Assembly (NCBI GenBank): GCA_020052375.1
Contig: JAGVPG010000002.1
Coordinates: 30,759 to 94,758, forward strand
DNA: 64,000 nt
Direction of reading: 5' to 3'
Source: Actinomycetota bacterium
GTDB lineage: Bacteria; Actinomycetota; JAHEXW01; JAGVPG01
Every line of letters starts with the position of its first letter. Within the stretch, counting starts at the first letter, position 1. A model generated the notes under the pieces. That model had not been told where the DNA came from. It saw nothing but the letters and a program-made list of their open reading frames with translations, and ran no database searches. Both the position numbers and the translations under genes were made by a program. This document shows, one piece after another, positions 1 through 64,000 of this stretch.

Positions 1-498
1 TTTAAGAAGGATGTTGCGCTGCCTTAACACGCGTTCGTAGCGGCGTCGCCAGTAATCGTGGGGAGGGTATATCTGGACGACCGTGTCATCCAGAAAAGAC
101 CTCCGTCTTTCCGGGCCCCCTTTGACCAACTGCAGGTCTTCCGGTGAGAATATAACAGCGTGAAGATGCCCCAGAAGATCGCTGAACCGGCGCTTTTCAA
201 CCCCTCCGACCTTGACTCTTTTCTTTTCAGACGGCGACAGCATGACCTCCAGAGTGATCGGCCCGTTGTCCTTGGTTATCTTCGAACGGATAGCGGAGCT
301 CATTTCTCCTTGCTTTATGAGTTGAGAGGCCGAAGAGATCCGATGGGAGTTGCCGGCGGATAAAAAATATACCGCTTCAAGGACGTTCGTTTTTCCCTGC
401 GCGTTTCCACCGATGATGAGGTTTAGTTGAGGGGAAAAATCGAAGATCGTACGGTCGTAATTTCGGTAGTTTATAAGTTCCAACCTGTCTAAACGCAT
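1..498 (-). CDS. recF: DNA replication/repair protein RecF, N-terminal part (partial, continues past window start)
   Basis: Minus-strand translation from ATG at 498 reads MRLDRLELINYRNYDRTIFDFSPQLNLIIGGNAQGKTNVLEAVYFL..., with the Walker A motif GGNAQGKTN of RecF. It is absent from the ORF track because it runs off the window edge. Confidence 0.8.
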   Translation of the reverse strand, partial: MRLDRLELINYRNYDRTIFDFSPQLNLIIGGNAQGKTNVLEAVYFLSAGNSHRISSASQLIKQGEMSSAIRSKITKDNGPITLEVMLSPSEKKRVKVGGVEKRRFSDLLGHLHAVIFSPEDLQLVKGGPERRRSFLDDTVVQIYPPHDYWRRRYERVLRQRNILLK

Positions 499-538
499 AT
501 GTAGATTGTATCATAAAAACGCGGGTTTTACTGCAATA

Positions 539-1153
539 TCAGCGTTTAATAACAGCTGATGTTATCAGGCGTTTATCACGCGGGTAGTCCGGCTTGATAC
601 ATGATATGAGCGTTACCTTCGTATCTTTCGTGGGATACAATACGGAGACATCGGTCGATTCGACGATTCTCTGTTCGATCACCGTAAAAACGTACTGCTT
701 ACTGTTTTTATCTATAAGGGTTATCTCGTCTCCTGCCTTCAGCTCATCTACCCTGGTGAACGGACCGGGATGTTCTTCCGTCGCTATCGAATGCGCCGCC
801 ATGACGATATTTCCGTCTTCACCGGGAAATGCCGTTCCCGGATAATGTCCCACACCCACTTTAAGAGTCTCGTCATCGACGCCTTCGTATACGTGTTCCT
901 CGATGCTGATCGCGGGTATGCGCAGTGTGAAGTCACCCGGATTCCTTTTCTTTATACTCTTTGGATTGAAGAAAGGAGGCAGGGTGTCAGACGTCTTTAT
1001 CGTCAGTTTCTTGGGTGCCCGTTTGTTCACGACGAAGAGGTAGGCAAACGAACCGACTATTAAAAGTAAGCCGATAGCGATCAGTACGATGCTATATAGG
1101 GATGTGTGCTTTTTCACTGGAAGACGCGCGGCACACCTCGGCGACGAGTGCAC
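539..1153 (-). CDS. sortase family transpeptidase
   Basis: N-terminal TM helix, then GHYPGTAFPGEDGNIVMAAH and a TLISC active-site-like motif (sortase TLxTC). The start may be an internal GTG near 1117, because the 3' end overlaps the next gene. Confidence 0.75.
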   Translation of the reverse strand: MHSSPRCAARLPVKKHTSLYSIVLIAIGLLLIVGSFAYLFVVNKRAPKKLTIKTSDTLPPFFNPKSIKKRNPGDFTLRIPAISIEEHVYEGVDDETLKVGVGHYPGTAFPGEDGNIVMAAHSIATEEHPGPFTRVDELKAGDEITLIDKNSKQYVFTVIEQRIVESTDVSVLYPTKDTKVTLISCIKPDYPRDKRLITSAVIKR

Positions 1154-1589
1154 CTGTTATGTGTTTAAGATCTTTTGCTTTTAGTTTAAGTATCATGTTC
1201 ATATCGCCGCCGCTTGTATAGATCACATCTTTGGACAGCAAGCTCCTGTCTATTATGGTCTTTAGCCGGTTCTTGTGCGCGATAGGTGGTATGGCTCCCG
1301 TACAGAAATCGGTGACATCCAGAAGCTGGTCTATACTGGCAAAATCTACCTTCTTAGCTTTAAGGATGCGTCTTATCTTTGTCGCATGCGCGTGTCGGTT
1401 GCCGGGAATGATGACCAGGACCGGTTCGCTATCGGCCAGGAAGACGAGAGTCTTGGCGACGGAACCGAGTTCCAGCCCCAGAACCGCGGCTATTCTTTCC
1501 GCGGACTTTGCTTGTCCTTCCAAAGTATAAAACTCGTGCTGTATCGCTTGTGATTGAAGGAAGTTGTGCACATCAACACTAGACCTCAT
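1092..1589 (-). CDS. YbaK/ProX-type aminoacyl-tRNA deacylase
   Basis: About 165 aa with KTLVF...GAIPP...YTSGGD motifs typical of YbaK deacylases. ATG at 1589 is preceded by the SD AGGAGG (plus-strand ccttcctcc at 1591-1600). The longer ORF-track start at 1664 is unlikely. Confidence 0.65.
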   Translation of the reverse strand: MRSSVDVHNFLQSQAIQHEFYTLEGQAKSAERIAAVLGLELGSVAKTLVFLADSEPVLVIIPGNRHAHATKIRRILKAKKVDFASIDQLLDVTDFCTGAIPPIAHKNRLKTIIDRSLLSKDVIYTSGGDMNMILKLKAKDLKHITGALVAEVCRASSSEKAHIPI

Positions 1590-1684
1590 GCTTCCTCCTT
1601 CGATCTTGAAACACGGATAGCGATAAGTGATGTAGGAGAGAGATTTGCCAGTTAATAGTAGCAATATCTACGTTGTTAGTCAAG

Positions 1685-2518
1685 TCAACCGAGTGACTCA
1701 TGAGGCGCGAAGAAGCTCTTATATTTATTCAAAGCGCCCTCGCTAAGCTCGCAAAACATCGGCTCCGGCAGGTCCTGAAAAAACGTGTCTTTGAAATGGT
1801 CTTTTATCTGTTGGATCAAAGCGTCGATCTGTCCTTCCATCGATGGGACAAGATCGACTTTGATACGTGCCATGATCCGGCCTCCCGATAGCTCCATCGG
1901 TTCTACCACACGCGGCGCGTCGGTGATGACCTTGGACAATTTCATAAGGTCGACCGCTAGAGTGTCGAGCCACTCCTTAAGACTTTTTCGCCCGATATCC
2001 GCCGGAAACACTAAGGTTATAAAGAAGGGGACATAACCCAGGGGGTATCTGTTAATGCTTATAATGGTCCCGTTGGGGACCACAGTACTTACTCCGTCGA
2101 GAAGCTGGAGCTTGGTCGAACGCAGACTCATCTCGTCGACCATCCCGAACACATCCGGGGTCCCCGTGAGATGCAGACACACGAAGTCGCCGACCGAATA
2201 GGCACCTTCAAAAAAGATGAAGAACCCGCTTATAACGTCCTTGACCAGGCTTTGAGCACCGAAACCGAGCGCTATGCCGACGAGCCCCGCACCGGCGACC
2301 ATTGAAATGGGGTCGACACCGGCTTCTCTTAATATCATCGCGAGAGCGATAAACAGAATAAGATATTTAAAGGTGTGCACAAGGAGGCTGTTCATCGTCT
2401 GGGCTCGCTTTGGCGAGACTCTGAACCTGTCCAGCGAGCGACGTATGATACTCCGTCCTATGACATACGCAAAGAATGAAAAGAGTATTATGACGATTAT
2501 TTTAAAGCCGTGTATCAA
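1685..2518 (-). CDS. small-conductance mechanosensitive channel (MscS family)
   Basis: Three N-terminal TM helices, then GAQSLVKDVISGFFIFFE...VGDFV...DG...VPNG, matching the MscS pore helix and beta domain. Confidence 0.85.
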   Translation of the reverse strand: MIHGFKIIVIILFSFFAYVIGRSIIRRSLDRFRVSPKRAQTMNSLLVHTFKYLILFIALAMILREAGVDPISMVAGAGLVGIALGFGAQSLVKDVISGFFIFFEGAYSVGDFVCLHLTGTPDVFGMVDEMSLRSTKLQLLDGVSTVVPNGTIISINRYPLGYVPFFITLVFPADIGRKSLKEWLDTLAVDLMKLSKVITDAPRVVEPMELSGGRIMARIKVDLVPSMEGQIDALIQQIKDHFKDTFFQDLPEPMFCELSEGALNKYKSFFAPHESLG

Positions 2519-2638
2519 TATGAGTTCGATGTGGATATAATTACCGAGTTTGATTTAGGTTCACCTCTCTAATCAATATAAGAATAGCGAGCCGAAAAAT
2601 CAAACCCTATAGCGCCCACCGGGCGGTAGGTCTACTTA

Positions 2639-2818
2639 TCAGCCAGGCTTTAAGGTGTCGAGTCCGCACGAACCGAACATATCGAAGCCCCTGACCAATT
2701 GTTCTATATCTTTGCTTCCGCAATAAAGACAGACCACGCCTTTTTCCTTTTCTTTGACTGTCGTATTGACTTCAAACGTCTTTTCGCAGTCCAGGCATCT
2801 GAACTCGTAGTCGGGCAT
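2639..2818 (-). CDS. FmdB-family zinc-ribbon protein
   Basis: 59-aa ORF below the ORF-track cut-off: MPDYEFRCLDCEKTFEV...VVCLYCGSKD, with a CxxC...CxxC arrangement. Confidence 0.55.
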   Translation of the reverse strand: MPDYEFRCLDCEKTFEVNTTVKEKEKGVVCLYCGSKDIEQLVRGFDMFGSCGLDTLKPG

Positions 2819-2847
2819 TAAGCAGGATCCTCCTTTTTACATGATAT

Positions 2848-3120
2848 CTAAATATTATCCGCGCCCTCTTTAAGCGCTTTGATTATTACTTTGAGCGAGC
2901 TTTTTTCTATCGAATAATATATGCGCACGCCTTCGCGGCGCTGTTTGACCAGACCGACCATCCTAAGATCGTGGAGATGATGCGACACAAGAGACTGACT
3001 GATACCAAGTTGCTTCGCGATCTCACCGACGTTCAACTCACCCTGAAGAAGCAGCGAAAAAACGCGGCACCGAGTCTCGTCCCCTAGTACTTTAAACATG
3101 TTACATAATTTATCAACCAT
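2848..3120 (-). CDS. ArsR/SmtB-family transcriptional regulator
   Basis: 90 aa with FKVLGDETRCRVFSLLL...LNVGEIAKQLGISQSLVSHHLHDLRMVGLV, the ArsR helix-turn-helix. Confidence 0.85.
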   Translation of the reverse strand: MVDKLCNMFKVLGDETRCRVFSLLLQGELNVGEIAKQLGISQSLVSHHLHDLRMVGLVKQRREGVRIYYSIEKSSLKVIIKALKEGADNI

Positions 3121-3584
3121 ATTATTAATATATCAACATGTATTCATGGTGTCAAGGATATCGAGGAAATCAAGGAGGTCAAGGAGGTCGATGAAGAACG
3201 AGCAGGAGTCTTTTGTAACCGCCGACCTGAAGGTCGGCGGTTACATTCTCTTGTTTCTTTCTACAGTGTTTAAACAATGTCACGTGCGAATGGGTGGATA
3301 CTGTTTGAGTCATGCTCCATAAGGGAGCTGACCTTAGATTTTGTGAGCATTTACCAGGTCTGTGAGGAAGACCTTCTGAAAAAGTGTAAAAAGAGTCTTA
3401 CGAACGACCTTGGAAAATGAGAACAAAATCAAGGACGGCGACCAGGAGTATGACTCAAACATATCCTCCCGTGAGTACTCTAATTTTGTCTGTTTTGTCA
3501 CTTGCTTTTGATTTTGAACGGAGTAGAATAGTCATTTATGGGCAATGTCCAAGCCGGACGTTGTCTCGGAGGTGTTAAAGTAGT

Positions 3585-4208
3585 TTGCTCGAGTTTCTAA
3601 CTAAGATCATCATCGACACGATCTCACAGTGGGGCTATCCCGCCATCTTCATCCTTATCTCTCTAAGTAGTATGTGTATACCCATTCCGAGCGAAGTCGT
3701 CCTGCTGTTCGCGGGCTATCTGGCGTTCCAGGGAAAGCTTAACCTGCTTGCCGTTATCGGTATCGGGACTCTAGGTAATCTGGTCGGCTCGGTGGTCGCT
3801 TACTATATAGGCCTTAAGGGTGGCCGCCCGTTGTTTTTAAGGTTCGGCAAGTATGTCTTTGTCAAGGAAAAAGAGCTCAAGTGGGCTGAGGACTGGTTCG
3901 AGAGATTCGGTCATGAGACTGTCTTCTTCGGAAGAATGATCCCGATCATCAGGGCTTTCATATCGGTTCCCGCCGGTGTGGCCGAGATGAATGTCGTCAA
4001 GTTCAACGTCTATACGTTCCTCGGGGTCTTGCCGTGGTCGATCGGTCTTTCATATGCCGGATATGTGTTAGGCGCCAACTGGGATAGAATAACCGGCTAC
4101 TTCAGCCTGACCAGCTGGATCGTGGCTATTGCCATTCTTTTAATGGTAGCGCTATTCATTGTTTATCATTTGAAAGTCAAAACTAACAATAAGACAAGCA
4201 CGACTTAG
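3585..4208 (+). CDS. DedA/SNARE-associated (VTT domain) membrane protein
   Basis: Polytopic protein with a DedA signature (LLFAGYLAF...GxxxGxLxG...GRPL...FGRMIPIIRAFISVPAGV). TTG start. Confidence 0.8.
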   Translation: MLEFLTKIIIDTISQWGYPAIFILISLSSMCIPIPSEVVLLFAGYLAFQGKLNLLAVIGIGTLGNLVGSVVAYYIGLKGGRPLFLRFGKYVFVKEKELKWAEDWFERFGHETVFFGRMIPIIRAFISVPAGVAEMNVVKFNVYTFLGVLPWSIGLSYAGYVLGANWDRITGYFSLTSWIVAIAILLMVALFIVYHLKVKTNNKTSTT

Positions 4209-4220
4209 ATCGGGTGGAAC

Positions 4221-7043
4221 GTGATACCGAACGAACTATCATCATTACCTGCATCGCAAGTATTTGAACAACTTGGTTCAACGAGACGAGGCATCAGTGT
4301 AGCAGAAGCTGATCAGCGCCTCATCACCTACGGCGAAAACAAGATCCCTGAAATAAAGAAGAAACCTGTCATTTTGAAATTCCTGGCTAACTTCTATCAT
4401 ACCTTCGCTTTGCTTCTCTGGTTCAGTTCAATACTCGCATTCCTTGCTGAAATGGCAGAGCTCGGTTGGGCGATAATAGGCGTAATCGTACTGAACGCCA
4501 TCTTCAGTTTCTGGCAGGAGTTCAAGGCCGAAAAAGCGACGGAAGCCCTTATGAAGATGATTCCTTTATACGCGAGGGTGATGCGCGAAGGTTCGGTCAT
4601 GCAGATCATGGCCTCGGGGCTTGTACCAGGTGATCTGTTGATCTTTGAAGAAGGTGACAACATCTCCTCTGATGCCCGGTTGGTGGAAGAATTCGAGATG
4701 AGAACAAATAACGCCACTTTTACAGGAGAATCAGAGCCGGCAAAGCGCACGGCTGATCCTGTAAAGGGCAATGATCTAACGGTTACCGAACTGCCCAATC
4801 TAGTCTTTAGCGGAACCAGTGTCGCAGCCGGTTCAGGCAAAGCCATCGTTTATGCAACGGGCCAGGATACGCAATTCGGCCATATAGCCAGTCTTACAGG
4901 TACCCTCGAGGCGGAATTAAGCCCCCTGCAAAAAGAGGTGAAAAAGATAGCTCTGATCGTTGCCGGAATCGCGGTCGTAGGCGGGCTGGCTCTGTTTCTC
5001 CTGGGTTCGGCTATCGCTAAACTTACGCTTATCTCAAGCGCGATGTTTGCCATAGGCATGATCGTCGCCAATGTGCCAGAGGGACTTCTGCCGACATTAA
5101 GTCTCTCGCTGGCTGCCGCGGTTCAGAAGATGGTCAGGGAAAACGCGTTGGTCAAGAAGCTTTCATCGGTCGAAACGCTAGGTTCCGCGACAGTGATATG
5201 TACGGATAAGACGGGAACGCTGACACAGAACGAGATGACCGTACGTGAGATATGGACAAATCAAGAACAAATCGGTGTCGAGGGGGTCGGTTACCGGCCT
5301 GAAGGTCAGTTTCTTTTGCACGAACAACCGCTTGATGGAAAACAAATAGCGGAGAAGCTGTCGCTTCTTATGAAAGCATGTTCATACTGCAATAACGCCA
5401 AAGTAGTAGTGCCTGATGATTCACAGACCAACTACACTATACTTGGCGATCCTACGGAAGCCGCGTTGCTCGTAACCGCTCTCAAAGCCGGTTTTGATTA
5501 CTCGACTGCAATAGACATGGAAGACAGGATCTACGAACTTCCGTTTGAGTCCGTTAGAAAACGCATGACCACCATCCATAAGGTGTTCAATGTTAAAGAT
5601 TTCCCTCAACGGGAACTTCATAAACCCCATATACATAAAGGTGCAAAACTGGCTGCATACATTAAGGGTGCGCCAAAGGAGATCTTGGAACTTTGTTCGC
5701 ACATTCATAAAAACGGAGAAGTCTACCCGATTACTGAAGAAGAAAAACGATCCATTATTGAACGAAACGATGTTTTTGCAAAACAAGCTTTGCGAGTTCT
5801 GGCACTGGCTTACCGTGAAGTCACAGAAAAGCAGCAGAAGTACCGCGTCGAAGACACTGAGGGCGACCTGACTTTTGTTGGTCTTATGGGGATGATGGAC
5901 CCTCCGCGCCCCGAAGTCCAACAAGCTGTCAAGAGATGCCAGGCTGCCCGTATACGGGTAATAATGATCACCGGTGACTACGGACTGACTGCTGAATCCA
6001 TAGCTCAAAGGGTCGGCATAGTTAAGAGTGCCGGGTCAAGGATCATCACGGGGCACGAATTGGAGGATATGGACGATACCGTTTTAGAGGGCTTATTGAA
6101 TGACAAAGATAAGGAAGTGATCTTCGCGCGCGTAACCCCGGATCATAAGCTGAGGATCGCGGCCACTCTTAAGGGATTAGGAGAGGTCGTCGCTATGACC
6201 GGCGATGGAGTTAATGATGCTCCCGCGTTAAAGAAAGCAGATATTGGTGTGGCCATGGGCATCACGGGAACTGACGTAGCTAAAGAAGCCGCCGATGTCA
6301 TCCTCCTGGATGATAATTTTGCCACTATCGTCAACGCCGTGTCGGAAGGACGCGCCGTCTACGACAATATCAAAAAGTTCATTGTCTACATCTTTGCTCA
6401 CCTTGGGCCTGAAATAGTACCGTTTATTCTCTTTGTCTTATTCAGACTCCCGCTGCCGATAACTCCGATGCAGATCATAGCTATAGATCTTGGTACGGAG
6501 ACATTACCAGCCTTGGCGCTGGGGCTCGAACCCGCTGAACCGGATATAATGGAGCGGCCGCCGCGTACCAAGAAGGACAACCTGCTGAGCCCCTCGGTCT
6601 TATTAAGAGCCTATGTATTCTTAGGGATCATTGAATCCGTTCTCGTAATGGGGGCTTTCTTCTTTCTTTTATATAGCGAAGGATGGCATTGGGGCGTTCC
6701 TGTGGATATAGGCAGCCAGCTGCAGGTCAAAGCAAGCACAATAACTTTTTTAGGGATCGTAGCTACACAGGTAGGGACTGTCTTTGCCTGCCGGACCAAT
6801 CGCGAATCCGTGTTCAAGATCGGCCTGTTTAGTAATAGTTGGATCATATGGGGAGTAGTATTCGAGACTGTCCTGGTCATCAGCCTCTTATACGTACCAC
6901 CCGTTGCTGAGTTCTTCGGCATGGCCCCTTTGTCGCTCAAGTACTGGCTAATTCTGTCCCCATTTCCATTCTTGATCTTCTTTGCCGAAGAAGCCAGAAA
7001 GGCCTGGGGACGTTATTATGATGTTATACCAAACACTATTTAG
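4221..7043 (+). CDS. P2-type cation-transporting P-type ATPase (paralog A)
   Basis: 940 aa with TGES, PEGLLPT, DKTGTLTQN, KGAPE, MITGD and TGDGVNDAPALKKADIGVAMG motifs. GTG start. Confidence 0.9.
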   Translation: MIPNELSSLPASQVFEQLGSTRRGISVAEADQRLITYGENKIPEIKKKPVILKFLANFYHTFALLLWFSSILAFLAEMAELGWAIIGVIVLNAIFSFWQEFKAEKATEALMKMIPLYARVMREGSVMQIMASGLVPGDLLIFEEGDNISSDARLVEEFEMRTNNATFTGESEPAKRTADPVKGNDLTVTELPNLVFSGTSVAAGSGKAIVYATGQDTQFGHIASLTGTLEAELSPLQKEVKKIALIVAGIAVVGGLALFLLGSAIAKLTLISSAMFAIGMIVANVPEGLLPTLSLSLAAAVQKMVRENALVKKLSSVETLGSATVICTDKTGTLTQNEMTVREIWTNQEQIGVEGVGYRPEGQFLLHEQPLDGKQIAEKLSLLMKACSYCNNAKVVVPDDSQTNYTILGDPTEAALLVTALKAGFDYSTAIDMEDRIYELPFESVRKRMTTIHKVFNVKDFPQRELHKPHIHKGAKLAAYIKGAPKEILELCSHIHKNGEVYPITEEEKRSIIERNDVFAKQALRVLALAYREVTEKQQKYRVEDTEGDLTFVGLMGMMDPPRPEVQQAVKRCQAARIRVIMITGDYGLTAESIAQRVGIVKSAGSRIITGHELEDMDDTVLEGLLNDKDKEVIFARVTPDHKLRIAATLKGLGEVVAMTGDGVNDAPALKKADIGVAMGITGTDVAKEAADVILLDDNFATIVNAVSEGRAVYDNIKKFIVYIFAHLGPEIVPFILFVLFRLPLPITPMQIIAIDLGTETLPALALGLEPAEPDIMERPPRTKKDNLLSPSVLLRAYVFLGIIESVLVMGAFFFLLYSEGWHWGVPVDIGSQLQVKASTITFLGIVATQVGTVFACRTNRESVFKIGLFSNSWIIWGVVFETVLVISLLYVPPVAEFFGMAPLSLKYWLILSPFPFLIFFAEEARKAWGRYYDVIPNTI

Positions 7044-7061
7044 AACGGTGGATGAAGAGCT

Positions 7062-9842
7062 GTGAAACAAATATCCGTCGATGATGATAATAGAGCCAAA
7101 CTTTTCGATGCTCCGCATAAAGACGTCCTGCGGTTCTTAGAGACCAGTGAAAAGGGCCTCACCGACACCGAGGTACTGGCGAGGCTTGATCGATTCGGAC
7201 CAAATGAGCTGTCTGAAGTCGGTCGCACTCCTCTCATATTCAAATTTCTAGAAAATTTTTATCATTTTTTCGCCATCCTCTTGTGGGTCGGCGGAATTCT
7301 AGCGTTTGTCGGCAGAATGCCCCAGCTCGGGTGGGCTATTTTTGCCGTCATCTTCATAAACGCGTCATTCAGTTTCTGGCAAGAATACAGGGCAGAGAAA
7401 GCGACAGAAGCTCTCAAACGACTTATGCCGCATAAAGCAAAGGTCGTACGTGACGGCGAGACAAAACAGGTCGACGCCGCGGAGATCGTCCCCGGCGACA
7501 TCCTTGTTCTGGACGAAGGAGACAACATACCGGCTGACGGGCGTTTGGTCCAGGAGTTTGAGATGCGGACGAATAACGCGGTCCTGACAGGTGAATCAGA
7601 ACCTGTCCGCAAAACAGCTGGCCTCGTAAAGACCGAAAACCTTACCATAACAGAGCTTCCGAATGCTGTTTTTTCCGGGACTTCCGTCGCTTATGGCGGA
7701 GGAAAAGCAGTTGTTTACGCGACAGGGATGAACACCCAATTCGGTAAGATCGCACAGCTCACTCAGAGCGTTAAAGAAGAACCTAGCCCGCTGCAAAAAG
7801 AAATGGTGAAAGTGACGCAGCTAGTCGCGATGCTAGCGATCGGTCTCGGTGTGCTTTTCTTTGTCCTCGGCTATTTTGTCGCTGGTCTTTCTTTGATAGA
7901 GGGATTTGTATTTGCCGTCGGTATCATCGTTGCCAACGTACCGGAGGGACTTTTACCTACAGTCAGCTTATCTTTAGCTATGGGTGTCCAGCGTATGGCA
8001 CAGAGGAATGCTCTGGTCAAAAAGCTCTCATCTGTAGAAACGCTGGGCAGCGCCACGGTGATCTGTACGGATAAAACCGGAACGCTGACGCAGAACGAGA
8101 TGACTGTACGAGAGATCTGGGTCAACGGGCAACATCTGCACGTATCGGGTACAGGATATGAACCAAAAGGGACGTTTTTACATAAAGACAAGCATCTATC
8201 GGATGACGAGCTCAAATCGATAGAGCTTCTTATGCGTTCGGCAAGCTTCTGCAATAACGCCAGGTTGCTGCCACCGACCGAAGAAAATCAGAGTTGGACG
8301 CTTCTGGGAGACCCTACTGAAGGCGCCCTGCTGGTCGCCTCGCTTAAGGCAGGCTTTGATTATAAAGAAGAGTTGATGGGCGCAAAAAGAATCTATGAAC
8401 TGCCGTTTGACTCTGTACGGAAACGTATGAGTACCATTCACATGCATAAATTCGGACGTATCGGTTATGTAAAAGGCGCCCCGAAAGAAGTCCTGGATCT
8501 GTGCACTAAGATAGCAACTCCAGAGGGTCCAAAACCGTTAGATAAAGAAACAAGGAGTAAGATCATAGCGCAAAACGATGCGTTTGCCAGATCGGCCTTA
8601 AGAGTACTGGCGATGGCCTATAGGGAGATAGATAAAGAGCATAAGACATATACTCCTGACAACGTTGAGTCCGAATTGGTCTTTGTAGGCCTGATGGCCA
8701 TGATGGACCCACCGCGGGAAGAGGTCGCGGAGGCGGTCCATCAATGTAAGACTGCCGGGATCAAAATCATCATGGTCACCGGCGATTACGGTCTGACTGC
8801 AGAATCTATTGCGCATCGGATCGGTATTATTGAAAAAGGAGAGGGGCGGATCATAACAGGAGCCGACCTTAATAAGATCACAGACGATGAGTTGAAAGTG
8901 GAACTGGAAAAAGAGAATATTCTTTTTGCCCGGGTTTCTCCGGAACACAAGATGAGAATAGCCGACTGTCTTAAAGAAATGGAACATGTCGTGGCTATGA
9001 CGGGGGACGGTGTAAATGACGCACCGGCTCTAAAAACGGCTGATATCGGCGTCGCCATGGGCATTTCTGGTACGGATGTGGCCAAAGAAGCAGCCGACAT
9101 GATCCTTACAGATGATAATTTCGCTAGCATCGTGCATGCGATAGAGGAAGGTCGCGCAGTCTACGATAATATAAGGAGGTTTGTGACATATATATTCACC
9201 AGCAACATCCCCGAGATCATACCGTTTATTCTGTTTGTAGTGTTCCGCATACCCTTGCCGCTGACCGTCATGCAGATACTAGCCATCGACTTAGGAACAG
9301 ATATGCTGCCGGCCCTGGCACTCGGCACCGAAAAACCGGAACCCGGTGTAATGGAACGGGCACCCAGGTCAAGCAAAGAGCGTCTTTTAAACCTGAAGTT
9401 GATGTCAAGGGCATATTTCTTCCTCGGACCCATTCAGACTGCTGCTTGCATGTTCGGTTTTTTCTTTATGTATTTGTCGAATGGTTGGAGGATCGGTCTG
9501 CCGATGGCCGCTTCCGGATTGCTTTATGCCAAAGCTACAACCATGACTCATGCCGGCGTCGTTACCACGCAGATAGGCAATGCTTTTGCCCAGAGGACGA
9601 ACCGCGAATCGATATTCACAATCGGCTTTTTCAGTAATAAGTTCCTGTTGTGGGGCATAGTGGCCGAGATGATCGGTATTTTCATTCTTATTTACGTACA
9701 ACCTTTCCAGTCCGTATTCGAACATGGGCCACTCGCCTTAACTGACTGGCTTGTCTTGTTTGCGATGGCGCCTGTTCTGCTGATAGCTGATGAGACCAGA
9801 AAAGCTATTGTTCGCTGGCGGCTGAAAAAGATAGTCTCTTGA
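7062..9842 (+). CDS. P2-type cation-transporting P-type ATPase (paralog B)
   Basis: 926 aa, colinear and highly similar to the upstream ATPase (DKTGTLTQNEMTVREIW, MVTGDYGLTAESIA, TGDGVNDAPALK). Tandem paralog. Confidence 0.9.
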   Translation: MKQISVDDDNRAKLFDAPHKDVLRFLETSEKGLTDTEVLARLDRFGPNELSEVGRTPLIFKFLENFYHFFAILLWVGGILAFVGRMPQLGWAIFAVIFINASFSFWQEYRAEKATEALKRLMPHKAKVVRDGETKQVDAAEIVPGDILVLDEGDNIPADGRLVQEFEMRTNNAVLTGESEPVRKTAGLVKTENLTITELPNAVFSGTSVAYGGGKAVVYATGMNTQFGKIAQLTQSVKEEPSPLQKEMVKVTQLVAMLAIGLGVLFFVLGYFVAGLSLIEGFVFAVGIIVANVPEGLLPTVSLSLAMGVQRMAQRNALVKKLSSVETLGSATVICTDKTGTLTQNEMTVREIWVNGQHLHVSGTGYEPKGTFLHKDKHLSDDELKSIELLMRSASFCNNARLLPPTEENQSWTLLGDPTEGALLVASLKAGFDYKEELMGAKRIYELPFDSVRKRMSTIHMHKFGRIGYVKGAPKEVLDLCTKIATPEGPKPLDKETRSKIIAQNDAFARSALRVLAMAYREIDKEHKTYTPDNVESELVFVGLMAMMDPPREEVAEAVHQCKTAGIKIIMVTGDYGLTAESIAHRIGIIEKGEGRIITGADLNKITDDELKVELEKENILFARVSPEHKMRIADCLKEMEHVVAMTGDGVNDAPALKTADIGVAMGISGTDVAKEAADMILTDDNFASIVHAIEEGRAVYDNIRRFVTYIFTSNIPEIIPFILFVVFRIPLPLTVMQILAIDLGTDMLPALALGTEKPEPGVMERAPRSSKERLLNLKLMSRAYFFLGPIQTAACMFGFFFMYLSNGWRIGLPMAASGLLYAKATTMTHAGVVTTQIGNAFAQRTNRESIFTIGFFSNKFLLWGIVAEMIGIFILIYVQPFQSVFEHGPLALTDWLVLFAMAPVLLIADETRKAIVRWRLKKIVS

Positions 9843-9911
9843 CTATAATACGTATTAATATTTTGTGTATAATAATTAGACTGTTAGCGCTGATTACCTA
9901 AGAGGTGAGGG

Positions 9912-10559
9912 ATGAAGATAATCGTTGCAGGATGCGGACGGGCTGGAGCATCACTAGCTAAGAAGTTCTCGCTGGAAGGGCATGACGTAGTCGTCGTCGA
10001 TAAAGATCCGACAGCATTTGAGTTGCTGGGTAAGAATTTTCGAGGCGCAACTGTAAAAGGCATGGTCTTTGACGGAGAGGCCTTAAAAAAAGCCGGGATA
10101 GATAAAGCTGACGCCTTTGTGTCTGTTACCAGCGGCGACAACTCTAATGTGGTGTCCGCGACTATTGCTAAAGACATTTATCGCGTACCTAAGGTCATCG
10201 CCCGCATATATGAGCCTAGAAGAGCTGAGATCTATAGAAGATTCGGGATCCCGACAGTCTCCTCGGTCACTTGGGCGACAAACGAGATCCATGCGCTGCT
10301 AACGCACACGGAAGTGATACGTGACGCGACGTTGGGAAACGGTGAAGTGCAGATCGTCCGTACAGATATCCCGCAACGTCTGGTAGGGCGAGCAGTCGAA
10401 GATGTTTCTGTGCCTGGCGAGATCATGGTCATCAGCATGATCCGCGGCGGACGGGCAAAGATCCCGTCATCCGGAGAGATTTTCCAGGAGCAGGATAATA
10501 TAGAACTTGCTGTACTGACGACCTCGTTACCGAGGTTGAAGAAGCTGCTGGCGCTGTAA
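9912..10559 (+). CDS. RCK/TrkA-family K+ transport regulatory protein (TrkA_N + TrkA_C)
   Basis: MKIIVAGCGRAGASLAKKF...VVVVDKD Rossmann motif and a C-terminal TrkA_C segment. Extended -10 (TGTGTATAAT) upstream at about 9868. Confidence 0.85.
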   Translation: MKIIVAGCGRAGASLAKKFSLEGHDVVVVDKDPTAFELLGKNFRGATVKGMVFDGEALKKAGIDKADAFVSVTSGDNSNVVSATIAKDIYRVPKVIARIYEPRRAEIYRRFGIPTVSSVTWATNEIHALLTHTEVIRDATLGNGEVQIVRTDIPQRLVGRAVEDVSVPGEIMVISMIRGGRAKIPSSGEIFQEQDNIELAVLTTSLPRLKKLLAL

Positions 10560-10592
10560 CAAAAAGCTTAATCTATACAAGGAGGACTTAGA

Positions 10593-11261
10593 GTGTATGT
10601 TGTCATAGTCGGTGGCGGTAAAGTCGGTTGGTATCTTGGACGGATGCTCAAAGAGTCGAATTACGATGTGACGATCGTCGAGATGCGGCGCGAGCAGTGC
10701 GCCAAGATCCGCGAAGAAACGCCTGATATAAACGTCGTCTGCGGCGACGGCGACGAACCGTATATACTGGATGAAGCGGGGCTGACAAAAGCCGATGCGG
10801 TGGTAGCGGCGACCGGTCATGATGAAGACAACCTGGTCGTATGCCTGCTGGGCAAGTTCGAGTATGATGTCCCGCACACGATAGCCAGGATAAATAATCC
10901 AAATAATGAATGGCTCTTTAGAGACACCTTCGGAGTCGATATAGCATTAAGTAATACACATATGATCGCCAAGATCCTACAGGAAGAGGTCGCACTGGGA
11001 GACCTGGTCACGTTGCTAAAAATACGCAAGGGCGACCTGGCTCTAGTCGAGCTTACGCTTAAAGAAGAGTGTGCCGCCGTCGGCAAACTACTAAGCGAGG
11101 TCGACTTACCGGCGGATACTGTGCTGGTGACGATTATCAGGGACAATGAAGTCATCATCCCGCGCGGAGCTACACGCCTTGAGCTGGGCGACGACGTGCT
11201 AGCTGTCACAAAAACGGAGAACGAAGAAGCCCTCGCACACTGCCTGGGCGCGATGAAGTAG
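10593..11261 (+). CDS. RCK/TrkA-family K+ transport regulatory protein (second copy)
   Basis: MYVVIVGGGKVGWYLGRML...VTIVE Rossmann motif with a C-terminal TrkA_C-like domain. Confidence 0.85.
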   Translation: MYVVIVGGGKVGWYLGRMLKESNYDVTIVEMRREQCAKIREETPDINVVCGDGDEPYILDEAGLTKADAVVAATGHDEDNLVVCLLGKFEYDVPHTIARINNPNNEWLFRDTFGVDIALSNTHMIAKILQEEVALGDLVTLLKIRKGDLALVELTLKEECAAVGKLLSEVDLPADTVLVTIIRDNEVIIPRGATRLELGDDVLAVTKTENEEALAHCLGAMK

Positions 11262-11277
11262 CACCGACTTTTAACAA

Positions 11278-12447
11278 ATGGCAAAGAAAGACAAGGTCTT
11301 CGGAGTCAATCGGAACGTCTTTTACCTCGGCCTGACCTCTCTATTCAATGATATCAGCACAGAGATGATATATCCTATCGTTCCTATTTTCATGACGACC
11401 GTCCTTGGTGCACCTGTTGCTGTCGTCGGTCTCGTAGAGGGCATCGCTGAATCCACCGCCAGTATCCTTAAGGTGTTTTCCGGATGGATCTCGGACAAGG
11501 CACATAATAGAAAAGGTCTGGCTGTTACCGGTTACGCTCTATCGACCATTGCTAAGCCGATTTTGGTCTTCGCCAGCGCATGGTGGCAGGTCCTGTCGTT
11601 CAAAGTCGTGGACCGGACGGGCAAGGGTATCAGAACATCACCACGTGACGCGCTTATAGCCGACTCGACGGCCGAAAAAGATTACGGGAGGGCATTCGGC
11701 TTTCATAGAAGCATGGACTACATCGGCGCGACTCTCGGCCCCTTACTCGCGTTCGTCCTCTTGCCCCTCCTTAAGAACGATTACCGGCTATTCTTTGCCC
11801 TATCCATTATACCTGCGTCTATGGGTGTCCTGCTCCTCGCGCTATTCGTTAAGGAGAAACGAGACGGCGTCCTGTTTAAAATGCACTCGATAGACTTCAA
11901 GTCGCTCGGTTGGCGCTTTTTTCTGTTCCTCGTGGTCGTCTCGATCTTCTCGATCGGGAATTCCAGCGACGCTTTTCTTATATTACGCGCTAAGGATCTA
12001 GGGATCCCCATCTTTCTGATCCCTCTTGCTTACTTTGTCTACAACGCAGTAAGCTCACTGATAGCCGCGCCCGCGGGGATAGTGTCCGACAAGATAGGCA
12101 GAAAGACCCTGATGCTGTTGGGCTTCCTGTTTTTCAGCTTTGTCTACTTAGGTTTTGCGATCACCGATCGAGCGTGGATGGTCTGGATCCTTTTCGCGGT
12201 CTATGGTGTCTACTACGCGTTTACTGAAAGCATGTTCAAAGCATATACCGCCGACCTGGTCGCCGAGAACGTCCGCGGTACGGCATACGGCCTGCTCAAT
12301 ATGGTCATGGGTTTCGCCCTCCTCCCCGCCAGCCTTATCGCCGGTTTTTTGTGGGACAATATCGCTCCCAGCGCTCCGTTCTTTTACGGCAGCATAACCG
12401 CCGCTCTAGCATTTTTATTTGCAATTCTTTTCGTCAAATCAATATAA
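11278..12447 (+). CDS. MFS transporter
   Basis: 389 aa, 12 predicted TM helices, with the MFS loop motif DRTGKGIRTSPRDALIADS. Confidence 0.75.
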   Translation: MAKKDKVFGVNRNVFYLGLTSLFNDISTEMIYPIVPIFMTTVLGAPVAVVGLVEGIAESTASILKVFSGWISDKAHNRKGLAVTGYALSTIAKPILVFASAWWQVLSFKVVDRTGKGIRTSPRDALIADSTAEKDYGRAFGFHRSMDYIGATLGPLLAFVLLPLLKNDYRLFFALSIIPASMGVLLLALFVKEKRDGVLFKMHSIDFKSLGWRFFLFLVVVSIFSIGNSSDAFLILRAKDLGIPIFLIPLAYFVYNAVSSLIAAPAGIVSDKIGRKTLMLLGFLFFSFVYLGFAITDRAWMVWILFAVYGVYYAFTESMFKAYTADLVAENVRGTAYGLLNMVMGFALLPASLIAGFLWDNIAPSAPFFYGSITAALAFLFAILFVKSI

Positions 12448-12502
12448 TGATTGAGATTTAGTACGTAGTCCGCACCGGCATCTTTCACAATAGGAGGAAC
12501 CA

Positions 12503-14584
12503 ATGAACCTAGACACGCCCGTCATCATCCTTATCGCTTCGATCCTGGCATCGCTGGCCGCTATCGGCTATGGTGTCGTCCTCATCTTTTTCATCCTTAA
12601 GCAACCGGAGGGTGATGAAAAGATGAAGGAGATCGCCCGCGCTATTCAGGAAGGAGCAAAGGCCTATCTGAACAGGCAATATCGCACGGTAGCTATCGTC
12701 GCTGTCGTATTGTTCGGAGTTATCTGCCTTGGTCTCGGCTACCAAGGAGGTTGGGTAGAAGGTGTAAGAACCGGCATCGCTTTCTTGATCGGAGCGATCG
12801 CATCCGCTGCAGCCGGTTACATAGGGATGAACATCTCGGTCAGAGCCAACGTCCGGACCGCTGAAGCAGCCAAGAAGGGGCTTAGCCCGGCGCTTCAGAT
12901 GGCTTTTCGGGGCGGTACGATTACCGGACTGATGGTCGTCGGGCTTGCGTTGCTCGTGGTCTCCGGTGTTTATCTTATGTTCAGCGACGTAAAAGCCCTG
13001 ATCGGGCTTGGCTTCGGCGGAAGCCTGATCAGCGTCTTCGCCAGACTTGGCGGCGGTATCTACACGAAAGCGGCGGATGTCGGCGCCGATCTCGTCGGCA
13101 AGGTGGAAGCCGGTATCCCCGAAGACGATCCGCGGAATCCAGCTGTGATCGCCGATAATGTGGGTGATAACGTTGGTGATTGTGCCGGTATGGCAGCCGA
13201 CCTGTTCGAGACATACGTAGTCACTGCTGTAGCGGCAATGCTGCTCGCCGACATCCTTTTCGATCACAACGAGACGGTCATCATATTTCCATTGCTTTTA
13301 GGTTCGATATCCGTCATCGCCACTATAATCGGCAGCTTCTTTGTACGCACGAAGGAAGGCGGCGGTATTATGGCCAGTCTATACAAGGGCGTGATCGCCA
13401 GCGCCGTGATCGCCGCTGTGGGCTTCTTCCCCGCTACATTCTATCTGATGAAAGATGTCATGATAGGCACCACCAAGGTCGAACCAGTGAACCTGTATAT
13501 AACCTCTCTGATAGGTCTGATAATAACATTCGCGATAGTCGTGATAACCGAATACTTCACGGCGACCCGGTATGATCCCGTAAGAAGGATAGCCCTGGCA
13601 TCTACTACCGGGCATGGTACAAATATCATCGAGGGATTGGCCGTCGGTATGCAATCGACCGGATGGCCCGTACTTGTCATCACGACAGGTATGCTCGCCG
13701 CGTATACCCTCGGCGGGGCCCAGAACGGCGGCCTGTTCGGCGTCGCGATCGCCGCGATGTCGATGTTGTCTCTGACCGGCATAATCGTCGCAATCGACGC
13801 ATACGGTCCGATCACCGACAATGCCGGCGGCATAGCCGAGATGGCTAAGCTCCCGGAGAGTGTGAGGGCGGTCACTGATCCACTTGACGCGGTCGGAAAC
13901 ACAACAAAGGCCGTTACCAAGGGTTATGCCATAAGCTCCGCGGCTCTCGCGGCACTGGTCCTGTTTGTAGCCTATACACAGGAGGTCAGCTCCGCCGGAA
14001 TACAGCTGAAATTCGACCTCGGTGATATATCGGTGCTGATAGGGTTGTTTATAGGTGGATTATTGCCGTACCTTTTCGGCTCGCTATGTTTGGAGGCGGT
14101 CGGCAAGGCAGCCGGCAAGGTCGTCGATGAAGTAAGACGCCAGTTTAAAGAGATCCCCGGTATCATGGAAGGCACTGGGAAGCCTGATTATGCTCAAGCC
14201 GTCGATATAGTGACAAAGGCAGCTATCAAAGAGATGATGGTGCCCGCGTTCATCCCGGTTTTAGCACCTATCCTGGTCGGCTTCATCCTCGGTCCTAAAG
14301 CCCTTGGTGGTCTCCTGGTCGGGAGCATAGTAGTCGGCTTCTTTATGGCCGTATCTATGACGAACGGCGGGGCCGCCTGGGACAACGCTAAGAAATATAT
14401 CGAGGACGGCAATTACGGCGGTAAGGGCAGCAAGGCTCACGCGGCCGCGGTGACCGGCGATACTGTCGGCGATCCTTATAAAGACACCGCGGGACCGGCG
14501 ATAAATCCGATGATCAAGGTCGTCAATATCGTAGCTCTGCTGATAGCGCCGTTACTGGCACAATATGGGTCTTTGATCAAATAA
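12503..14584 (+). CDS. hppA: membrane-bound proton/sodium-translocating pyrophosphatase
   Basis: 693 aa polytopic protein with [39 protein letters not shown] and a C-terminal [18 protein letters not shown], the diagnostic membrane-PPase motifs. Confidence 0.9.
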
Positions 14585-14609
14585 AGACTCTAAACAGAGC
14601 TATTGATTT

Positions 14610-14636
14610 TGTAGCAGCCGACCTTGATTGTCGGCC
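14610..14636 (-). repeat. 27-bp hairpin repeat GGCCGACAATCAAGGTCGGCTGCTACA (left copy, inverted)
   Basis: Reverse complement of 14610..14636 is identical to 25376..25402. Itself a stem-loop (GCCGAC-aatcaag-GTCGGC). Sits between the hppA stop and the methyltransferase start. Confidence 0.9.
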
Positions 14637-15293
14637 AAAACTGCGGAGATAAAAACGGATAAAGAAGCAGTACACAATCAAAATATAGAGGCTTTCAATA
14701 AATGGGCCGCTTCATATGACGGCTCCTTCCTAGGAAAACTCGCTCTCGGTGTCCAAAAACGCATTCTACCTTATCTGAAAGACGCTGACTTCGATTCTCT
14801 ACTGGATATCGCATGCGGTACAGGAGTGCTCCTCAAAGAGGTCGAAGACCGGTTCGCTAAAACCAATCAAACTATTAAGCTGGCCGGTATAGATCTTTCC
14901 CCCCGTATGCTGGACATCGCCAAGCGGACACTGGGAGAAGAAGTAGACTTAAGGGAAGGCGAAGCAGACGGTTTGCCGTGGCAGGCGAAAAGTTTCGACG
15001 TTGTGACTTGCACCAACGCTTTCCATCACTTCCCTGAACCAGCAGCAGTGCTATCCGAGGTCAAACGGGTTCTAACACCTGGGGGGCTTTTCATAATCGA
15101 AGATATCTGGCTGCCACCGTTCTTCAGGCAGATCGCCAATCTCTTTTTGCCACTAAGCCCTGAAGGCGATGTCCGCATCTATTCAAGAGGCGAACTCGTC
15201 TCCATGCTGTCTATCACAGGCTTCATGGACATCAAATGGCAAAGACTTTTCATATACGGCGGCATAACCACCGCTACCCGCCCACGGGAATAA
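14628..15293 (+). CDS. class I SAM-dependent methyltransferase
   Basis: LLDIACGTGVLL motif I and DVVTCTNAFHHF, Methyltransf_11-like. TTG start. The gene lies inside the inverted-repeat-bracketed segment together with the cas locus. Confidence 0.75.
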   Translation: MSAKTAEIKTDKEAVHNQNIEAFNKWAASYDGSFLGKLALGVQKRILPYLKDADFDSLLDIACGTGVLLKEVEDRFAKTNQTIKLAGIDLSPRMLDIAKRTLGEEVDLREGEADGLPWQAKSFDVVTCTNAFHHFPEPAAVLSEVKRVLTPGGLFIIEDIWLPPFFRQIANLFLPLSPEGDVRIYSRGELVSMLSITGFMDIKWQRLFIYGGITTATRPRE

Positions 15294-15413
15294 GCGCACT
15301 GTTACATTTACATCTTCTATAATTCATCGTCTTTTAGTTATATAATACACACCACATAATTTTTTACCTTATGACAATGGTTACTTCTGGACTAGTTTTC
15401 GGAGGGAAGGTCA

Positions 15414-17993
15414 ATGCCTGCGCCACGTCGAATGAATATCACTGTTACCGAGGTACCAGGTGAGATTTGTTGGGCAAAAACACTTTCTAACGGTTCGCCA
15501 GGGATCTCGGTCCGAGACCATTGCCTAAATGTAGGCTGTGTCGCAGAAGCGTTGTTGGGTTTATTGCCAGAGCAATTGTGTGAACTACTTCCTAAATCAC
15601 CAGCTATACTTGCCGCACTTCACGACATCGGAAAAATGTCTCCCGGATTTCAGGTGAAGTGCCAGGATTGGCTCAACTGTCATAGACTCTCTGAATTAGC
15701 ATTGAAAGAGTGCTGGCAATTACGAGAGTCGGATCACGCCAAAATCAGTCAATCTACCACCCAGAAACGTCTTAACCAGTCAAAGCTCAATCCATGGGCT
15801 GCAATCATTGGAGCACATCATGGGAAGATCAAGGGTGAGCGTGTCAGCCTGAGTGAACCATGGGAAACTGAGCGACTTCAGTTGTTGGATGAGCTCACCA
15901 AAGAATTCGGTCCACTGCCAGATGATAATCCTGACGACGCGACACTTTGGTTTCTTGCAGGACTTATCACCGTAGCGGACTGGATTGGGTCAGACGAGAA
16001 TCGTTTCTTACAGAATGCCCGCTGGTCTATAACGGAACGACGAGAGCGTGCGGTTTCTGCCCTCCAAGAAAATGGATTGACCAGGACGTCTGTTATAAAA
16101 GACCTGGCTTTTAAAGACCTATTCCCATTGACGCCCCAAGCCAACAATCTACAAGACATAGTGACAGAGGCTATACAAAAACCGGGAGTCTACATTATCG
16201 AAGCACCTATGGGGTATGGCAAAACAGAAGCAGCGCTAAAGGCTGTGTATCAACTTGTCGAAGCAGAACAAGCAACAGGGCTTTATTTCGCGTTGCCGAC
16301 GCAAGTTACCAGTAACCGCATTTACCTTCGTCTACAGCCATTTATTGATTTGATTTGCAGCAATTCGGGCGATGTTCGACTATGTCATGGTGCTTCTTGG
16401 TTGTTTGATGCCAAGCCACCGCTTCGCTTAAGAGCCGCCAGTGCCGACGCGGAAGCACAAACATATATACAAGATGGACGATCATGGTTTGCGTCATCTA
16501 AGCGTGCTCTTCTCGCACCGTTCGGCGTGGGCACGATTGACCAGGCATTATTGGGCGTGGTTGCCTCGAAACATTTCTTTGTTAGGCAATTCGGTTTAGC
16601 GGGAAAAGTTGTTATTCTTGACGAGATCCATACCTATGATCTGTACACAAGTACGCTGGTTGACGAATTAGTAAAAAGACTGCGAGAGCTAGAGTGCACT
16701 GTCATTATTTTATCTGCTACTTTAACTAAGCAACGCCGAAGGGAATTGCTGCAATTAGATGACAAACAACCACTTAGCACAGCTTATCCACTGATTTCAA
16801 GCAGAAATGGACAGTTGTCTGAATGGCCATGCGATTCACTCACTGATAGGACTATCAACATCCGGTGTGTTTCAGGCAACGGTTTAGTTGAAGAAGCGTT
16901 AGAAAAAGCACATCGAGGCGCCTGTGTTCTCTGGATACGTAATACTGTAGATAATGCGCAAGAGAGCTATCGCGCCCTTAAGAATGCAAGCGTAGAAGGA
17001 GGACCACCAATTGCATTGCTACACTCTCGGTTTCCATTCTTCCGCCGTGAAGAGCTTGAGAATGAGTGGATAGATCGGCTCGGTAAGGATTCGCTGCAGC
17101 GTCCTTCTGGCTGTGTACTGGTTTCTACTCAAGTTGCCGAGCAAAGCGTAGATATCGATGCCGATATGCTGATTAGCGACCTTGCTCCGACTGACATGTT
17201 GCTCCAACGTATAGGTCGGCTATGGCGACACAAAAGGGCAAACCGACCTTGTACAACGCCTGACGTTTGGATCCAGATACCTTCACTCGACGATAAGGCT
17301 CTACGGAGTGCCAACAAAGATGAACTCTATGAAGCCCTGGGTAAGAGTGCCAAGGTTTATGCTCCATATGTGTTGTTGCGCTCACTAGACCAATGGCGGA
17401 ACTGTACCGAGATTAGACTGCCTTCTCAGACGCGGCCGATTCTCGAGGCAACGTATTGTGACTCCGAGGTGCAAGAACCGGAAACATGGACACAACTACG
17501 AGAAGAGCTTGAGCAACAGAGAGAGAAGATGGCGACGCAAGCTCTTGGCATTACAAGAGTTTGGACGATCCCTGCACTTAAAGATGAGGAAGGTGTGCAA
17601 ACACGATATAGCTCCTTTCCAACAGCTCAGTTATTACTCCTAAACGACATGGAACAACTGGATGCCAACTCGGTGAGACTACAGTTGTTAAACGGCGACA
17701 TTACTATTGCTTATGATTTCGACTGGGACGTGAATGTAGCTAAAGCAATACACCGAAACCTAGTTCGTATACCGCACTGGGTTATTGCCGAACAGCTTAA
17801 TCGTCCTCCACGCTGGTTAGCAAATTACGTTCATCAACCAGTAACTGTGGGTATTATTCGTACAGATGGTAAAATCAGCGGTATGAATAATGAGCTATTG
17901 CTACCAATTTCATATAACGCGGACCAAGGCGTGATCATCGACAGAACACAAATACCACGTTTTGAGGAGGATACCGATGAATATTTCGACTGA
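15414..17993 (+). CDS. cas3: type I-E Cas3 HD-nuclease/helicase
   Basis: N-terminal HD domain (LHDIGKMSPGFQ, GAHHGK), then DEAD/DEAH helicase motifs (APMGYGKTEAAL, VVILDEIH, SATL). First gene of the I-E operon. Confidence 0.9.
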   Translation: MPAPRRMNITVTEVPGEICWAKTLSNGSPGISVRDHCLNVGCVAEALLGLLPEQLCELLPKSPAILAALHDIGKMSPGFQVKCQDWLNCHRLSELALKECWQLRESDHAKISQSTTQKRLNQSKLNPWAAIIGAHHGKIKGERVSLSEPWETERLQLLDELTKEFGPLPDDNPDDATLWFLAGLITVADWIGSDENRFLQNARWSITERRERAVSALQENGLTRTSVIKDLAFKDLFPLTPQANNLQDIVTEAIQKPGVYIIEAPMGYGKTEAALKAVYQLVEAEQATGLYFALPTQVTSNRIYLRLQPFIDLICSNSGDVRLCHGASWLFDAKPPLRLRAASADAEAQTYIQDGRSWFASSKRALLAPFGVGTIDQALLGVVASKHFFVRQFGLAGKVVILDEIHTYDLYTSTLVDELVKRLRELECTVIILSATLTKQRRRELLQLDDKQPLSTAYPLISSRNGQLSEWPCDSLTDRTINIRCVSGNGLVEEALEKAHRGACVLWIRNTVDNAQESYRALKNASVEGGPPIALLHSRFPFFRREELENEWIDRLGKDSLQRPSGCVLVSTQVAEQSVDIDADMLISDLAPTDMLLQRIGRLWRHKRANRPCTTPDVWIQIPSLDDKALRSANKDELYEALGKSAKVYAPYVLLRSLDQWRNCTEIRLPSQTRPILEATYCDSEVQEPETWTQLREELEQQREKMATQALGITRVWTIPALKDEEGVQTRYSSFPTAQLLLLNDMEQLDANSVRLQLLNGDITIAYDFDWDVNVAKAIHRNLVRIPHWVIAEQLNRPPRWLANYVHQPVTVGIIRTDGKISGMNNELLLPISYNADQGVIIDRTQIPRFEEDTDEYFD

Positions 17994-19494
17994 TTCGTGG
18001 ATTCCTGTTGTCTGGCAAAACGGCCAACCTGATGTGGTGAGCCTGGTTGATGTTTTTACCCGGGGTCACGAAATCCAGGATCTCACGGTACGACCTCATG
18101 AACGTATCGCGCTAATGCGACTGCTGATCTGTATAACACAATCCGCACTTGATGGTCCTACTGATCATGATGACTGGAAAGACTGCCAAATGTGTATCAA
18201 ATCATCTGTCCTCGAGTACCTCAAGAAATGGCATGATGCCTTCGAGTTGTTCGGTAAAGGTCAGCGGTTCCTGCAGGTCATCAAATTAAGTAGTAACGTG
18301 AACAAATCTATCAGTCACTTAGACGAAGGCAGTTCTATGAGTAAGCTGGATGTTGCTCTCGCTACAGGTAACAATTCAACCCTATTTGATAACGCTGGTG
18401 GATCGGAACGACTGTTTAAGCCAGCACGACTCGCACTCAACATGCTCAGCTTCCAGTGTTTTTCCCCAGGTGGACGTATCGGAATTGCAAAGTGGAATGG
18501 AAGGGAGACCGCCGGTAAGGGTTCAAGTAACCATGCTCCATGTATCACACAGGGCATGTTGCACGCCCTGATCAGAGGCAAAACCCTCCTTGAAACAATG
18601 CACCAGAACCTTATGACGAAACAGCAAAGCGAACTTTTCTTCGGTAAAAATTGTTGGGGAAAGCCGGTCTGGGAAAAGATGCCCAAAGATCTTACTGACA
18701 ACTTAGCCGTTCAAAACGCGACAAAAACGTATCTGGGGCGGCTCGTACCACTCGCCCGCGCTATATACCTTGAAGATAATGGTAATAGACTAACACTTGC
18801 CAATGGACTGGACTATATCAGTTATCCCGGATGGCGAGAACCCACAGCTACAGTAGTCACGCGCAAGATTAAAAACCAGCCAACGCGCATGATTCTACGA
18901 GCTTCAACCGATAGAGCGATATGGCGCGAGCTTCATGCATTAGCAGTGAAATCTGTTAATCAAGAACTCGGCGGGCCAGCTGCTTTGCAAAACTGTAATG
19001 ACGAAAAGGCTTTCGATCTCTGGGTAGGCGGTCTAGTGGCCAACCAAGCTAAGTTGGTAGATACCACTGAATCCGTATTCCATATTCCTGCAATGATGCT
19101 TACTAATCCAAGTCAGCAAGCTTATGAACAAGGAGTACGTTATGCCGAAACTACCGGATTTCAGCTAGCGCAAGCTGTCTCAATCTTTCACCGCGAACTC
19201 GGAGATGATCTTAACGCTTCAGAGTCGCGAGATCGACGACAACAAATCCAGAACAAGGCATATTCACAATATTGGACCGGTATTGAACAAAACGTAGCTG
19301 AATTACTTGAAGTGGCCACTAGTCCGGAGCGCTTAGGGCTTGAGATGACATGGCAAAAAACTACGTGGGGGGCGTCAGTATGGCGAGCGGCACGAGCAGC
19401 CTACGAATACTCTTGTGCACATGTAACACCACGCCAGATACGTGCGTATGCTTTAGGGTTAAGCAGGTTGGCTGCAACATCGACCCAATCGTAA
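17977..19494 (+). CDS. cse1: Cse1/CasA (Cas8e) large Cascade subunit
   Basis: About 505 aa in the casA position. Start ATG at 17977 (MNISTDSWIPVVWQNG..., typical Cse1 N-terminus) with the SD GAGGAGG. Overlaps the cas3 stop. Confidence 0.8.
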   Translation: MNISTDSWIPVVWQNGQPDVVSLVDVFTRGHEIQDLTVRPHERIALMRLLICITQSALDGPTDHDDWKDCQMCIKSSVLEYLKKWHDAFELFGKGQRFLQVIKLSSNVNKSISHLDEGSSMSKLDVALATGNNSTLFDNAGGSERLFKPARLALNMLSFQCFSPGGRIGIAKWNGRETAGKGSSNHAPCITQGMLHALIRGKTLLETMHQNLMTKQQSELFFGKNCWGKPVWEKMPKDLTDNLAVQNATKTYLGRLVPLARAIYLEDNGNRLTLANGLDYISYPGWREPTATVVTRKIKNQPTRMILRASTDRAIWRELHALAVKSVNQELGGPAALQNCNDEKAFDLWVGGLVANQAKLVDTTESVFHIPAMMLTNPSQQAYEQGVRYAETTGFQLAQAVSIFHRELGDDLNASESRDRRQQIQNKAYSQYWTGIEQNVAELLEVATSPERLGLEMTWQKTTWGASVWRAARAAYEYSCAHVTPRQIRAYALGLSRLAATSTQS

Positions 19495-19521
19495 TAATCT
19501 CAACCGAAAAAGGAGAGAATC

Positions 19522-20022
19522 ATGAATAAGAGTCTGTCAGATCCGAAGGAAACCGCTGAGAAGTTCCTAAACTTCCTACGCCAATTAAAGAATGATCGCG
19601 GTGCGATGGCTGACCTGCGACGCGCGCTTACTCCGATACAGCGATATAGAGCCTGGCCTGTGCTTGCACGCTTCGGTGGAATTAATAAACCTCGGTTCGA
19701 GATTATTGCCGGTTTGTATGCACATCATCCAGAGGAAACGAGCACCGGCAACCTTGGTACAACGTGTAGGCAGCTTAGTGGCGAATATCACAGCTTTGAG
19801 GGACGCTTCCGTCGCCTTCTATGTTGTGACCGTGAGGATATCTACGGACATATTAGACCAATTGTGCTTGCAGCCGCTTCCAAGGGGATTCGCATTAACT
19901 ATAAGCAGCTCTTTACTGATCTTTCGTACTGGGGCGATAGTGTAAAGGCACGGTGGGCAACGGAATTCTGGGGTGCTCCAACTCAAGAAGTAGTGCCAGC
20001 CGGAGTAGAGGACCAACCATGA
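19522..20022 (+). CDS. cse2: Cse2/CasB (Cas11) small Cascade subunit
   Basis: 166 aa basic helical protein in the casB position, directly after cse1. Confidence 0.75.
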   Translation: MNKSLSDPKETAEKFLNFLRQLKNDRGAMADLRRALTPIQRYRAWPVLARFGGINKPRFEIIAGLYAHHPEETSTGNLGTTCRQLSGEYHSFEGRFRRLLCCDREDIYGHIRPIVLAAASKGIRINYKQLFTDLSYWGDSVKARWATEFWGAPTQEVVPAGVEDQP

Positions 20023-20648
20023 CTCATTTAGCCCAAATAAACCTCGATTTTGCAACGGTTGCGCATCTACAAATTCGTGATGCCTATGACTGGCATCAGA
20101 GAGTCTGGCAATGCTTTCCTGGTAGGGACGGTAAGCAACGGGATTTCCTGACACGTCTAGATACACGGCCTGAGGGTTTCCGTTTGCTGATCGTATCTCC
20201 TATAAATCCTGTGCGCCCCGACTGGTGCCCTCAAGACTCTGAACATTGGAAAGTCAGACCAATACCCGATGATTATTTTAAACGTCGGTGTTATGCATTC
20301 CAGCTTTGTGCCAATCCAACCAAGAAAATTGCCGTACAGAACGCCGATGGCAGCCGTAAGAAAAACGGTCGACGAGTACCATTAAGCAACCGTGTAGAAC
20401 TGTTATCATGGATCACGAGGAAGGGCAAACAAGGCGGTTTTACAGTCGATGACGAAACCTTGCACACTTTTTCTCACGGCCGTGAGTACTTCTCAAAGAA
20501 CGGTATTCGTGGTTTACATAGCGCCGTTGAGTTTGAGGGGGTGTTGACCGTGATTGATTCTAAGAGATTTTGCGAAGTCTTTAAACGTGGCATCGGCCCA
20601 GCAAAGGCTTTCGGCTTCGGTTTATTAGTCATCGCGCCAATTGCTTGA
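20019..20648 (+). CDS. cas6e: Cas6e (CasE) crRNA endoribonuclease
   Basis: ATG at 20019 overlaps the cse2 stop (ATGA). About 209 aa ending in the glycine-rich loop GIGPAKAFGFGLL characteristic of Cas6e. Its position between cse2 and cas7 is non-canonical. Confidence 0.8.
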   Translation: MTHLAQINLDFATVAHLQIRDAYDWHQRVWQCFPGRDGKQRDFLTRLDTRPEGFRLLIVSPINPVRPDWCPQDSEHWKVRPIPDDYFKRRCYAFQLCANPTKKIAVQNADGSRKKNGRRVPLSNRVELLSWITRKGKQGGFTVDDETLHTFSHGREYFSKNGIRGLHSAVEFEGVLTVIDSKRFCEVFKRGIGPAKAFGFGLLVIAPIA

Positions 20649-20678
20649 ACCTATTGATGTTGTCGAAAGGAGATACCT

Positions 20679-21746
20679 ATGAAATTAATCGAACTCCACA
20701 TCCTGCAGTCATTCCCCGTGTCGTGCCTGAATCGCGACGATGTAGGAGCACCCAAAACAGCTGTATTCGGTGGTGTTAACCGCGCTCGCATTTCCAGCCA
20801 GTGCCTGAAAAGAGCGGTTCGTGAACAAGCTCAAGCAACGTCGCCAGAATTGTTCGCTGGTAATCGCAGCCGGCTAATCATCAACCCTTTAGCTGAAGCT
20901 CTAAAGCAATATGGCGTGCTTGATGAAAAAGCCACCGAAGTCGCCAAGCAGATTGGGGACTACCTAGCAACAACCGATAAGAAAGCAGAGAAGAACGGTG
21001 AGCTCAAGGTTAAAACCCTGATGTTCCTATCCCCTGCCGAAATAGACATAGTCGCCAAAACTCTGGCGGACATCCTAGCTGCAGATCCTAAAGCCAAGGA
21101 GCTTGAAAAAGCGGTCGCTAAAGCCTGCAAGTCGGCAGCGCTGAAAGATGCTGCCGATATCGCTATTTTTGGTCGAATGGTTGCGAGTGACCATTCACTA
21201 ACGTTGGAGGGTGCAGGATTATTCAGCCATGCGCTTTCCACTCATAAAGCAGCCAACGATATTGATTTCTTTTCAGCAGTCGATGATCTGCAGGGGACAG
21301 AGGAAGCCGGTGCTGGTATGACGGGAATCCTGGAGTTCAACTCCGGTACTTTCTACCACTATGCTGGGCTGAACCTCGACCTGCTGGTAGATAAAGATCA
21401 TCTTGAAGTTTTGTCTAGCGAGGATCTCAAGAATGTTGTAGATACGTTCTTGCGTGCTACCATCCTTGCAGTGCCCAGTGCGCGCAAGAACTCGATGAAT
21501 GCAAATACGTTACCCGGTTATGTTCTTGGTCTGGTTAAGGAGACAGGCCAGCCCCTGCAGTTGATCAATGCTTTCGAGAATCCTGTCCCCAACAAGAGTG
21601 GTCTGATGGATGACTCTATTGCAAGACTTAAACACCACCATGATCAACTTAAGAAGACTTGGGGTATCAAACCGTCTGTGGAAGCAAGCATACCAGACAA
21701 GTCCCTAGATGTGTTCTGTAAGGAGATAATTAGCCATGTCGTCTAA
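20679..21746 (+). CDS. cas7: Cas7e (CasC) Cascade backbone subunit
   Basis: 355 aa. N-terminus MKLIELHILQSFPVSCLNRDDVGAPKT...GGVNRARISSQCLKRAVR is the classic Cas7e/CasC start. Confidence 0.9.
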   Translation: MKLIELHILQSFPVSCLNRDDVGAPKTAVFGGVNRARISSQCLKRAVREQAQATSPELFAGNRSRLIINPLAEALKQYGVLDEKATEVAKQIGDYLATTDKKAEKNGELKVKTLMFLSPAEIDIVAKTLADILAADPKAKELEKAVAKACKSAALKDAADIAIFGRMVASDHSLTLEGAGLFSHALSTHKAANDIDFFSAVDDLQGTEEAGAGMTGILEFNSGTFYHYAGLNLDLLVDKDHLEVLSSEDLKNVVDTFLRATILAVPSARKNSMNANTLPGYVLGLVKETGQPLQLINAFENPVPNKSGLMDDSIARLKHHHDQLKKTWGIKPSVEASIPDKSLDVFCKEIISHVV

Positions 21747-22461
21747 GGTTGTATATCTTACGCTGCTACTTGATGCCCCGCTGCAGTCATGGGGTTTCGC
21801 TAGCCGATTCCAACGACGCACGACGGGATTACACCCAACTAAGAGCGGCGTCATTGGAATGATATCTGCAGCCATGGGCCTAGCTAAGGGCTCACAAAAG
21901 GAGTCTGAGATCCTACCGCAGCTGCTTCGTTTGCCAATGACCAGCATTGTTATTCCCGGCCACAAGCAATCAACGTGGCAGGATAACGCGGAAGATCTGC
22001 CGTTACGACGAATGGAAGACTTCCATACTGTCCAGCATACACGCCGTGCAAGCGGAACTATAAATAGAGATGCAGTTATTACCCGCCGCCAATACCTGCT
22101 TGACGCGCATTTCGGTGTGATTCTGGAAGGTGATAGTGTCTTGCTGGAGCAAGTTGCCAGCGCTCTACTGGATCCACAGTGGGGAGTCTGGTTTGGTCGG
22201 AAGAATTGCATCCCGGCCGCTCCTATCTACCGAGGTCTGTTCACCACACAAAACGAGGCCTTACGGCTTTTGATAGATGATGTGCCACTAGAATACCTTA
22301 CTGTAGTTACCGAAGTTGATCGATTTGACGAAGGTACAGACTCAATCCCCGATCAACCTATCAGCTTTGGTGATGATAAGAGCAGTGGTCCTGATGCCCG
22401 TCGTTTTGCCGTTCGCCGTGTAAAGATCCAACCAGGTATTAGGCTTCCAGCAAAGGAGTAA
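21736..22461 (+). CDS. cas5: Cas5e (CasD)
   Basis: 241 aa. LTLLLDAPLQSWGFASRFQRRTT...PTKSGVIGMISAAMG matches the Cas5e N-terminal glycine-rich segment. Confidence 0.85.
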   Translation: MSSKVVYLTLLLDAPLQSWGFASRFQRRTTGLHPTKSGVIGMISAAMGLAKGSQKESEILPQLLRLPMTSIVIPGHKQSTWQDNAEDLPLRRMEDFHTVQHTRRASGTINRDAVITRRQYLLDAHFGVILEGDSVLLEQVASALLDPQWGVWFGRKNCIPAAPIYRGLFTTQNEALRLLIDDVPLEYLTVVTEVDRFDEGTDSIPDQPISFGDDKSSGPDARRFAVRRVKIQPGIRLPAKE

Positions 22462-22464
22462 GCC

Positions 22465-23298
22465 TTGCCTATCTTCGAAAAACCGCCAATAGAATCACTC
22501 TCGCCGGCTAAAGACCGGTGGACGCCTATTTATTTGGAACACGGACGGCTGGAAGTGGATGATTCCAGTATCAAGTGGGTTGGCGCTGATCGCATGGTAT
22601 ACCGACTACCTGTTGCAACCATATCAGCCGTGATGCTTGGCCCTGGAACAACAGTAACGCACGCCGCGATGAAAGCCTGTGCGGATTCGAACACACCAAT
22701 CTGTTGGGTCGGCGAAGACGGCATGCGTTTCTACGCATTTGGCATCACGCCCAATCATGACAATTCGACATCTCGAAAACATGCCGCTGCTTGGGCTGAT
22801 AAGAAGAAGAGGGTGGTAATTGCCCACCGTATGTTTTCACAGCGCTTCCCCGACATTGATGTGACCCAATACGGCATCAAAGAACTCCGGGGAATGGAAG
22901 GATTGCGGGTGCGCGCTAAATATGCCGAACTTGGCCAACAGTATGGCGTTACCTGGAAACGCCGGGACTACGACAAGACCAATTGGAATCTAGCTGATAA
23001 CATCAATCGTGCGCTCTCCGCTGCCAATGCAAGCCTCTACGCTGTATGTACTGCAGTAGTCTGCTCGCTCGGCTATGTTCCCTCACTCGGTATCGTCCAT
23101 GACGCTGGCACACTGCCATTCATATATGATGTTGCCGATCTCTATAAAGAGATCACGTCATTTCCTGCCGCATTTCAAGCTGTTCATCAGAATCCTAACG
23201 ATAGAGGGCAACTGGTTCGCGCACTTCTAAAGGAGCGTATAGAAGGCGAGCGCCTACTTAAAAGGATGCCAAAAGATTTGGAGGAGTTGTTCGGATGA
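22465..23298 (+). CDS. cas1: Cas1 integrase (I-E)
   Basis: 277 aa, TTG start. Conserved Cas1e features (IYLEHGRLEVDDSSIKW..., HAAMKACADSNTPICWVGEDG). Followed by cas2 with an ATGA overlap. Confidence 0.85.
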   Translation: MPIFEKPPIESLSPAKDRWTPIYLEHGRLEVDDSSIKWVGADRMVYRLPVATISAVMLGPGTTVTHAAMKACADSNTPICWVGEDGMRFYAFGITPNHDNSTSRKHAAAWADKKKRVVIAHRMFSQRFPDIDVTQYGIKELRGMEGLRVRAKYAELGQQYGVTWKRRDYDKTNWNLADNINRALSAANASLYAVCTAVVCSLGYVPSLGIVHDAGTLPFIYDVADLYKEITSFPAAFQAVHQNPNDRGQLVRALLKERIEGERLLKRMPKDLEELFG

Positions 23299-23588
23299 CC
23301 GTTATCGTTGCAAAAGATACACCTGATGCTATCCGAGGTATGCTTAAGCGCTGGTTTATAGAGCCTCGTCCCAACGTTTTTGTTGGCACACTTAATCGCC
23401 GCACACACGAAAAAACAATCGAGTACATCAAACGTAATGCCGGAGATATTGGCTTACTTATCATCAGTAGCTACCCTAACTGCCAAGGTTATAAAATCGA
23501 GTCATGTGGCCCGACTGACCGCAAAGGTATTGAGGTTGCAGGCTTGTGGCTCGTTGCAGAGAAATGGGAGGAGCCGGAAACAGTTTAG
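23295..23588 (+). CDS. cas2: Cas2 (I-E)
   Basis: 97 aa. MTVIVAKDTPDAIRGMLKRWFIEPRPNVFVG matches the Cas2e N-terminus. Ends 45 bp before the first repeat. Confidence 0.85.
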   Translation: MTVIVAKDTPDAIRGMLKRWFIEPRPNVFVGTLNRRTHEKTIEYIKRNAGDIGLLIISSYPNCQGYKIESCGPTDRKGIEVAGLWLVAEKWEEPETV

Positions 23589-23633
23589 TCAATATGTTGT
23601 AGAGTGAGAAATGAACTGCTACAACATGGCAGG
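23589..23633 (+). promoter_or_regulatory. CRISPR leader-proximal segment with a 9-bp inverted repeat (ATGTTGTAG...CTACAACAT)
   Basis: Only 45 bp separate the cas2 stop from repeat 1. They contain a perfect 9-bp inverted repeat around a 16-nt loop. Repeat orientation and the degenerate distal repeats place the leader on this side. Confidence 0.5.
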
Positions 23634-25126
23634 GTTTTCCCCACACGCGTGGGGATGGTCCGTTCTTAGTAGCTACCAGGGATTGAATGTAATTGTTTTC
23701 CCCACACGCGTGGGGATGGTCCGGGACACACTTAAAAATGCTACAGAGGGTCTTTGTTTTCCCCACACGCGTGGGGATGGTCCGTATAGGAGGGGTTAAG
23801 GATGAATAAATACAAAGTTTTCCCCACACGCGTGGGGATGGTCCGTTCTAATTCCTCACCCGTGCTTTCCTCTATTTGTTTTCCCCACACGCGTGGGGAT
23901 GGTCCGGCAAGCAAGCATTGTATGACTGCCTAACAGAAGTTTTCCCCACACGCGTGGGGATGGTCCGATGTAGCCGCCGGACAACTGTTAGGATTGATGG
24001 TTTTCCCCACACGCGTGGGGATGGTCCGTTCAGAGATGTTTACAAAACTCATGTTAAATAGTTTTCCCCACACGCGTGGGGATGGTCCGTACTTTCATGG
24101 AGTCCTGTGGCAAGTCGTTTGGTTTTCCCCACACGCGTGGGGATGGTCCGTTCTAATTCCTCACCCGTGTCTTCCTCAAGTTGTTTTCCCCACACGCGTG
24201 GGGATGGTCCGAAGCAGGGGAGTCATTTGTTTGATATAGGGCAGTTTTCCCCACACGCGTGGGGATGGTCCGGGTCTGCAACCAATCATACAACCGCTCA
24301 TGCCGTTTTCCCCACACGCGTGGGGATGGTCCGAGTCTGTAGACTTGTACCACTTTTTCTATATAGTTTTCCCCACACGCGTGGGGATGGTCCGTACCGG
24401 ATTCTCTTTTAGTACCAGATCAAGCGGTTTTCCCCACACGCGTGGGGATGGTCCGAGATCTGTTGAATTCAAACAACACTCTTGCCTGTTTTCCCCACAC
24501 GCGTGGGGATGGTCCGGATTTTCTTAACAGCCGCATCCTCGAATATAAGTTTTCCCCACACGCGTGGGGATGGTCCGAGCTTTTAGAGCTTCAAGATCAT
24601 CCATTGTGAGTTTTCCCCACACGCGTGGGGATGGTCCGCCTCCAGGAAGAGAACACGCGCTTGCATGATGGTTTTCCCCACACGCGTGGGGATGGTCCGA
24701 GCTTTTAGAGCTTCAAGATCATCCATTGTGAGTTTTCCCCACACGCGTGGGGATGGTCCGGCATCTGTATTCGAGAGCCCTATAGCCCTCGTGTTTTCCC
24801 CACACGCGTGGGGATGGTCCGGGTGTCCTGTCTTACAACGCTATGATCAAAGCGTTTTCCCCACACGCGTGGGGATGGTCCGCTGTTCATCTCTTTCTTT
24901 AACCAAGGCTACTTGTTTTCCCCACACGCGTGGGGATGGTCCGTCCAGATCGTACATTTCGGCCATTGAGAATGGGTTTTCCCCACACGCGTGGGGATGG
25001 TCCGAATACTGGGATATGTGTGTGCATAATGACTATGTTTTCCCCACACGCGTGGGGATGGTCCTTCTCTTGCATCTGCCTATCCAACGAGATTGCCGTT
25101 TTCCCCACACGCGTGTGGATGGTTCA
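23634..25126 (+). CRISPR. type I-E CRISPR array: 25 repeats of GTTTTCCCCACACGCGTGGGGATGGTCCG (29 bp), 24 spacers of 32 bp
   Basis: Repeat starts at 23634, 23695, 23756 ... 25037, 25098, with a regular 61-bp period. The last two repeats are degenerate: repeat 24 ends ...GTCCT, and repeat 25 is GTTTTCCCCACACGCGTGTGGATGGTTCA. The repeat has an internal palindrome CCCCAC/GTGGGG and a GGGGATnnnCCG 3' end typical of I-E. Confidence 0.97.
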
Positions 25127-25171
25127 AATCTGGCTAGGATCCATCTAAGCTTAACTAAATCCCCTTTGGTT

Positions 25172-25200
25172 AGCCGACCTAAAGGTCGGCGGCTACATTA
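25172..25200 (+). repeat. related hairpin repeat AGCCGACCTAAAGGTCGGCGGCTACATTA
   Basis: Same family, stem CCGACC/GGTCGG with a GGCTACA tail. Another copy at 3219..3250 (CCGCCGACCTGAAGGTCGGCGGTTACATT). A degenerate copy at 30961..30992 (CGACAACTTTGGTTGTCGGGTCGGCGGCTACAAA). Confidence 0.75.
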
Positions 25201-25375
25201 TTATTTCGTACGAGCGAGGCCGAGAGTCGAGCGGCGATTTCCACGCTGGGGAAATCGACCGCGTCTTTTAGAGTGGATACAACCGGCGGGCTTTTTCTAA
25301 TTTATAAGACGCGAGCACTCACTTATATAACAAAAGGGGCCGCCTCCCGGCAACCCCTTCAGTGCTTCTTGAGAG

Positions 25376-25402
25376 GGCCGACAATCAAGGTCGGCTGCTA
25401 CA
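25376..25402 (+). repeat. 27-bp hairpin repeat GGCCGACAATCAAGGTCGGCTGCTACA (right copy)
   Basis: Perfect inverted match to 14610..14636. Lies 250 bp past the last CRISPR repeat. Confidence 0.9.
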
Positions 25403-25423
25403 TACGTTGTCTTCTATACATCT

Positions 25424-25520
25424 TGTGCTTGGGGAGGTTGAAGAATTCTTCGAGCGAGAATCTTTAGCGAGAAGAATTACTTCAACCTCGCCCAGGCACA
25501 CACTTTTTATATTGTTTTGC
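25424..25520 (+). terminator. long imperfect hairpin plus T-tract after the array (likely bidirectional terminator; member of a 2-copy repeat family)
   Basis: TGTGCTTGGGGAGGTTGAAGAATTCTTCGAGCGAG...CGAGAAGAATTACTTCAACCTCGCCCAGGCACACA, followed by CTTTTTATATTGTTTTG. It lies 3' of the array on plus and 3' of the fbp-like gene on minus. Confidence 0.5.
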
Positions 25521-26646
25521 CTGATGCTTTTGCTTTGTTTTCTTCTGTGTCGGTTTCCCAACGATCCTTGAGCGATTCCATGACGATCGGCATCGTCGTG
25601 TATTCCATATCGTCAAGCGGTAGGCGGTGCGGCTCGAACGGGCCGTGGGCTTTCAGATAATCCGCCATCTCGTTCGCTATCTGGCGGGCTCTGTCGTAAC
25701 TTACGTCCGCGAACATGTCGCGTGGTCCCACCAGTTTCCCGTCTTTCAGCTGGAAGCCGAGAGCCACTACCCGCGGGGGTCCATCGAACCTGGTCGGGTG
25801 GTCATCTTTCATGCTGACCGGCATCAACGGACCATGGTGAGAACCCCTCATCCATCCGGCTACGAGGTGCGGGAACGCGAACGGGTTTACGACCTCGCCG
25901 ACTGCCGGAAGGCCCGACTGACAGCGAACAGCCATAACGGGGTCGTCTTTACCGACATACTTGCCGGCTATGAACGACAATCTTTGAGTCGACGTGACCG
26001 CGGCTATCTCACCAGTCTTCTTTGAATAGACATGTTTGATGACGAAACGGCCCGGAGCGCCGATGAAGGCGAGCATCTGGTAAAGCTCGGACGGGCAGTC
26101 GAAAGTGACTTTCTTTGCTTCTTTCAGGTCGTCCACCTGTATATTGAATCCCTGGTACATATTCGAGTCTATGACAAGGCCGGCCGTATTGAACGGATCG
26201 CAGAACATCTTGTAAAGCGGCATATTCCACGCGCCGGGTTCTGTCTTATCAGCAAGAAAGCATATGATCGGTTCGCTCTGGCGCTCGACGAACTCCATCT
26301 CGGCATAGCCGGGACCCATACCCCGTAGATTGCCTGAAAAGGCGTCGCTTAAAATGTCCTGGCCCGCGCCGTATAAGCCCAGCGAGTGAGCGAGGTCGGT
26401 CATATCCAAAAAAGCGTCCCATGTAAACTTGTGGATCTCCTCGTTTCCCGGCCCTTTCTTGTGCGTCAAGATAAAAGCGTGATCATCTCCGCAATGACCG
26501 CAGAAATAGTCGATAATGATGCCGTTTTTCTTTGCTTTGGCCGCGTGCTCCTCCGCTTTCTCAATAAGAGCCGGGTGAACCGCCGAATGTCCGACAAAAC
26601 CGCCGACGTCAGCCTTGATGATACTTAGCGTGATCTTCTCTCCCAT
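25507..26646 (-). CDS. bifunctional fructose-1,6-bisphosphate aldolase/phosphatase (archaeal-type class V FBPase)
   Basis: 379 aa. N-terminus MGEKITLSIIKADVGGFVGHSAVHP and overall length match the FBP aldolase/phosphatase family. Confidence 0.8.
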   Translation of the reverse strand: MGEKITLSIIKADVGGFVGHSAVHPALIEKAEEHAAKAKKNGIIIDYFCGHCGDDHAFILTHKKGPGNEEIHKFTWDAFLDMTDLAHSLGLYGAGQDILSDAFSGNLRGMGPGYAEMEFVERQSEPIICFLADKTEPGAWNMPLYKMFCDPFNTAGLVIDSNMYQGFNIQVDDLKEAKKVTFDCPSELYQMLAFIGAPGRFVIKHVYSKKTGEIAAVTSTQRLSFIAGKYVGKDDPVMAVRCQSGLPAVGEVVNPFAFPHLVAGWMRGSHHGPLMPVSMKDDHPTRFDGPPRVVALGFQLKDGKLVGPRDMFADVSYDRARQIANEMADYLKAHGPFEPHRLPLDDMEYTTMPIVMESLKDRWETDTEENKAKASGKTI

Positions 26647-26783
26647 GACTTTAAAGACCTCCTTCGTCTATGATACGTGGTTTTTAGAGTAGAACTTTTT
26701 AATTATAGCACTAGACAATGAAATCTCAAGACGTCGCCCCTCCACTTCCATTTGCTTAAGCGGGCTCTTTTCAATAAACTAAT

Positions 26784-29519
26784 GTGAGCATGACTGAAAA
26801 AGAAACCGCGTGGCACGCAATATCCGACCAAGCTGTCATCAAGAAACTTAAAACAAATAAAAACAAGGGGCTGGCGCCGGAAGAGGTTTCGTCACGCCTT
26901 CTTTCATTGGGTTATAACGAACTCCCTGAAAAGAAAAGAACACCCCTCATCATCCGGTTTCTTTCGCAGTTCAACGACTTCATGACATGGGTCCTGATAG
27001 CCGCCGTATTGGTCTCCATCTTTGCCTTGAGGGAAACGCTTGACGCCGTAGTGATCGCCCTGATCGTCGTAGCCAACGCTGTGTTGAGCTTTATCCAGGA
27101 AGGCCGTGCCGAGCGCGCGATAGGCGCTTTACGGAACCTGACGGCTCCGACGGCGTTTGCGATCCGGAACGGCAGTGAAGACAAGGTGATGGCCAGGGAG
27201 CTCGTACCGGGTGATATAGTCATCCTCGAAGCAGGAGCCCGCATTCCCGCGGACGCCCGCCTCATCGAAACCGCGAACCTTTTAGTCAATGAGGCCATTC
27301 TGACCGGCGAATCCATGCCTGCTAGTAAAAATACCCACGCAATCGACAAAAACGTGTCCATACTCGATCGCAACAACATGGTCTACATGGGGACCACTAT
27401 AGCCGCAGGGCGCGGCAAGGCATGCGTCGTCGCAACCGGCCCGGCTTCGGAGATGGGTAAGATCGCCGAGCTTGTCCAGGAACCGCAGGATAGGACAACA
27501 CCCCTACAACGGGAGCTGCATGATGTAGGTAAGAGGATAGCCATTATATGCCTGATCATTGCGATATTCGTGTTCGGGCTCGGTGTGTTGAGAGGAAATC
27601 CGTGGCAGTTGATGTTCCTGGCGGGTGTAAGCCTCGCCGTCGCCGCCATTCCTGAAGGATTGCCCGCGGTCGTCACCATCACCTTGGCGCTGGGCCTGGA
27701 ACGCATGGCGAAAAAGAATGCCATCGTCCGGCGCTTACCGGCAGTGGAAACGCTGGGAGCGGCAACAGTCATATGTACCGACAAAACAGGCACCCTGACC
27801 AGGAACGAGATGCGCATCGGCGTGATCTTCGTCGGCAACGACCGTTTCAAGCTCGAGGATGGCAGGCTGTCCGATGATCTTGACGCCCGCCTGACTCGTC
27901 TGCTCATAATCGGAGCCCTCGTCAACGATTCAAGGAAGGGCGCGGAGGACGTATATATAGGCGATCCTACCGAAATAGCCCTGCTTGTCGGAGCGGAAGC
28001 TAACCGTATCAGCAAGCAGCAGCTAAATATGTTGTTCCCCAGAGTTGCTGAGATCCCCTTCGATTCCGACAGAAAGATGATGACGACCGTCCATGAACTC
28101 CGGAGCCAGGAAGCAGTCAGGTCGGGAGATGAAGATGAGAGTGGAATGGTGGATAAGTATCCCCTTGTCGCATATACGAAAGGGGCACCGGAACTGGTTT
28201 TAGATAAATGTACGCACATCTTCACCGGAGACAAGGTCGTTGCTTTGACCGGGGCCAAGAAAAAAGCGATCTTGAAGAAGAACATGGAACTGGCTGAAGA
28301 AGCTTTTCGCATGCTTGCCTTTGCATACAGGCCGCTCGGCATGCCAGTACCGGGTACCGATTACACAGCTCTAGACTCCGCTGAAACCGAGAGAGACATG
28401 ATCTTCGTCGGTCTGGCAGGACTTATCGATCCTCCGAGGCCGGAAGTCTACACGGCTATTCGGGAATGTAAAGACGCCCTGATCCAGGTGGCGATGGTCA
28501 CAGGTGACCACCGGACGACGGCCGAAGCTATCGGCCGGGAGCTGGACCTACTAACTGAGGGAAAGCAGATTATATCATCAGACACTTTAAAGACCCTGTC
28601 CGATAGGGAGCTTAAAAAGATGGCCGGCGATATCGCCATCTATGCTCGCGTATCGGCTGAGGACAAGATAAGGATAATCGACGCGCTGCGCGCACGCGGC
28701 AATATCATAGCGATGACCGGCGACGGTGTGAACGACGCGCCCGCTATAAGACGGGCTGACATCGGAGTCTCCATGGGGCGGGTCGGGGCCGATGTTACGC
28801 GTGAAGCATCCGACCTGGTCTTAACAGATGATAACTTCGCTACGATCGTCACCGCGATCCGTGAGGGACGCGTCATATTCGATAACCTGAAGAAATTCAT
28901 ATACTTCTTGCTATCGTGTAATATCAGCGAGGTGCTGATAATGTTGCTCGTCATGCTTGTCAGCCGTCATCCGCCATTGTGGCCGGTACAGCTACTATGG
29001 ATAAACCTTGTGACCGACGGCCTGCCCGCGCTTGCCCTGGGTGTCGACATCGCGGAACCGGGCATAATGAAGAGGGCGCCGCGTGAACCAACAGAAAAGA
29101 TCCTGTCTTTGGGAAACCAGCTCAATCTTTTATGGCAGGGCTTGCTGATGACAGCCGGGGCGATCTCTGCGTATGTCCTGGCTTTATACGTGTTAGGCAG
29201 GGACCTGGACGGCGCGCGGACGGTCCTTTTCGCGACGCTCGTTTTCGTCCAGCTTTTTCATACCTTCAACTCGAGAAGCGAATCAAAATCCGCGCTCTCA
29301 ATGGGCTTGTTCAGTAATAAATATCTTCTCGGAGCCCTTATCATATCGGCGGCACTGCAGCTGGCAGTTATCTATGTCCCTGTTCTACAACCTTTCTTCA
29401 GGACTGAATCCCTTTTCTTAAGAGACTGGGGTGTCGTGTTCGTGTGTGCCTTTATCCCAGTCCTGCTGATCGAGAGTGTCAAACAGATGAAGGTCGGCTG
29501 GAACGAAAAAGCTGCTTAG
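26784..29519 (+). CDS. P2A-type (Ca2+-ATPase-like) cation-transporting P-type ATPase
   Basis: 911 aa with TGES, PEGLPAVVTITLALG, ICTDKTGTLTRNEM, KGAPE, MVTGDHRTTAEAIG and TGDGVNDAPAIRRADIGVSMG. Confidence 0.9.
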   Translation: MSMTEKETAWHAISDQAVIKKLKTNKNKGLAPEEVSSRLLSLGYNELPEKKRTPLIIRFLSQFNDFMTWVLIAAVLVSIFALRETLDAVVIALIVVANAVLSFIQEGRAERAIGALRNLTAPTAFAIRNGSEDKVMARELVPGDIVILEAGARIPADARLIETANLLVNEAILTGESMPASKNTHAIDKNVSILDRNNMVYMGTTIAAGRGKACVVATGPASEMGKIAELVQEPQDRTTPLQRELHDVGKRIAIICLIIAIFVFGLGVLRGNPWQLMFLAGVSLAVAAIPEGLPAVVTITLALGLERMAKKNAIVRRLPAVETLGAATVICTDKTGTLTRNEMRIGVIFVGNDRFKLEDGRLSDDLDARLTRLLIIGALVNDSRKGAEDVYIGDPTEIALLVGAEANRISKQQLNMLFPRVAEIPFDSDRKMMTTVHELRSQEAVRSGDEDESGMVDKYPLVAYTKGAPELVLDKCTHIFTGDKVVALTGAKKKAILKKNMELAEEAFRMLAFAYRPLGMPVPGTDYTALDSAETERDMIFVGLAGLIDPPRPEVYTAIRECKDALIQVAMVTGDHRTTAEAIGRELDLLTEGKQIISSDTLKTLSDRELKKMAGDIAIYARVSAEDKIRIIDALRARGNIIAMTGDGVNDAPAIRRADIGVSMGRVGADVTREASDLVLTDDNFATIVTAIREGRVIFDNLKKFIYFLLSCNISEVLIMLLVMLVSRHPPLWPVQLLWINLVTDGLPALALGVDIAEPGIMKRAPREPTEKILSLGNQLNLLWQGLLMTAGAISAYVLALYVLGRDLDGARTVLFATLVFVQLFHTFNSRSESKSALSMGLFSNKYLLGALIISAALQLAVIYVPVLQPFFRTESLFLRDWGVVFVCAFIPVLLIESVKQMKVGWNEKAA

Positions 29520-30832
29520 TAGTGCACTATTACGGGGGTGCCGACGGGTGCCCAGCCGAATATGTATTCCGCGTTGCTTACGGTCACATTGACACATCCG
29601 TGCGACCTCACATGCCCGAATTCATCATGCCAGTAGGCGCCATGTATCGAATATCCTCCATAAAACCATAGGACAAACGGCACGTCGGGGATATAGTAGA
29701 ACTCGACAGCTTCCGGTGTGGTCCCCATCGGCGTGATCCTGTCTTTTGAATAGACCCTGAACTCGCCGGTCGGGGTATCATAGCCGGGTTTGCCAGACGA
29801 GATCAGACATGTGAAAACAGGCGTACCGCCTTCCAGTAGTGTCAACGTCTGCGCGCTCAGGTTGATGTCTATCGCTTTATAAGTACCTGTCGTAAAGATA
29901 CTTGCCTTATCTCCTTCGACATAACTCCCACTGGCGCCCTTCAACCCGTCCGGCCCGCTCTTGATCGTGACCGTCACGTCCGTTTCAAAGTCCCAGGGAG
30001 TCGCCGGGATGAATTGAAGTTGGTTCGGTGACTGCCATGTCAGATCGCCGGGTACTGGAGGATCCGTTAGAAATATATTGTTACCCGCCACTATCTGCGG
30101 ATTCGTAACGGCCTCTCCGAAAGTCACTATGATCCCGGTCGAACGGCTGACACCGCGGCTCCCATATCCGGGGTCGAACTCCACGCCCAAAGGTGTGGTC
30201 GTTGCGACTTTCTGCATGAATCCGGGGTTGTGCTTCTTGAGATGAAAACCGTTTACCCCGATAGCGTCCGTGATCTTCAAGTCGTATTGCTGCCCCTGGA
30301 CGTAGTTCCTGATCGTCACCTTGCTGACTTCGCCACCCTTATCGAGCTCTCCAAAACTGTCGAGCTCGGGAGGCAATTCATATTTGAACGCCTTTAGCGG
30401 GATATTCCACTTGATCTCTATGGCCGCACCCTTCTTTACCACGATCGGCGACTCCGATATAAGGGGTTTTGGTGTTGTCGCCGTAAGGAAGACAAGGGTC
30501 TTTTCAATGGTCTTGCCGTTGTAGCCCTTGACGATGATGTCTACGATGTATCTGGTGTCGGTCTCGAGTTTCCTATTACCGTTTACGAACAGCATTCCGG
30601 AGTGATCTATGTTTGCTTTTACCGGGGCTCCATTTGCCCTTACATCCAGTTTCAGAAGCTTGGTACCCATCCCGCCTATTTCTATTTCAACGCCGCGTCC
30701 GGGCGAGACTTCCATCGCGTAATTAGCCGGTGTGCTGGTTATATACGGCGTGACGGAGCAACCCCCGAAAACAAGGAGTGACGGGACAAATAAGAGTGTT
30801 AGGATGACAAAAAACTTTGTAATAACTTTCAT
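29516..30832 (-). CDS. lipoprotein with C-terminal L,D-transpeptidase (YkuD) domain
   Basis: Lipobox LLVFGGCS. C-terminal catalytic region FRVYSK...YSIHGAYW...SHGCVNV (His/Cys active site of LDTs). Confidence 0.85.
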   Translation of the reverse strand: MKVITKFFVILTLLFVPSLLVFGGCSVTPYITSTPANYAMEVSPGRGVEIEIGGMGTKLLKLDVRANGAPVKANIDHSGMLFVNGNRKLETDTRYIVDIIVKGYNGKTIEKTLVFLTATTPKPLISESPIVVKKGAAIEIKWNIPLKAFKYELPPELDSFGELDKGGEVSKVTIRNYVQGQQYDLKITDAIGVNGFHLKKHNPGFMQKVATTTPLGVEFDPGYGSRGVSRSTGIIVTFGEAVTNPQIVAGNNIFLTDPPVPGDLTWQSPNQLQFIPATPWDFETDVTVTIKSGPDGLKGASGSYVEGDKASIFTTGTYKAIDINLSAQTLTLLEGGTPVFTCLISSGKPGYDTPTGEFRVYSKDRITPMGTTPEAVEFYYIPDVPFVLWFYGGYSIHGAYWHDEFGHVRSHGCVNVTVSNAEYIFGWAPVGTPVIVHY

Positions 30833-31048
30833 ATGTCCTCTAAGCTCGTCTGTTAACTTAATTATAGAGGGTTTATCGGAAGAAAGGGAACTGACGTTTA
30901 GGTCACTAGAAGAGTCTTTCTCTTAGATTGCTTCGGCTGTTCTAACGAACAGCCTCGCAACGACAACTTTGGTTGTCGGGTCGGCGGCTACAAATGCTTC
31001 ATCACTTTTTTTCCTGCGGTTCTTTCTTCCTCCTTCCTCTCTTCTGCG

Positions 31049-32380
31049 CTAATAATGCACTATGACAGGGGTGTTCACAGGCGCCCAATCATATATCCAG
31101 CCGGCGTTACTGACCGAAACATTGACGCATCCGTGAGATCGAGGGTATCCGTAAGAGTCGCTCCAGTAACAACCGTGAATGGCGTGGCCGCCATAGAACC
31201 AGTTGACATAGGGCACATCCGTCACAAGATATGTCTCTCCCATATCAGGCGTATTGCGCATGTCCGTATACCGTTCTTTGTCGTATATCCTGTAATTACC
31301 CGCGGGCGTGCTGTAACCTGACTTCCCGGTAGCGCACAGGCACGAAAACACCTCGACGCCTTCCTCATAGCAGACAATAGTCTGGTTGCTTAGATCTATG
31401 TCGATCAGTTTAAGGGGAGCCGTTTCGAAGGATGTCGTATAAGTCCTATTGATATAGTTGCCGCTTGCCCCCACCAAGCTGCTCGTTCCACGTTTGAGCG
31501 AGACTTTGACTTCCTGGTCATAGTCCCATTTGCCCTTCGGCACGAATTTGAACTGGTTCGCCGATAGCCAGGCGATGTCACCGTCCATCTCCGGCTCGAC
31601 TGAAAGGGCCTTTACCGCGTTTTCGGGATTCGCGATATCTTCGTTGAACGTTACTGTGATCTCGGTACCCCTTGGCACCCTGATAGAACCTTCCGGGGGG
31701 CTTATTTCGATACCCAGGGGACTGGTGGTCGCGATCTTCTGCACATAACCGCCCGGGACCGGTCTCATGCGTTTACCGGACACCGAGGTCGCATCCTTTA
31801 TTTTAAGGTCTATGTATTGTTCCTGTTCATAGTTTACGAGCCTGATCATGCAGGTCGTACAATCCCCGTTATAAGAGACTCTGCTCTGAACGCCCGGCGG
31901 CAGTTCATATGTGATCCCTCTTACCGGCATGTTCCATTTGATGACTATGCCCTCGTCGTACCTTACGCGTCTTTCCACCGGAGATATCTCCGGGATGGGT
32001 GTTCTGTAAGTCTGAAACGTAAACCGCCGGTAGGCGTGCCTGTCTTGGATTCCGGCCAGCCATACTTTGACCTCGTATAATGTATTGGTATCCAGCGTTT
32101 TCTTCTTGTTTATCTGGAGGTATCCGTCTTCATCGACCCCGACAGTCGCCGGCTGTTTTTGCGCGGTCGCTTCCAGTTTCTCGATCCGCGCGCCGATACC
32201 GCTCGTCACGAGACGAGCACCATCGACCGGGTCTACTTCGTTTGAGTTCTTAGTTACTATAAGTCTGGCAGAAGGTCCTATCAGGTCACATCCACTGATG
32301 AAGCCCGTTAGCGCGAGGATCAGTATCAAGGGACCGGTTGTTAATAGGAGTTTCAAACGCAATTGCATATTCTCATCCAC
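31049..32380 (-). CDS. lipoprotein with C-terminal L,D-transpeptidase (YkuD) domain (paralog)
   Basis: Lipobox GFISGCDL. C-terminus YRIYDK...HAIHGCYW...SHGCVNV, colinear with the preceding gene. Confidence 0.85.
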   Translation of the reverse strand: MDENMQLRLKLLLTTGPLILILALTGFISGCDLIGPSARLIVTKNSNEVDPVDGARLVTSGIGARIEKLEATAQKQPATVGVDEDGYLQINKKKTLDTNTLYEVKVWLAGIQDRHAYRRFTFQTYRTPIPEISPVERRVRYDEGIVIKWNMPVRGITYELPPGVQSRVSYNGDCTTCMIRLVNYEQEQYIDLKIKDATSVSGKRMRPVPGGYVQKIATTSPLGIEISPPEGSIRVPRGTEITVTFNEDIANPENAVKALSVEPEMDGDIAWLSANQFKFVPKGKWDYDQEVKVSLKRGTSSLVGASGNYINRTYTTSFETAPLKLIDIDLSNQTIVCYEEGVEVFSCLCATGKSGYSTPAGNYRIYDKERYTDMRNTPDMGETYLVTDVPYVNWFYGGHAIHGCYWSDSYGYPRSHGCVNVSVSNAGWIYDWAPVNTPVIVHY

Positions 32381-32440
32381 CGAAAGAGCTTTAAGTTTAT
32401 ACTAAGGACATTCTATCGCAAGTCTCGTGACTATCTCAAG

Positions 32441-32947
32441 CTAGAAGATCTCTGTTCCGCAATAAGGACAGGTCGCTTTCAGTTTACCGCCGACATCGAC
32501 CTGCGCATTGCAGTTCGGACATGGTTTGAGGTATGGAAACGTGGGTTTTTCATCTTTTTTTTCCGGCACAGGGTCAAACGGTTTATCTATATCCTCGGCG
32601 CCCTCGATTATCCCGTCCACGTTAAAAGCGGATAGGAATCTGTCGCTCATGGCCGCCCCTAAACATATTTCCGAACCGCACGCGTCGCACTTCTTCGTGC
32701 CTCTCGGGGTCGTCTTAAGAACACTACCGCATGCCGGACAGTTGGCTTTTTCTATATCCATGTCCGTCCGCGGGTAAACAGTCTGTTCGTCCCAGTTGAT
32801 ATACCCGGTGAACAGCTTCTTCGTGACCAGATGGCGGACCCGCTCGCGTGCTTCTTGTTCCGAGACGCCCAGTCCATCCCCGATCTCGGCAAAACTCATC
32901 TCCCGTCGCCTTGTTAGTAGTTGAAGTAGCTTCTGATCCCTGTTCAT
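32441..32947 (-). CDS. winged-HTH plus double zinc-ribbon protein
   Basis: N-terminal HTH (FAEIGDGLGVSEQEARERVRHLV), two CxxC...CxxC ribbons and a C-terminal CPYCGTEIF. Paralogous to 33496..34056. Confidence 0.6.
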   Translation of the reverse strand: MNRDQKLLQLLTRRREMSFAEIGDGLGVSEQEARERVRHLVTKKLFTGYINWDEQTVYPRTDMDIEKANCPACGSVLKTTPRGTKKCDACGSEICLGAAMSDRFLSAFNVDGIIEGAEDIDKPFDPVPEKKDEKPTFPYLKPCPNCNAQVDVGGKLKATCPYCGTEIF

Positions 32948-33352
32948 CGACCTCTCCCTTCAGTCCTAATGTCGGCAAACACACCCCCATCCTTGAACAA
33001 CGAACAGTGAACAGGGTGAATGAAGAGCAAGTCGCGAGCAGCAAGTAGTGAATGGTGAAAAGGTGGATCAATACTTGCTCTTATTAACCTTATTCTCACT
33101 GTTCTCTTATTCTCTTTGTTTACCTATCATACATGGGAGCAGGAGGACATTGTTCATAAGAGCGACTTTTAGAAGCGACCTTGGGCTTTGTGAGTAATCT
33201 GCCAGGTCGGTGGATATGCTTTTCTCTTAGTTTGCTTCGTCACGCTGGCAACCATTGTTCCTCGCAACGACACCGTTTGCCTGTGCTTTTTACCTTTTTC
33301 TAAACAATGTGCATTGTGCAAGCAGGAGACGAAAAACAACACATTATACATA

Positions 33353-33452
33353 CTGTGTCCGGGGAGGTTGAAGAATTCTTCGAGCGTGACTAAAACAAGT
33401 ACAAACGAGGTCTAAGCGAGAAGATTTGCTTCAACCTAGCCCGGGCACACAC
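33353..33452 (+). repeat. second copy of the long GGGGAGGTTGAAGAATTCTTCGAGCG...CTTCAACCT.GCCCGGGCACACAC hairpin element
   Basis: Both arms share long blocks with 25424..25503. Followed by CTTTTCTTGTCTTT. Sits 3' of the minus-strand gene ending at 33496. Confidence 0.6.
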
Positions 33453-33495
33453 TTTTCTTGTCTTTCGCCGACTGCGAGGACTCACTTTTTACTTG

Positions 33496-34056
33496 CTACA
33501 TGAAGATCTCGCTGCCGCAGTAGGGGCACTTCACTGTGCCTTTGCCTGCAAGCTCAAGTTCTCCGCCGCAGTTGGGGCATTTGTGCTGGGGTATGTCTTT
33601 GGCTTCTTGGGATTGGATGATCCCGCCCTGCCAGTCCACATAGCCGGTAAAAAGTCGCTTGCCTACAAGGTCATAGATATAGGCTATTGCCTGGTCACGT
33701 GTTATATTAAGCTCATATGCCACGTCCGCGATCCGTAGCTTGCCTCGCGTTTCGATCATGTTGAGGATCTTCTGTTCTTTTTCGACTTCGAAGCTTACTT
33801 GCTCTTCTTTCTTTCCGCTGATCACAAAGTACATACCCGCGCCGGCTATAAGTAATGCGAGCAGAATGGCCGGACCCTCGCATATCATGAAACCGCCTGC
33901 CTTCAACGTTCCGTTCAGGAGGTTGGGCAACAACATCACAGCGGGAACAACAGCCAGGGCGACCGAAAAGACTATCAAGATAACGCCGATCAATTTACCA
34001 CGAACCGGAACCACCCCCGCCGCCTCCGCCGCCGCTGAAACCGCCTCCGCCGCCAA
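33496..34056 (-). CDS. membrane-anchored HTH plus zinc-ribbon protein (start uncertain)
   Basis: TM helix (LLALLIAGAGMYFVI), HTH (RIADVAYELNITRDQAIAYIYDLV), and KRLFTGYVDWQGG with a terminal CPNCGG...KCPYCGSEIF shared with 32441..32947. The first 20 codons overlap the upstream gene, so the true start is probably an internal Met. Confidence 0.55.
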   Translation of the reverse strand: MAAEAVSAAAEAAGVVPVRGKLIGVILIVFSVALAVVPAVMLLPNLLNGTLKAGGFMICEGPAILLALLIAGAGMYFVISGKKEEQVSFEVEKEQKILNMIETRGKLRIADVAYELNITRDQAIAYIYDLVGKRLFTGYVDWQGGIIQSQEAKDIPQHKCPNCGGELELAGKGTVKCPYCGSEIFM

Positions 34057-35875
34057 AGCCGCCGCCTCCGCCGTCCGAGCTGGGTTGCGACGTCAAAACG
34101 GTGGCCGCTTCGTTAAGCGTCGAAACAAGGCCGTCGTTCATCTGATTCAAGTCGAAATCTCCCAACGGTCCTGATGAAACATCCCCTGTAGGCATCGCCT
34201 GCCCGGGGTTTTCGTTGTTCCAAGTGCGTTCAGCCCAGTCCCTGTCCGGATATCCGGGGTACCAGTAAGGAGCGAACCATATCGGCGGCATCACGCTTTC
34301 ACTGGCAAATGCCTGGGTAAAAACCCGTTCGAGTTTGAACGCCACGGCGTAGGGCATATATCTTTCGAATATCTCCTGCGCATTCCCTGTTTTCCCGTAT
34401 TTCTGAATGTTCTCGAGATAAACACGGAATGCCGTCCATCTGGCGTTGGCTTCGGCTCCCTTTTTAGTCTTCCGCGGCATGAGATACCCGAAGACTATTA
34501 TGATCCCGCCGCAGATGGCAGCCGCGATCGGCGGTGAAAAGAGGATGATGTTCTTAACACCCTCAACAGCGCCGATAAAATAGTCGCTGATCACACCGAT
34601 CGAACAGCATGCAAGCAACCCGCCGAACAGTACAACAGCCAATCCAAGGATCAAGAAGCGCCGCTTGATCACGGCCGGGGCTGTCTTGTAATAACCCATG
34701 TTGATGGATTCCTGTCCGATCATCTTCTTGATCTGTGGGATCTTGCTATAGAAGACGTTCTTGAAAGACGACAGGGATGCGGTCTGGCTGCCGGCGAAGA
34801 GATCGTTGATAAGCTGCAGTTCAAACGCTTTCAGATCTCCTTTATCACCCAGCCATTCGAACAGCGTATCATCAGGTCTCTTCCAGAACTTCAGATATCC
34901 CCGCCTGGCGAGATCTACTAGCGTCGCGTTTATATCCTTGACCTCAGTCTCTTCATAGACCACCTCACTGACAACAGCCGGAGGCGTATCATCCGGAGGC
35001 TCCGTTAAATACTCCGCCACCTGGGGTATATCTGCGTCCTTCCCCCATTTCCACCAGGTCACAAGCATTATGAGAAAAACAAACACGACCAAAAGAACGC
35101 TTATGCCCAGAGAGAGGATCATTCCCCAGCGCTCGCGCGTACGCCTTGCTTCAACATCTTTTTGATGCGCAAGGAGTTGTTTATCGACCGTTACATAGCC
35201 TTTCGGAAACTCGACACCCGCCCAGAAATGAGTATTCGGACCGAGATCCGTGCCGCTAAATCGCACCGTGCGTTTATCTGTCTGCTCTTTTTTTAAGTCC
35301 TGTCCGTCGGCATCAAGGCCGATCTGATCCTCTTTCAGTGTTATGTCTTCAGGAAGATGGATCGTGACGGACACCGCATCGATCGGTTTGTCTCTTTGCT
35401 CCGATATAGCTTTCCACTCTACGCGGTCGCTTTTATCATAGTAATAAAAACCACCTGTGACCTTGTAAGAAATGGAGAATGTCTTTTCTTCGTTCACCGC
35501 TCGGAACGAATATAGTATTTCAATATAGCTGGCGCCGTACCTGTAATCGGCTGCCTGGAAGATGCCGGGGTTGTTCACGGAGCCCCTTATCACGGTTCCC
35601 GGTATATAGGCCACCCCGTTCTCTGAGACCCTGATGTCCGAGAAACCCAGTACGTTGTCGCCGTAATAGATATCCCTGTAACTACCCGTAAAATCCCCGT
35701 CGAACTTCTGTGTAAGCGTCTCAACGACATTGAGTGTCGAGTCCTTGTTCACAGTCACATCGACGTCCCATTTTGTGTAGCGGTAGTCCTTGGCCAGTGC
35801 TGTCGACGTGGGATATAAGGAAAGACAGAGAGCTATGACGGTTATGAATAAAGCGGTCTTTACCCGCGAACTCAT
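33995..35875 (-). CDS. DUF2207-family membrane protein (signal peptide, extracytoplasmic domain, TM helices, Gly-rich C-tail)
   Basis: 626 aa with signal peptide, TM helices around residues 250 and 400-460, and a C-terminal GGGGGFGGGGGFSGGGGGGGGSGSW tail, as in DUF2207/YciQ-like proteins. Confidence 0.6.
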   Translation of the reverse strand: MSSRVKTALFITVIALCLSLYPTSTALAKDYRYTKWDVDVTVNKDSTLNVVETLTQKFDGDFTGSYRDIYYGDNVLGFSDIRVSENGVAYIPGTVIRGSVNNPGIFQAADYRYGASYIEILYSFRAVNEEKTFSISYKVTGGFYYYDKSDRVEWKAISEQRDKPIDAVSVTIHLPEDITLKEDQIGLDADGQDLKKEQTDKRTVRFSGTDLGPNTHFWAGVEFPKGYVTVDKQLLAHQKDVEARRTRERWGMILSLGISVLLVVFVFLIMLVTWWKWGKDADIPQVAEYLTEPPDDTPPAVVSEVVYEETEVKDINATLVDLARRGYLKFWKRPDDTLFEWLGDKGDLKAFELQLINDLFAGSQTASLSSFKNVFYSKIPQIKKMIGQESINMGYYKTAPAVIKRRFLILGLAVVLFGGLLACCSIGVISDYFIGAVEGVKNIILFSPPIAAAICGGIIIVFGYLMPRKTKKGAEANARWTAFRVYLENIQKYGKTGNAQEIFERYMPYAVAFKLERVFTQAFASESVMPPIWFAPYWYPGYPDRDWAERTWNNENPGQAMPTGDVSSGPLGDFDLNQMNDGLVSTLNEAATVLTSQPSSDGGGGGFGGGGGFSGGGGGGGGSGSW

Positions 35876-36933
35876 TTTTTCTGCTCTCCCGCCAGGGATG
35901 TCCCGTCGTCAGGACAGAACTTCGAACCTGCCGGCCAATCCTTACCGCATTTCGGGCATTTTACGGTCTCTGCCAGGTTTATGCCGCAATTAGGACAGAA
36001 TTTTGAGTCGGCCGGTATATCGTTCTTGCAGTTATGACATCTTATCTTCGGTTGCGCGCCTTGCTGCATCGCCTGACCGATCATTCCCGGCATCATCATG
36101 CCTAGTCCGGCTCCCATGCCAAGACCCATCCCTGCCGTCGCCGTTTCACCTGCGCCGCCTCCGCCACCGGCTCCACCGCCTTGCTGAGCGATGTCGCCCA
36201 TGGCTCGCGCGGCCTTGAACTGCATATATTGAGCCATTCCGCCGACCGCTTCCATGCCGCTTCTCTCGTCGATGACTTTTTGTACTTCTTCCGGCGGTGT
36301 TATCGCGTTGATCACGAAATCGACCGTTTCCAGACCATACTGAGCAAAATCATCCTTGACCCGCGCCTTCAGTCCCGCGGAAAGCTCGTCATAGTAACGC
36401 GGCAGGTCAAGCAGCGAATCCAGGGTGCTTCCCAGTAGATCGTTCAGACGCCCGACGATAAAACCGCGAAGGAAATCCTGTATATCGCTTGTATGGTATA
36501 TACCCTGCGTGGCGACGATCTTGTTGACGAACAATTGCGCGTCGGTGATCTGTATCGAAAACATGCCGTGCGCTCGAAGCCGGATCATCTTGAACTCACT
36601 GTCCCTGAATACTATGGGTTCCGCGGTCCCCCATTTCTGGTTGGTAAAGACCTGGCGGCTGACAAAGTAGACCTCCGCCCTGAACGGACTGTCCCCGAAC
36701 AGCGGGTCAGCGACCATTGCCGTGAGGATCGGTATGTTCAAGGTCGTGATCGTGTGCCTTCCCGGACCGAATACATCCAACGCTTTGCCGTCGCGGAAGA
36801 ACACTGCCCACTGGTTCTCCCTGACAATCAGCTGAGCCCCCCATTTGATGGCGGCAGAACCCTCCTCCGGATATCTGTGGCACATCGATTGGCCCGTTTG
36901 GTCTAAATATTCGATAAGATCGATGATTGGCAT
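35872..36933 (-). CDS. SPFH/band-7 (COG4260, YdjI-like) domain fused to a C-terminal double zinc ribbon
   Basis: N-terminal region (GAQLIVRENQWAVFFRDGKALDVFGPGRHTITTLNIPILTAM) resembles B. subtilis YdjI-type SPFH proteins. Gly/Met-rich linker, then CHNCKNDIPADSKFCPNCG and CPKCGKDWPAGSKFCPDDG. Confidence 0.6.
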   Translation of the reverse strand: MPIIDLIEYLDQTGQSMCHRYPEEGSAAIKWGAQLIVRENQWAVFFRDGKALDVFGPGRHTITTLNIPILTAMVADPLFGDSPFRAEVYFVSRQVFTNQKWGTAEPIVFRDSEFKMIRLRAHGMFSIQITDAQLFVNKIVATQGIYHTSDIQDFLRGFIVGRLNDLLGSTLDSLLDLPRYYDELSAGLKARVKDDFAQYGLETVDFVINAITPPEEVQKVIDERSGMEAVGGMAQYMQFKAARAMGDIAQQGGGAGGGGGAGETATAGMGLGMGAGLGMMMPGMIGQAMQQGAQPKIRCHNCKNDIPADSKFCPNCGINLAETVKCPKCGKDWPAGSKFCPDDGTSLAGEQKK

Positions 36934-37443
36934 CTATCGCACCCCCATAATGACTTTTTCTCTCTCGTCAAAGCGACTGTCAAGTTCCTCGATCGCTTTG
37001 TCCAGGTCGGCTAAGGCTTGTGTCTTGTCTCCCATTGAAGACAGCTTGCTCCCAGCATCCTTGATCTGCTTGACAAGCGCTGCGAGCGAAAGGTCGAATT
37101 GATATAGCATGTCAAGCTCCTGCTCTTGTATCTTAAAAGCGTCGAAGAAACCGGCATATCCGTAGTCCGCCAGGCGTATTCTATCGGCAACCGTGCGGAG
37201 CTTCCGCTCCACCCGGTCGATATCCGCCAACGCTTCAAGCTTTCCTTCACCGGTCAGGCTGAGCGCCAGCTTTCCGACATCCGAGACCGCCGTTCTTAAT
37301 TCCGCGTAGAGAAAATCCCTGTTCTGCTTATCGGCGTCCCTGCGTTTCTCCTGTTGCTGGTACTGACTGTAACCAGGTATCATACCCGCCAGCTGTTCTA
37401 GAATGCGGCGACGCTCTTCGATCTTCGCTTGCATGTCATTCAT
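36934..37443 (-). CDS. all-helical coiled-coil protein (no recognised family)
   Basis: 169 aa, heptad-rich and charged. First gene of the minus-strand operon 37443 to 33496. Confidence 0.4.
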   Translation of the reverse strand: MNDMQAKIEERRRILEQLAGMIPGYSQYQQQEKRRDADKQNRDFLYAELRTAVSDVGKLALSLTGEGKLEALADIDRVERKLRTVADRIRLADYGYAGFFDAFKIQEQELDMLYQFDLSLAALVKQIKDAGSKLSSMGDKTQALADLDKAIEELDSRFDEREKVIMGVR

Positions 37444-37542
37444 AGATTGCCTCCCCCGTTTTAGGTGGTCAGGTTACGTTTATCATATAAGAGGATGTAT
37501 ATGATGTAAAGGAAATAAAGGAGTTAGGGGATGTATAGGAGA

Positions 37543-37827
37543 TTAACTCTTAGGGCGAAGGACTGCCGACGCGGTCATAACGAAATACACTGCCGTGCCT
37601 AACAGGAAAAATGTCAAGAAGCCGATCTTCGCCAGGCTGGGGCTTGATTGAAAGACAACAAAGGCGACTAGCGGTAAGACAAGGAAGACGGATAAAAAAT
37701 AGATCAGGGTCCGACGGATCAGATACCGGTCGCCCATGCCGTACTTCCGGGCGAGTAAAAGCATGATCAAACAGGGAACAGAGATCATAGCCCAAAAGAC
37801 CAGTAGTCTGACCGCATCCGATTGCAT
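37543..37827 (-). CDS. small membrane protein (3 TM)
   Basis: 94 aa hydrophobic ORF. Confidence 0.4.
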   Translation of the reverse strand: MQSDAVRLLVFWAMISVPCLIMLLLARKYGMGDRYLIRRTLIYFLSVFLVLPLVAFVVFQSSPSLAKIGFLTFFLLGTAVYFVMTASAVLRPKS

Positions 37828-37979
37828 ATTGAAAAAGCCGCTCCTGTCCTTAAAGAGTTACAAAATCATACATACTATAGCATTCCAATAGGGGAAAATA
37901 AAGCAAGAAATTGACAGTCCAGACGGAATTGTGTTATATAGGTCGAAAACTTGAATGCAGTTTGGAGGGGGGTGGAAAA

Positions 37980-38372
37980 ATGCTGGCATTACTATTTCTT
38001 CTACAAAACGAGGCTAGCGACGCGGCAGGTCAAGCGGCTGCATCTGCTCTTTGCGGAGGCTTCGGCCTTCTTTATTTTGCATGTATAGGCCTGGCTGTAC
38101 TCTTTGGGATCGCCGTCCTTGTGTTCTGGATCATGATGCTGATCGACTGTATCCAGAGAGACGAGGCCGACTTCCCGGGCTCTACGGGCAACTCCAAGAC
38201 TATGTGGCTGGTCATCCTGCTTGCCTCTTGGCTGATAAGCGCTAACTGGCTGGCGGCGATCATCTACTATTTCATGGTCAAGAGGAAGGCACAGTCGACA
38301 CCGCCCAAGACTCCGGAACCACCGGCGACTCCCCCACCGTCCAATGAAGAACCGCCGGCGCCGGGCATGTAA
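37980..38372 (+). CDS. PLDc_N-like small membrane protein with Pro-rich tail (paralog A)
   Basis: ATG at 37980 follows the SD GGAGGGGGG. Core [36 protein letters not shown]...YYFMVKRK, then a [22 protein letters not shown] tail. Confidence 0.6.
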
Positions 38373-38432
38373 CACGCACGGCATAAAAGAAGATATTGTT
38401 CTTAAAGTAAAAAGAGCCCTTAAACAGCTTGT

Positions 38433-38804
38433 TTAGGGGCTCTTTTTCTCGACCAGGTTTAGAACGATCCCGCCGGACATAAGCGCTATCAGGTTGTATA
38501 TGGCAGCACCTATAGCAGCGACGGCGGCGTAGAAGACCGATGATATAAGGCCGATTATGAATACGATGATGAAGCTTAAAAGCCCGCCCCCCAGCATGCC
38601 CGTCACTGTCGATACCTGTTTGTTTGCTTCAGTCATGGCTGTGCCGAAGAGAGCGAATACCACGAAGATGAGCCCCGTAAAGATCATGAATACAAGGAAG
38701 AAGAGCAGGTAGTAGATAAGCGTGAATTTAAAAACAGACCATACACCGATAGACTTCACGGCTTGTCTGGCCATGATGACCCCCCTCGATTGACGCATAG
38801 ACAA
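38433..38804 (-). CDS. small polytopic membrane protein
   Basis: 123 aa, three long hydrophobic helices. Confidence 0.4.
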   Translation of the reverse strand: MSMRQSRGVIMARQAVKSIGVWSVFKFTLIYYLLFFLVFMIFTGLIFVVFALFGTAMTEANKQVSTVTGMLGGGLLSFIIVFIIGLISSVFYAAVAAIGAAIYNLIALMSGGIVLNLVEKKSP

Positions 38805-38890
38805 TCATTGCTCCCAAAAGACCAGCAGTTCTACCGGTTGCCGCCTCCTTCAAGAGCAACGATTGAATATGTGAGTGATTTACGGACGTA

Positions 38891-39205
38891 TTATTCCATC
38901 TGGTTCTTGGCTAGACCGTAGATCACGGGCACTTCGAAATAGTTGCCGTTGTACGCCTGGATCGCATAATAGATCTGCAGTATGAAGATGATGATCCAGC
39001 CGACGCCAAAGGTTATAAAGCTTACAACGATCGCCGCGATGCCCAAGTAAAAGGCCTGCCAAGCATGAAACTTGACAAAAGGATCCGTTTTACCCGGCTC
39101 GATCATGGCGATTATTATCGCCAGCCACCCCAAGATATAGCAAAGGGCCGCCAGCATCTTGTTCGTGTCGCTTTGAGGAGCCGGCCTTCCTGCCGTTTGT
39201 TCCAT
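38891..39205 (-). CDS. DUF4870-like membrane protein (paralog A)
   Basis: LAALCYILGWLAIIIAMIE...KFHAWQAFYLG motif. Confidence 0.5.
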   Translation of the reverse strand: MEQTAGRPAPQSDTNKMLAALCYILGWLAIIIAMIEPGKTDPFVKFHAWQAFYLGIAAIVVSFITFGVGWIIIFILQIYYAIQAYNGNYFEVPVIYGLAKNQME

Positions 39206-39307
39206 AGTAACACCTCCTTCTCGAGCCTAAGAACTTCCTAGTATGCATCGTTTAAGAAACTTAGCATTGCCCCGCCCGATAAGAACGGGGCGATGCTAGT
39301 GACTTCC

Positions 39308-39703
39308 TTAAACTACAGGTGGTGTTGAAGTCGGTGGTGGCGGTGGTGCTGCCGGTGGCGACGATACCGCCTTCTTCTTGACCATGAAGTAGTACGCGAT
39401 CGCTGCTACCCAATAAAATCCGATCAACCATCCAACCAGGAGAACTGCCAGCCAAATAGTCTTGGTATTGCCGGTCGAGCCGGGGAATTCGTTCTCTTGC
39501 CGCTTGATGCAATCGACGAGCATGATGATCCAAAAGATAAAGAAGGCAAGAAAGACGATCAGCACCAGTCCGTAACAAACAAGCATGCCGATCGCAAGCC
39601 CCGCTCCGGCCGCATCGCTCGATGTGCTTTGCGCCAGGGCTGGAGTTGCCGCAACTGCACCAAGCATACCACCCAATAAAGCAGCTACGTGTCTTGTTTT
39701 CAT
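39308..39703 (-). CDS. PLDc_N-like small membrane protein with signal peptide and Pro-rich tail (paralog B)
   Basis: IIMLVDCIKRQENEFPGSTGNTKTIWLAVLLVGWLI...YYFMVKKK, then a PPAAPPPPPTSTPP tail. Nearly the same core as paralog A. Confidence 0.6.
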   Translation of the reverse strand: MKTRHVAALLGGMLGAVAATPALAQSTSSDAAGAGLAIGMLVCYGLVLIVFLAFFIFWIIMLVDCIKRQENEFPGSTGNTKTIWLAVLLVGWLIGFYWVAAIAYYFMVKKKAVSSPPAAPPPPPTSTPPVV

Positions 39704-39742
39704 CTTTTCACCTCCTCCCGGTTGAACTTAAAGCGTAAATGC

Positions 39743-40156
39743 TTATATGTTCCGTTCTGCAATGTCTCCGATCACTGGTAGTTTATACATCTCTCCCTGA
39801 TAGGCCTTGACCATCAGGACGATGTATAAGACCATGGACCCGATCCAGTAAGCAAAATAGAGTATCGACGTCATGATCCCTCCTAAGAACGGGATCAGGT
39901 ATAGGATCCGTGAAAGCGCAAAAAGGACGATCCCTACGAGTATCACGGCGACACCGAAGAGGATGGATTGCATGGCGTGAAAACGCACGTATTTGTTGTC
40001 TTTCTCAATAAGAAGGAAGATCATTCCGGTAACCCAGTTGAAGAGGTAGCAGAAGAGAGCTGCGGTGTTAGGCTCCAGGCCGGTCGATGTCTTATCAGCC
40101 TCCGGAGGAGTCAACGGTGTTTCAGCCATGTGAGTCACCTCCTTGTTGATGGACAC
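39743..40156 (-). CDS. DUF4870-like membrane protein (paralog B)
   Basis: AALFCYLFNWVTGMIFLLIEKDNKYVRFHAMQSILFG motif. The start may be the internal Met at 40129. Confidence 0.5.
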   Translation of the reverse strand: MSINKEVTHMAETPLTPPEADKTSTGLEPNTAALFCYLFNWVTGMIFLLIEKDNKYVRFHAMQSILFGVAVILVGIVLFALSRILYLIPFLGGIMTSILYFAYWIGSMVLYIVLMVKAYQGEMYKLPVIGDIAERNI

Positions 40157-40207
40157 TTCTCAAATATATTACCGATAACCATCACAAATGTAAATATTTT
40201 TGTCTAT

Positions 40208-41569
40208 CTATCGGCCGCCCACCATGATCCCCTCAATAGCGACCGTCGGAGAACCGATGTTTATGCCCATCGATAAAAACGTCAGGTCATCACCGATAAC
40301 AGTGATGTTCTTGAGAAGGTCGGGCAATGTCGACGCGATCGTTATCTCACGCACCGGCCGGTCGAGCAAACCATCTTTAATGAGCATGCCGCCGGCGCCT
40401 ACGGAGAACTGGCCGGTCACCGCGTTTACCCCCGCATGGAGGCCTTGAACGCTGATGACATAAACGCCCTCGGACACGTCTCTGATAACATCTTCTTTGG
40501 ACGTCGCACCTGGTTCTATGAAGAGATTCGTCGGGCTCGTCCCGGGAGGTGTTTTATAAGATACCCTGCTAGCGTTACCCGTGGACCGAGCCTTGTCTTT
40601 TCGTGCTGAATAACTGTTGTAGAGGAGTCCGGATAAGACGCCTCTTTCGATGAGTGTTGTTTGTTGCGTTTTAACGCCTTCGTCATCGAAGGGAGTGGTA
40701 CCCAACCCTCCGGGCATCCTGCCGTCGTCGATGATCGAAACATGTCCGGCGGCTACCTGCTTGCCTCTATGACCAGCCAGAAAAGACCGCCCCTTTTGGA
40801 CCGCTTCGGCACTAAAAGCCGGAGACATGGACATCATTATCTCGACAAAGACGACCGGATCGAAAACGACCGTGGTCCGTTGCGGTTTTACGGACTCTGC
40901 GCCCAGAAGCATGACTGCCTGTTGTGCCGCTTCAGCGCCTATCTCGAGCGGGTCCAACTCCGTCATGGCGCGTCCGCTTCTGATGGCGAAACCACTCATC
41001 ACATCATCGTTTTTCCCGGCCAGGACGCTGGTATACGCAAAACAGGCTCCATTGACGTATTCACCTGAAAATCCGTTCGAATTCAACAGCAATACATGTT
41101 CTTTGCCGTCCGTATAAAGTGTGTCTTCACACAATATTACGGCTTTATCAGCCTCTAGAGCGGTTTTTTCCATAGTAGTCGCGAAATCGATCTTCTCTGC
41201 GCTACTTATCCGATCGAATCCCGGAGCTAAAAGGGAGGTTGCCCGGGTGTCTTTTTCCGACAAGACTGTCTCCGGTAGCCCCATATACCGGTCCGCCTGG
41301 CTGAATCCGGAGTTTTCAAGAGCTGCGTCGACCAGATTGTCCAGGGCTTGTCTTTCCAGCATCGTAGAATAAGCGTAGCCTAGCTTCCCGTCTTTAAAAA
41401 CGCGGATGCCGGCTCCGCAGCTGCCGGCTTTTGTAAAGAGTTCGACTTCGTTCCGGAAGACCTTGACAGTCGTCTGTTCTCCGGATTTTATAAATACCTC
41501 TGCCTGGTCGGCACCCCGTTTCTTGCCTTTTTCCACTAGATATTCGGCCACGCGTTGGAGCTCTGTCAT
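40208..41569 (-). CDS. pmbA: TldE/PmbA-family metallopeptidase
   Basis: About 453 aa from MTELQRVAEYLVEKGKKRGADQAEVFI. The ATG overlaps the tldD stop (ATGA). TldD/PmbA fold motifs are present (GxC...HxxxxH-like segments). The longer ORF-track start is unlikely. Confidence 0.8.
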   Translation of the reverse strand: MTELQRVAEYLVEKGKKRGADQAEVFIKSGEQTTVKVFRNEVELFTKAGSCGAGIRVFKDGKLGYAYSTMLERQALDNLVDAALENSGFSQADRYMGLPETVLSEKDTRATSLLAPGFDRISSAEKIDFATTMEKTALEADKAVILCEDTLYTDGKEHVLLLNSNGFSGEYVNGACFAYTSVLAGKNDDVMSGFAIRSGRAMTELDPLEIGAEAAQQAVMLLGAESVKPQRTTVVFDPVVFVEIMMSMSPAFSAEAVQKGRSFLAGHRGKQVAAGHVSIIDDGRMPGGLGTTPFDDEGVKTQQTTLIERGVLSGLLYNSYSARKDKARSTGNASRVSYKTPPGTSPTNLFIEPGATSKEDVIRDVSEGVYVISVQGLHAGVNAVTGQFSVGAGGMLIKDGLLDRPVREITIASTLPDLLKNITVIGDDLTFLSMGINIGSPTVAIEGIMVGGR

Positions 41570-42963
41570 GACCCGGTGCCTCCGACCGTCAGTCTTTTTA
41601 TCCTCATCGTCGGCTGTCCTGTTCCCGCGGGAACCGACTGCCCGCCTTTTCCGCACATCCCGGTGTCGAACTTAAGGTCTCCGGCGATCCTGTCGATGTC
41701 CAGCAGGATCCGCGGACCGTTTCCTATCAAGACCGCGCCCTCGACAGGATTTTTTACCTGACCGTTCTCGATCAGATACCCTTCAGTCACGCCGAAGACA
41801 AAGTCGCCGGTAGCGGGATTGACCTCTCCTCCACCGAGAGACACTGCGTACAGGCCTTTTTCTATTCCTTCAAACATGTCCTTCTTCTTGTCATTACCGG
41901 GCATTATGAAGGTATTCGTCATCCTGGGTTGCGGAATGAAACGAAAAGACTGGCGCCTACCGTTCGATGTCGGCTTCGCCTTGAGTTGGAAAGCGCTTAG
42001 GCGATCATACATCAGGCTCTTCATCACGCCGTTTTCGATCAGAACGTTCATAGCCGCCGGCGTTCCTTCATCATCGAACGAGAAAGAGCCCCATCTGTTC
42101 GGGGCCGTCGGGTCGTCGGCAGCCGATACGATCTCCGCGGCTATCAACCGGCTTTCTTTGCCCGCGAATACCGAAGCGCCTTTCCTGACAGCGTCCGCCT
42201 CTAAGCCATGTCCGCATGCTTCGTGAAAAAGCACACCGCTGGTGCCGCTGGCCAGGACAACGGGCATCTCACCGGATGGCGCGGGTTTCGCATCCAGCAT
42301 CGTGATCGCCCTTTCGGCTGCTTTTCGCGCGATCCCTTCCGGTCCTTCTTCGTCAAAAAGCTCATACCCGCCGGCGATGCCCGGCGCCTCGTATCCCGTC
42401 TTTGTCACATCGTCCTTGACCGCGACCACATGCACGAAAAGCCTTGTCAACACCCGGACATCTTGAGCGAACAGACCCTCCGAGTTGACGATCGATACGC
42501 GTTGGATGATGTCATTCAAGCTTACAGTCACCTGTTTGACGTGCGGGCTTACAGTGCGTGCTTCCTTGTCCGCTCTCTTAAGGATATCCGCTTTCTTGCC
42601 GCGGTCTACGGATGCCGGAGAAACAAGGACTTTGTGGGTAACGGGAGGGTGTGATTTTTTTAAAGATATTATCCGCTGTTCTTGTGACGAGGGCGTCCTG
42701 TCTTTAAAGGCCTCGGCCAGCTCGGCGGCAGATTTCATTATCGACTCATCTTTTAGCGATTCGGTATAGGTGAAGAACGTAGAATCCGCGGATATCACCC
42801 TGAGGCCGGCGCCTGTGTCGATTCCCGACGTGAAAGATTCGATCTTCCCGTCTTCAAGGCTTATTTGCGTCGTCTCTCTTTCTTCGGCGAATATATCGGC
42901 GAAGTCGCCGCCTTTAATCAAAACGGCATCGAGGGAGGACTTCGCGACCTCTTCTTTGATCAT
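41566..42963 (-). CDS. tldD: TldD-family metallopeptidase
   Basis: 465 aa with HEACGHGLEAD (HExxxH) and a GxC motif (GMCGKG). Paired with the pmbA-like gene. Confidence 0.85.
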   Translation of the reverse strand: MIKEEVAKSSLDAVLIKGGDFADIFAEERETTQISLEDGKIESFTSGIDTGAGLRVISADSTFFTYTESLKDESIMKSAAELAEAFKDRTPSSQEQRIISLKKSHPPVTHKVLVSPASVDRGKKADILKRADKEARTVSPHVKQVTVSLNDIIQRVSIVNSEGLFAQDVRVLTRLFVHVVAVKDDVTKTGYEAPGIAGGYELFDEEGPEGIARKAAERAITMLDAKPAPSGEMPVVLASGTSGVLFHEACGHGLEADAVRKGASVFAGKESRLIAAEIVSAADDPTAPNRWGSFSFDDEGTPAAMNVLIENGVMKSLMYDRLSAFQLKAKPTSNGRRQSFRFIPQPRMTNTFIMPGNDKKKDMFEGIEKGLYAVSLGGGEVNPATGDFVFGVTEGYLIENGQVKNPVEGAVLIGNGPRILLDIDRIAGDLKFDTGMCGKGGQSVPAGTGQPTMRIKRLTVGGTGS

Positions 42964-42970
42964 TAGATCT

Positions 42971-43264
42971 TTAAGCTTCCGACGCTTCTTCGCTATACTT
43001 TGCCAGTTCCGCTTTTAGTTCGTCCATCTTTCGGCGGATCCGGCGCTCCTGGAGACCAAGAGCTCCTTCCAGTTTTGTGGTGGCTTCGTTTATACTTTCA
43101 CGAGCCTGATTGAGGACCGTCGTCGCCGATTCCCGGAGGTCGTCGGCCGCGCTTGCCAGCTGTTCGCGCGTCTCTTCCCCTGATTGGGGAGCAAATAAGA
43201 CAGCGAGCGTCAAACCGATAGCTGCGCCGCTGAACAGACCCCAACCGAATTCTCTTGCACCCAT
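42971..43264 (-). CDS. YtxH-like membrane-anchored helical protein
   Basis: N-terminal TM helix with FAPQSGEETREQL, then coiled-coil. Confidence 0.5.
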   Translation of the reverse strand: MGAREFGWGLFSGAAIGLTLAVLFAPQSGEETREQLASAADDLRESATTVLNQARESINEATTKLEGALGLQERRIRRKMDELKAELAKYSEEASEA

Positions 43265-43280
43265 GACTGATCACCTCGCC

Positions 43281-45539
43281 TTAAGAAGTCACTTCATAAC
43301 TCATCAGATAAAGCGTCGCCGGCACCAGATACATGAACGACAACGCCATCGAGACTACGCCTGAATCGTTGAATAGAAGAGCAGCGACTGCTCCGACTAT
43401 CCCGCCGGTCAGTGCGTACTTGTAATATTTATGGCTTTGAAAGACCAATTTTAACAGATTCTTAAGCCCATAGAAAGCGACGATCAAGACCCCGGCCGAT
43501 GCGACGTTCACCCAATTCCAGAATGCGTACTGGACGAGCTTGATGTTCATCATGATCTTTCTTTCGACCACCTTTATCAACGGATCCGCTCCTTCAGCCC
43601 TTATCGCTTCTACCAAGCGGGCTACGTGAGAGCCGGAATTCAAGCCTCTACTGACATCGGCGACCACAAGAGCGATCACGAGGACCGCCGCGCCCATAGA
43701 CGCCCATAGGAGATCGGACTTCCTGATCTCGCCCCTGATGTAACCTAGTGACATCACGGAGAAGCCGGCAAGCCCGGCAAGTAGGTTTCCGAATTCAGCT
43801 CCAAGGCCCGTATATCCGATGACAAAAGCGGTCGCTCCGAGAGCTGCCGCTACCAACCATTTTACCGCCTGATTCTCGATGCCGGCTGATTGGAATCTAT
43901 CGATTATATAAAACGATCCGAGGCTGGCCGCCCCGATCAGCGCCCCGGAATACTCATTGCCTATGCCGTAAAACCTTGAACCGCCGACGATCGAATAGCC
44001 CAATATGGAGTTGCTGGATAGAATGCCGCCGGCAAAGATGTCCAGAAGTAACGCCGCCCACACAGTCAAAGAGATGACTCCCACCGCACCCACCGGATCT
44101 TTGTGCCGCCAAGAGATCAGGCTCACAAAGACAGCTGTGCCTAGCGCCAGTTCCAAGAGTACGATCGGTGCCGTGTTCTGGAGAAACATCGGCAACAGAA
44201 GGATGACCAGCGGTGCGACCGGGATCGACAACAGCAACGGCCTGCACATGGCTGCATATTTGCGAAATCCGGGAACCAGGAGTATCACCATGAATAACAA
44301 CATGACCGCTATGCACCAAAGGGCGAAGACTCTCAATGCCGGGGGCTGGACGTTCCTCACTTCCACCCATGATCTATTCTCTCTGATCAGATGATCCATG
44401 CGGTCACCATCGAATGATTCCGATCTTAGCGGCTGTCCGGTCATCTCCGGCGGGGTATCTATGTTGAAATAGTCGAGGACGGTCGGCGCTATATCGACAT
44501 TGACGAGAACGCCGGAACGACGCGTGGTCGGCGTGACAAGAAGTCCTTGTTCGATACCGCGTCCAGCCATGATCGCGGGCGTCATCAGGTTGTTTTCTTT
44601 AAACGCCGCTGGTGACGGCTGGGGAGTCACTATGAGCAACAAGTCGTGGCCCAGGTCGATCTTTTTAAGCAGGTTGCCGACAAATGCGTCCGCTCTACTT
44701 AGGGACGTTCTGATATAGAGGTTTTCGCGGGGTGGTGTGAGATAGTCGTCTTCCTGCCGCACCCTCGTCGTGTCGCCCCAGTCCACTGCGATCACGTCCG
44801 CTTTGTCATACACTCTTTCAAAATCTGCAAGCAGCCTGGTTGCGTCCGTTCTCCGGCCGGTCGGAAACCCGTCGTCCTCCTTTATCAATCCCTGGCCCAG
44901 CATCGAGTAATCGACCAGCCCGTAGTCATCCATGACGATGTCTATGACGCTTCTTCCGTAGCCGGTCGTTGTGTCTATGTTACCCACGGCTGCCGTTTGA
45001 AGGTCCGCCCCGTGAAGAGCCCGCCCTAAAGCGCCCGGTACAGCCCCGAAGTCGTTCTCTTCGTTCACTGTGATTATCGCGTTTATCGATAGGTTTGCCG
45101 CGCCGTCGGCGTACGGCCGTTCTCCGGCTCTCTCGTAGAAAATATCCGTCGCTTTGCGTCCGTCTACCGTCTCGTTCGCCCCAAAGCCCTCTAGAGGCTT
45201 GTTAAGCGTCTTAGAACCGGGCTTCTGGTTGATACCATCCGTCTTGTTGCCGGCCCCCATCGTCAGATAGCCGGGTGACAGCGAGTCCTTATTGGGCACC
45301 CTGGCGTTCATGGCTCCGATGGCACCCTTCTCTATCAGGCTGTTTATATTGGTAAGGTGGGTGTTGTCAAGGTCTTCGAGCGTTATCTGGTCGATGACAA
45401 AGATGATGACCTTGCCGGATTGGCGGGCCTGTAGGATTCCGCTTCCTACGCTTAACGATAGAAACAGCGCGACTACGGCTATGATGAGGAGTGGGCGGGC
45501 AAGGGTCTTTGTCCTACGCTCCTTTTGTGATCGTATCAT
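43281..45539 (-). CDS. large membrane protein: N-terminal extracytoplasmic alkaline-phosphatase-superfamily-like domain plus C-terminal polytopic domain
   Basis: Signal-anchor, then VIIFVIDQITLEDL and SPGYLTMGAGN (AP-superfamily nucleophile-like). The C-terminal roughly 380 aa carry about 10 TM helices. Confidence 0.35.
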   Translation of the reverse strand: MIRSQKERRTKTLARPLLIIAVVALFLSLSVGSGILQARQSGKVIIFVIDQITLEDLDNTHLTNINSLIEKGAIGAMNARVPNKDSLSPGYLTMGAGNKTDGINQKPGSKTLNKPLEGFGANETVDGRKATDIFYERAGERPYADGAANLSINAIITVNEENDFGAVPGALGRALHGADLQTAAVGNIDTTTGYGRSVIDIVMDDYGLVDYSMLGQGLIKEDDGFPTGRRTDATRLLADFERVYDKADVIAVDWGDTTRVRQEDDYLTPPRENLYIRTSLSRADAFVGNLLKKIDLGHDLLLIVTPQPSPAAFKENNLMTPAIMAGRGIEQGLLVTPTTRRSGVLVNVDIAPTVLDYFNIDTPPEMTGQPLRSESFDGDRMDHLIRENRSWVEVRNVQPPALRVFALWCIAVMLLFMVILLVPGFRKYAAMCRPLLLSIPVAPLVILLLPMFLQNTAPIVLLELALGTAVFVSLISWRHKDPVGAVGVISLTVWAALLLDIFAGGILSSNSILGYSIVGGSRFYGIGNEYSGALIGAASLGSFYIIDRFQSAGIENQAVKWLVAAALGATAFVIGYTGLGAEFGNLLAGLAGFSVMSLGYIRGEIRKSDLLWASMGAAVLVIALVVADVSRGLNSGSHVARLVEAIRAEGADPLIKVVERKIMMNIKLVQYAFWNWVNVASAGVLIVAFYGLKNLLKLVFQSHKYYKYALTGGIVGAVAALLFNDSGVVSMALSFMYLVPATLYLMSYEVTS

Positions 45540-46431
45540 AGATCCTTTCCAGGTCGTCTACTGTCGAAAACTCTACCTCGATCTTGCCTTTCTTCCTTCC
45601 TACATGCACTTTTACCGGCGTCTCAAGATATTCCGTCAATTTCTCCGCCAGAGAAACCAGGCCTTTGGGCTGCAAGGGCTTGTGGTGTGGCTTATCGCTG
45701 GTTATGCCTTTTCTCCAGCGCCTTATAATATCCTCCACTTGCCTTACAGACAGGTCCTCACGACATATCCGTCTTGCCAGTTTCGCTTGAAATGAGTCAC
45801 CCTGAAGAGCCAGAAGGCTTCTGGCATGCCCCGATGTGATCTCAACAGACACCACCATCCGCTGGATCTCCGGCGGTAGCTGCAGTAAACGCAAGGTGTT
45901 GGCGATCGTCGCCCTGTCCTTACCCACACGTTGCGCGATATCGTTCTGGTTTATATTGAAATCGTCAAGAAGTTGCCTGTAAGCAAGGGCCTCTTCTATT
46001 GCGTTCAAGTTTTCTCTTTGTATATTTTCGATGACCGCCATCTCAAGCGATTCCGTATTGGTCGACGTCCTGATAATGGCAGGTATCGTTTTCAACCCGG
46101 CTTTTTTCGCCGCCCTCCACCTTCTCTCGCCGACGACCAGTTCATACCCTGTTCCCGACGCCCTGACCACGATCGGCTGCACTATACCGACTTCCTTAAT
46201 GGACGCTATGAGTTCGTTCAGCGCGCTTTCCGAGATCTTCTTTCGCGGCTGGTTCGGGTTCGGCGATATATGATCTACATCGATCTGTTTAAGGTTAAGA
46301 CCTCCCGTTTCCGCCGGCGTCACCGCTTCCGGTTGTTTTTGTTCCGCCTCTTTGGGCGTTTCGACCTGTTCCTTCGCGCCGACTGTCGGAATCAGGGCCG
46401 ATAATCCGCGGCCAAGTCCTCTCTTAGCCAT
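45514..46431 (-). CDS. parB: chromosome partitioning protein ParB/Spo0J
   Basis: GLGRGLSALIP box, HTH and a ParB N-terminal domain. Confidence 0.9.
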   Translation of the reverse strand: MAKRGLGRGLSALIPTVGAKEQVETPKEAEQKQPEAVTPAETGGLNLKQIDVDHISPNPNQPRKKISESALNELIASIKEVGIVQPIVVRASGTGYELVVGERRWRAAKKAGLKTIPAIIRTSTNTESLEMAVIENIQRENLNAIEEALAYRQLLDDFNINQNDIAQRVGKDRATIANTLRLLQLPPEIQRMVVSVEITSGHARSLLALQGDSFQAKLARRICREDLSVRQVEDIIRRWRKGITSDKPHHKPLQPKGLVSLAEKLTEYLETPVKVHVGRKKGKIEVEFSTVDDLERIYDTITKGA

Positions 46432-47284
46432 GTCCCACCACTTCCTTTGCTAGATCCTTATATGCTATCGCGCCTCTGGAGAGCGCGTCATAATGCGTGA
46501 TCGGTTGACCGAAACTCGGTGCTTCGCTTAAGCGTACGCTCCGCGGGATAATGGAAGAGTACACCTTGTCGGGAAAATGCTTTTTGACTTCCTCTATTAC
46601 TTGCTGCCCTATCTTGGTCCTCGAATCATGCATCGTCATCACAAGTCCCGCAAGCTCCAGGTTCGGATTAAGAAACTTCTTTACCTGGTCGATGCTCTCA
46701 AGAAGTTGACTCAGCCCTTCCAGCGCATAGTATTCACACTGGACCGGTATTATCAGTTCATCTGCTGATGTAAGGCCGTTTAGTGTCAGTAAGCCAAGAG
46801 ACGGGGGACAATCGATTATGATGAAATGATAATCACCCTTGATCGTTTCGAGTAAGTTCTTAAGACGTGTCTCCCTGGACATCATCGAGACAAGCTCGAC
46901 CTGCGCTCCTACCAACCTGAATGACGCCGGTGCGACATACAGGTTGTCGACGATCGTCTCGAGCACTATACTGCCCAAGGTCTCTTTGCCCATGAGCACG
47001 TCATATATGCACTTTTCGAGGCCTTTCGGGTCTACCCCAAGACCGCTGGTCGCATTACCTTGCGGATCTATGTCGACGATCAGCGTTTTGTATCCGTCTA
47101 AGGCCAACCACGAGCCCAGGTTTACTGTAGTCGTCGTCTTACCGACGCCGCCTTTCTGGTTGGCGATGACCAAAGTCCTCGTAGAGGTGACGGGTTCCGG
47201 GTGCTTGCTTTCCGGCCCCTTTTCGACCTTTACTTCTTCCTCCACATCTTTATGCTCTTTCTTAAACCTTCTAAACAGACTCAA
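46424..47284 (-). CDS. parA: chromosome partitioning ATPase ParA/Soj
   Basis: Deviant Walker A KGGVGKTTTTVNLG, with a roughly 35-aa N-terminal extension. Confidence 0.9.
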   Translation of the reverse strand: MSLFRRFKKEHKDVEEEVKVEKGPESKHPEPVTSTRTLVIANQKGGVGKTTTTVNLGSWLALDGYKTLIVDIDPQGNATSGLGVDPKGLEKCIYDVLMGKETLGSIVLETIVDNLYVAPASFRLVGAQVELVSMMSRETRLKNLLETIKGDYHFIIIDCPPSLGLLTLNGLTSADELIIPVQCEYYALEGLSQLLESIDQVKKFLNPNLELAGLVMTMHDSRTKIGQQVIEEVKKHFPDKVYSSIIPRSVRLSEAPSFGQPITHYDALSRGAIAYKDLAKEVVGHG

Positions 47285-47287
47285 ACC

Positions 47288-49888
47288 CTATCCTTTCAAA
47301 GGCCTCTTGAACGGCACACCCGTTCTTCTGGGGTATTGCTCCGGCGTCCGCTGTTTTTTCCTGATGATGACCAGATGTCTTGTTGCTTGCAAGAAGGGTA
47401 CCTTGACCCGCTTTATTTCCTCCAATTCCCCTCCGAGCAGACTGTTCGCAAACGCCGCGCCTTGCATTTCCGCTTTAACATTCTTGCCCCTCTGCGCTAT
47501 CAGGATTCCGCCCGGTTTTATCAGTGGCAATGCGTACTCAAGCAGCGTCGGCATCGGTGCGACTGCTCGTGCCAATGCTATGTCGTAAGATTCCCTCTCT
47601 GTTTCGATCCTGGCAAAGTCCTCAGCACGACAACACTCGACTCGTACGCCGTCCAGCTGAAGAGCATCCAGAACGTGTTCCAGGAACCGGGCTCTCTTGG
47701 CCGATGCTTCCAATAACGTCAAAGAGATTTCCGGGGCTGCGATCTTCACCGGTATACCCGGCAATCCGGCGCCCGCCCCTATGTCGACTACTTTATTATC
47801 TGCTCGCGATATGTGGTTCATTGTCAGGCAACTGAGAGAGTCCAGCAGGTGTCTCGCCACCAGTACTTCTCTAGAGTTTGAGCTGATCAGATTCGTATGC
47901 CTGCTCCACTCTTCGATCAATTCTTCATAGATGCCAAATTTTACCAGCTGTTTCTGGTCCAGCTTTATACCTAGCTGTTTGGCGCCTAAAGCTAAATCGC
48001 CCTTAATGCTCGCATCCATCATGTCTTGCCGCTCCAGATGTACCATCAGAATTGATATATCAGCAGGTGAAACACCAGAAATACGTGCTGCTTGCCCAAG
48101 GGAGCCTGGGCGTATGTGCGCGAGCCTCTCCCTTGCTTCAAAGGATATACCAGCCAAACTATGGTAGTCAAGGTCGTCCGGGAGGCTCCTTTCTTCCATT
48201 CTTTTATAACGTGCAATCGTGTGCTTTTCTCGCTCGACATACCCTTGATATTTTATGTCCATCTCCACCGACGCCACACAATCATTATCATATGGCGGAG
48301 CGTCATCCAAAAAGTGGGCCATTCCGCTTATTGTCACTTCAGGGCGCCTGAGAAGCTGTGCCAGCACTGTTTTTTGCCTGATCGCAGCACCACCGAAAGA
48401 ACACAATGCGTCGTTTACTTCTTGTGACGAAGGAACGGTCTTCTTATGACAATATCCATGGAGCCTTTTGATCATATGGCGGCGCTCTATGTATTTCGCC
48501 TGTCTCGAGTCCGTTATCAAGCCGACCTCTCTGCCTATTGGCGTTAAGCGCGCATCCGCATTATCGCTTCTTAATGACAACCGGAATTCGGCCCTCGATG
48601 TGTACATGCGATAAGGTTCGGTTATGCCCTTGGTGATCAGGTCGTCTATCATCACGCCTATATACGCCTGGTCACGGCCCAGTATAAGAGGATCGTCGCC
48701 CATGCACTTCAATGCGGCGTTTATGCCGGCGATGATTCCTTGAGCAGCAGCTTCTTCATAGCCCGTTGTCCCGTTCACTTGGCCGGCGACGAACAGTCCT
48801 TGTACCGCCTTCGTCTCAAGCGACTGCTTTAATTGGTCGGGAGGTATGAAGTCATAGGAAACGGCATACCCCGGACGCGTTATGCGCGCGCCCTCAAGCC
48901 CGGGAACGGAACCGACTATCATCTCCTGGACGTCAATGGGCATGGCCGTCGTTAGGCCCTGCAAGTACATCTCGAGCGTCTCCATTCCTTCCGGTTCGAT
49001 AAACACCGGGTGTCTATGTCGATCCGGAAAGTTCAAGATCTTCCGGTCGATGGACGGACAATTACGAGGGCCGTGCTCGGTTACAGATCCGGACTTGATC
49101 GGAGATCTGTGAATGTTATTTCGAACCACTTGACACGTATGTTCATCCGTATATGTCAAATAACAGGGTATGTTGACTCCGATCGGACCTTCTGTCTCTG
49201 ATGAGAACGCGAGCCTTTCATTCGACCCCGGCTCCACCTGAAGCTTTGTCAGGTCTATTGTCCGCCGATCTATGCGAGGCGGGGTTGCTGTTTGAAACCT
49301 CCCCAGCATAAGCCCCACGTCTCTAAGCGAATCAGGAAGGGTGTCGGCGGGCCTTTCTCCCATCCTGCCCGCTGGAAAAGTATGATCACCAATGGTCACA
49401 GCACCTTTCATGAAAGTTCCTGCTGTTAGGACAACACATTTTGCGTCATATGTCCTGCTATCAGGCAAGTATACGCCAGTCACTGTGTTGCGCTTTACAT
49501 TAATGCTGGTCACGAGCCCTTTTATTAGCGTAAGATGCTTCTCGTCTATTATCGTCTCTCTCATTGATGCTTCATATAGACGCTTGTCCGCTTGCGCTCT
49601 TAGCGCTTGGACGGCCGGCCCTTTAGAACCGTTCAGTACTTTTATCTGTATCGCTGTCTTGTCGATATTCCGCCCCATTTCTCCACCCAGAGCATCCACT
49701 TCTCTTACTAGCTGTCCCTTGCCGATTCCACCTACTGACGGATTGCATGGCATCGTAGCTACTCTTTCTGTATCGAGCGTGATCAAGGCAGTCCGCCTGC
49801 CCATTCTTGCGCATGCAAGAGCCGCCTCACACCCAGCATGACCTGCGCCTACCACAATAATGTCGAAGTCATTTTGCTTATTATTCAC
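47288..49888 (-). CDS. mnmG-rsmG: in-frame fusion of tRNA uridine-5-carboxymethylaminomethyl synthase MnmG (GidA) and 16S rRNA m7G527 methyltransferase RsmG (GidB)
   Basis: Single 866-aa frame. Residues 1 to about 625 are MnmG ([15 protein letters not shown] ... [22 protein letters not shown]). They continue without a stop into [46 protein letters not shown]...[18 protein letters not shown] (RsmG). The junction Met-Met codons sit at plus coordinates 48017..48022. Confidence 0.85.
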
Positions 49889-50344
49889 CGTTATTTCTTG
49901 ATCTCCGTTTCACGTGAAACAATCTACTGGTCAAGGATTTATCTTATTTGAGAATAGCAAAAAGCGTGAATTATTTCAAATTTTAATTCCTCAATTACCA
50001 CTAATTGTTATGCCTTTTTAAAGCGATTACCACACGTTTTCCGGAAGCTGTTTCGTCATGTTTGCAGGCTTCCCGTTGCTGGCAAGCGTTACCAGATATA
50101 TAACTTCCGCCGCTGTGATTAATACATATATTACCACATAATACCAATACGAATACACTCTTTTGGTAATTAATGGCAGCGACTATTATATCAATATATT
50201 CCCATAATATGGAAGGGGCGAAGGTTCATATTTTGAACGCAGCGCTATTATAATAGCTATAATTGTATTAGCTTACGCTATAATGTATCTGCTAGCTGTT
50301 TAATGCATGTTGATTGTCTCCTCGGAGGATTAATGTATTGGTTT

Positions 50345-51016
50345 TTAAATCATCAAGGAAGAGTCAATCAGTTCCTTGATAAATAAAGCCCGTGGATGTA
50401 GAACGTGGTTCGAAGTGCATATGCCCGCGTTTATACCGTAAGCCGCCGCTAAAACAGGGGTCATGTCTGAGATCAACTCGCCGGCAAAGAACAAATCCTC
50501 GGTGTTTCTAGACATCTGATCTTTCTTGACATCTACAGACTGCGCTTCTTTTTTATACCTTACAGACAACTCGCTTCCGTATTCAGGAGATCCCGTGCAC
50601 AGGATGACAGCTTCGGCCGAAAACTTTTTACCGAATGCCGTTCGCACACCTTCTGTATTTTTGAGTCTATCTATCACGCTATCGACTTTTATTTGAAAAA
50701 GATCGAGGTTCTGCGTCCTCTCTAGAAGGTGTTTCATTTTTCTGTGGTAAACGAGGGGGTCTAATGAAGGCGCCGGATCTCTATCGGCCTCGCCTAGGAT
50801 GCGGTCCAATAAAAAAGGCATGGCCGCACTCGATCGCCTGAGCGCATCCATGAGGGGGCATGAGATTTCTTCAACCAAGTGTTTGGTTTCCCGGAGAAAG
50901 GCAATCATGTCTAGGTTTTCTGTAAGAAGCGCGGTCCTTGCTATGCGAGCTGAAGCAAGAGCTGCTTCACACCCGGCGTGCCCGCCGCCTATGACTAGTA
51001 CATCGTACCTCTCCAT
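50345..51016 (-). pseudogene. truncated MnmG-like fragment (223 aa)
   Basis: N-terminus [24 protein letters not shown] matches the MnmG FAD motif, and a later segment (LFFAGELISDMTPVLAAAYGINAG) matches the MnmG middle. The protein is only 223 aa with the intervening domains missing. It sits where gidA normally follows mnmE, and a 456-bp AT-rich noncoding gap follows it. Confidence 0.5.
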
Positions 51017-51120
51017 AAAAAAAGGATACAGGAATCAGAAGGAAAGACACAACTATAAATTGCTTATCTTGCTTAGATCCCTCGCTACGCTCGGGATGAC
51101 CACGCTGGCGGACATTGTGG

Positions 51121-52518
51121 TCATTTGCCGATGCAGAATTGGCTGAAGATCTTGTCCAGGATATCATCGCCCACTGTTTCCCCGACGATCTCGCCCATAG
51201 AAGACAGGGCTTCCCTTATATCGGACGCGGCAAATTCTTCGCTTAGCCCTGCTGTCAAAGATTCGCCGGCCCGGCTTAAAGAGAGGAGGGTCCTCTCTAG
51301 CGCGTCTTTGTGTCTAAGATTTGTGATGATATTGTCGTGAGTCACGATCGTGTCTCCGCTGGAGACAGAGTCGACCATTGCTGACAGCAACTCGTCTATC
51401 CCCGTTGACTTCTTTGCCGACACGCGCATTATTAACGCAACATCATCGCCTAGCACAGAAATTACATCATCTTCCGTGAGGCTTGACGGAAGATCGCATT
51501 TATTTATCGCGACCAAGAATGGTTTCGCCCGTGCTTGTTTTAATAAAATCCGATCCTCTTTTGACAGTGGCCCGGTCGCATCCAGAATGCACAAGACGAT
51601 GTCTGCATCTTTTATTGACCTTTTCGATCTTTCCACGCCCAACTTTTCTACTTTCCGCTTCGTTTCGCGCATTCCGGCGGTGTCGGCAATCAAAAGCGGA
51701 AAGCCCCGAAAACTGATTGGTTCTTCTATGACATCCCGTGTCGTTCCGGGAATGGGGGTTACAATGGACCTGTCCTTTTTGGTGATGGCGTTCATGATGC
51801 TTGACTTTCCTACATTCGGCTTCCCTACAATCGCGATCTTTATGCCCTCTTTAATATATACCCCCGGCCCAGCTGTCTCAAGAAGCCTTGAAGTCGAATG
51901 TATGATGCCTGATATCTTTAAAATGATCTCTTTGCGGGACCAGGGGGAGACGCCTTCGTCAGAGAAGTCAACAGAGGCCTCGAGTTGCGCAGAGACGCCC
52001 TTCGCGTGTTCGCGAATATCATTAATCTCTTGTGAGAGCCCGCCCTCCAGTTGGCGCAGGGCAACGAGCATGCTTTTTTCACTTTTTGCCCTTATTATAT
52101 CTATGACGGCTTCTGCCTGGGCCAGATCGATTCTTCCGTTAACAAAGGCTCTTTTAGTAAATTCGCCCGGCTCGGCCAGCCTGGCCCCCTGTTCTACAAC
52201 AACGCTCAGCGTCTCGGCCAGGGGCGCCGCTCCGCCATGGCAGTTTATCTCCACGACGTCTTCTTTAGTATACGTCCTGGGTCCCGCCATATATGAAACC
52301 AGCACTTCGTCTATGTGTCTGCTTGTCCGGGGGTCTATTATTGTGCCGTGACGCAGAGTGTGCGTGGCCATCTTGTCTATGCGTACTCCGCTCGCGGTTC
52401 TATAAACGGCCAGCAGTATGTCTAGCGCGTTTTTTCCGCTTAGTCGCACGATCCCTATTCCGCCCTGCCCCGGCGGTGTTGATATGGCTGCGATTGTTTC
52501 CTTGTCTGTCATCATCAA
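51121..52518 (-). CDS. mnmE: tRNA modification GTPase MnmE (TrmE)
   Basis: 465 aa with G-domain motifs GKPNVGKSS, DTAG and NKCD, and a C-terminal CIGK. Confidence 0.92.
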   Translation of the reverse strand: MMMTDKETIAAISTPPGQGGIGIVRLSGKNALDILLAVYRTASGVRIDKMATHTLRHGTIIDPRTSRHIDEVLVSYMAGPRTYTKEDVVEINCHGGAAPLAETLSVVVEQGARLAEPGEFTKRAFVNGRIDLAQAEAVIDIIRAKSEKSMLVALRQLEGGLSQEINDIREHAKGVSAQLEASVDFSDEGVSPWSRKEIILKISGIIHSTSRLLETAGPGVYIKEGIKIAIVGKPNVGKSSIMNAITKKDRSIVTPIPGTTRDVIEEPISFRGFPLLIADTAGMRETKRKVEKLGVERSKRSIKDADIVLCILDATGPLSKEDRILLKQARAKPFLVAINKCDLPSSLTEDDVISVLGDDVALIMRVSAKKSTGIDELLSAMVDSVSSGDTIVTHDNIITNLRHKDALERTLLSLSRAGESLTAGLSEEFAASDIREALSSMGEIVGETVGDDILDKIFSQFCIGK

Positions 52519-52660
52519 AGATCCCCGCTTCTATTCTAAAGGAAACTTTGGTGTTGTTCAAAAACAATCAATTTTAAATATATGGGAATTGATGTTATCC
52601 GATTTTGTGGGGTGTGAGCAGGCAGATATCTTGTTTCACGTGAAACAGGTTCTGGCGGAT

Positions 52661-53122
52661 TTAGCCCTCGGGGATTATGACTATATATCTTTCCGGTTCT
52701 TCTCCTTGACTTTCGGTTCTTATGTCCTGGCGCTCTAGTAGTGAGCAGTGTACTATGCGTCTTTCGAATGAGTTCATCGGCTCAAGCGGGACCGTCCTTT
52801 TTTCTGAGGCGGCCTGATCGGCCATTTTCTTTGCGTACTCCTCAAGCGTCTGCCTTCTTCTTTCCCTATATCCTTGTGCGTCGACTATTACCTTCAGCCA
52901 CTCATCCCTTCCCTTATTCGCATACACGTTGACGATCTGCTGAAGAGCGTTAAGCGTTCTACCTCTTGACCCTATCAATATGCTGAGGTCTTCACCCTCG
53001 ATGTTCACGGTGACCAGCGACGGCTCCTCGGCCACCTCTATCGTTGCTTGTATATCAAACAGCTCGAGTATCCTGTCCAGGAACTCTTTTATATCATCTC
53101 TTTTTTCGTTTTGGCTTTCCAC
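52661..53122 (-). CDS. jag: Jag/KhpB-like KH-R3H RNA-binding protein
   Basis: 153 aa with KH and R3H (ERRIVHCSL) segments. Position after yidC is conserved. Confidence 0.75.
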   Translation of the reverse strand: MESQNEKRDDIKEFLDRILELFDIQATIEVAEEPSLVTVNIEGEDLSILIGSRGRTLNALQQIVNVYANKGRDEWLKVIVDAQGYRERRRQTLEEYAKKMADQAASEKRTVPLEPMNSFERRIVHCSLLERQDIRTESQGEEPERYIVIIPEG

Positions 53123-53855
53123 TTTTTGCCCCCTCTTTAGGACCCGCCTTTTTTGCTTGAACGGGTTCTTCTTGTTCCTTTCTTCCTAAGAACAAGTCTG
53201 TAATATACTGCTGTACGACCATCGCCACGTTAAACACCGTCCAGTATAGAAGCACTCCGGCGGGCAAGCTGAAGCTTATGACGCCGATCAATACCGGCAT
53301 GAACGCCATGGTTTTTGCCTGCTGTGGGTCGGTCACCGTCTGCTTCTGTGAGAAGTATGTAGATGCTACTATCACTATGATAAGTAGGTAATAGGGATAT
53401 GCTTGTGCTAGCTGGGAGGTCAGGCCCTTTACGCCGAATTTTACGGCCGCCAGGCTCAGGTTCTCTATCGCATAAAAGCTTGTGCCCTGAAGGGGCTTAT
53501 AAGTCCTTAAGACTGTGAATAGCGCAAAAAATACGGGTAGCTGCAGTATCAGCGGGAGGCATCCCGACAGGGGGTTTACCTTGTGCTCCTGATATAGCTT
53601 GAGTGTTTCCTGGCCGAGCTTCTCCTTGTCTCCCTTATGTTTCTGCTGCAGTTCTTTAATCATCGGCTGGACTCTTTGCATGTCTTTCATAGACAAGCTC
53701 TGTTTTATCGTCAAGGGCAGGATCACTATGCGCACGGCCAGCGTCAATAATATAATAGACCATCCATAGCTATGCACATAACCATAGAAGAACTGCAAGA
53801 CGGCAATCATTATATCGGTTATCGGCTTTAAGAGGCCGCTGATCGCATTTAACAC
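53094..53855 (-). CDS. yidC: membrane protein insertase YidC (short form)
   Basis: 253 aa with the YidC/Oxa1 core LPLTIKQ...LYQEHKVNPLSGCLPLILQLPVFFALF. Confidence 0.85.
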   Translation of the reverse strand: MLNAISGLLKPITDIMIAVLQFFYGYVHSYGWSIILLTLAVRIVILPLTIKQSLSMKDMQRVQPMIKELQQKHKGDKEKLGQETLKLYQEHKVNPLSGCLPLILQLPVFFALFTVLRTYKPLQGTSFYAIENLSLAAVKFGVKGLTSQLAQAYPYYLLIIVIVASTYFSQKQTVTDPQQAKTMAFMPVLIGVISFSLPAGVLLYWTVFNVAMVVQQYITDLFLGRKEQEEPVQAKKAGPKEGAKSGKPKRKKR

Positions 53856-53882
53856 GCTACTTCTTCTCCTCGCTTTCCTTCT

Positions 53883-54092
53883 CTATTTAACAGGGTCGTA
53901 TCCGCCCTTAGACAAAGGGCTGCACCTTATGATCCTTCCGCCGGCCATAAGCCCGCCTCTTATAACCCCGTGCTTTTCTATCGCCTCCGCTGCGTATTCA
54001 GAACACGAAGGTATAAACCTGCAGCTCCTGGGCAAGGCGGGGGATATGACCCTCTGATATATCCTGATCAGGACCACGGCCAGCCTTTTCAT
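53883..54092 (-). CDS. yidD: membrane protein insertion efficiency factor YidD
   Basis: 69 aa with the YidD signature [27 protein letters not shown]. Confidence 0.85.
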
Positions 54093-54433
54093 CTTCGCCC
54101 CCGGCTATCTATCCTGTTTAATATGTCCGTTATTTCTTTTTCCATATCTTGGTAATCCATATACGCTGCAGACGGCCTTGCCACTATCACCATGTCGAAT
54201 GATCCGCTCTTCGGCTCGTCATGTTTTCTATATATATCGCCGAGTCTCCTTCTTGCCTGGTTTCTCTTAACGGCGTTGCCGAATTTCTTGCTTATAGAAA
54301 AACCCAGCCGGCTCGTCTGTCGATCGCTTGGTTTATAGTAGACAACAAAGTGTTTTCCCGACAGAGAACTGCCTTGTCTATATAGACACTTGAAGTCTTT
54401 CGAGGCTCTGAGGCGTTCTTTTCTGGGGAGCAT
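54089..54433 (-). CDS. rnpA: RNase P protein component
   Basis: 114 aa: [15 protein letters not shown]...[24 protein letters not shown]. Confidence 0.85.
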
Positions 54434-54446
54434 TGCGGATGCGCCG

Positions 54447-54581
54447 CTATGCCGCCAGCTCTTCGCGCCCTTTGCGCCGGCGGTTCTTTATGACTTCCTT
54501 CCCTGCTCGCGTGCTCATCCTTTTGCGAAAGCCGTGGGTTCTTTTTCGTGGTTTAGTTTTTGGTTGATATGTTCTTTTCAT
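54447..54581 (-). CDS. rpmH: 50S ribosomal protein L34
   Basis: 44 aa: [44 protein letters not shown], with the SD AGGAG upstream. Below the ORF-track cut-off. Confidence 0.9.
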
Positions 54582-54788
54582 AACAGGAGACATTATATCG
54601 GCGGCTCGCTGTCGTGTCAAGAATGTGCTTCGTTCTTATTGCTACTCGCTAAGTGCCTTGCTATAATTGTCTTCGCTCCAGCCCTAAAATCTTTGGAGCT
54701 TTGGCGCAAACAAGTGTTCTATTTTCGTTTCTTGCTGAACGCATACGTGGAAGGGTTTTAATGTGTCCTGTGACTCATCAGCGTTTTT

Positions 54789-54956
54789 AGTGGATAACAG
54801 AACTGTTCTTTTCATTGTTTTCCACATCTGTGGAAAGACTTGTGGATAAGTCCTTATAAGCGCAGGCGGCGGTTCGTCAACCGCGGAGGCAAAAAATATT
54901 AACACAGGACAACTTTTCCGATATGTCGAATAAAACTGTCAACATCTTGTGGATAA
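54789..54956 (+). promoter_or_regulatory. DnaA-box cluster (oriC/dnaA-promoter region)
   Basis: Two perfect TGTGGATAA boxes at 54841..54849 and 54948..54956. One-mismatch boxes AGTGGATAA at 54789..54797, TTTTCCACA at 54818..54826 and TGTGGAAAG at 54829..54837. All lie between rpmH and the dnaA operon. Confidence 0.7.
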
Positions 54957-54971
54957 CTTTGTACCATCTGC

Positions 54972-55784
54972 TTGTATCTCGGAGGCCGGATGCGCAGTCC
55001 CTTGTTTAGTCGCCAAAGAACGCTGGATGACCGCCCTGAAGACCACGGCGAAACGAACCCGTCTGTGCGCCTGGCGATCTATGACAGCCTCACGTCCATC
55101 CCCCGGGTTGTCGAGCTTTCCTCTGACGATTACCGGGAATTCATCGATCTTATGTCCAACAAGACGTACGAACTTTCACAGACCAAGGGTGGTCGTATTC
55201 CTTATACTGTCATCAGGGAGGTCGTCGAAAACCTTATACACGCTTATTTCAGCGAACCTGTGATCACCATACTCGACGAGGGAAACACCATAAGAATAGC
55301 GGACCAGGGGCCTGGCGTGACAGACAAAGAGCGCGCATTTGCGCCCGGATTCACCACCGCGTCAAAGGACATGAAGCAGATAATCCGAGGGGTCGGATCG
55401 GGCTTGCCCGTTGCTTCCGAGATGTTGAAGTGCGAGGGCGGCACGATCACCCTCGAAGACAACCTTGATAAAGGCGTTGTTGTGACGCTGCGCCTTCCGG
55501 CAGGCGCGGTCAAAGAAGAGGTCGCCGCCCCCTCTGAAGAGAAACAACAAGACGGTCTCGTTTTGACCGACAAGCAGAAAAACGTCCTCTTTCTAGTTAC
55601 AGAACTCGGGCCCGTCGGGCCGTCTCGTATAGCTGAGGAGCTCGGCACAAGCCTGAGCAGTGCTTATCGTGCTCTGACTTTTCTGGAAGAACAGGGGTTC
55701 GTCAAGGCGACCTCGCAAGGAAAGCGGTCCCTGTCCAAGAAGGGCATGGAATATCTTGAATTCTTAACGGCTGGTTCGTCTTAA
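54972..55784 (+). CDS. GHKL (HATPase_c-like) ATPase domain fused to a C-terminal winged-HTH; no DHp/His-kinase core
   Basis: N-, D- and G-box-like motifs (EVVENLIHAY, IADQGPGV, GGTITLEDNLDKGVVVTLRLP), then LVTELGPVGPSRIAEELGTSLSSAYRALTFLEEQGFV. Ends 16 bp before dnaA on the same strand. Confidence 0.5.
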   Translation: MYLGGRMRSPLFSRQRTLDDRPEDHGETNPSVRLAIYDSLTSIPRVVELSSDDYREFIDLMSNKTYELSQTKGGRIPYTVIREVVENLIHAYFSEPVITILDEGNTIRIADQGPGVTDKERAFAPGFTTASKDMKQIIRGVGSGLPVASEMLKCEGGTITLEDNLDKGVVVTLRLPAGAVKEEVAAPSEEKQQDGLVLTDKQKNVLFLVTELGPVGPSRIAEELGTSLSSAYRALTFLEEQGFVKATSQGKRSLSKKGMEYLEFLTAGSS

Positions 55785-55800
55785 ACAGATTGGTGGGATT

Positions 55801-57183
55801 ATGTCTGGAGAAACACAACTGGATGAAGTGTGGGGGAGGGCTCTCGGCTCTATAAAAAACAGGGTAAGCCCTCTGGCATTCAATACTTGGTTTAAAAACA
55901 CCTCGCCCGTAGCTATACACGAGGGTTTTTTCGTCGTCTCCACTCCAAACCGCTTCACAAAAGAGTGGATAGAGTCGCGTCACATGGGCTTGATAGAGAC
56001 GGCCCTGGTCGACGCCGCGGGATCTCAGATGGGAGTCAAGATCGTCGTAAGAAAAGATGTCTCCCTAGACCAACCCGCCTCCTCCGTCATGCTCGCCGCG
56101 GAGGCGACCCCACATGAAAAGGCGGACCCTCCGAAACCTCTCCGGCGGGGAACCGACCAGTTTAACCCCAGGTATATGTTTGATACGTTCGTTGTCGGCG
56201 AGGGCAACCGGTTTGCGCATGCCGCATGTCTTGCGGTGGCCGAGAATCCCGCTTCGGCATATAATCCGTTGTTCTTATATGGGGGCGCGGGGTTGGGTAA
56301 GACGCACTTGCTCCACGCAATAGGCCACCTTGGTAGGTCCTGCCACCCGGACAGCAAGGTCCGCTATGTAACTAGCGAGCGGTTCACAAACGAGTTCATC
56401 AACTCCATCCGTGATGAGCAGGCACTCGCCTTTCAAAGAAGATATAGGAGCACAGACGTTCTCCTGATAGACGATATCCAGTTCATAATAGATAAAGAGC
56501 GCACGCAAGAGGAATTCTTCCATACGTTCAATACTTTATATGAAGCACACAAGCAGATCGTTATCTCGAGCGACCGCCCGCCCAAAGACATGCCGACCCT
56601 TGAAGACCGGCTCCGCTCGCGTTTTGAGTGGGGCCTTATCGTCGACATCTCGCCCCCCGATCTTGAGACCAGGATAGCCATCTTAAGAAAGAAGTCGGAG
56701 TACAGCAACATCGGTGTTCCGGATGATGTTATTAATTTCATAGCCGGTAAGATCCAGTTCAATATCCGGGAGCTCGAGGGTGCGCTCACGAGGCTTGCCG
56801 CGTTTGCTGCTCTTACTAATAGTGAGATCGAGATCTCTCTCGCCAAAGATGTATTGAAAGAGGTCCTTCCCCAGACAAAACCAAGAGAGATATCCATCAA
56901 AGTCATACAAGCTGAGGTCGCCAGGTATTATGGCATCTCAATAGCGGACCTCACGGGCGCAGACCGCTCTCGTTTCGTCGCATATCCGCGACAGGTCTGC
57001 ATGTTCTTGTCGAGAGACTTGACGAGCCTTTCTCTTCCAAAGATAGGTGAGCTGTTCGGGGGTAGAGACCACACTACTGTCATGCACGCCGTCTCAAAGA
57101 TAGAGACGATGATAAAAAAGGATAAAGAGGCTTATAATCAGGTGCAGGAACTTACGAGTAGGATCAAACTCAAGAATTCTTGA
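55801..57183 (+). CDS. dnaA: chromosomal replication initiator DnaA
   Basis: 460 aa with AAA+ Walker A GGAGLGKTHLLHAIG, LLIDDIQF and a C-terminal DnaA-box-binding domain. Confidence 0.95.
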   Translation: MSGETQLDEVWGRALGSIKNRVSPLAFNTWFKNTSPVAIHEGFFVVSTPNRFTKEWIESRHMGLIETALVDAAGSQMGVKIVVRKDVSLDQPASSVMLAAEATPHEKADPPKPLRRGTDQFNPRYMFDTFVVGEGNRFAHAACLAVAENPASAYNPLFLYGGAGLGKTHLLHAIGHLGRSCHPDSKVRYVTSERFTNEFINSIRDEQALAFQRRYRSTDVLLIDDIQFIIDKERTQEEFFHTFNTLYEAHKQIVISSDRPPKDMPTLEDRLRSRFEWGLIVDISPPDLETRIAILRKKSEYSNIGVPDDVINFIAGKIQFNIRELEGALTRLAAFAALTNSEIEISLAKDVLKEVLPQTKPREISIKVIQAEVARYYGISIADLTGADRSRFVAYPRQVCMFLSRDLTSLSLPKIGELFGGRDHTTVMHAVSKIETMIKKDKEAYNQVQELTSRIKLKNS

Positions 57184-57392
57184 TATCCTGTGCACTAATA
57201 TTTCTATCTATTTGTTGTGTATGAAAACAACATGTTATGAACATTCTTTAAAGGTGCCGGTTTTATTCTCGACCTTTTACACTTATTGGTTATACACATA
57301 TTAACAAGCACTATTACTAAGACTATATTATTATCAAGGAAGTTGTAAGTATATATACTTGTGGAGAACTCTAGTTTCTAGGAGGGGTCTTT
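57184..57392 (+). promoter_or_regulatory. AT-rich dnaA-dnaN intergenic region (candidate DNA-unwinding element with degenerate DnaA boxes)
   Basis: About 70% AT. Contains TTATACACA and TGTGGAGAA (one mismatch each to the DnaA box). Confidence 0.45.
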
Positions 57393-58499
57393 TTGAAATT
57401 CCAATGCGAAAGAGAAAACCTGATAAACGGTCTTCAACAATGCCAAAGAGCCATATCTACAAAAAGCATGCTCCCTATCTTAAGTGGGATATTAATCAAG
57501 AGCGATGGAAAAACACTTAACTTGAGCGCCACAGATCTTGAAATAAGTGTAAGGACGAGCATAGATGTAGAGACAAAAGAAGCGGGAAGCCTTGTGGTGC
57601 CGGCAAAATTGATCCTGGACATATTGACCAATCTCGATGAGGAAAAAGTAGAGATAAGTCTGATAAAAGAGAAAGGGCAGCTGGAGATACTGGCCGGGGA
57701 GAGCAGGTTCGATCTGAATATATTCTTTGAAGAAGACTTCCCGAAGATCCCGGAAAGCCAGGGGGAGCCCACCTGTGACCTAGACGCGGATAAAATAGGC
57801 GCAATGATAAAGGAAGTGGCAAAAGCAGCATCAAGAGACGACGCAAAACCGATGCTGACAGGGGTCTTGGTCGAGATGGAACCGACAGCGATAAAGATGG
57901 TAGCCACAGACAGCTATAGACTTGCTATCGGAGAAGACAAGCTGGACAGGGGTCCGGGTGGAAATGTAAGCATCATAATACCAGCCCGGTCTTTACGGGA
58001 ATTAAACAGGATAATCGCGACATCCGACAAGCACATAGTCTCTGTATTCTTAACAGACAACCAGGTTATTTTTAGAATCGGCGGAGTGGAGTTGATATCG
58101 AGACTTATAGAGGGGGAATTCCCGAACTATAAACAGATACTGCCCGAGGGTTATGAAAAAAAGATAAGAGTGAACAAGGGAAGGTTCCTCGGTGCGACGA
58201 AAAGGGTGTCGCTACTGGCACAGAACAATACGCCGGTAAAGGTGACGACGGCAAATAATATGATGGTCATATCGGCGAACACACAAGACGTGGGAGAGGC
58301 AACCGAGCGGATGGATGTCGAGTTCCCCGGAGAAGAAATCAAGATAGCCTTCAATCCGCAATACCTGATCGATGGTATAACCAGCGTAGAGGGAGACGAG
58401 CTGGTAATAGAGGTGCTTGATCCCTTAAAGCCGGCCCTTATAAAACCAGTGGAAAAAGACGACTTCTTATATTTGATAATGCCGATACGAGTGTCTTAG
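57393..58499 (+). CDS. dnaN: DNA polymerase III beta sliding clamp
   Basis: 368 aa with MKFQCERENLINGLQQCQRAISTKSMLPILSGILI, the classic DnaN N-terminus. Confidence 0.95.
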   Translation: MKFQCERENLINGLQQCQRAISTKSMLPILSGILIKSDGKTLNLSATDLEISVRTSIDVETKEAGSLVVPAKLILDILTNLDEEKVEISLIKEKGQLEILAGESRFDLNIFFEEDFPKIPESQGEPTCDLDADKIGAMIKEVAKAASRDDAKPMLTGVLVEMEPTAIKMVATDSYRLAIGEDKLDRGPGGNVSIIIPARSLRELNRIIATSDKHIVSVFLTDNQVIFRIGGVELISRLIEGEFPNYKQILPEGYEKKIRVNKGRFLGATKRVSLLAQNNTPVKVTTANNMMVISANTQDVGEATERMDVEFPGEEIKIAFNPQYLIDGITSVEGDELVIEVLDPLKPALIKPVEKDDFLYLIMPIRVS

Positions 58500-58503
58500 G
58501 AAG

Positions 58504-59277
58504 ATGAGCGTACTAAAGGTCGTCCTGCTTGGAGTGATCCAGGGACTGACCGAGTTCATACCGGTAAGCAGCTCCGGGCACCTTGTTTTAGCCTCTCGTC
58601 TGTTAAACATCAAAGAACTTCCTATGTATCTGAATCTTCTCATGCACACAGGGACACTTCTCGCCGTTTGTTTCTACCTGCGCCGCGATATATATAAGAT
58701 AATCAAAGAAAGAAACGCAAGAATTATATTGCTGCTTACAGCGGCAACCACCCCCGCGGTAATTGCCGGAGTTGCATTAAAGAAGTTCTTCGAACAGTTC
58801 TTCAGCGAGCCATCGATGGTGCTGGTCTTTTTAGCCGGGACCGGGGCGATACTAATCATCGGGGAGCTGGCGGGCAAAAAAACCAAAGGCTTAGACGCGC
58901 TTAATATCAAGAACGCGCTCTTTATCGGGGTGATGCAGGCTGTCGCTATCTTGCCCGGCATATCAAGGTCCGGATCGACCATGTCTGCGGGGATGATATC
59001 GGGGATGAAAAGGGAAGAAGCAGCCAAGTTCTCGTTTCTTCTATCTATCCCCATAATCCTTGGAACCACGGTATTCGAGATGAAAGACGCTTCTTTCGGG
59101 AACGGGCTAAGAGAAGTCGTGATCATCGGTGGCGCCGGGCTTGTAGCCTCGGCGGCCTCCGGGGTCTTTGCCATTACGTTCTTGATGAGGATCATAAGGA
59201 CGAGAAATTTTTATCCGTTTGCGGTATATTGTATTGCATTATCAGCCATGGGACTATTGGGGCTGTCTTTAAGATGA
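58504..59277 (+). CDS. uppP: undecaprenyl-diphosphate phosphatase UppP/BacA
   Basis: 257 aa with VIQGLTEFIPVSSSGHL and PGISRSGSTMSAG motifs. Confidence 0.9.
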   Translation: MSVLKVVLLGVIQGLTEFIPVSSSGHLVLASRLLNIKELPMYLNLLMHTGTLLAVCFYLRRDIYKIIKERNARIILLLTAATTPAVIAGVALKKFFEQFFSEPSMVLVFLAGTGAILIIGELAGKKTKGLDALNIKNALFIGVMQAVAILPGISRSGSTMSAGMISGMKREEAAKFSFLLSIPIILGTTVFEMKDASFGNGLREVVIIGGAGLVASAASGVFAITFLMRIIRTRNFYPFAVYCIALSAMGLLGLSLR

Positions 59278-60293
59278 AGGAAGCAATACTATACGACAAA
59301 CAAGATAGTGGACGAACGAAATGCCGCGTATGCCCGTGGGCTTGCAACATAGCCCCGGACAAAGCCGGCGTCTGTTGCGTAAGAAAAAACACAAACGGGA
59401 CGCTCTACGCGACGACCTACGGTATTGTATCGAGCGTAGCCGCCGACCCGATCGAGAAAAAACCCCTTTTTCATTTTCACCCGGCGAGCACAGTGTTCTC
59501 GCTCGGGTCGCTGGGCTGCAACCTCAGGTGTAAACACTGCCAGAACTGGGAGATCGCCCATGCCCGCCCGAGCGACGGCGAAGAGGCGCGCGCATACAGC
59601 TTGCCGCCGGACGCGGCGGTCAAAGAGGCCCGGTCCGCAGGATGCAAGGGGGTCGCGTGGACGTACAACGAGCCGACGATCTGGATCGAATATACACTGG
59701 ATTCAGCAAAGCTGTGCCGAGAGAAAGGGCTATACACGGTTTATGTTACGAATGGCTACACAACTGAAGAGGCACTGGACACGATGGGGCCGTTTCTTGA
59801 CGCATACCGGATGGACGTCAAAGGATATACCAGGGAGTTCTATAAAAAGCTTACCGGCATCAAAGACCCCGCTCCGATCTTTGCTGCGGCCGCAAGAGCT
59901 AAGAAAAAGTGGGGCATGCACGTAGAGATCGTCACCAACGTCATTCCCGGCTGGAACGACGACGACCACCAGCTCGAACACATCGCGACCTGGATACATA
60001 ACGAGCTCGGCGACAAAACGCCATGGCACGTCACCCGGTTCTATCCGTATCTCGAGCTAAGCGATGTTCCCCCGACTCCCACGGCCACGCTCGAGAAGGC
60101 GCGGCGAATCGGCAACGAGGCGGGGCTCAAGTTCGTCTATATAGGAAACGTTCCCGGGCACCCGGGAGAGAATACGTACTGTCCGCGATGCGGCAATGTG
60201 GCAATCGAAAGACAGGGCTACCTGATCTCCGTCTACGATGTAGCGAATGGAAAATGCAAGAAGTGCGGCGAAGACCTTGCCATAGTCGAATAA
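59274..60293 (+). CDS. AmmeMemoRadiSam-type radical SAM enzyme (PFL-activase-like)
   Basis: ATG at 59274 overlaps the uppP stop. CNLRCKHCQNWEIA radical-SAM cluster motif, plus a C-terminal CPRCG...CKKCG. Confidence 0.7.
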   Translation: MKEAILYDKQDSGRTKCRVCPWACNIAPDKAGVCCVRKNTNGTLYATTYGIVSSVAADPIEKKPLFHFHPASTVFSLGSLGCNLRCKHCQNWEIAHARPSDGEEARAYSLPPDAAVKEARSAGCKGVAWTYNEPTIWIEYTLDSAKLCREKGLYTVYVTNGYTTEEALDTMGPFLDAYRMDVKGYTREFYKKLTGIKDPAPIFAAAARAKKKWGMHVEIVTNVIPGWNDDDHQLEHIATWIHNELGDKTPWHVTRFYPYLELSDVPPTPTATLEKARRIGNEAGLKFVYIGNVPGHPGENTYCPRCGNVAIERQGYLISVYDVANGKCKKCGEDLAIVE

Positions 60294-60347
60294 GCATGTT
60301 GACTTTGTAACACCACGGAGCGTACAATCTTTAAGTAGGACATATTC

Positions 60348-60505
60348 CTCGTTAGGTGAGGCTCCAGCATAGAAACAGGCCATTGCCCAGAAACGTCCAA
60401 AGACGCCAATGGGTAGACCCGATATGACCGGCTTAAGGTTTTATCTAAAATGGCTGTCCTTAAAGGTTTGACGGACTACGGTATGCTGTGCCAAAACTCA
60501 ACGAG
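60348..60505 (+). ncRNA. M-box (ykoK-type) Mg2+-sensing riboswitch aptamer
   Basis: CTCGTTAGGTGAGGCTCC...GCCCAGAAACGTCCAAAGACGCCAATGGG...CAACGAG reproduces the conserved M-box blocks, with the P1 closed by CTCGTT/AACGAG. Confidence 0.8.
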
Positions 60506-60538
60506 AAGGGGAAGCCTAATATGCGTTCGTCTTTGTTT

Positions 60539-60570
60539 GCAAAGCTTTCCCGTGCGGGAAAGCTTTTTTA
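60539..60570 (+). terminator. intrinsic terminator (M-box expression platform)
   Basis: GCAAAGCTTTCCCG-tgc-GGGAAAGCTTTTTT hairpin plus U-tract, immediately upstream of the SD AGGAGG and the GTG start at 60587. Confidence 0.8.
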
Positions 60571-60586
60571 GTACGGAGGATGCAAG

Positions 60587-61837
60587 GTGTTTTTCTTAAG
60601 CAGGCTTCAGAGGATCAAGATCGTAGACAATATCGGAAACCGCGCCGGGTCTCTTTCAGACCTGGTGGTATCGCTTCGCGAGAAATATCCTCCGGTGACG
60701 GCGATCGTGATCAAGCCGCCCCGCCAACCAGAGGCGCTCATCCCCTGGGGACAGGTAAGGGGATTTGAAGAATCAAGGATCCTGCTGTCGCGCCCCCTTA
60801 AAGAGATCGCGACTGAAGAGATGAAGACAAACGAGATACGCCTGGTCAGAGATGTCCTTGATAAGCAGATCGTGGATACGGGGGGGCACAAACTGATCAG
60901 GGTCCAGGACGTACAACTGGCGCGCGTCGAGCGGAAAATAAGGGTCATCGCCGTAGATATCAGCGGTAGAGCTATCATGCGCAGGCTCGGGTTGACGGGC
61001 ATGTCCGACCGCCTACCGTCAAAGATCGCCCCGCACTATAACTATATAGACTGGTCGAACGTCGACCTGATCGGAAGCGGTGTAGACGCCGTAAAATTGA
61101 AAGTCCCGCACGAGAAACTGTCGCTACTACACCCGGCGGACATAGCGGACATAGTAAACGAGCTTGGTCCGGAACATAGGGTGGCGTTGCTTGAGTCACT
61201 GAGCAAAGAGGTGGCGGCGGACACGATGGAGGAGATGAGCCCATCATATCAGGCAAGCGTTCTTTCAAACATGGAGGCGCGCAAAGCGGCTGAAATACTC
61301 AAAGAGATGGAACCGGATGACGCCGCCGACCTTCTCGCGGACCTCCCCGACGAGAAGGGGGCCGAACTCCTGGGCCTGATAAAGAAGGAAGAGGCGGACG
61401 AGCTACGAGAGTTGCTGGCGCACCCGGAGGACTCGGCCGGCGGAATCATGACAACGGAATTTGTCGCCCTGCCGGCGAACTTGACAGTAGCCAAGGCGAT
61501 CACTAAATTGCGCAAGTTGGAGCCGGACGCGGAGACCATCTATTACCTTTATGTAGTCGACAAGCAAGAGCACCTACTCGGCGTCCTGTCACTAAGAAAG
61601 CTGATCGTTTCACCGCCGGACATGAAAATATCAGACATAATGTACGTAAACATAATCAAGGTAAACGTGGCAGACGAGCAAGAAGAAGTGGCAAAGCTGA
61701 TTGCCAAGTACAACTTGCTGGCCATACCGGTAGTAGACGATGAAAACAAGATCCAGGGGATCGTGACAGTCGATGACGCGATCGATGTGGTGATCCCGAC
61801 GGCGTGGAAGAAGCGCTTTCCACACATTTACAGTTAA
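60587..61837 (+). CDS. soluble MgtE-like cytoplasmic sensor protein (PRC-barrel-like N-terminus, MgtE_N domain, CBS pair), no membrane domain
   Basis: GTG start. Acidic MgtE_N-like helices (AEILKEMEPDDAADLLADLPDEKGAELL), then a CBS pair (IMTTEFVALPANLTVAKAI...LGVLSLRKLI...LLAIPVVDDENKIQGIVTVDDAIDVV). No hydrophobic segments. Confidence 0.7.
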   Translation: MFFLSRLQRIKIVDNIGNRAGSLSDLVVSLREKYPPVTAIVIKPPRQPEALIPWGQVRGFEESRILLSRPLKEIATEEMKTNEIRLVRDVLDKQIVDTGGHKLIRVQDVQLARVERKIRVIAVDISGRAIMRRLGLTGMSDRLPSKIAPHYNYIDWSNVDLIGSGVDAVKLKVPHEKLSLLHPADIADIVNELGPEHRVALLESLSKEVAADTMEEMSPSYQASVLSNMEARKAAEILKEMEPDDAADLLADLPDEKGAELLGLIKKEEADELRELLAHPEDSAGGIMTTEFVALPANLTVAKAITKLRKLEPDAETIYYLYVVDKQEHLLGVLSLRKLIVSPPDMKISDIMYVNIIKVNVADEQEEVAKLIAKYNLLAIPVVDDENKIQGIVTVDDAIDVVIPTAWKKRFPHIYS

Positions 61838-61885
61838 GGAGAAATCGAGGATGTCAAAGAAGACAAGCCAGGAGGACGAAGTCCG

Positions 61886-63139
61886 ATGGCGTGGCATAAA
61901 AGGATCAGCTGGCGCAACGCCTTGCTCATACTTGCGGTCATCGGACCTGGCATCATCACGGCCAATGTCGACAACGACGCAGGCGGAATCGCCACGTACT
62001 CTATCGTCGGCGCCCACTTCGGTTACCGGCTTCTCTGGCTTTTCGTCCCCATTGCCGTAACCCTGATAATAGTCCAGGAGATGGCGGCCAGGCTCGGCGT
62101 TGTCTCCGGCAAGGGGTTTGCGGACCTCATCCGCGAGAACTTCGGCATCAAGGTCACCTTCTATCTTATGGCGACACTGCTGGCAGTAAACCTGGCCAAT
62201 ACGATGGCGGAGTTTGCGGGGTGGGCTGCGAGCATGGAGATATTCGGCGTCGCAAGATATATAGCGGTACCCGTCGCCGCCTTATTGGTGTGGCTCCTGG
62301 TTGTCCGGGGAAGGTACAGGTTCGTAGAGCGGATATTTCTTTTCGCGTCGGCAGTTTATATCACGTATATAGTCTCGGGACTATTGGCCAAGCCCGATTG
62401 GGGCAAGGCGCTCCATCAGACCCTGGTCCCCTCTGTCTCGATGGGCAACGCGTACCTGGTCGCGACGGTCGCCCTGATAGGTACGACGATCGCCCCGTGG
62501 ATGCAGTTCTATCTCCAGTCCGCCGTAGTCGAGAAAGGCGTAAAGACAGATCAGTATCCGGCAACAAAAATAGACGTCATAGTCGGATGCATCATGGCGA
62601 ACGTCGTGGCGGTCTTTATCGTAGTCGCCTGCGCCGCGACGTTGTTTAAAAACGGGATAATGGTTGAATCAGCCAAAGACGCAGCGCTGGCGCTTAAGCC
62701 CCTTGCCGGGAAATATGCAGCCCTCTTGTTCGCCATCGGCCTGGCCAACGCATCTTTGTTTGCGGCGTCCATACTGCCGTTGTCGACCGCCTATTCCGTT
62801 TGTGAGGGCATGGGCTGGGAAGGCGGAGTGAACACGACCTTTAGAGAGGCGCCCCAGTTCAACTGGATCTACACCGGACTGATAGTGCTAGGCGCGGGGA
62901 TAGTCCTTATCCCGGGAGTGCCATTGCTGATGATCCTTTATTGGTCTCAGGTGCTTAACGGGGTGTTGCTGCCCGTAACGATAGCGGTAGCTCTTATCCT
63001 GGTCAACAAGCCCGAGATAATGGGCGACAAGGTCAATTCGAAGGGTTACAATTTTGTCGCCTGGGCGGCAGCGGCAGCTACCGGCATCGCCTCTATTATG
63101 ATGGTCTTGACAATGGTCGCGCCGGGCCTTTTCAATTAG
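61886..63139 (+). CDS. NRAMP/SLC11-family divalent cation transporter with non-canonical metal site (NRMT-like)
   Basis: 417 aa, 11-12 TM. The TM1 motif is VDNDAGGIAT rather than DPGN, and the TM6 motif is TIAPWMQFY rather than MPH. Confidence 0.75.
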   Translation: MAWHKRISWRNALLILAVIGPGIITANVDNDAGGIATYSIVGAHFGYRLLWLFVPIAVTLIIVQEMAARLGVVSGKGFADLIRENFGIKVTFYLMATLLAVNLANTMAEFAGWAASMEIFGVARYIAVPVAALLVWLLVVRGRYRFVERIFLFASAVYITYIVSGLLAKPDWGKALHQTLVPSVSMGNAYLVATVALIGTTIAPWMQFYLQSAVVEKGVKTDQYPATKIDVIVGCIMANVVAVFIVVACAATLFKNGIMVESAKDAALALKPLAGKYAALLFAIGLANASLFAASILPLSTAYSVCEGMGWEGGVNTTFREAPQFNWIYTGLIVLGAGIVLIPGVPLLMILYWSQVLNGVLLPVTIAVALILVNKPEIMGDKVNSKGYNFVAWAAAAATGIASIMMVLTMVAPGLFN

Positions 63140-63354
63140 AGGATCGAGACAATATTGCAACAATCTCCTACCCGCGTCTTCCCTCGTCGTAAAGACGTTT
63201 TTTTATTGAATAAAGCACTGTGTAACCACAAGCTATATTGACTTTTTTAGCTGTATATGGTAGGAATGAATTAGAGAATTTAATATTTTGGCGGGCTTGC
63301 TGAAGATCTTTATCAGTATTATAGAAACATAGAACTGGATAGAAAATCAGGAAG

Positions 63355-63795
63355 CTAGGAAGCACAGCTTTTATATGGTCACTTTGGTTGTGCCGAGCTA
63401 ATAGTGAAACCGGCCCCGAGGCCGGTTTGTGGTTTAAATAGGGAAAGCTTAATTAAAGTGAGCACGACATAAGCTGAAGAAGGCATGTGTAAGAAAGCGT
63501 CTTAGGACTTAAACAGACTTAATTGTGCAGCACAGGTTGTTATAGTGGGCTTGCGCCAGCGATAATTGAAAAATAAATAAAGAGGCAAGAAGACAAGGCT
63601 CTTTTATACAGGATGCGATGAAGTACAGCTCGTGATTGGTCACTTGGGTTGTATGGAGCAAATAGTGAAACCGGCCCACCGGCCGGTTTGTGCTTTTTAT
63701 AGGGGATGTTTAATTAGAATGAAAGAAACTAAGAATATATCTGTTAAGCGGAAGGAAAGATAAATAAGTATAGTCGGAGTTAAACAGACTTAAAT
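63355..63795 (+). repeat. tandem duplicated ~260-bp intergenic unit, each with an AAACCGGCC-nnnn-GGCCGGTTT hairpin plus T-tract
   Basis: Shared blocks GGTCACTTGGGTTGT, AATAGTGAAACCGGCCC..GGCCGGTTTGTG, TTAATTAAA and TTAAACAGACTTAA occur in both units. Hairpins at 63406..63428 and 63666..63688. Confidence 0.6.
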
Positions 63796-63817
63796 AAGTA
63801 AAGCTTAAATCAGAGGG

Positions 63818-64000
63818 GGGATCCGGCATGAAGACCGGGAGAAGCAAAGGATTTTTAATCAAGTTCGACACGCACGGAAGAAGAAGACCGCTTTTAATAA
63901 GCATCAGATTGGTGCTCATAATCAGTCTGTGCCTGTGGAACATGGGCCCGACGATAGGGGCCATTGCCTCGGAGGTGAATCCTGGAGCTGAACAAACGAC
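63818..64000 (+). CDS. hypothetical secreted/membrane protein (3' partial)
   Basis: ATG after the SD GAGGGGGG: MKTGRSKGFLIKFDTHGRRRPLLISIRLVLIISLCLWNMG..., signal-anchor-like. Runs off the window end. Confidence 0.4.

Follow-up and report, generated by a model that had tools for sequence, protein, structure and literature searches.

GTAG-tagged REPs are defined by an unpaired GTAG at one end of the unit (Di Nocera et al., 2013, PMC3733652). Elements of this REP/BIME type are palindromic units of about 25 nt, which occur in many copies with unique flanks downstream of ORFs, between convergent or unidirectional genes, and which also occur as nearby copies in opposite orientation and combined with other short repeats into mosaics (Nunvar et al., 2010, PMC2817692; Di Nocera et al., 2013, PMC3733652). 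Strain-variable CRISPR-Cas and defence loci, e.g., the Escherichia coli type I-E locus at iap-cysH (Touchon and Rocha, 2010, PMC2886076) and the defence hotspots (Hochhauser et al., 2023, PMC10121019), consist of a complete cas operon and array that is present in one strain and missing from near-identical relatives at the same core junction; the cargo at that site differs in other relatives, and the composition of the cas genes is atypical. The E. coli survey found most of the defence cargo on identifiable mobile elements (PMC10121019). In composite transposons and MITE-flanked cassettes, two inverted copies of a short repeat bracket the cargo genes. A locus within a 64-kb window, i.e., the whole stretch of DNA that was analysed, resembles each of these systems in several of these features, and an earlier sequence-only reading had proposed that a pair of inverted hairpin repeats delimits and possibly mobilises its cas island.

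The locus is situated between the convergent core genes hppA (12503-14584, forward strand) and fbp (25507-26646, reverse strand), the latter encoding an FBP aldolase/phosphatase (FBPase_3). Next to hppA lies a gene for a class-I SAM-dependent methyltransferase (Methyltransf_11/UbiE-like; 14628-15293, forward strand), which likely starts at the ATG at 14702 and in which no DNA-methylase domain was matched in Pfam. It is followed by a complete type I-E cas operon (cas3, cse1, cse2, cas6e, cas7, cas5, cas1 and cas2; 15414-23588, forward strand) and a CRISPR array (23634-25126, forward strand) with 25 repeats of 29 nt (GTTTTCCCCACACGCGTGGGGATGGTCCG), the final two of which are degenerate, and 24 spacers of 32 nt. 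All eight cas genes had Pfam matches above threshold, and type I-E membership is indicated by the full set of cas3 (HD and helicase), cse1 (cas8e), cse2 (cas11), cas7, cas5, cas6e, cas1 and cas2 along with the 29-nt-repeat, 32-nt-spacer array. The nearest homologues of cas3 outside the source contig were at most 66% identical and occurred in several phyla, with no near-identical copy elsewhere. The segment had been described as less GC-rich than the hppA side. This was weak in bulk GC (0.484 for the cas genes and 0.508 for the rest of the window, other regions of which are as low) but clear at third codon positions, as GC3 of all eight cas genes (0.42-0.50) fell below that of each of the 28 other genes tested (0.52-0.71, mean 0.61), showing that the cas genes are compositionally atypical. 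GC3 of the methyltransferase gene was 0.51.

The 27-mer GGCCGACAATCAAGGTCGGCTGCTACA occurs exactly twice in the window, at 25376-25402 on the forward strand and at 14610-14636 on the reverse strand; a third match was not present in the window at up to 3 mismatches, nor did one arise in 100 shuffles. As hairpins, the left copy (REP_L, 14610-14636, forward strand; TGTAGCAGCCGACC-TTGATT-GTCGGCC) lies 26 nt past the hppA stop codon with its GTAG end gene-proximal, and the right copy (REP_R, 25376-25402, reverse strand), its exact reverse complement, is located in the 3' region of fbp between a palindromic element of about 95 nt and the fbp terminator. Both fold into a 6-bp stem-loop with an unpaired, GTAG-containing tail, and they enclose the methyltransferase gene, cas3 through cas2 and the array, with no other gene between them. 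Up to this point, the sequence-only reading of the repeat pair, its asymmetric tails and its gene content was borne out.

The ends of the island itself were given by two contigs from other metagenomes (L001, ENA ERZ27256953; L002, JGI 3300031949) that are 97-99% identical to the window. In both, the spacer between hppA and fbp is about 330 bp long and contains REP_L in a long-loop form, remnants of the methyltransferase gene, the fbp terminator and an identical REP_R, and neither cas genes nor an array are present at the junction. The indel between these alleles and the window (15294-25331, forward strand) measures 10,038 bp and holds the cas3 promoter region, the cas operon, the array, its trailer, one internal hairpin and a 115-bp module. 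It begins directly behind the methyltransferase stop codon and ends at the base adjoining the stem of the fbp intrinsic terminator (25333-25360, reverse strand), and in L001 and L002 this terminator hairpin directly follows the methyltransferase remnant. The flanking DNA of the two contigs matches the window at 100% identity over 45 bp to the left (window 15249-15293) and over 120 bp to the right (window 25332-25451). The cas locus was, as had been suggested, inserted between two core genes; however, its ends are located 657 bp and 44 bp inside the 27-mer copies, and the two 27-mers are resident members of a GTAG-tagged REP-like family, not the ends of the CRISPR block. The indel ends shared only an imperfect ATAA microhomology, with no terminal repeats and no target duplication, and the island contained no transposase or recombinase, the ORFs between the 27-mers being only those of the methyltransferase and the cas genes.

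More distant relatives revealed further states of this junction. In five outgroups with the same upstream synteny, hppA and fbp are directly convergent, with spacers of 370 bp in L206 and L207 (two assemblies that do not differ at the junction), 84 bp in L209, 114 bp in L210 and 150 bp in L211. L205 (hppA 89% identical) carries a gene for a 441-aa protein of unknown function, a methyltransferase fragment with 58-62% identity and, after a short ORF, a PIN toxin gene, forming a putative vapBC-like pair. The junction occurs in four states, which are empty, with the unknown gene plus methyltransferase fragment plus vapBC-like pair, with methyltransferase remnants only, or with methyltransferase and cas genes. 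The shared 3' intergenic region of hppA and fbp is a variable spot in this uncultured lineage, having the conserved flanks, the content that varies among relatives and the GC3-shifted cargo of an accessory island in a hotspot. Among GTDB species representatives, the best match to fbp was 73% identical and had no shared synteny.

The methyltransferase had been regarded as a passenger of the cas island, which is not supported by the relatives. Its remnants in L001 and L002 match window positions 14630-14716 and 15249-15293, and the presence of such remnants in cas-less alleles, as well as of the fragment in L205, indicates that methyltransferase and cas genes arrived separately. A full-length close homologue of the methyltransferase was found in the source contig alone; the next best, which is 46% identical, sits in an unrelated MarR locus.

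Taken together, the locus is best explained, with a probability of roughly 0.8, as a CRISPR-Cas island of the ordinary strain-specific kind that occupies a variable junction of convergent genes, with resident REP-like elements nearby. Under this explanation, an ancestral junction with just one or two terminators would have gained the methyltransferase gene in the ancestry shared by the window strain and its closer relatives, and the 10,038-bp type I-E block (15294-25331) would have been inserted later, in the window haplotype only, abutting the methyltransferase stop codon on the left and the fbp terminator on the right. Illegitimate insertion is the probable mechanism, and homologous recombination across the conserved flanks may afterwards have exchanged the junction among strains. 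A direct precursor allele with an intact methyltransferase gene and no cas genes did not occur among the relatives compared. Each of the two 27-mers lies in the 3' UTR of one of the convergent genes, its GTAG end facing that gene, where its most likely role is that of an RNA 3' stem-loop. In the window lineage, REP_L was probably converted from REP_R, or re-deposited, to give perfect identity including the TTGATT loop, as suggested by three alleles (L001, L002 and a degenerate form in L205) in which the left site is occupied by a different, 'long' version. The locus is a well-resolved case in which an uncultured lineage gained CRISPR-Cas between convergent genes, with the ends known to the base and cas-less alleles in hand; unlike the strain-variable defence loci described earlier, the island has no recognisable integrase or transposase backbone.

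The hairpin family to which the 27-mers belong, a GTAG-type REP-like family with modular variants, is previously undescribed. Its consensus is TGTAGCMGCCGACC-TTYA-GGTCGGC, and it is represented by five loci in the window and by at least 17 copies with unique flanks on 16 contigs of the related metagenome population 3300031949, a family size that is a lower bound, most matches in the pattern scan of this metagenome being a conserved coding motif of high-GC bacteria. This agrees with the earlier proposal of a dispersed, REP-like family and of related hairpins elsewhere in the window. Apart from REP_L and REP_R, the window contains a hairpin at 25173-25197 (reverse strand; TGTAGCCGCCGACC-TTTA-GGTCGGC), which is located inside the island and adjoins the array trailer, a fully palindromic variant at 3214-3245 (TGTAACCGCCGACC-TGAA-GGTCGGCGGTTACA), and a long-form copy at 30868-30992 (reverse strand), in which GTAG and the 5' stem half are followed by 'module 2'; L001 has a plain short hairpin at the latter site. 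The units are about 25-27 nt long with a GC-rich stem of 6-7 bp and folding z-scores of -2.9 to -9.8, as expected of REPs, which are palindromes of 20-40 bp with a GC-rich stem-loop, and all copies have TGTAGC 5' of the stem, except for TGTAAC in the 3214 variant. Of the window copies, three follow the stops of hppA, fbp and the gene at 31049-32380, at distances of 26, 105 and about 57 nt, respectively, each with the GTAG end gene-ward, and the copies at 3214-3245 and 25173-25197 do not overlap ORFs of at least 100 aa, bar a spurious ORF through the array (24665-25300). The extragenic, ORF-downstream placement is that of GTAG-tagged REPs.

The family also differs from the described GTAG-tagged REPs in several respects. 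In some copies, the loop contains or is followed by a structured module of 45 nt, heptamer tandem repeats are often found 5' of the GTAG, the inverted pairs are 290-540 bp apart and not tightly spaced as in REPINs and BIMEs, and the host belongs to an uncultured lineage. A RAYT (TnpA_REP, Y1 transposase), the gene of which typically has REPs on its flanks, was not detected among the part of the window ORFs that was scanned. Searches of Rfam (positions 14000-26000 at E<=1, the whole window at gathering thresholds) gave no match at the hairpins or the 115-bp module. The TTGATT loop of REP_L and REP_R is unusual in that it is absent from all other family copies examined; at the REP_L site of L001 and L002, the flanks are identical and the 45-nt structured module takes the place of this loop.

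A possible but rather doubtful alternative is that the REP-like hairpins and their companion modules are actively exchanging sequence, so that the repeat-mosaic 3' regions serve as a recombination-prone landing pad, and that the CRISPR-Cas block was captured from a related genome, where it stood beside a DUF169 gene. Loop or module replacement at two loci, with reciprocal states between strains that are 97-99% identical, points to copy exchange, as does the seeming conversion of REP_L to a perfect mirror of REP_R. The 115-bp module (25210-25324) at the right end of the island has 97% identity to the 3' flank of a DUF169 gene fragment in L130, which adjoins an IS21 element and a family hairpin. 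Under the landing-pad idea, the right end of the island would still bear the 3' flank of the DUF169 gene, along with a hairpin. More generally, the presence of this module and of the internal hairpin is a hint that the origin of the island, in a related genome, was less simple.

It is also unlikely, though not implausible, that the island was already present in the common ancestor of the window strain, L001 and L002 and was deleted in the latter two while the methyltransferase gene eroded as well. CRISPR-Cas loci are frequently lost, and L001 and L002 clearly underwent an internal methyltransferase deletion at the same locus. However, the island ends have no repeats able to mediate a precise deletion, in the cas-less junction the methyltransferase stop is followed immediately by an intact fbp terminator, which is what an unoccupied site should look like, and cas genes are absent at this position also in L205 and in the empty junctions of L206, L207, L209, L210 and L211. 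A variant in which gain in the common ancestor was followed by loss through allelic replacement in L001 and L002 is conceivable. Under the loss scenario, too, the hairpins are not the ends of the island.

By comparison to these two alternatives, the proposal of the sequence-only reading, in which the inverted 27-mers are the termini of a REP- or MITE-bounded mobile unit that moves, or inverts, methyltransferase, cas genes and array, is highly improbable. The perfection of the 27-bp inverted repeat is beyond chance, the hairpin family is dispersed and probably mobile, and the enclosed genes are atypical in GC3. This model is, however, already contradicted by the cas-less alleles: an empty junction with a single hairpin had been named as a check, but L001 and L002 carry both, the indel ends at 15294 and 25331 are away from the hairpins, and the methyltransferase remnants mark the cargoes as separate arrivals. 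In addition, L206 and L207 have, downstream of fbp at the empty junction, a positional analogue of REP_R, namely a CTACA-tailed hairpin whose stem shows two compensatory changes. No target-site duplication was found just outside the 27-mers, where the outer flanks read ...ctattgattt and, in the same orientation, ...gacaacgta, and no transposase was present in the segment between them or among the window ORFs tested. The orientation of the methyltransferase gene or its remnant relative to hppA is constant in the window, L001, L002 and L205, which speaks against an inversion between the 27-mers. Composite transposons and MITE cassettes differ from this locus, as here both repeats stay at the unoccupied site, off the indel ends, with neither target duplication nor transposase or recombinase. 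REP-REP integration of a circular island was rejected as well, since direct copies of the hairpin would then be expected at both ends, and there is none at the left one. The hairpin is, in the spirit of what the earlier reading had named as evidence against itself, a scattered intergenic repeat whose presence is uncoupled from the island. The attractive lead of a REP-bounded mobile CRISPR-Cas unit is thereby removed, and the family is mainly of use as a caution that an island can be bracketed by a perfect inverted pair of a dispersed hairpin without its ends being marked by that pair.

A chimeric assembly, in which the cas block was joined via short repeats, would be compatible with the source being a metagenome contig (94,758 bp) and with a region rich in such repeats, but is the least credible explanation, as the island ends lie outside repeated sequence, the methyltransferase ORF runs unbroken up to the left end and shares its last 45 bp at 100% identity with the remnant in L001 and L002, 120 bp of 100% identity adjoin the right end, and the k-mers used in final assembly are typically longer than a 27-bp repeat. 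A further repeat in this region is the palindromic intergenic element of about 95 nt (25415-25507), which abuts the fbp stop codon; it has a second copy at 33345-33456 and another in L143, and is 31 bp shorter in L001 and L002.

The hppA-fbp junction of the window holds an ordinary strain-specific type I-E CRISPR-Cas island, located in a variable junction of convergent core genes, and the host genome is rich in small structured intergenic repeats. The window contains exactly two copies of the 27-mer GGCCGACAATCAAGGTCGGCTGCTACA, at 25376-25402 (+) and, inverted, at 14610-14636 (-), and no further copies at up to three mismatches were found in the window or in 100 shuffles. The predicted fold of each copy is a 6-bp GC stem, the tail remaining unpaired. 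Pfam analysis identified hppA (12503-14584), a class-I SAM methyltransferase gene of the Methyltransf_11/UbiE type (14628-15293), which had no Pfam match to a DNA-methylase domain, cas genes in the order cas3, cse1, cse2, cas6e, cas7, cas5, cas1, cas2 (15414-23588), and fbp (FBPase_3; 25507-26646, minus strand). The sequence-only reading had described this perfect inverted pair and the gene content around and between the copies correctly, and the related hairpins listed by it are all present (25173-25197, 3214-3245 and 30868-30992). It had further proposed that the pair delimits, and possibly mobilises or inverts, a unit of cas genes and methyltransferase.

This latter proposal is contradicted by two cas-less alleles, L001 (ENA ERZ27256953) and L002 (JGI 3300031949), which were retrieved from other metagenomes by exact look-up of the fbp protein and are 97-99% identical to the window across the shared genes. 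In both, ~330 bp separate hppA from fbp. In window orientation, the junction starts with the hppA stop codon and the left hairpin, the flanks of which are identical to those in the window and the TTGATT loop of which is replaced by a 45-nt structured insert. There follow 87 bp that match the beginning of the methyltransferase region (14630-14716 in the window), 14 unmatched bases and the 3'-terminal 45 bp of the methyltransferase gene (15249-15293, 100% identity). This remnant is directly adjoined by window sequence from 25332 onward, with 120 bp at 100% identity that comprise the fbp terminator and the identical right 27-mer and lead into fbp. Because of this layout, the difference between the alleles is 15294-25331 (10,038 bp) and not the stretch from 27-mer to 27-mer, and the unoccupied site retains both hairpins. 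Judged from the aligned junctions, the methyltransferase was evidently present there beforehand and independently of the cas genes. On its left, the island starts directly after the methyltransferase TAA, and its right end immediately adjoins the stem of the intrinsic fbp terminator (25333-25360). Neither terminal repeats nor a target duplication were found at its ends, just an imperfect ATAA microhomology, and Pfam analysis of the island ORFs revealed no recombinase gene. The available sequences gave no indication of rearrangement, inversion or chimerism.

A graded series of relatives was obtained by an hppA protein search, and their contigs were fetched and the junctions compared, revealing at least four states of the hppA-fbp junction. 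The two genes are directly convergent in L206 and L207 (two assemblies with an identical junction; hppA 76%, 370-bp spacer with terminators), L209 (74%, 84-bp spacer, bidirectional terminator), L210 (74%, 114-bp spacer, bidirectional terminator) and L211 (79%, 150-bp spacer, terminator-like hairpin). In L205 (hppA 89%), the junction is occupied by other cargo (5589-8114), consisting of a 441-aa protein without Pfam family, a methyltransferase fragment with 58-62% identity to the window protein, and a short ORF followed by a PIN toxin gene, which form a putative vapBC-like pair. The PIN gene terminates 2 nt from the stop codon of fbp, and L205 therefore lacks the fbp 3' elements. The longer outgroup contigs share the gene order upstream (P-type ATPase, two TrkA genes, MFS, hppA). 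By this comparison, the empty junction is apparently the ancestral state, and among the alleles compared the cas block is confined to the window's haplotype.

The sequence-only reading had also noted a lower GC content inside the segment. This held clearly for GC3, which was 0.42-0.50 in the eight cas genes, all below each of 28 other window genes (0.52-0.71), but bulk GC was just slightly lower (0.484 in the cas genes vs 0.508 in the rest of the window); GC3 of the methyltransferase was 0.51. The composition of the cas genes agrees with a foreign origin. The sole near-identical cas3 was that of the source contig itself, followed by matches of at most 66% identity, the named ones from Acidobacteria, Planctomycetes, Binatia and Verrucomicrobia, and the searches made revealed no further copy of the island. 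At the right end of the island, 115 bp (25210-25324) adjoining the internal hairpin 25173-25197 are 97% identical to positions 2909-3023 of contig L130, just 3' of a DUF169 gene fragment which lies directly beside an IS21 element (istA 533-1747, istB 1744-2532), with a family hairpin also nearby. This match to the DUF169 3' flank suggests that the cas block may formerly have had a DUF169 gene as its neighbour, within a genome of the same lineage.

In the CRISPR array (23634-25126), 25 repeats of 29 nt alternate with 24 spacers of 32 nt, and two degenerate repeats lie at the end distal to cas2. Only 45 bp (23589-23633) separate the cas2 stop from the first repeat, a small distance for a type I-E leader, and leader functions may therefore overlap with the cas2 3' end. 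An identical spacer occurs twice, one spacer apart (24578-24609 and 24700-24731), spacers 23846-23877 and 24151-24182 are variants of a single protospacer, and spacer 23968-23999 contains TGTAGCCGCCG, the first 11 nt of the 5' module of the hairpin family. Spacer matches elsewhere in the window were not found. Within the operon, cas6e is located ahead of cas7; in E. coli, it follows cas5.

The core of the hairpin family, TGTAGCMGCCGACC plus a short loop (usually TTYA) and GGTCGGC, amounts to a GC-rich palindrome headed by a GTAG tag. The family occupies five loci in the 64 kb, and three of the window copies lie 26-105 nt past a stop codon with the GTAG end facing the gene. Most matches listed in a metagenome pattern scan represented an unrelated coding motif of high-GC bacteria; among the matches listed were also at least 17 family copies with unique AT-rich flanks on at least 16 contigs, all from metagenome 3300031949, the source of L002 too. 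GTAG-tagged repetitive extragenic palindromes (REPs) are 20-40 bp long, carry an unpaired tag, often occur in opposite orientation and are located for the most part 3' of ORFs, where the neighbouring genes are convergent or unidirectional (PMC3733652). The window family fits this description in form and placement, and the proposed REP-like character appears reasonable; none of the window ORFs that were scanned matched a REP-associated transposase (RAYT). At the matching position between fbp stop and fbp terminator, L206 and L207 carry the hairpin TGTAGGCACCGGTC-TTTA-GACCGG, in which tag and loop are kept and two stem pairs are altered on both sides. This one comparison suggests that the hairpin behind fbp may be old and kept for its structure. 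In many copies, the GTAG tag is immediately preceded by purine-rich tracts or by short tandem arrays of a heptamer, (GCAATAA)n, (GAACAGT)n or (GAAAACG)n (L170 ~650-700; L174 ~2220-2258; L109; L124; L160; window 30993-31048 (-)), which may belong to the element itself or have arisen as a by-product when it inserted.

Family membership alone explains the 14-nt 5' module and the 3' stem shared by the two 27-mers. The TTGATT loop is common to both and to none of the other copies examined, which is why they are probably mutual closest relatives. As the left site has the long form in L001 and L002 and a degenerate trace, CCGACC...GTCGTTGC, in L205, the simplest reading is that the short, mirror-perfect left copy would be a derived state in the window lineage, possibly produced by re-deposition or by conversion with the right copy as donor. 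At 30868-30992, the short and long states are reversed relative to the hppA site: the window has a long form without the 3' stem half, and L001 (5178-5216) a plain 25-nt hairpin. This points to repeat copies frequently replacing one another in strains that are 97-99% identical.

A second small dispersed repeat of ~45 nt, module 2, consists of conserved ends, GTCGTTGCGAGG and CGAAGCAAWCTAAG, and an inner hairpin varying among copies (window 33225-33271 (-) and 30920-30964 (-); L001 10860-10902; L135; L143; L174). It occurs on its own, immediately behind a GTAG hairpin or within a hairpin loop. The third family is a MITE-like palindrome of ~95 nt, TATACAT...GGTTGAAGAATTCTTCGAGCGAGAATCTTTAGCGAGAAG...CTTCAACC...ACACACTTTT (window 25415-25507 and 33345-33456; L143 960-1065). 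Its copy at 25415-25507 abuts the fbp stop codon and is 31 bp shorter in L001 and L002, where it forms a perfect 24-bp palindrome; this difference may reflect a swap similar to those at the hairpin loci.

Elsewhere in the window, Rfam identified an M-box magnesium riboswitch (60341-60517) and a c-di-GMP-II riboswitch (63350-63415). A tandem copy of the region around the latter (63348-63461), 78% identical and located 261 bp downstream (63609-63722), scored below the Rfam threshold. The window lies near the replication origin, with parB, parA, mnmE, a KH/R3H jag-like gene, yidC and a fused gidA-gidB (MnmG-RsmG) gene of 866 aa at 45514-53855, and a cumulative GC skew minimum near 56 kb (~55000-57000). 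A truncated second GidA-like ORF is located at 50345-51016.

Follow-up and report, generated by a model that had tools for sequence, protein, structure and literature searches.

The locus described here raises the question of whether a soluble MgtE-like protein and an NRAMP-type membrane protein, encoded side by side behind a Mg2+ riboswitch, form a split two-component Mg2+ transporter, as the initial annotation of this DNA proposed, or a transporter with a separate regulator. The window, the whole stretch of DNA analyzed, is 64 kb long and comes from an uncultured host. The initial annotation knew of no study of such a split sensor–transporter system. In fact, operons made of an M-box, a gene for a cytoplasmic fragment of MgtE and nrmT were already described by Shin et al. 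(2014, PLoS Genet, PMC4072509), and the locus is therefore a further example of a published operon type. That study found a homologue of the MgtE cytoplasmic domain encoded ahead of most NrmT-group genes, often with an M-box in control, and it demonstrated both Mg2+ complementation and M-box control for Clostridium acetobutylicum members. The present locus is very probably such an M-box/mgtE-fragment/nrmT operon. Its best explanation, with a probability of roughly 0.85, is a two-gene Mg2+-uptake operon of the C. acetobutylicum type in which the accessory protein is likely a post-translational regulator. Because this type was already published in 2014, the locus leaves the picture of Mg2+ homeostasis unchanged.

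The leader upstream of the two genes contains the following features.

60299–60328, plus strand: sigma-70-like promoter candidate, TTGACT-18 nt-TACAAT (consensus scan, 10/12 matches)
60341–60517, plus strand: M-box (ykoK-type) Mg2+ riboswitch aptamer (Rfam RF00380)
60508–60515, plus strand: proposed switching strand GGGGAAGC, the 3′ strand of aptamer helix P1 (putative role)
60541–60569, plus strand: intrinsic terminator AAAGCUUUCCC-GUGC-GGGAAAGCUUU plus U tract (minimum-free-energy leader fold)

The aptamer matches RF00380 with 141.4 bits (E 6.7e-32), above the gathering score of 44. The covariance-model match spans positions 1–169 of 169, which is the whole aptamer, and the start first annotated for the locus, 60348, lies 7 nt inside it. 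The promoter candidate, a pattern match only, ends ~12 nt upstream of the riboswitch. The terminator is an 11-bp hairpin with the loop GUGC and a U6 run behind it, and the hairpin alone folds with −16.2 kcal/mol. In the covariance-model alignment (cmscan), 60508–60513 are assigned to P1. The strand 60508–60515 can alternatively pair with the terminator 5′ arm GCUUUCCC (60544–60551), forming 8 bp with a duplex energy of −12.7 kcal/mol. A terminator 5′ arm able to pair with the P1 3′ strand is the arrangement expected of an RF00380 expression platform. We predict that the M-box is a Mg2+-responsive transcription terminator switch. Transcription would probably start near 60335 and read into the M-box. 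At high cytoplasmic Mg2+ the aptamer would compact and helix P1 would hold the strand GGGGAA(GC); with this strand held, hairpin 60541–60569 would form and transcription would stop before the genes. At low Mg2+ the strand would be free to pair with the terminator 5′ arm as a putative antiterminator, allowing read-through into ORF1 and ORF2. The RNA family and the logic are those of the Bacillus subtilis ykoK (mgtE) M-box, where the terminator forms at high Mg2+. The B. subtilis M-box controls mgtE, whereas the one here controls a two-gene nrmT operon.

The coding part of the operon is arranged as follows.

60587–61837, plus strand: ORF1, soluble accessory protein, 416 aa, GTG start (profile searches)
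61870–61875, plus strand: ORF2 ribosome-binding site AGGAGG, 10 nt before the ATG (sequence read)
61886–63139, plus strand: ORF2, NRMT/NrmT-type SLC11 transporter, predicted Mg2+ importer, 417 aa (Pfam and EleNRMT alignment)
63174–63204, plus strand: weak terminator-like hairpin and U7 run at the end of the operon (fold −6.9 kcal/mol, then UUUUUUU)

A GGAGG at 60575–60579 stands 7 nt upstream of the GTG start of ORF1 at 60587. The two genes lie on the same strand, and the gap between them is exactly 48 nt, as annotated.

ORF2 matches the Nramp family PF01566 with 318.7 bits over positions 1–356 of 357, which indicates the Nramp (LeuT-type) fold. Its best solved relative is EleNRMT (7qia), with 372 bits, E 3.6e-110 and 49% identity over 386 ungapped residues, while Mn2+ NRAMPs (MntH/DraNramp and similar chains) reach ~102 bits or less. 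The MntH model NF001923 gives 137.5, far under its cut-off of 430. The motifs D-A-G-G and A-P-W, already read from the sequence in the initial annotation, are D31-A-G-G34 in TM1 and T200-T-I-A203-P-W in TM6. In the ungapped alignment, D31, G34, T200, A203 and Q355 correspond to D55, G58, T224, A227 and Q379 of EleNRMT. The D/G/T/A/Q site is thus the same as in the Eggerthella lenta protein (PDB 7QIA/7QIC/7QJI/7QJJ; Ramanadane et al. 2022, eLife, PMC8806188), and ORF2 carries the full NRMT signature: the Asp is kept, Asn is replaced by Gly in TM1, Ala by Thr and Met by Ala in TM6, and there is Gln in TM10. Canonical Mn2+ binding-site residues are ruled out by the same alignment. Mutation of the EleNRMT counterparts of these five residues affects Mg2+ transport, and with the Ala mutant of T224, the equivalent of T200, Mg2+ transport is no longer detectable (PMC8806188). 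By homology to these tested relatives, ORF2 would be an NRMT-type SLC11 carrier importing Mg2+ and probably Mn2+ too. The 372-bit match, the identical site residues and the strong M-box in front support Mg2+ as the substrate, as had been proposed. EleNRMT was characterized by itself, and there is no mention of a riboswitch or an operon partner in PMC8806188.

ORF1 had been described as a soluble, poreless protein with MgtE_N and a CBS pair behind a PRC-like N-terminus, and the profile searches agree. MgtE_N (PF03448) covers residues 181–282 with 102.4 bits, the CBS pair (PF00571) covers about residues 285–402 with 64.5 bits, and PRC (PF05239) covers residues 1–58 with 28.9 bits (cut-off 21.2). 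The N-terminal ~170 residues form two PRC-barrel-like domains, about 1–75 and 83–170, and both the sequence-profile match and the small β-barrel fold place them in the PRC-barrel group. The remainder has the cytosolic MgtE fold, and the protein ends in a basic tail, WKKRFPHIYS. The profile search of ORF1 gave no match to the MgtE membrane domain PF01769, and there is no membrane segment, the highest 19-residue Kyte–Doolittle mean being 1.17. The mgtE model TIGR00400 scores 218.5, under its cut-off of 232.75, and covers only model positions 24–254 of 450. Tblastn of the whole window with fused-type and canonical MgtE membrane-domain queries found no such coding sequence and matched only the cytosolic part of ORF1, which excludes a cryptic MgtE membrane domain elsewhere in the window. 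These results exclude ORF1 from the MgtE transporters. The partial, sub-threshold TIGR00400 match would suit a decaying, functionless remnant of a split or truncated mgtE. However, the frame of 416 codons is intact, thousands of full-length homologues share the same architecture, and an alignment of 57 sequences at 51–88% identity has 65 invariant columns. The lack of an MgtE membrane domain in the entire window also speaks against the remnant explanation, and the conservation of ORF1 effectively refutes it. On the best explanation, ORF1 is a soluble derivative of the MgtE regulatory region.

Compared with the cytosolic region of Thermus thermophilus MgtE (PDB 2YVY/2YVX/2ZY9), ORF1 has the extra N-terminal double PRC barrel and has neither the membrane domain nor the acidic plug helix. 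The MgtE residues E59, D91, D95, D247 and D250 map to D212, D244, D248, D397 and D400 of ORF1. All 57 homologues have D244, D248 and D397, and nearly all have D212 and D400. The acidic residues of sites Mg4, Mg6 and Mg7 are thus retained, suggesting that ORF1 binds Mg2+. At site Mg5, D226 is replaced by Asn (N376). The plug-helix residues E258 and D259 (sites Mg2/Mg3) have no acidic counterpart in ORF1, and the basic WKKR tail is found there instead. In MgtE, these plug-helix residues couple the sensor to the pore. With N376 and no acidic plug-helix counterpart, the MgtE coupling mechanism is therefore not simply transferable to ORF1. At the ATP site of MgtE, Y170 and R187 are kept, and D188K, N203Y and F227L are changed; because three of the five side-chain contacts differ, we do not claim ATP binding by the CBS pair.

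The co-occurrence check suggested for the pair showed that the pairing is conserved. An NRMT-type gene lies directly downstream in 62 of the 78 informative loci with an ORF1 relative (79%), and in the reverse sample an accessory gene stands upstream of all five ORF2 relatives. The pairs are separated by tens of nucleotides or overlap, with a median gap of ~32 nt. All partners of the accessory carry D-A-x-G and GTTx[AT]P[WY], and DPGN/MPH occurs in none. This pattern bears on whether the accessory is an independent soluble sensor of Mg2+ or a nucleotide, with a target other than the transporter. Its PRC barrels might then dock another protein or an RNA–protein complex, and it would share the operon only since both products are needed at the same low Mg2+. 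In 9 of the 78 loci the accessory is present with no Nramp gene within ~3 kb, so it can have an existence independent of the transporter. For one locus (L011), identity to the window is 70% for ORF1 and 49% for ORF2, which argues against tight co-evolution of the two proteins. Nevertheless, we consider an independent sensor unlikely: the transporter follows immediately in most loci, all partners are NRMT-type transporters, with no canonical Mn2+ NRAMP among them, and in other organisms the same module is covalently joined to a Mg2+ pore.

The M-box is not a general feature of the pair. It was counted in pairs with at least 350 nt of upstream DNA, and only 6 of these 49 have one; among the loci found through ORF2 it is present in three of five. 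Homologous M-boxes occupy the same position in L001, L009, L011, L012, L026, L093, L094 and L096. The low count would suit a different physiological substrate of ORF2, Mn2+ or another transition metal, with ORF1 sensing that metal. In Acidobacterium capsulatum, the NrmT-group member encoded next to an MgtE-like gene acted as a Mn2+ transporter (PMC4072509), and EleNRMT was assayed for Mn2+ as well as Mg2+ transport (PMC8806188). At the window locus, however, the M-box is strong and ORF2 has exactly the EleNRMT site, including T200. Moreover, in a neighbor-joining tree of ORF1 relatives, although poorly resolved, the M-box-bearing loci are the clade nearest the window. A transition metal in place of Mg2+ is improbable here. 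The tree was built from the MgtE_N and CBS region with the aim of deciding whether the accessory derives from a PRC-bearing MgtE. Canonical MgtEs are nested inside it, and it supports only the clustering of the M-box loci with the window and of the fused proteins (below) as one group.

Among the closest known systems are the Ca_c0685 locus of C. acetobutylicum and its relatives, with the same gene order of M-box and terminator, MgtE-like gene and NrmT-group transporter (PMC4072509). ORF1 agrees with the accessory of Shin et al. in being a soluble MgtE-cytoplasmic homologue, co-oriented and immediately upstream of an NrmT-group gene. The Ca_c0685 accessory is split into two genes, whereas here it is one gene of 416 aa. 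ORF1 has the double PRC-like N-terminus, while a PRC barrel is unmentioned in PMC4072509. The host differs as well from C. acetobutylicum, the nearest genome matches of the window being NC10-like and other MAGs. Searches for PRC barrels with MgtE, and for NrmT with MgtE after 2014, returned nothing on the accessory in the searchable literature.

The role proposed for the accessory of the C. acetobutylicum operons, cytoplasmic feedback, is the same as here; in PMC4072509 this regulation by the MgtE-like protein is speculation, and co-expression of the one pair, from A. capsulatum, had no effect. Ca_c0685 and Ca_c3329 alone complement Mg2+ uptake (PMC4072509). Since published NrmT/NRMT proteins, including EleNRMT, transport Mg2+ without an accessory (PMC4072509, PMC8806188), the accessory is at most a regulator, and the term two-component transporter overstated the case. 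Shin et al. offered a chaperone or stability role as an alternative to regulation (PMC4072509). The accessory would then chaperone or buffer metal, or aid the folding, insertion or stability of the transporter, and would not be a gate; the many conserved acidic residues of MgtE_N could bind several Mg2+ ions. However, with free Mg2+ in the millimolar range there would seem to be little use for a stoichiometric chaperone or buffer, and the transporters work without the accessory in heterologous hosts (PMC4072509). We regard these roles as improbable, to about the same degree as a transition-metal substrate, and favor regulation.

The most likely role of ORF1 would be a second, post-translational control, in which ORF1 closes like a clamp when Mg2+ is high and holds the transporter back, just as this module closes the pore of MgtE. 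By this analogy, gating of ORF2 by ORF1 in trans is conceivable, though we put it at somewhat less than an even chance. In MgtE the cytosolic domain acts in dimeric form, around a pore that is itself a dimer. NRMT is not known to form a comparable assembly, and EleNRMT was reportedly solved as a monomer. Coupling of the module to a pore is seen in seven metagenomic proteins of ~650 aa, in which PRC, MgtE_N and CBS are fused to a genuine MgtE membrane domain.

L047, L057, L062, L063, L065, L070 and L089, metagenomes: fused PRC-MgtE proteins

These fusions have the same three-part cytosolic module, ~40% identical to ORF1 residues 1–402. Unlike the poreless ORF1, they extend into a true MgtE pore domain (PF01769), and no Nramp gene lies next to them. 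They demonstrate that pore coupling of the module is possible. A still more tentative suggestion is that PRC, MgtE_N and CBS make up a portable Mg2+-sensing gate, which elsewhere is fused to the MgtE pore and here would act as a subunit of its own on an SLC11 carrier of the unrelated LeuT fold. The conserved WKKR tail and/or the PRC barrels might dock the gate onto the carrier, taking over from the acidic plug helix. Two Mg2+ uptake machines of unrelated structure would in that case be under the control of a single regulatory module. If ORF1 gates an SLC11 carrier in trans, a channel and a secondary transporter would have one sensor module in common, which is rare, and the structural and kinetic work on NRMT would have been done on a transporter without its regulatory subunit. 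Added here to the published operon type are the N-terminal double PRC barrel of the accessory, the fusion of its module to real MgtE pores, and the retention of sites Mg4/Mg6/Mg7 with the plug helix replaced by a basic WKKR. The barrel, the fused relatives, the retained site residues and the basic tail provide experimental handles on the accessory.

At the other end of the operon, the hairpin at 63174–63204 probably closes the transcription unit. Both operon terminators were missed by a simple terminator scan, the leader terminator because three of its U's were counted inside the stem, and both were recovered by sequence reading and folding.

The operon opens with a complete M-box riboswitch. 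An Rfam search matches the full RF00380 model at 60341-60517 on the forward strand with 141.4 bits (gathering score 44). The initial annotation had rightly called this riboswitch, though with its start a few bases too far in, at 60348; terminator and two genes 48 nt apart are present as it described them, by folding and sequence reading.

Elements of the operon other than the aptamer
ending at 60328, +, promoter-like TTGACT-18-TACAAT, found by pattern
60541-60569, +, terminator AAAGCTTTCCC-GTGC-GGGAAAGCTTT-TTT, an 11-bp hairpin then a U run, 3' of the aptamer
60575-60579, +, ribosome-binding site GGAGG of ORF1, 7 nt 5' of GTG 60587
60587-61837, +, ORF1 (MgtE-like soluble accessory), GTG start, 416 codons, frame read
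48-nt spacer between ORF1 and ORF2, +, containing AGGAGG, from the sequence
61886-63139, +, ORF2 (NRMT-type transporter), ATG start, 417 codons, frame read
63174-63204, +, weak hairpin and U7 run, 3' of ORF2

The start of ORF1 is backed by homologues with the same first residues, MFFLS or MFYLS. The terminator hairpin (-16.2 kcal/mol) is kept in the minimum-free-energy fold of the entire leader. The 3' strand of P1 (GGGGAA, 60508-60513) lies inside an 8-nt stretch, 60508-60515, that is able to pair with the terminator 5' arm at 60544-60551 (-12.7 kcal/mol in folding). Because of this overlap, a Mg2+-compacted aptamer would let the terminator fold. From sequence and folding we infer transcriptional control of the operon by the standard M-box scheme, in which high Mg2+ would compact the aptamer and free the terminator to form, while low Mg2+ would give read-through into ORF1 and ORF2. 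In the leader's minimum-free-energy fold, 60524-60536 pairs with 60570-60584, which holds the GGAGG of ORF1, and encloses the terminator hairpin; this pairing could add translational masking, and may equally be a folding artefact.

ORF2 belongs to the Nramp family (318.7 bits in a profile search). Its closest solved relative is EleNRMT, the Mg2+ transporter of Eggerthella lenta (PDB 7QIA), at 372 bits versus at most 102 bits for Mn2+ transporters. The two align ungapped over 386 residues with 49% identity, and D31, G34, T200, A203 and Q355 of ORF2 are identical to D55, G58, T224, A227 and Q379 of EleNRMT. In EleNRMT, Thr224 is an extra ligand whose Ala mutant has no detectable Mg2+ transport, and Gly58 stands where Mn2+ transporters have Asn (PMC8806188). 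The site is of the NRMT type rather than the canonical Mn2+ type, as had been read from the sequence. Together with the riboswitch in front, the shared functional residues predict that ORF2 imports Mg2+, and we judge the earlier assignment of this substrate to be right.

ORF1 also agrees with its first description as an MgtE_N and CBS protein behind a PRC-like N-terminus. Profile searches place MgtE_N at residues 181-282 (102 bits) and two CBS domains up to residue 402; the N-terminal PRC barrel is a weaker match. The mgtE model TIGR00400 stays below cut-off, with only positions 24-254 of 450 matched. The PF01769 membrane domain has no match in ORF1, which also lacks any hydrophobic stretch (highest 19-residue Kyte-Doolittle mean 1.17), and no MgtE membrane-domain coding sequence, cryptic or otherwise, was found across the whole 64-kb window. 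The metal sites of Thermus thermophilus MgtE (TtMgtE) were transferred to ORF1 through a HMMER alignment anchored at I28, I84, I190 and I242.

Metal-site residues of TtMgtE and their counterparts in ORF1
Mg7: E59, D212
Mg4: D91 and D247, D244 and D397
Mg6: D95, D248
Mg5: D250, D400; D226, N376

D244, D248 and D397 do not vary across the family, and D212 and D400 hardly do. The sensor of TtMgtE is linked to its pore by E258 and D259 of the plug helix (sites Mg2 and Mg3). ORF1 has no acidic residue matching either of them, by a correspondence extrapolated past the aligned block, and its C-terminal tail, WKKRFPHIYS, is conserved and basic. On Mg2+, the N and CBS domains of ORF1 could still be clamped to each other, but its coupling to a target would have to be unlike that of MgtE. 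Of the side chains that contact ATP, Y170 and R187 are retained; D188, N203 and F227 are replaced by K, Y and L, and ATP binding by ORF1 is therefore not assumed.

A one-genome-per-species scan gave five full-length ORF1 relatives, with an NRMT-type gene following in three and not in two (Ktedonobacterales). A metagenome scan with the family alignment added 80 loci and exact look-ups three more; the non-redundant set holds 87 loci, 78 of them with sufficient downstream DNA to judge. A same-strand NRMT-type gene lies directly downstream in 62 of the 78 (median estimated gap ~32 nt), seven encode ~650-aa proteins in which PRC, MgtE_N and CBS run on into a genuine MgtE membrane domain, and nine are stand-alone accessories; conversely, five ORF2 relatives of 60-71% identity, including Dissulfurispira thermophila, Geomesophilobacter sediminis and a Coriobacteriia MAG, all have an MgtE_N-CBS gene immediately upstream, and these fractions, which bear out the proposed co-occurrence, are indicative only, as sampling favoured relatives of the window. 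All partner transporters carry D-A-[GSTQPA]-G in TM1 and G-T-T-x-[AT]-P-[WY] in TM6; DPGN/MPH motifs occur in no partner transporter of the paired loci. The M-box is not a general feature of the pairs. Among pairs for which 350 nt or more of upstream DNA is available, it precedes 6 of 49; the figure is 3 of 5 for reverse-sampled loci and 0 of 15 for non-paired loci. A neighbour-joining tree built on the shared region groups the window in one clade with the comparison loci L001, L009, L011, L012 and L026; L029, whose M-box match is contig-truncated only, is placed elsewhere.

The locus is of an already known operon type and is not a new system. Shin et al. 2014 (PMC4072509) took M-boxes 5' of Nramp-related genes as their starting point and named the group NrmT. 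Ca_c0685 and Ca_c3329 of C. acetobutylicum restored a Mg2+-transport-deficient B. subtilis, and many of the MgtE-like fragment genes were reported to be both under M-box control and co-transcribed with the transporter (PMC4072509). The initial annotation knew of no study of such a pair, wrongly, as its idea is a speculation published there. Its two-component transporter overstates the accessory, since complementation did not require the fragment (PMC4072509). The observation stands, and its interpretation is supported in part. As the fused PRC-MgtE proteins show, control of a pore is compatible with the PRC, MgtE_N and CBS module. The most likely role of ORF1 is feedback inhibition of ORF2 in trans, to which we give a probability of about 0.4. 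Next comes an independent sensor, an unlikely reading to which the stand-alone copies lend support, as does the A. capsulatum pair, whose co-expression gave no better rescue (PMC4072509). The A. capsulatum transporter itself acted as a Mn2+ importer (PMC4072509). A chaperone or stability role is more improbable still. Shin et al. do not mention a PRC barrel, whereas ORF1 has a double one; the EleNRMT paper mentions neither partner nor riboswitch (PMC8806188). In the literature searched there was no later work on the accessory and no paper treating a PRC barrel together with MgtE. This analysis adds, modestly, the double PRC barrel, the fused relatives, a comparison of the metal-site and ATP-site residues one by one, and approximate co-occurrence counts; within its class the locus is unremarkable.

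The stand-alone accessories are L004 5001-6266 and L005 123-1388 (Ktedonobacterales MAGs), L024, L027, L037, L046, L055, L068 and L087. They have no Nramp gene within ~3 kb and no M-box, and their neighbours vary (CTP synthase, histidine kinase, MFS transporter). The ~650-aa fusions (L047 1814-3769, L057 3001-4944, L065 3001-4968, L062, L063, L070 and L089) are full-length MgtE channels extended at the N-terminus by a PRC barrel, and are ~40% identical to ORF1. In L094 (1190-2995), from a Coriobacteriia MAG, the accessory has 601 aa, ~185 residues above the usual, with the usual Pfam domains, an M-box in front and NRMT downstream.

Upstream of the operon, at a distance of ~3 kb, are dnaA (55801-57183) and dnaN (57393-58499). 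Two genes fill the interval, one BacA/UppP-like (58504-59277) and one probably for a radical-SAM protein (59229-60293), both labelled from syntenic loci; the listed TTG start of the latter is probably too early, with a 49-nt overlap with the preceding gene. L011 and L096 repeat the dnaN, BacA, M-box, accessory, Nramp and radical-SAM neighbourhood, with the radical-SAM gene on the opposite side. In L011 (5001-7517) the accessory is 70% identical to ORF1 and the transporter only 49% to ORF2, with D-A-Q-G in TM1, T-T-I-T-P-W in TM6 and Ala for the TM10 Gln. This discordance suggests an exchange of transporters between accessory lineages. Downstream of the operon, two c-di-GMP-II riboswitch aptamers stand in tandem ~260 nt apart (63350-63415 and 63611-63676, forward strand), scoring 57.7 and 52.2 bits; the gathering score is 53.5, which leaves the second slightly below threshold. 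A GC-rich hairpin with a T run (63668-63689) comes after the second, and downstream of it an ORF with a signal-peptide-like start runs from ATG 63829 until cut by the window end.
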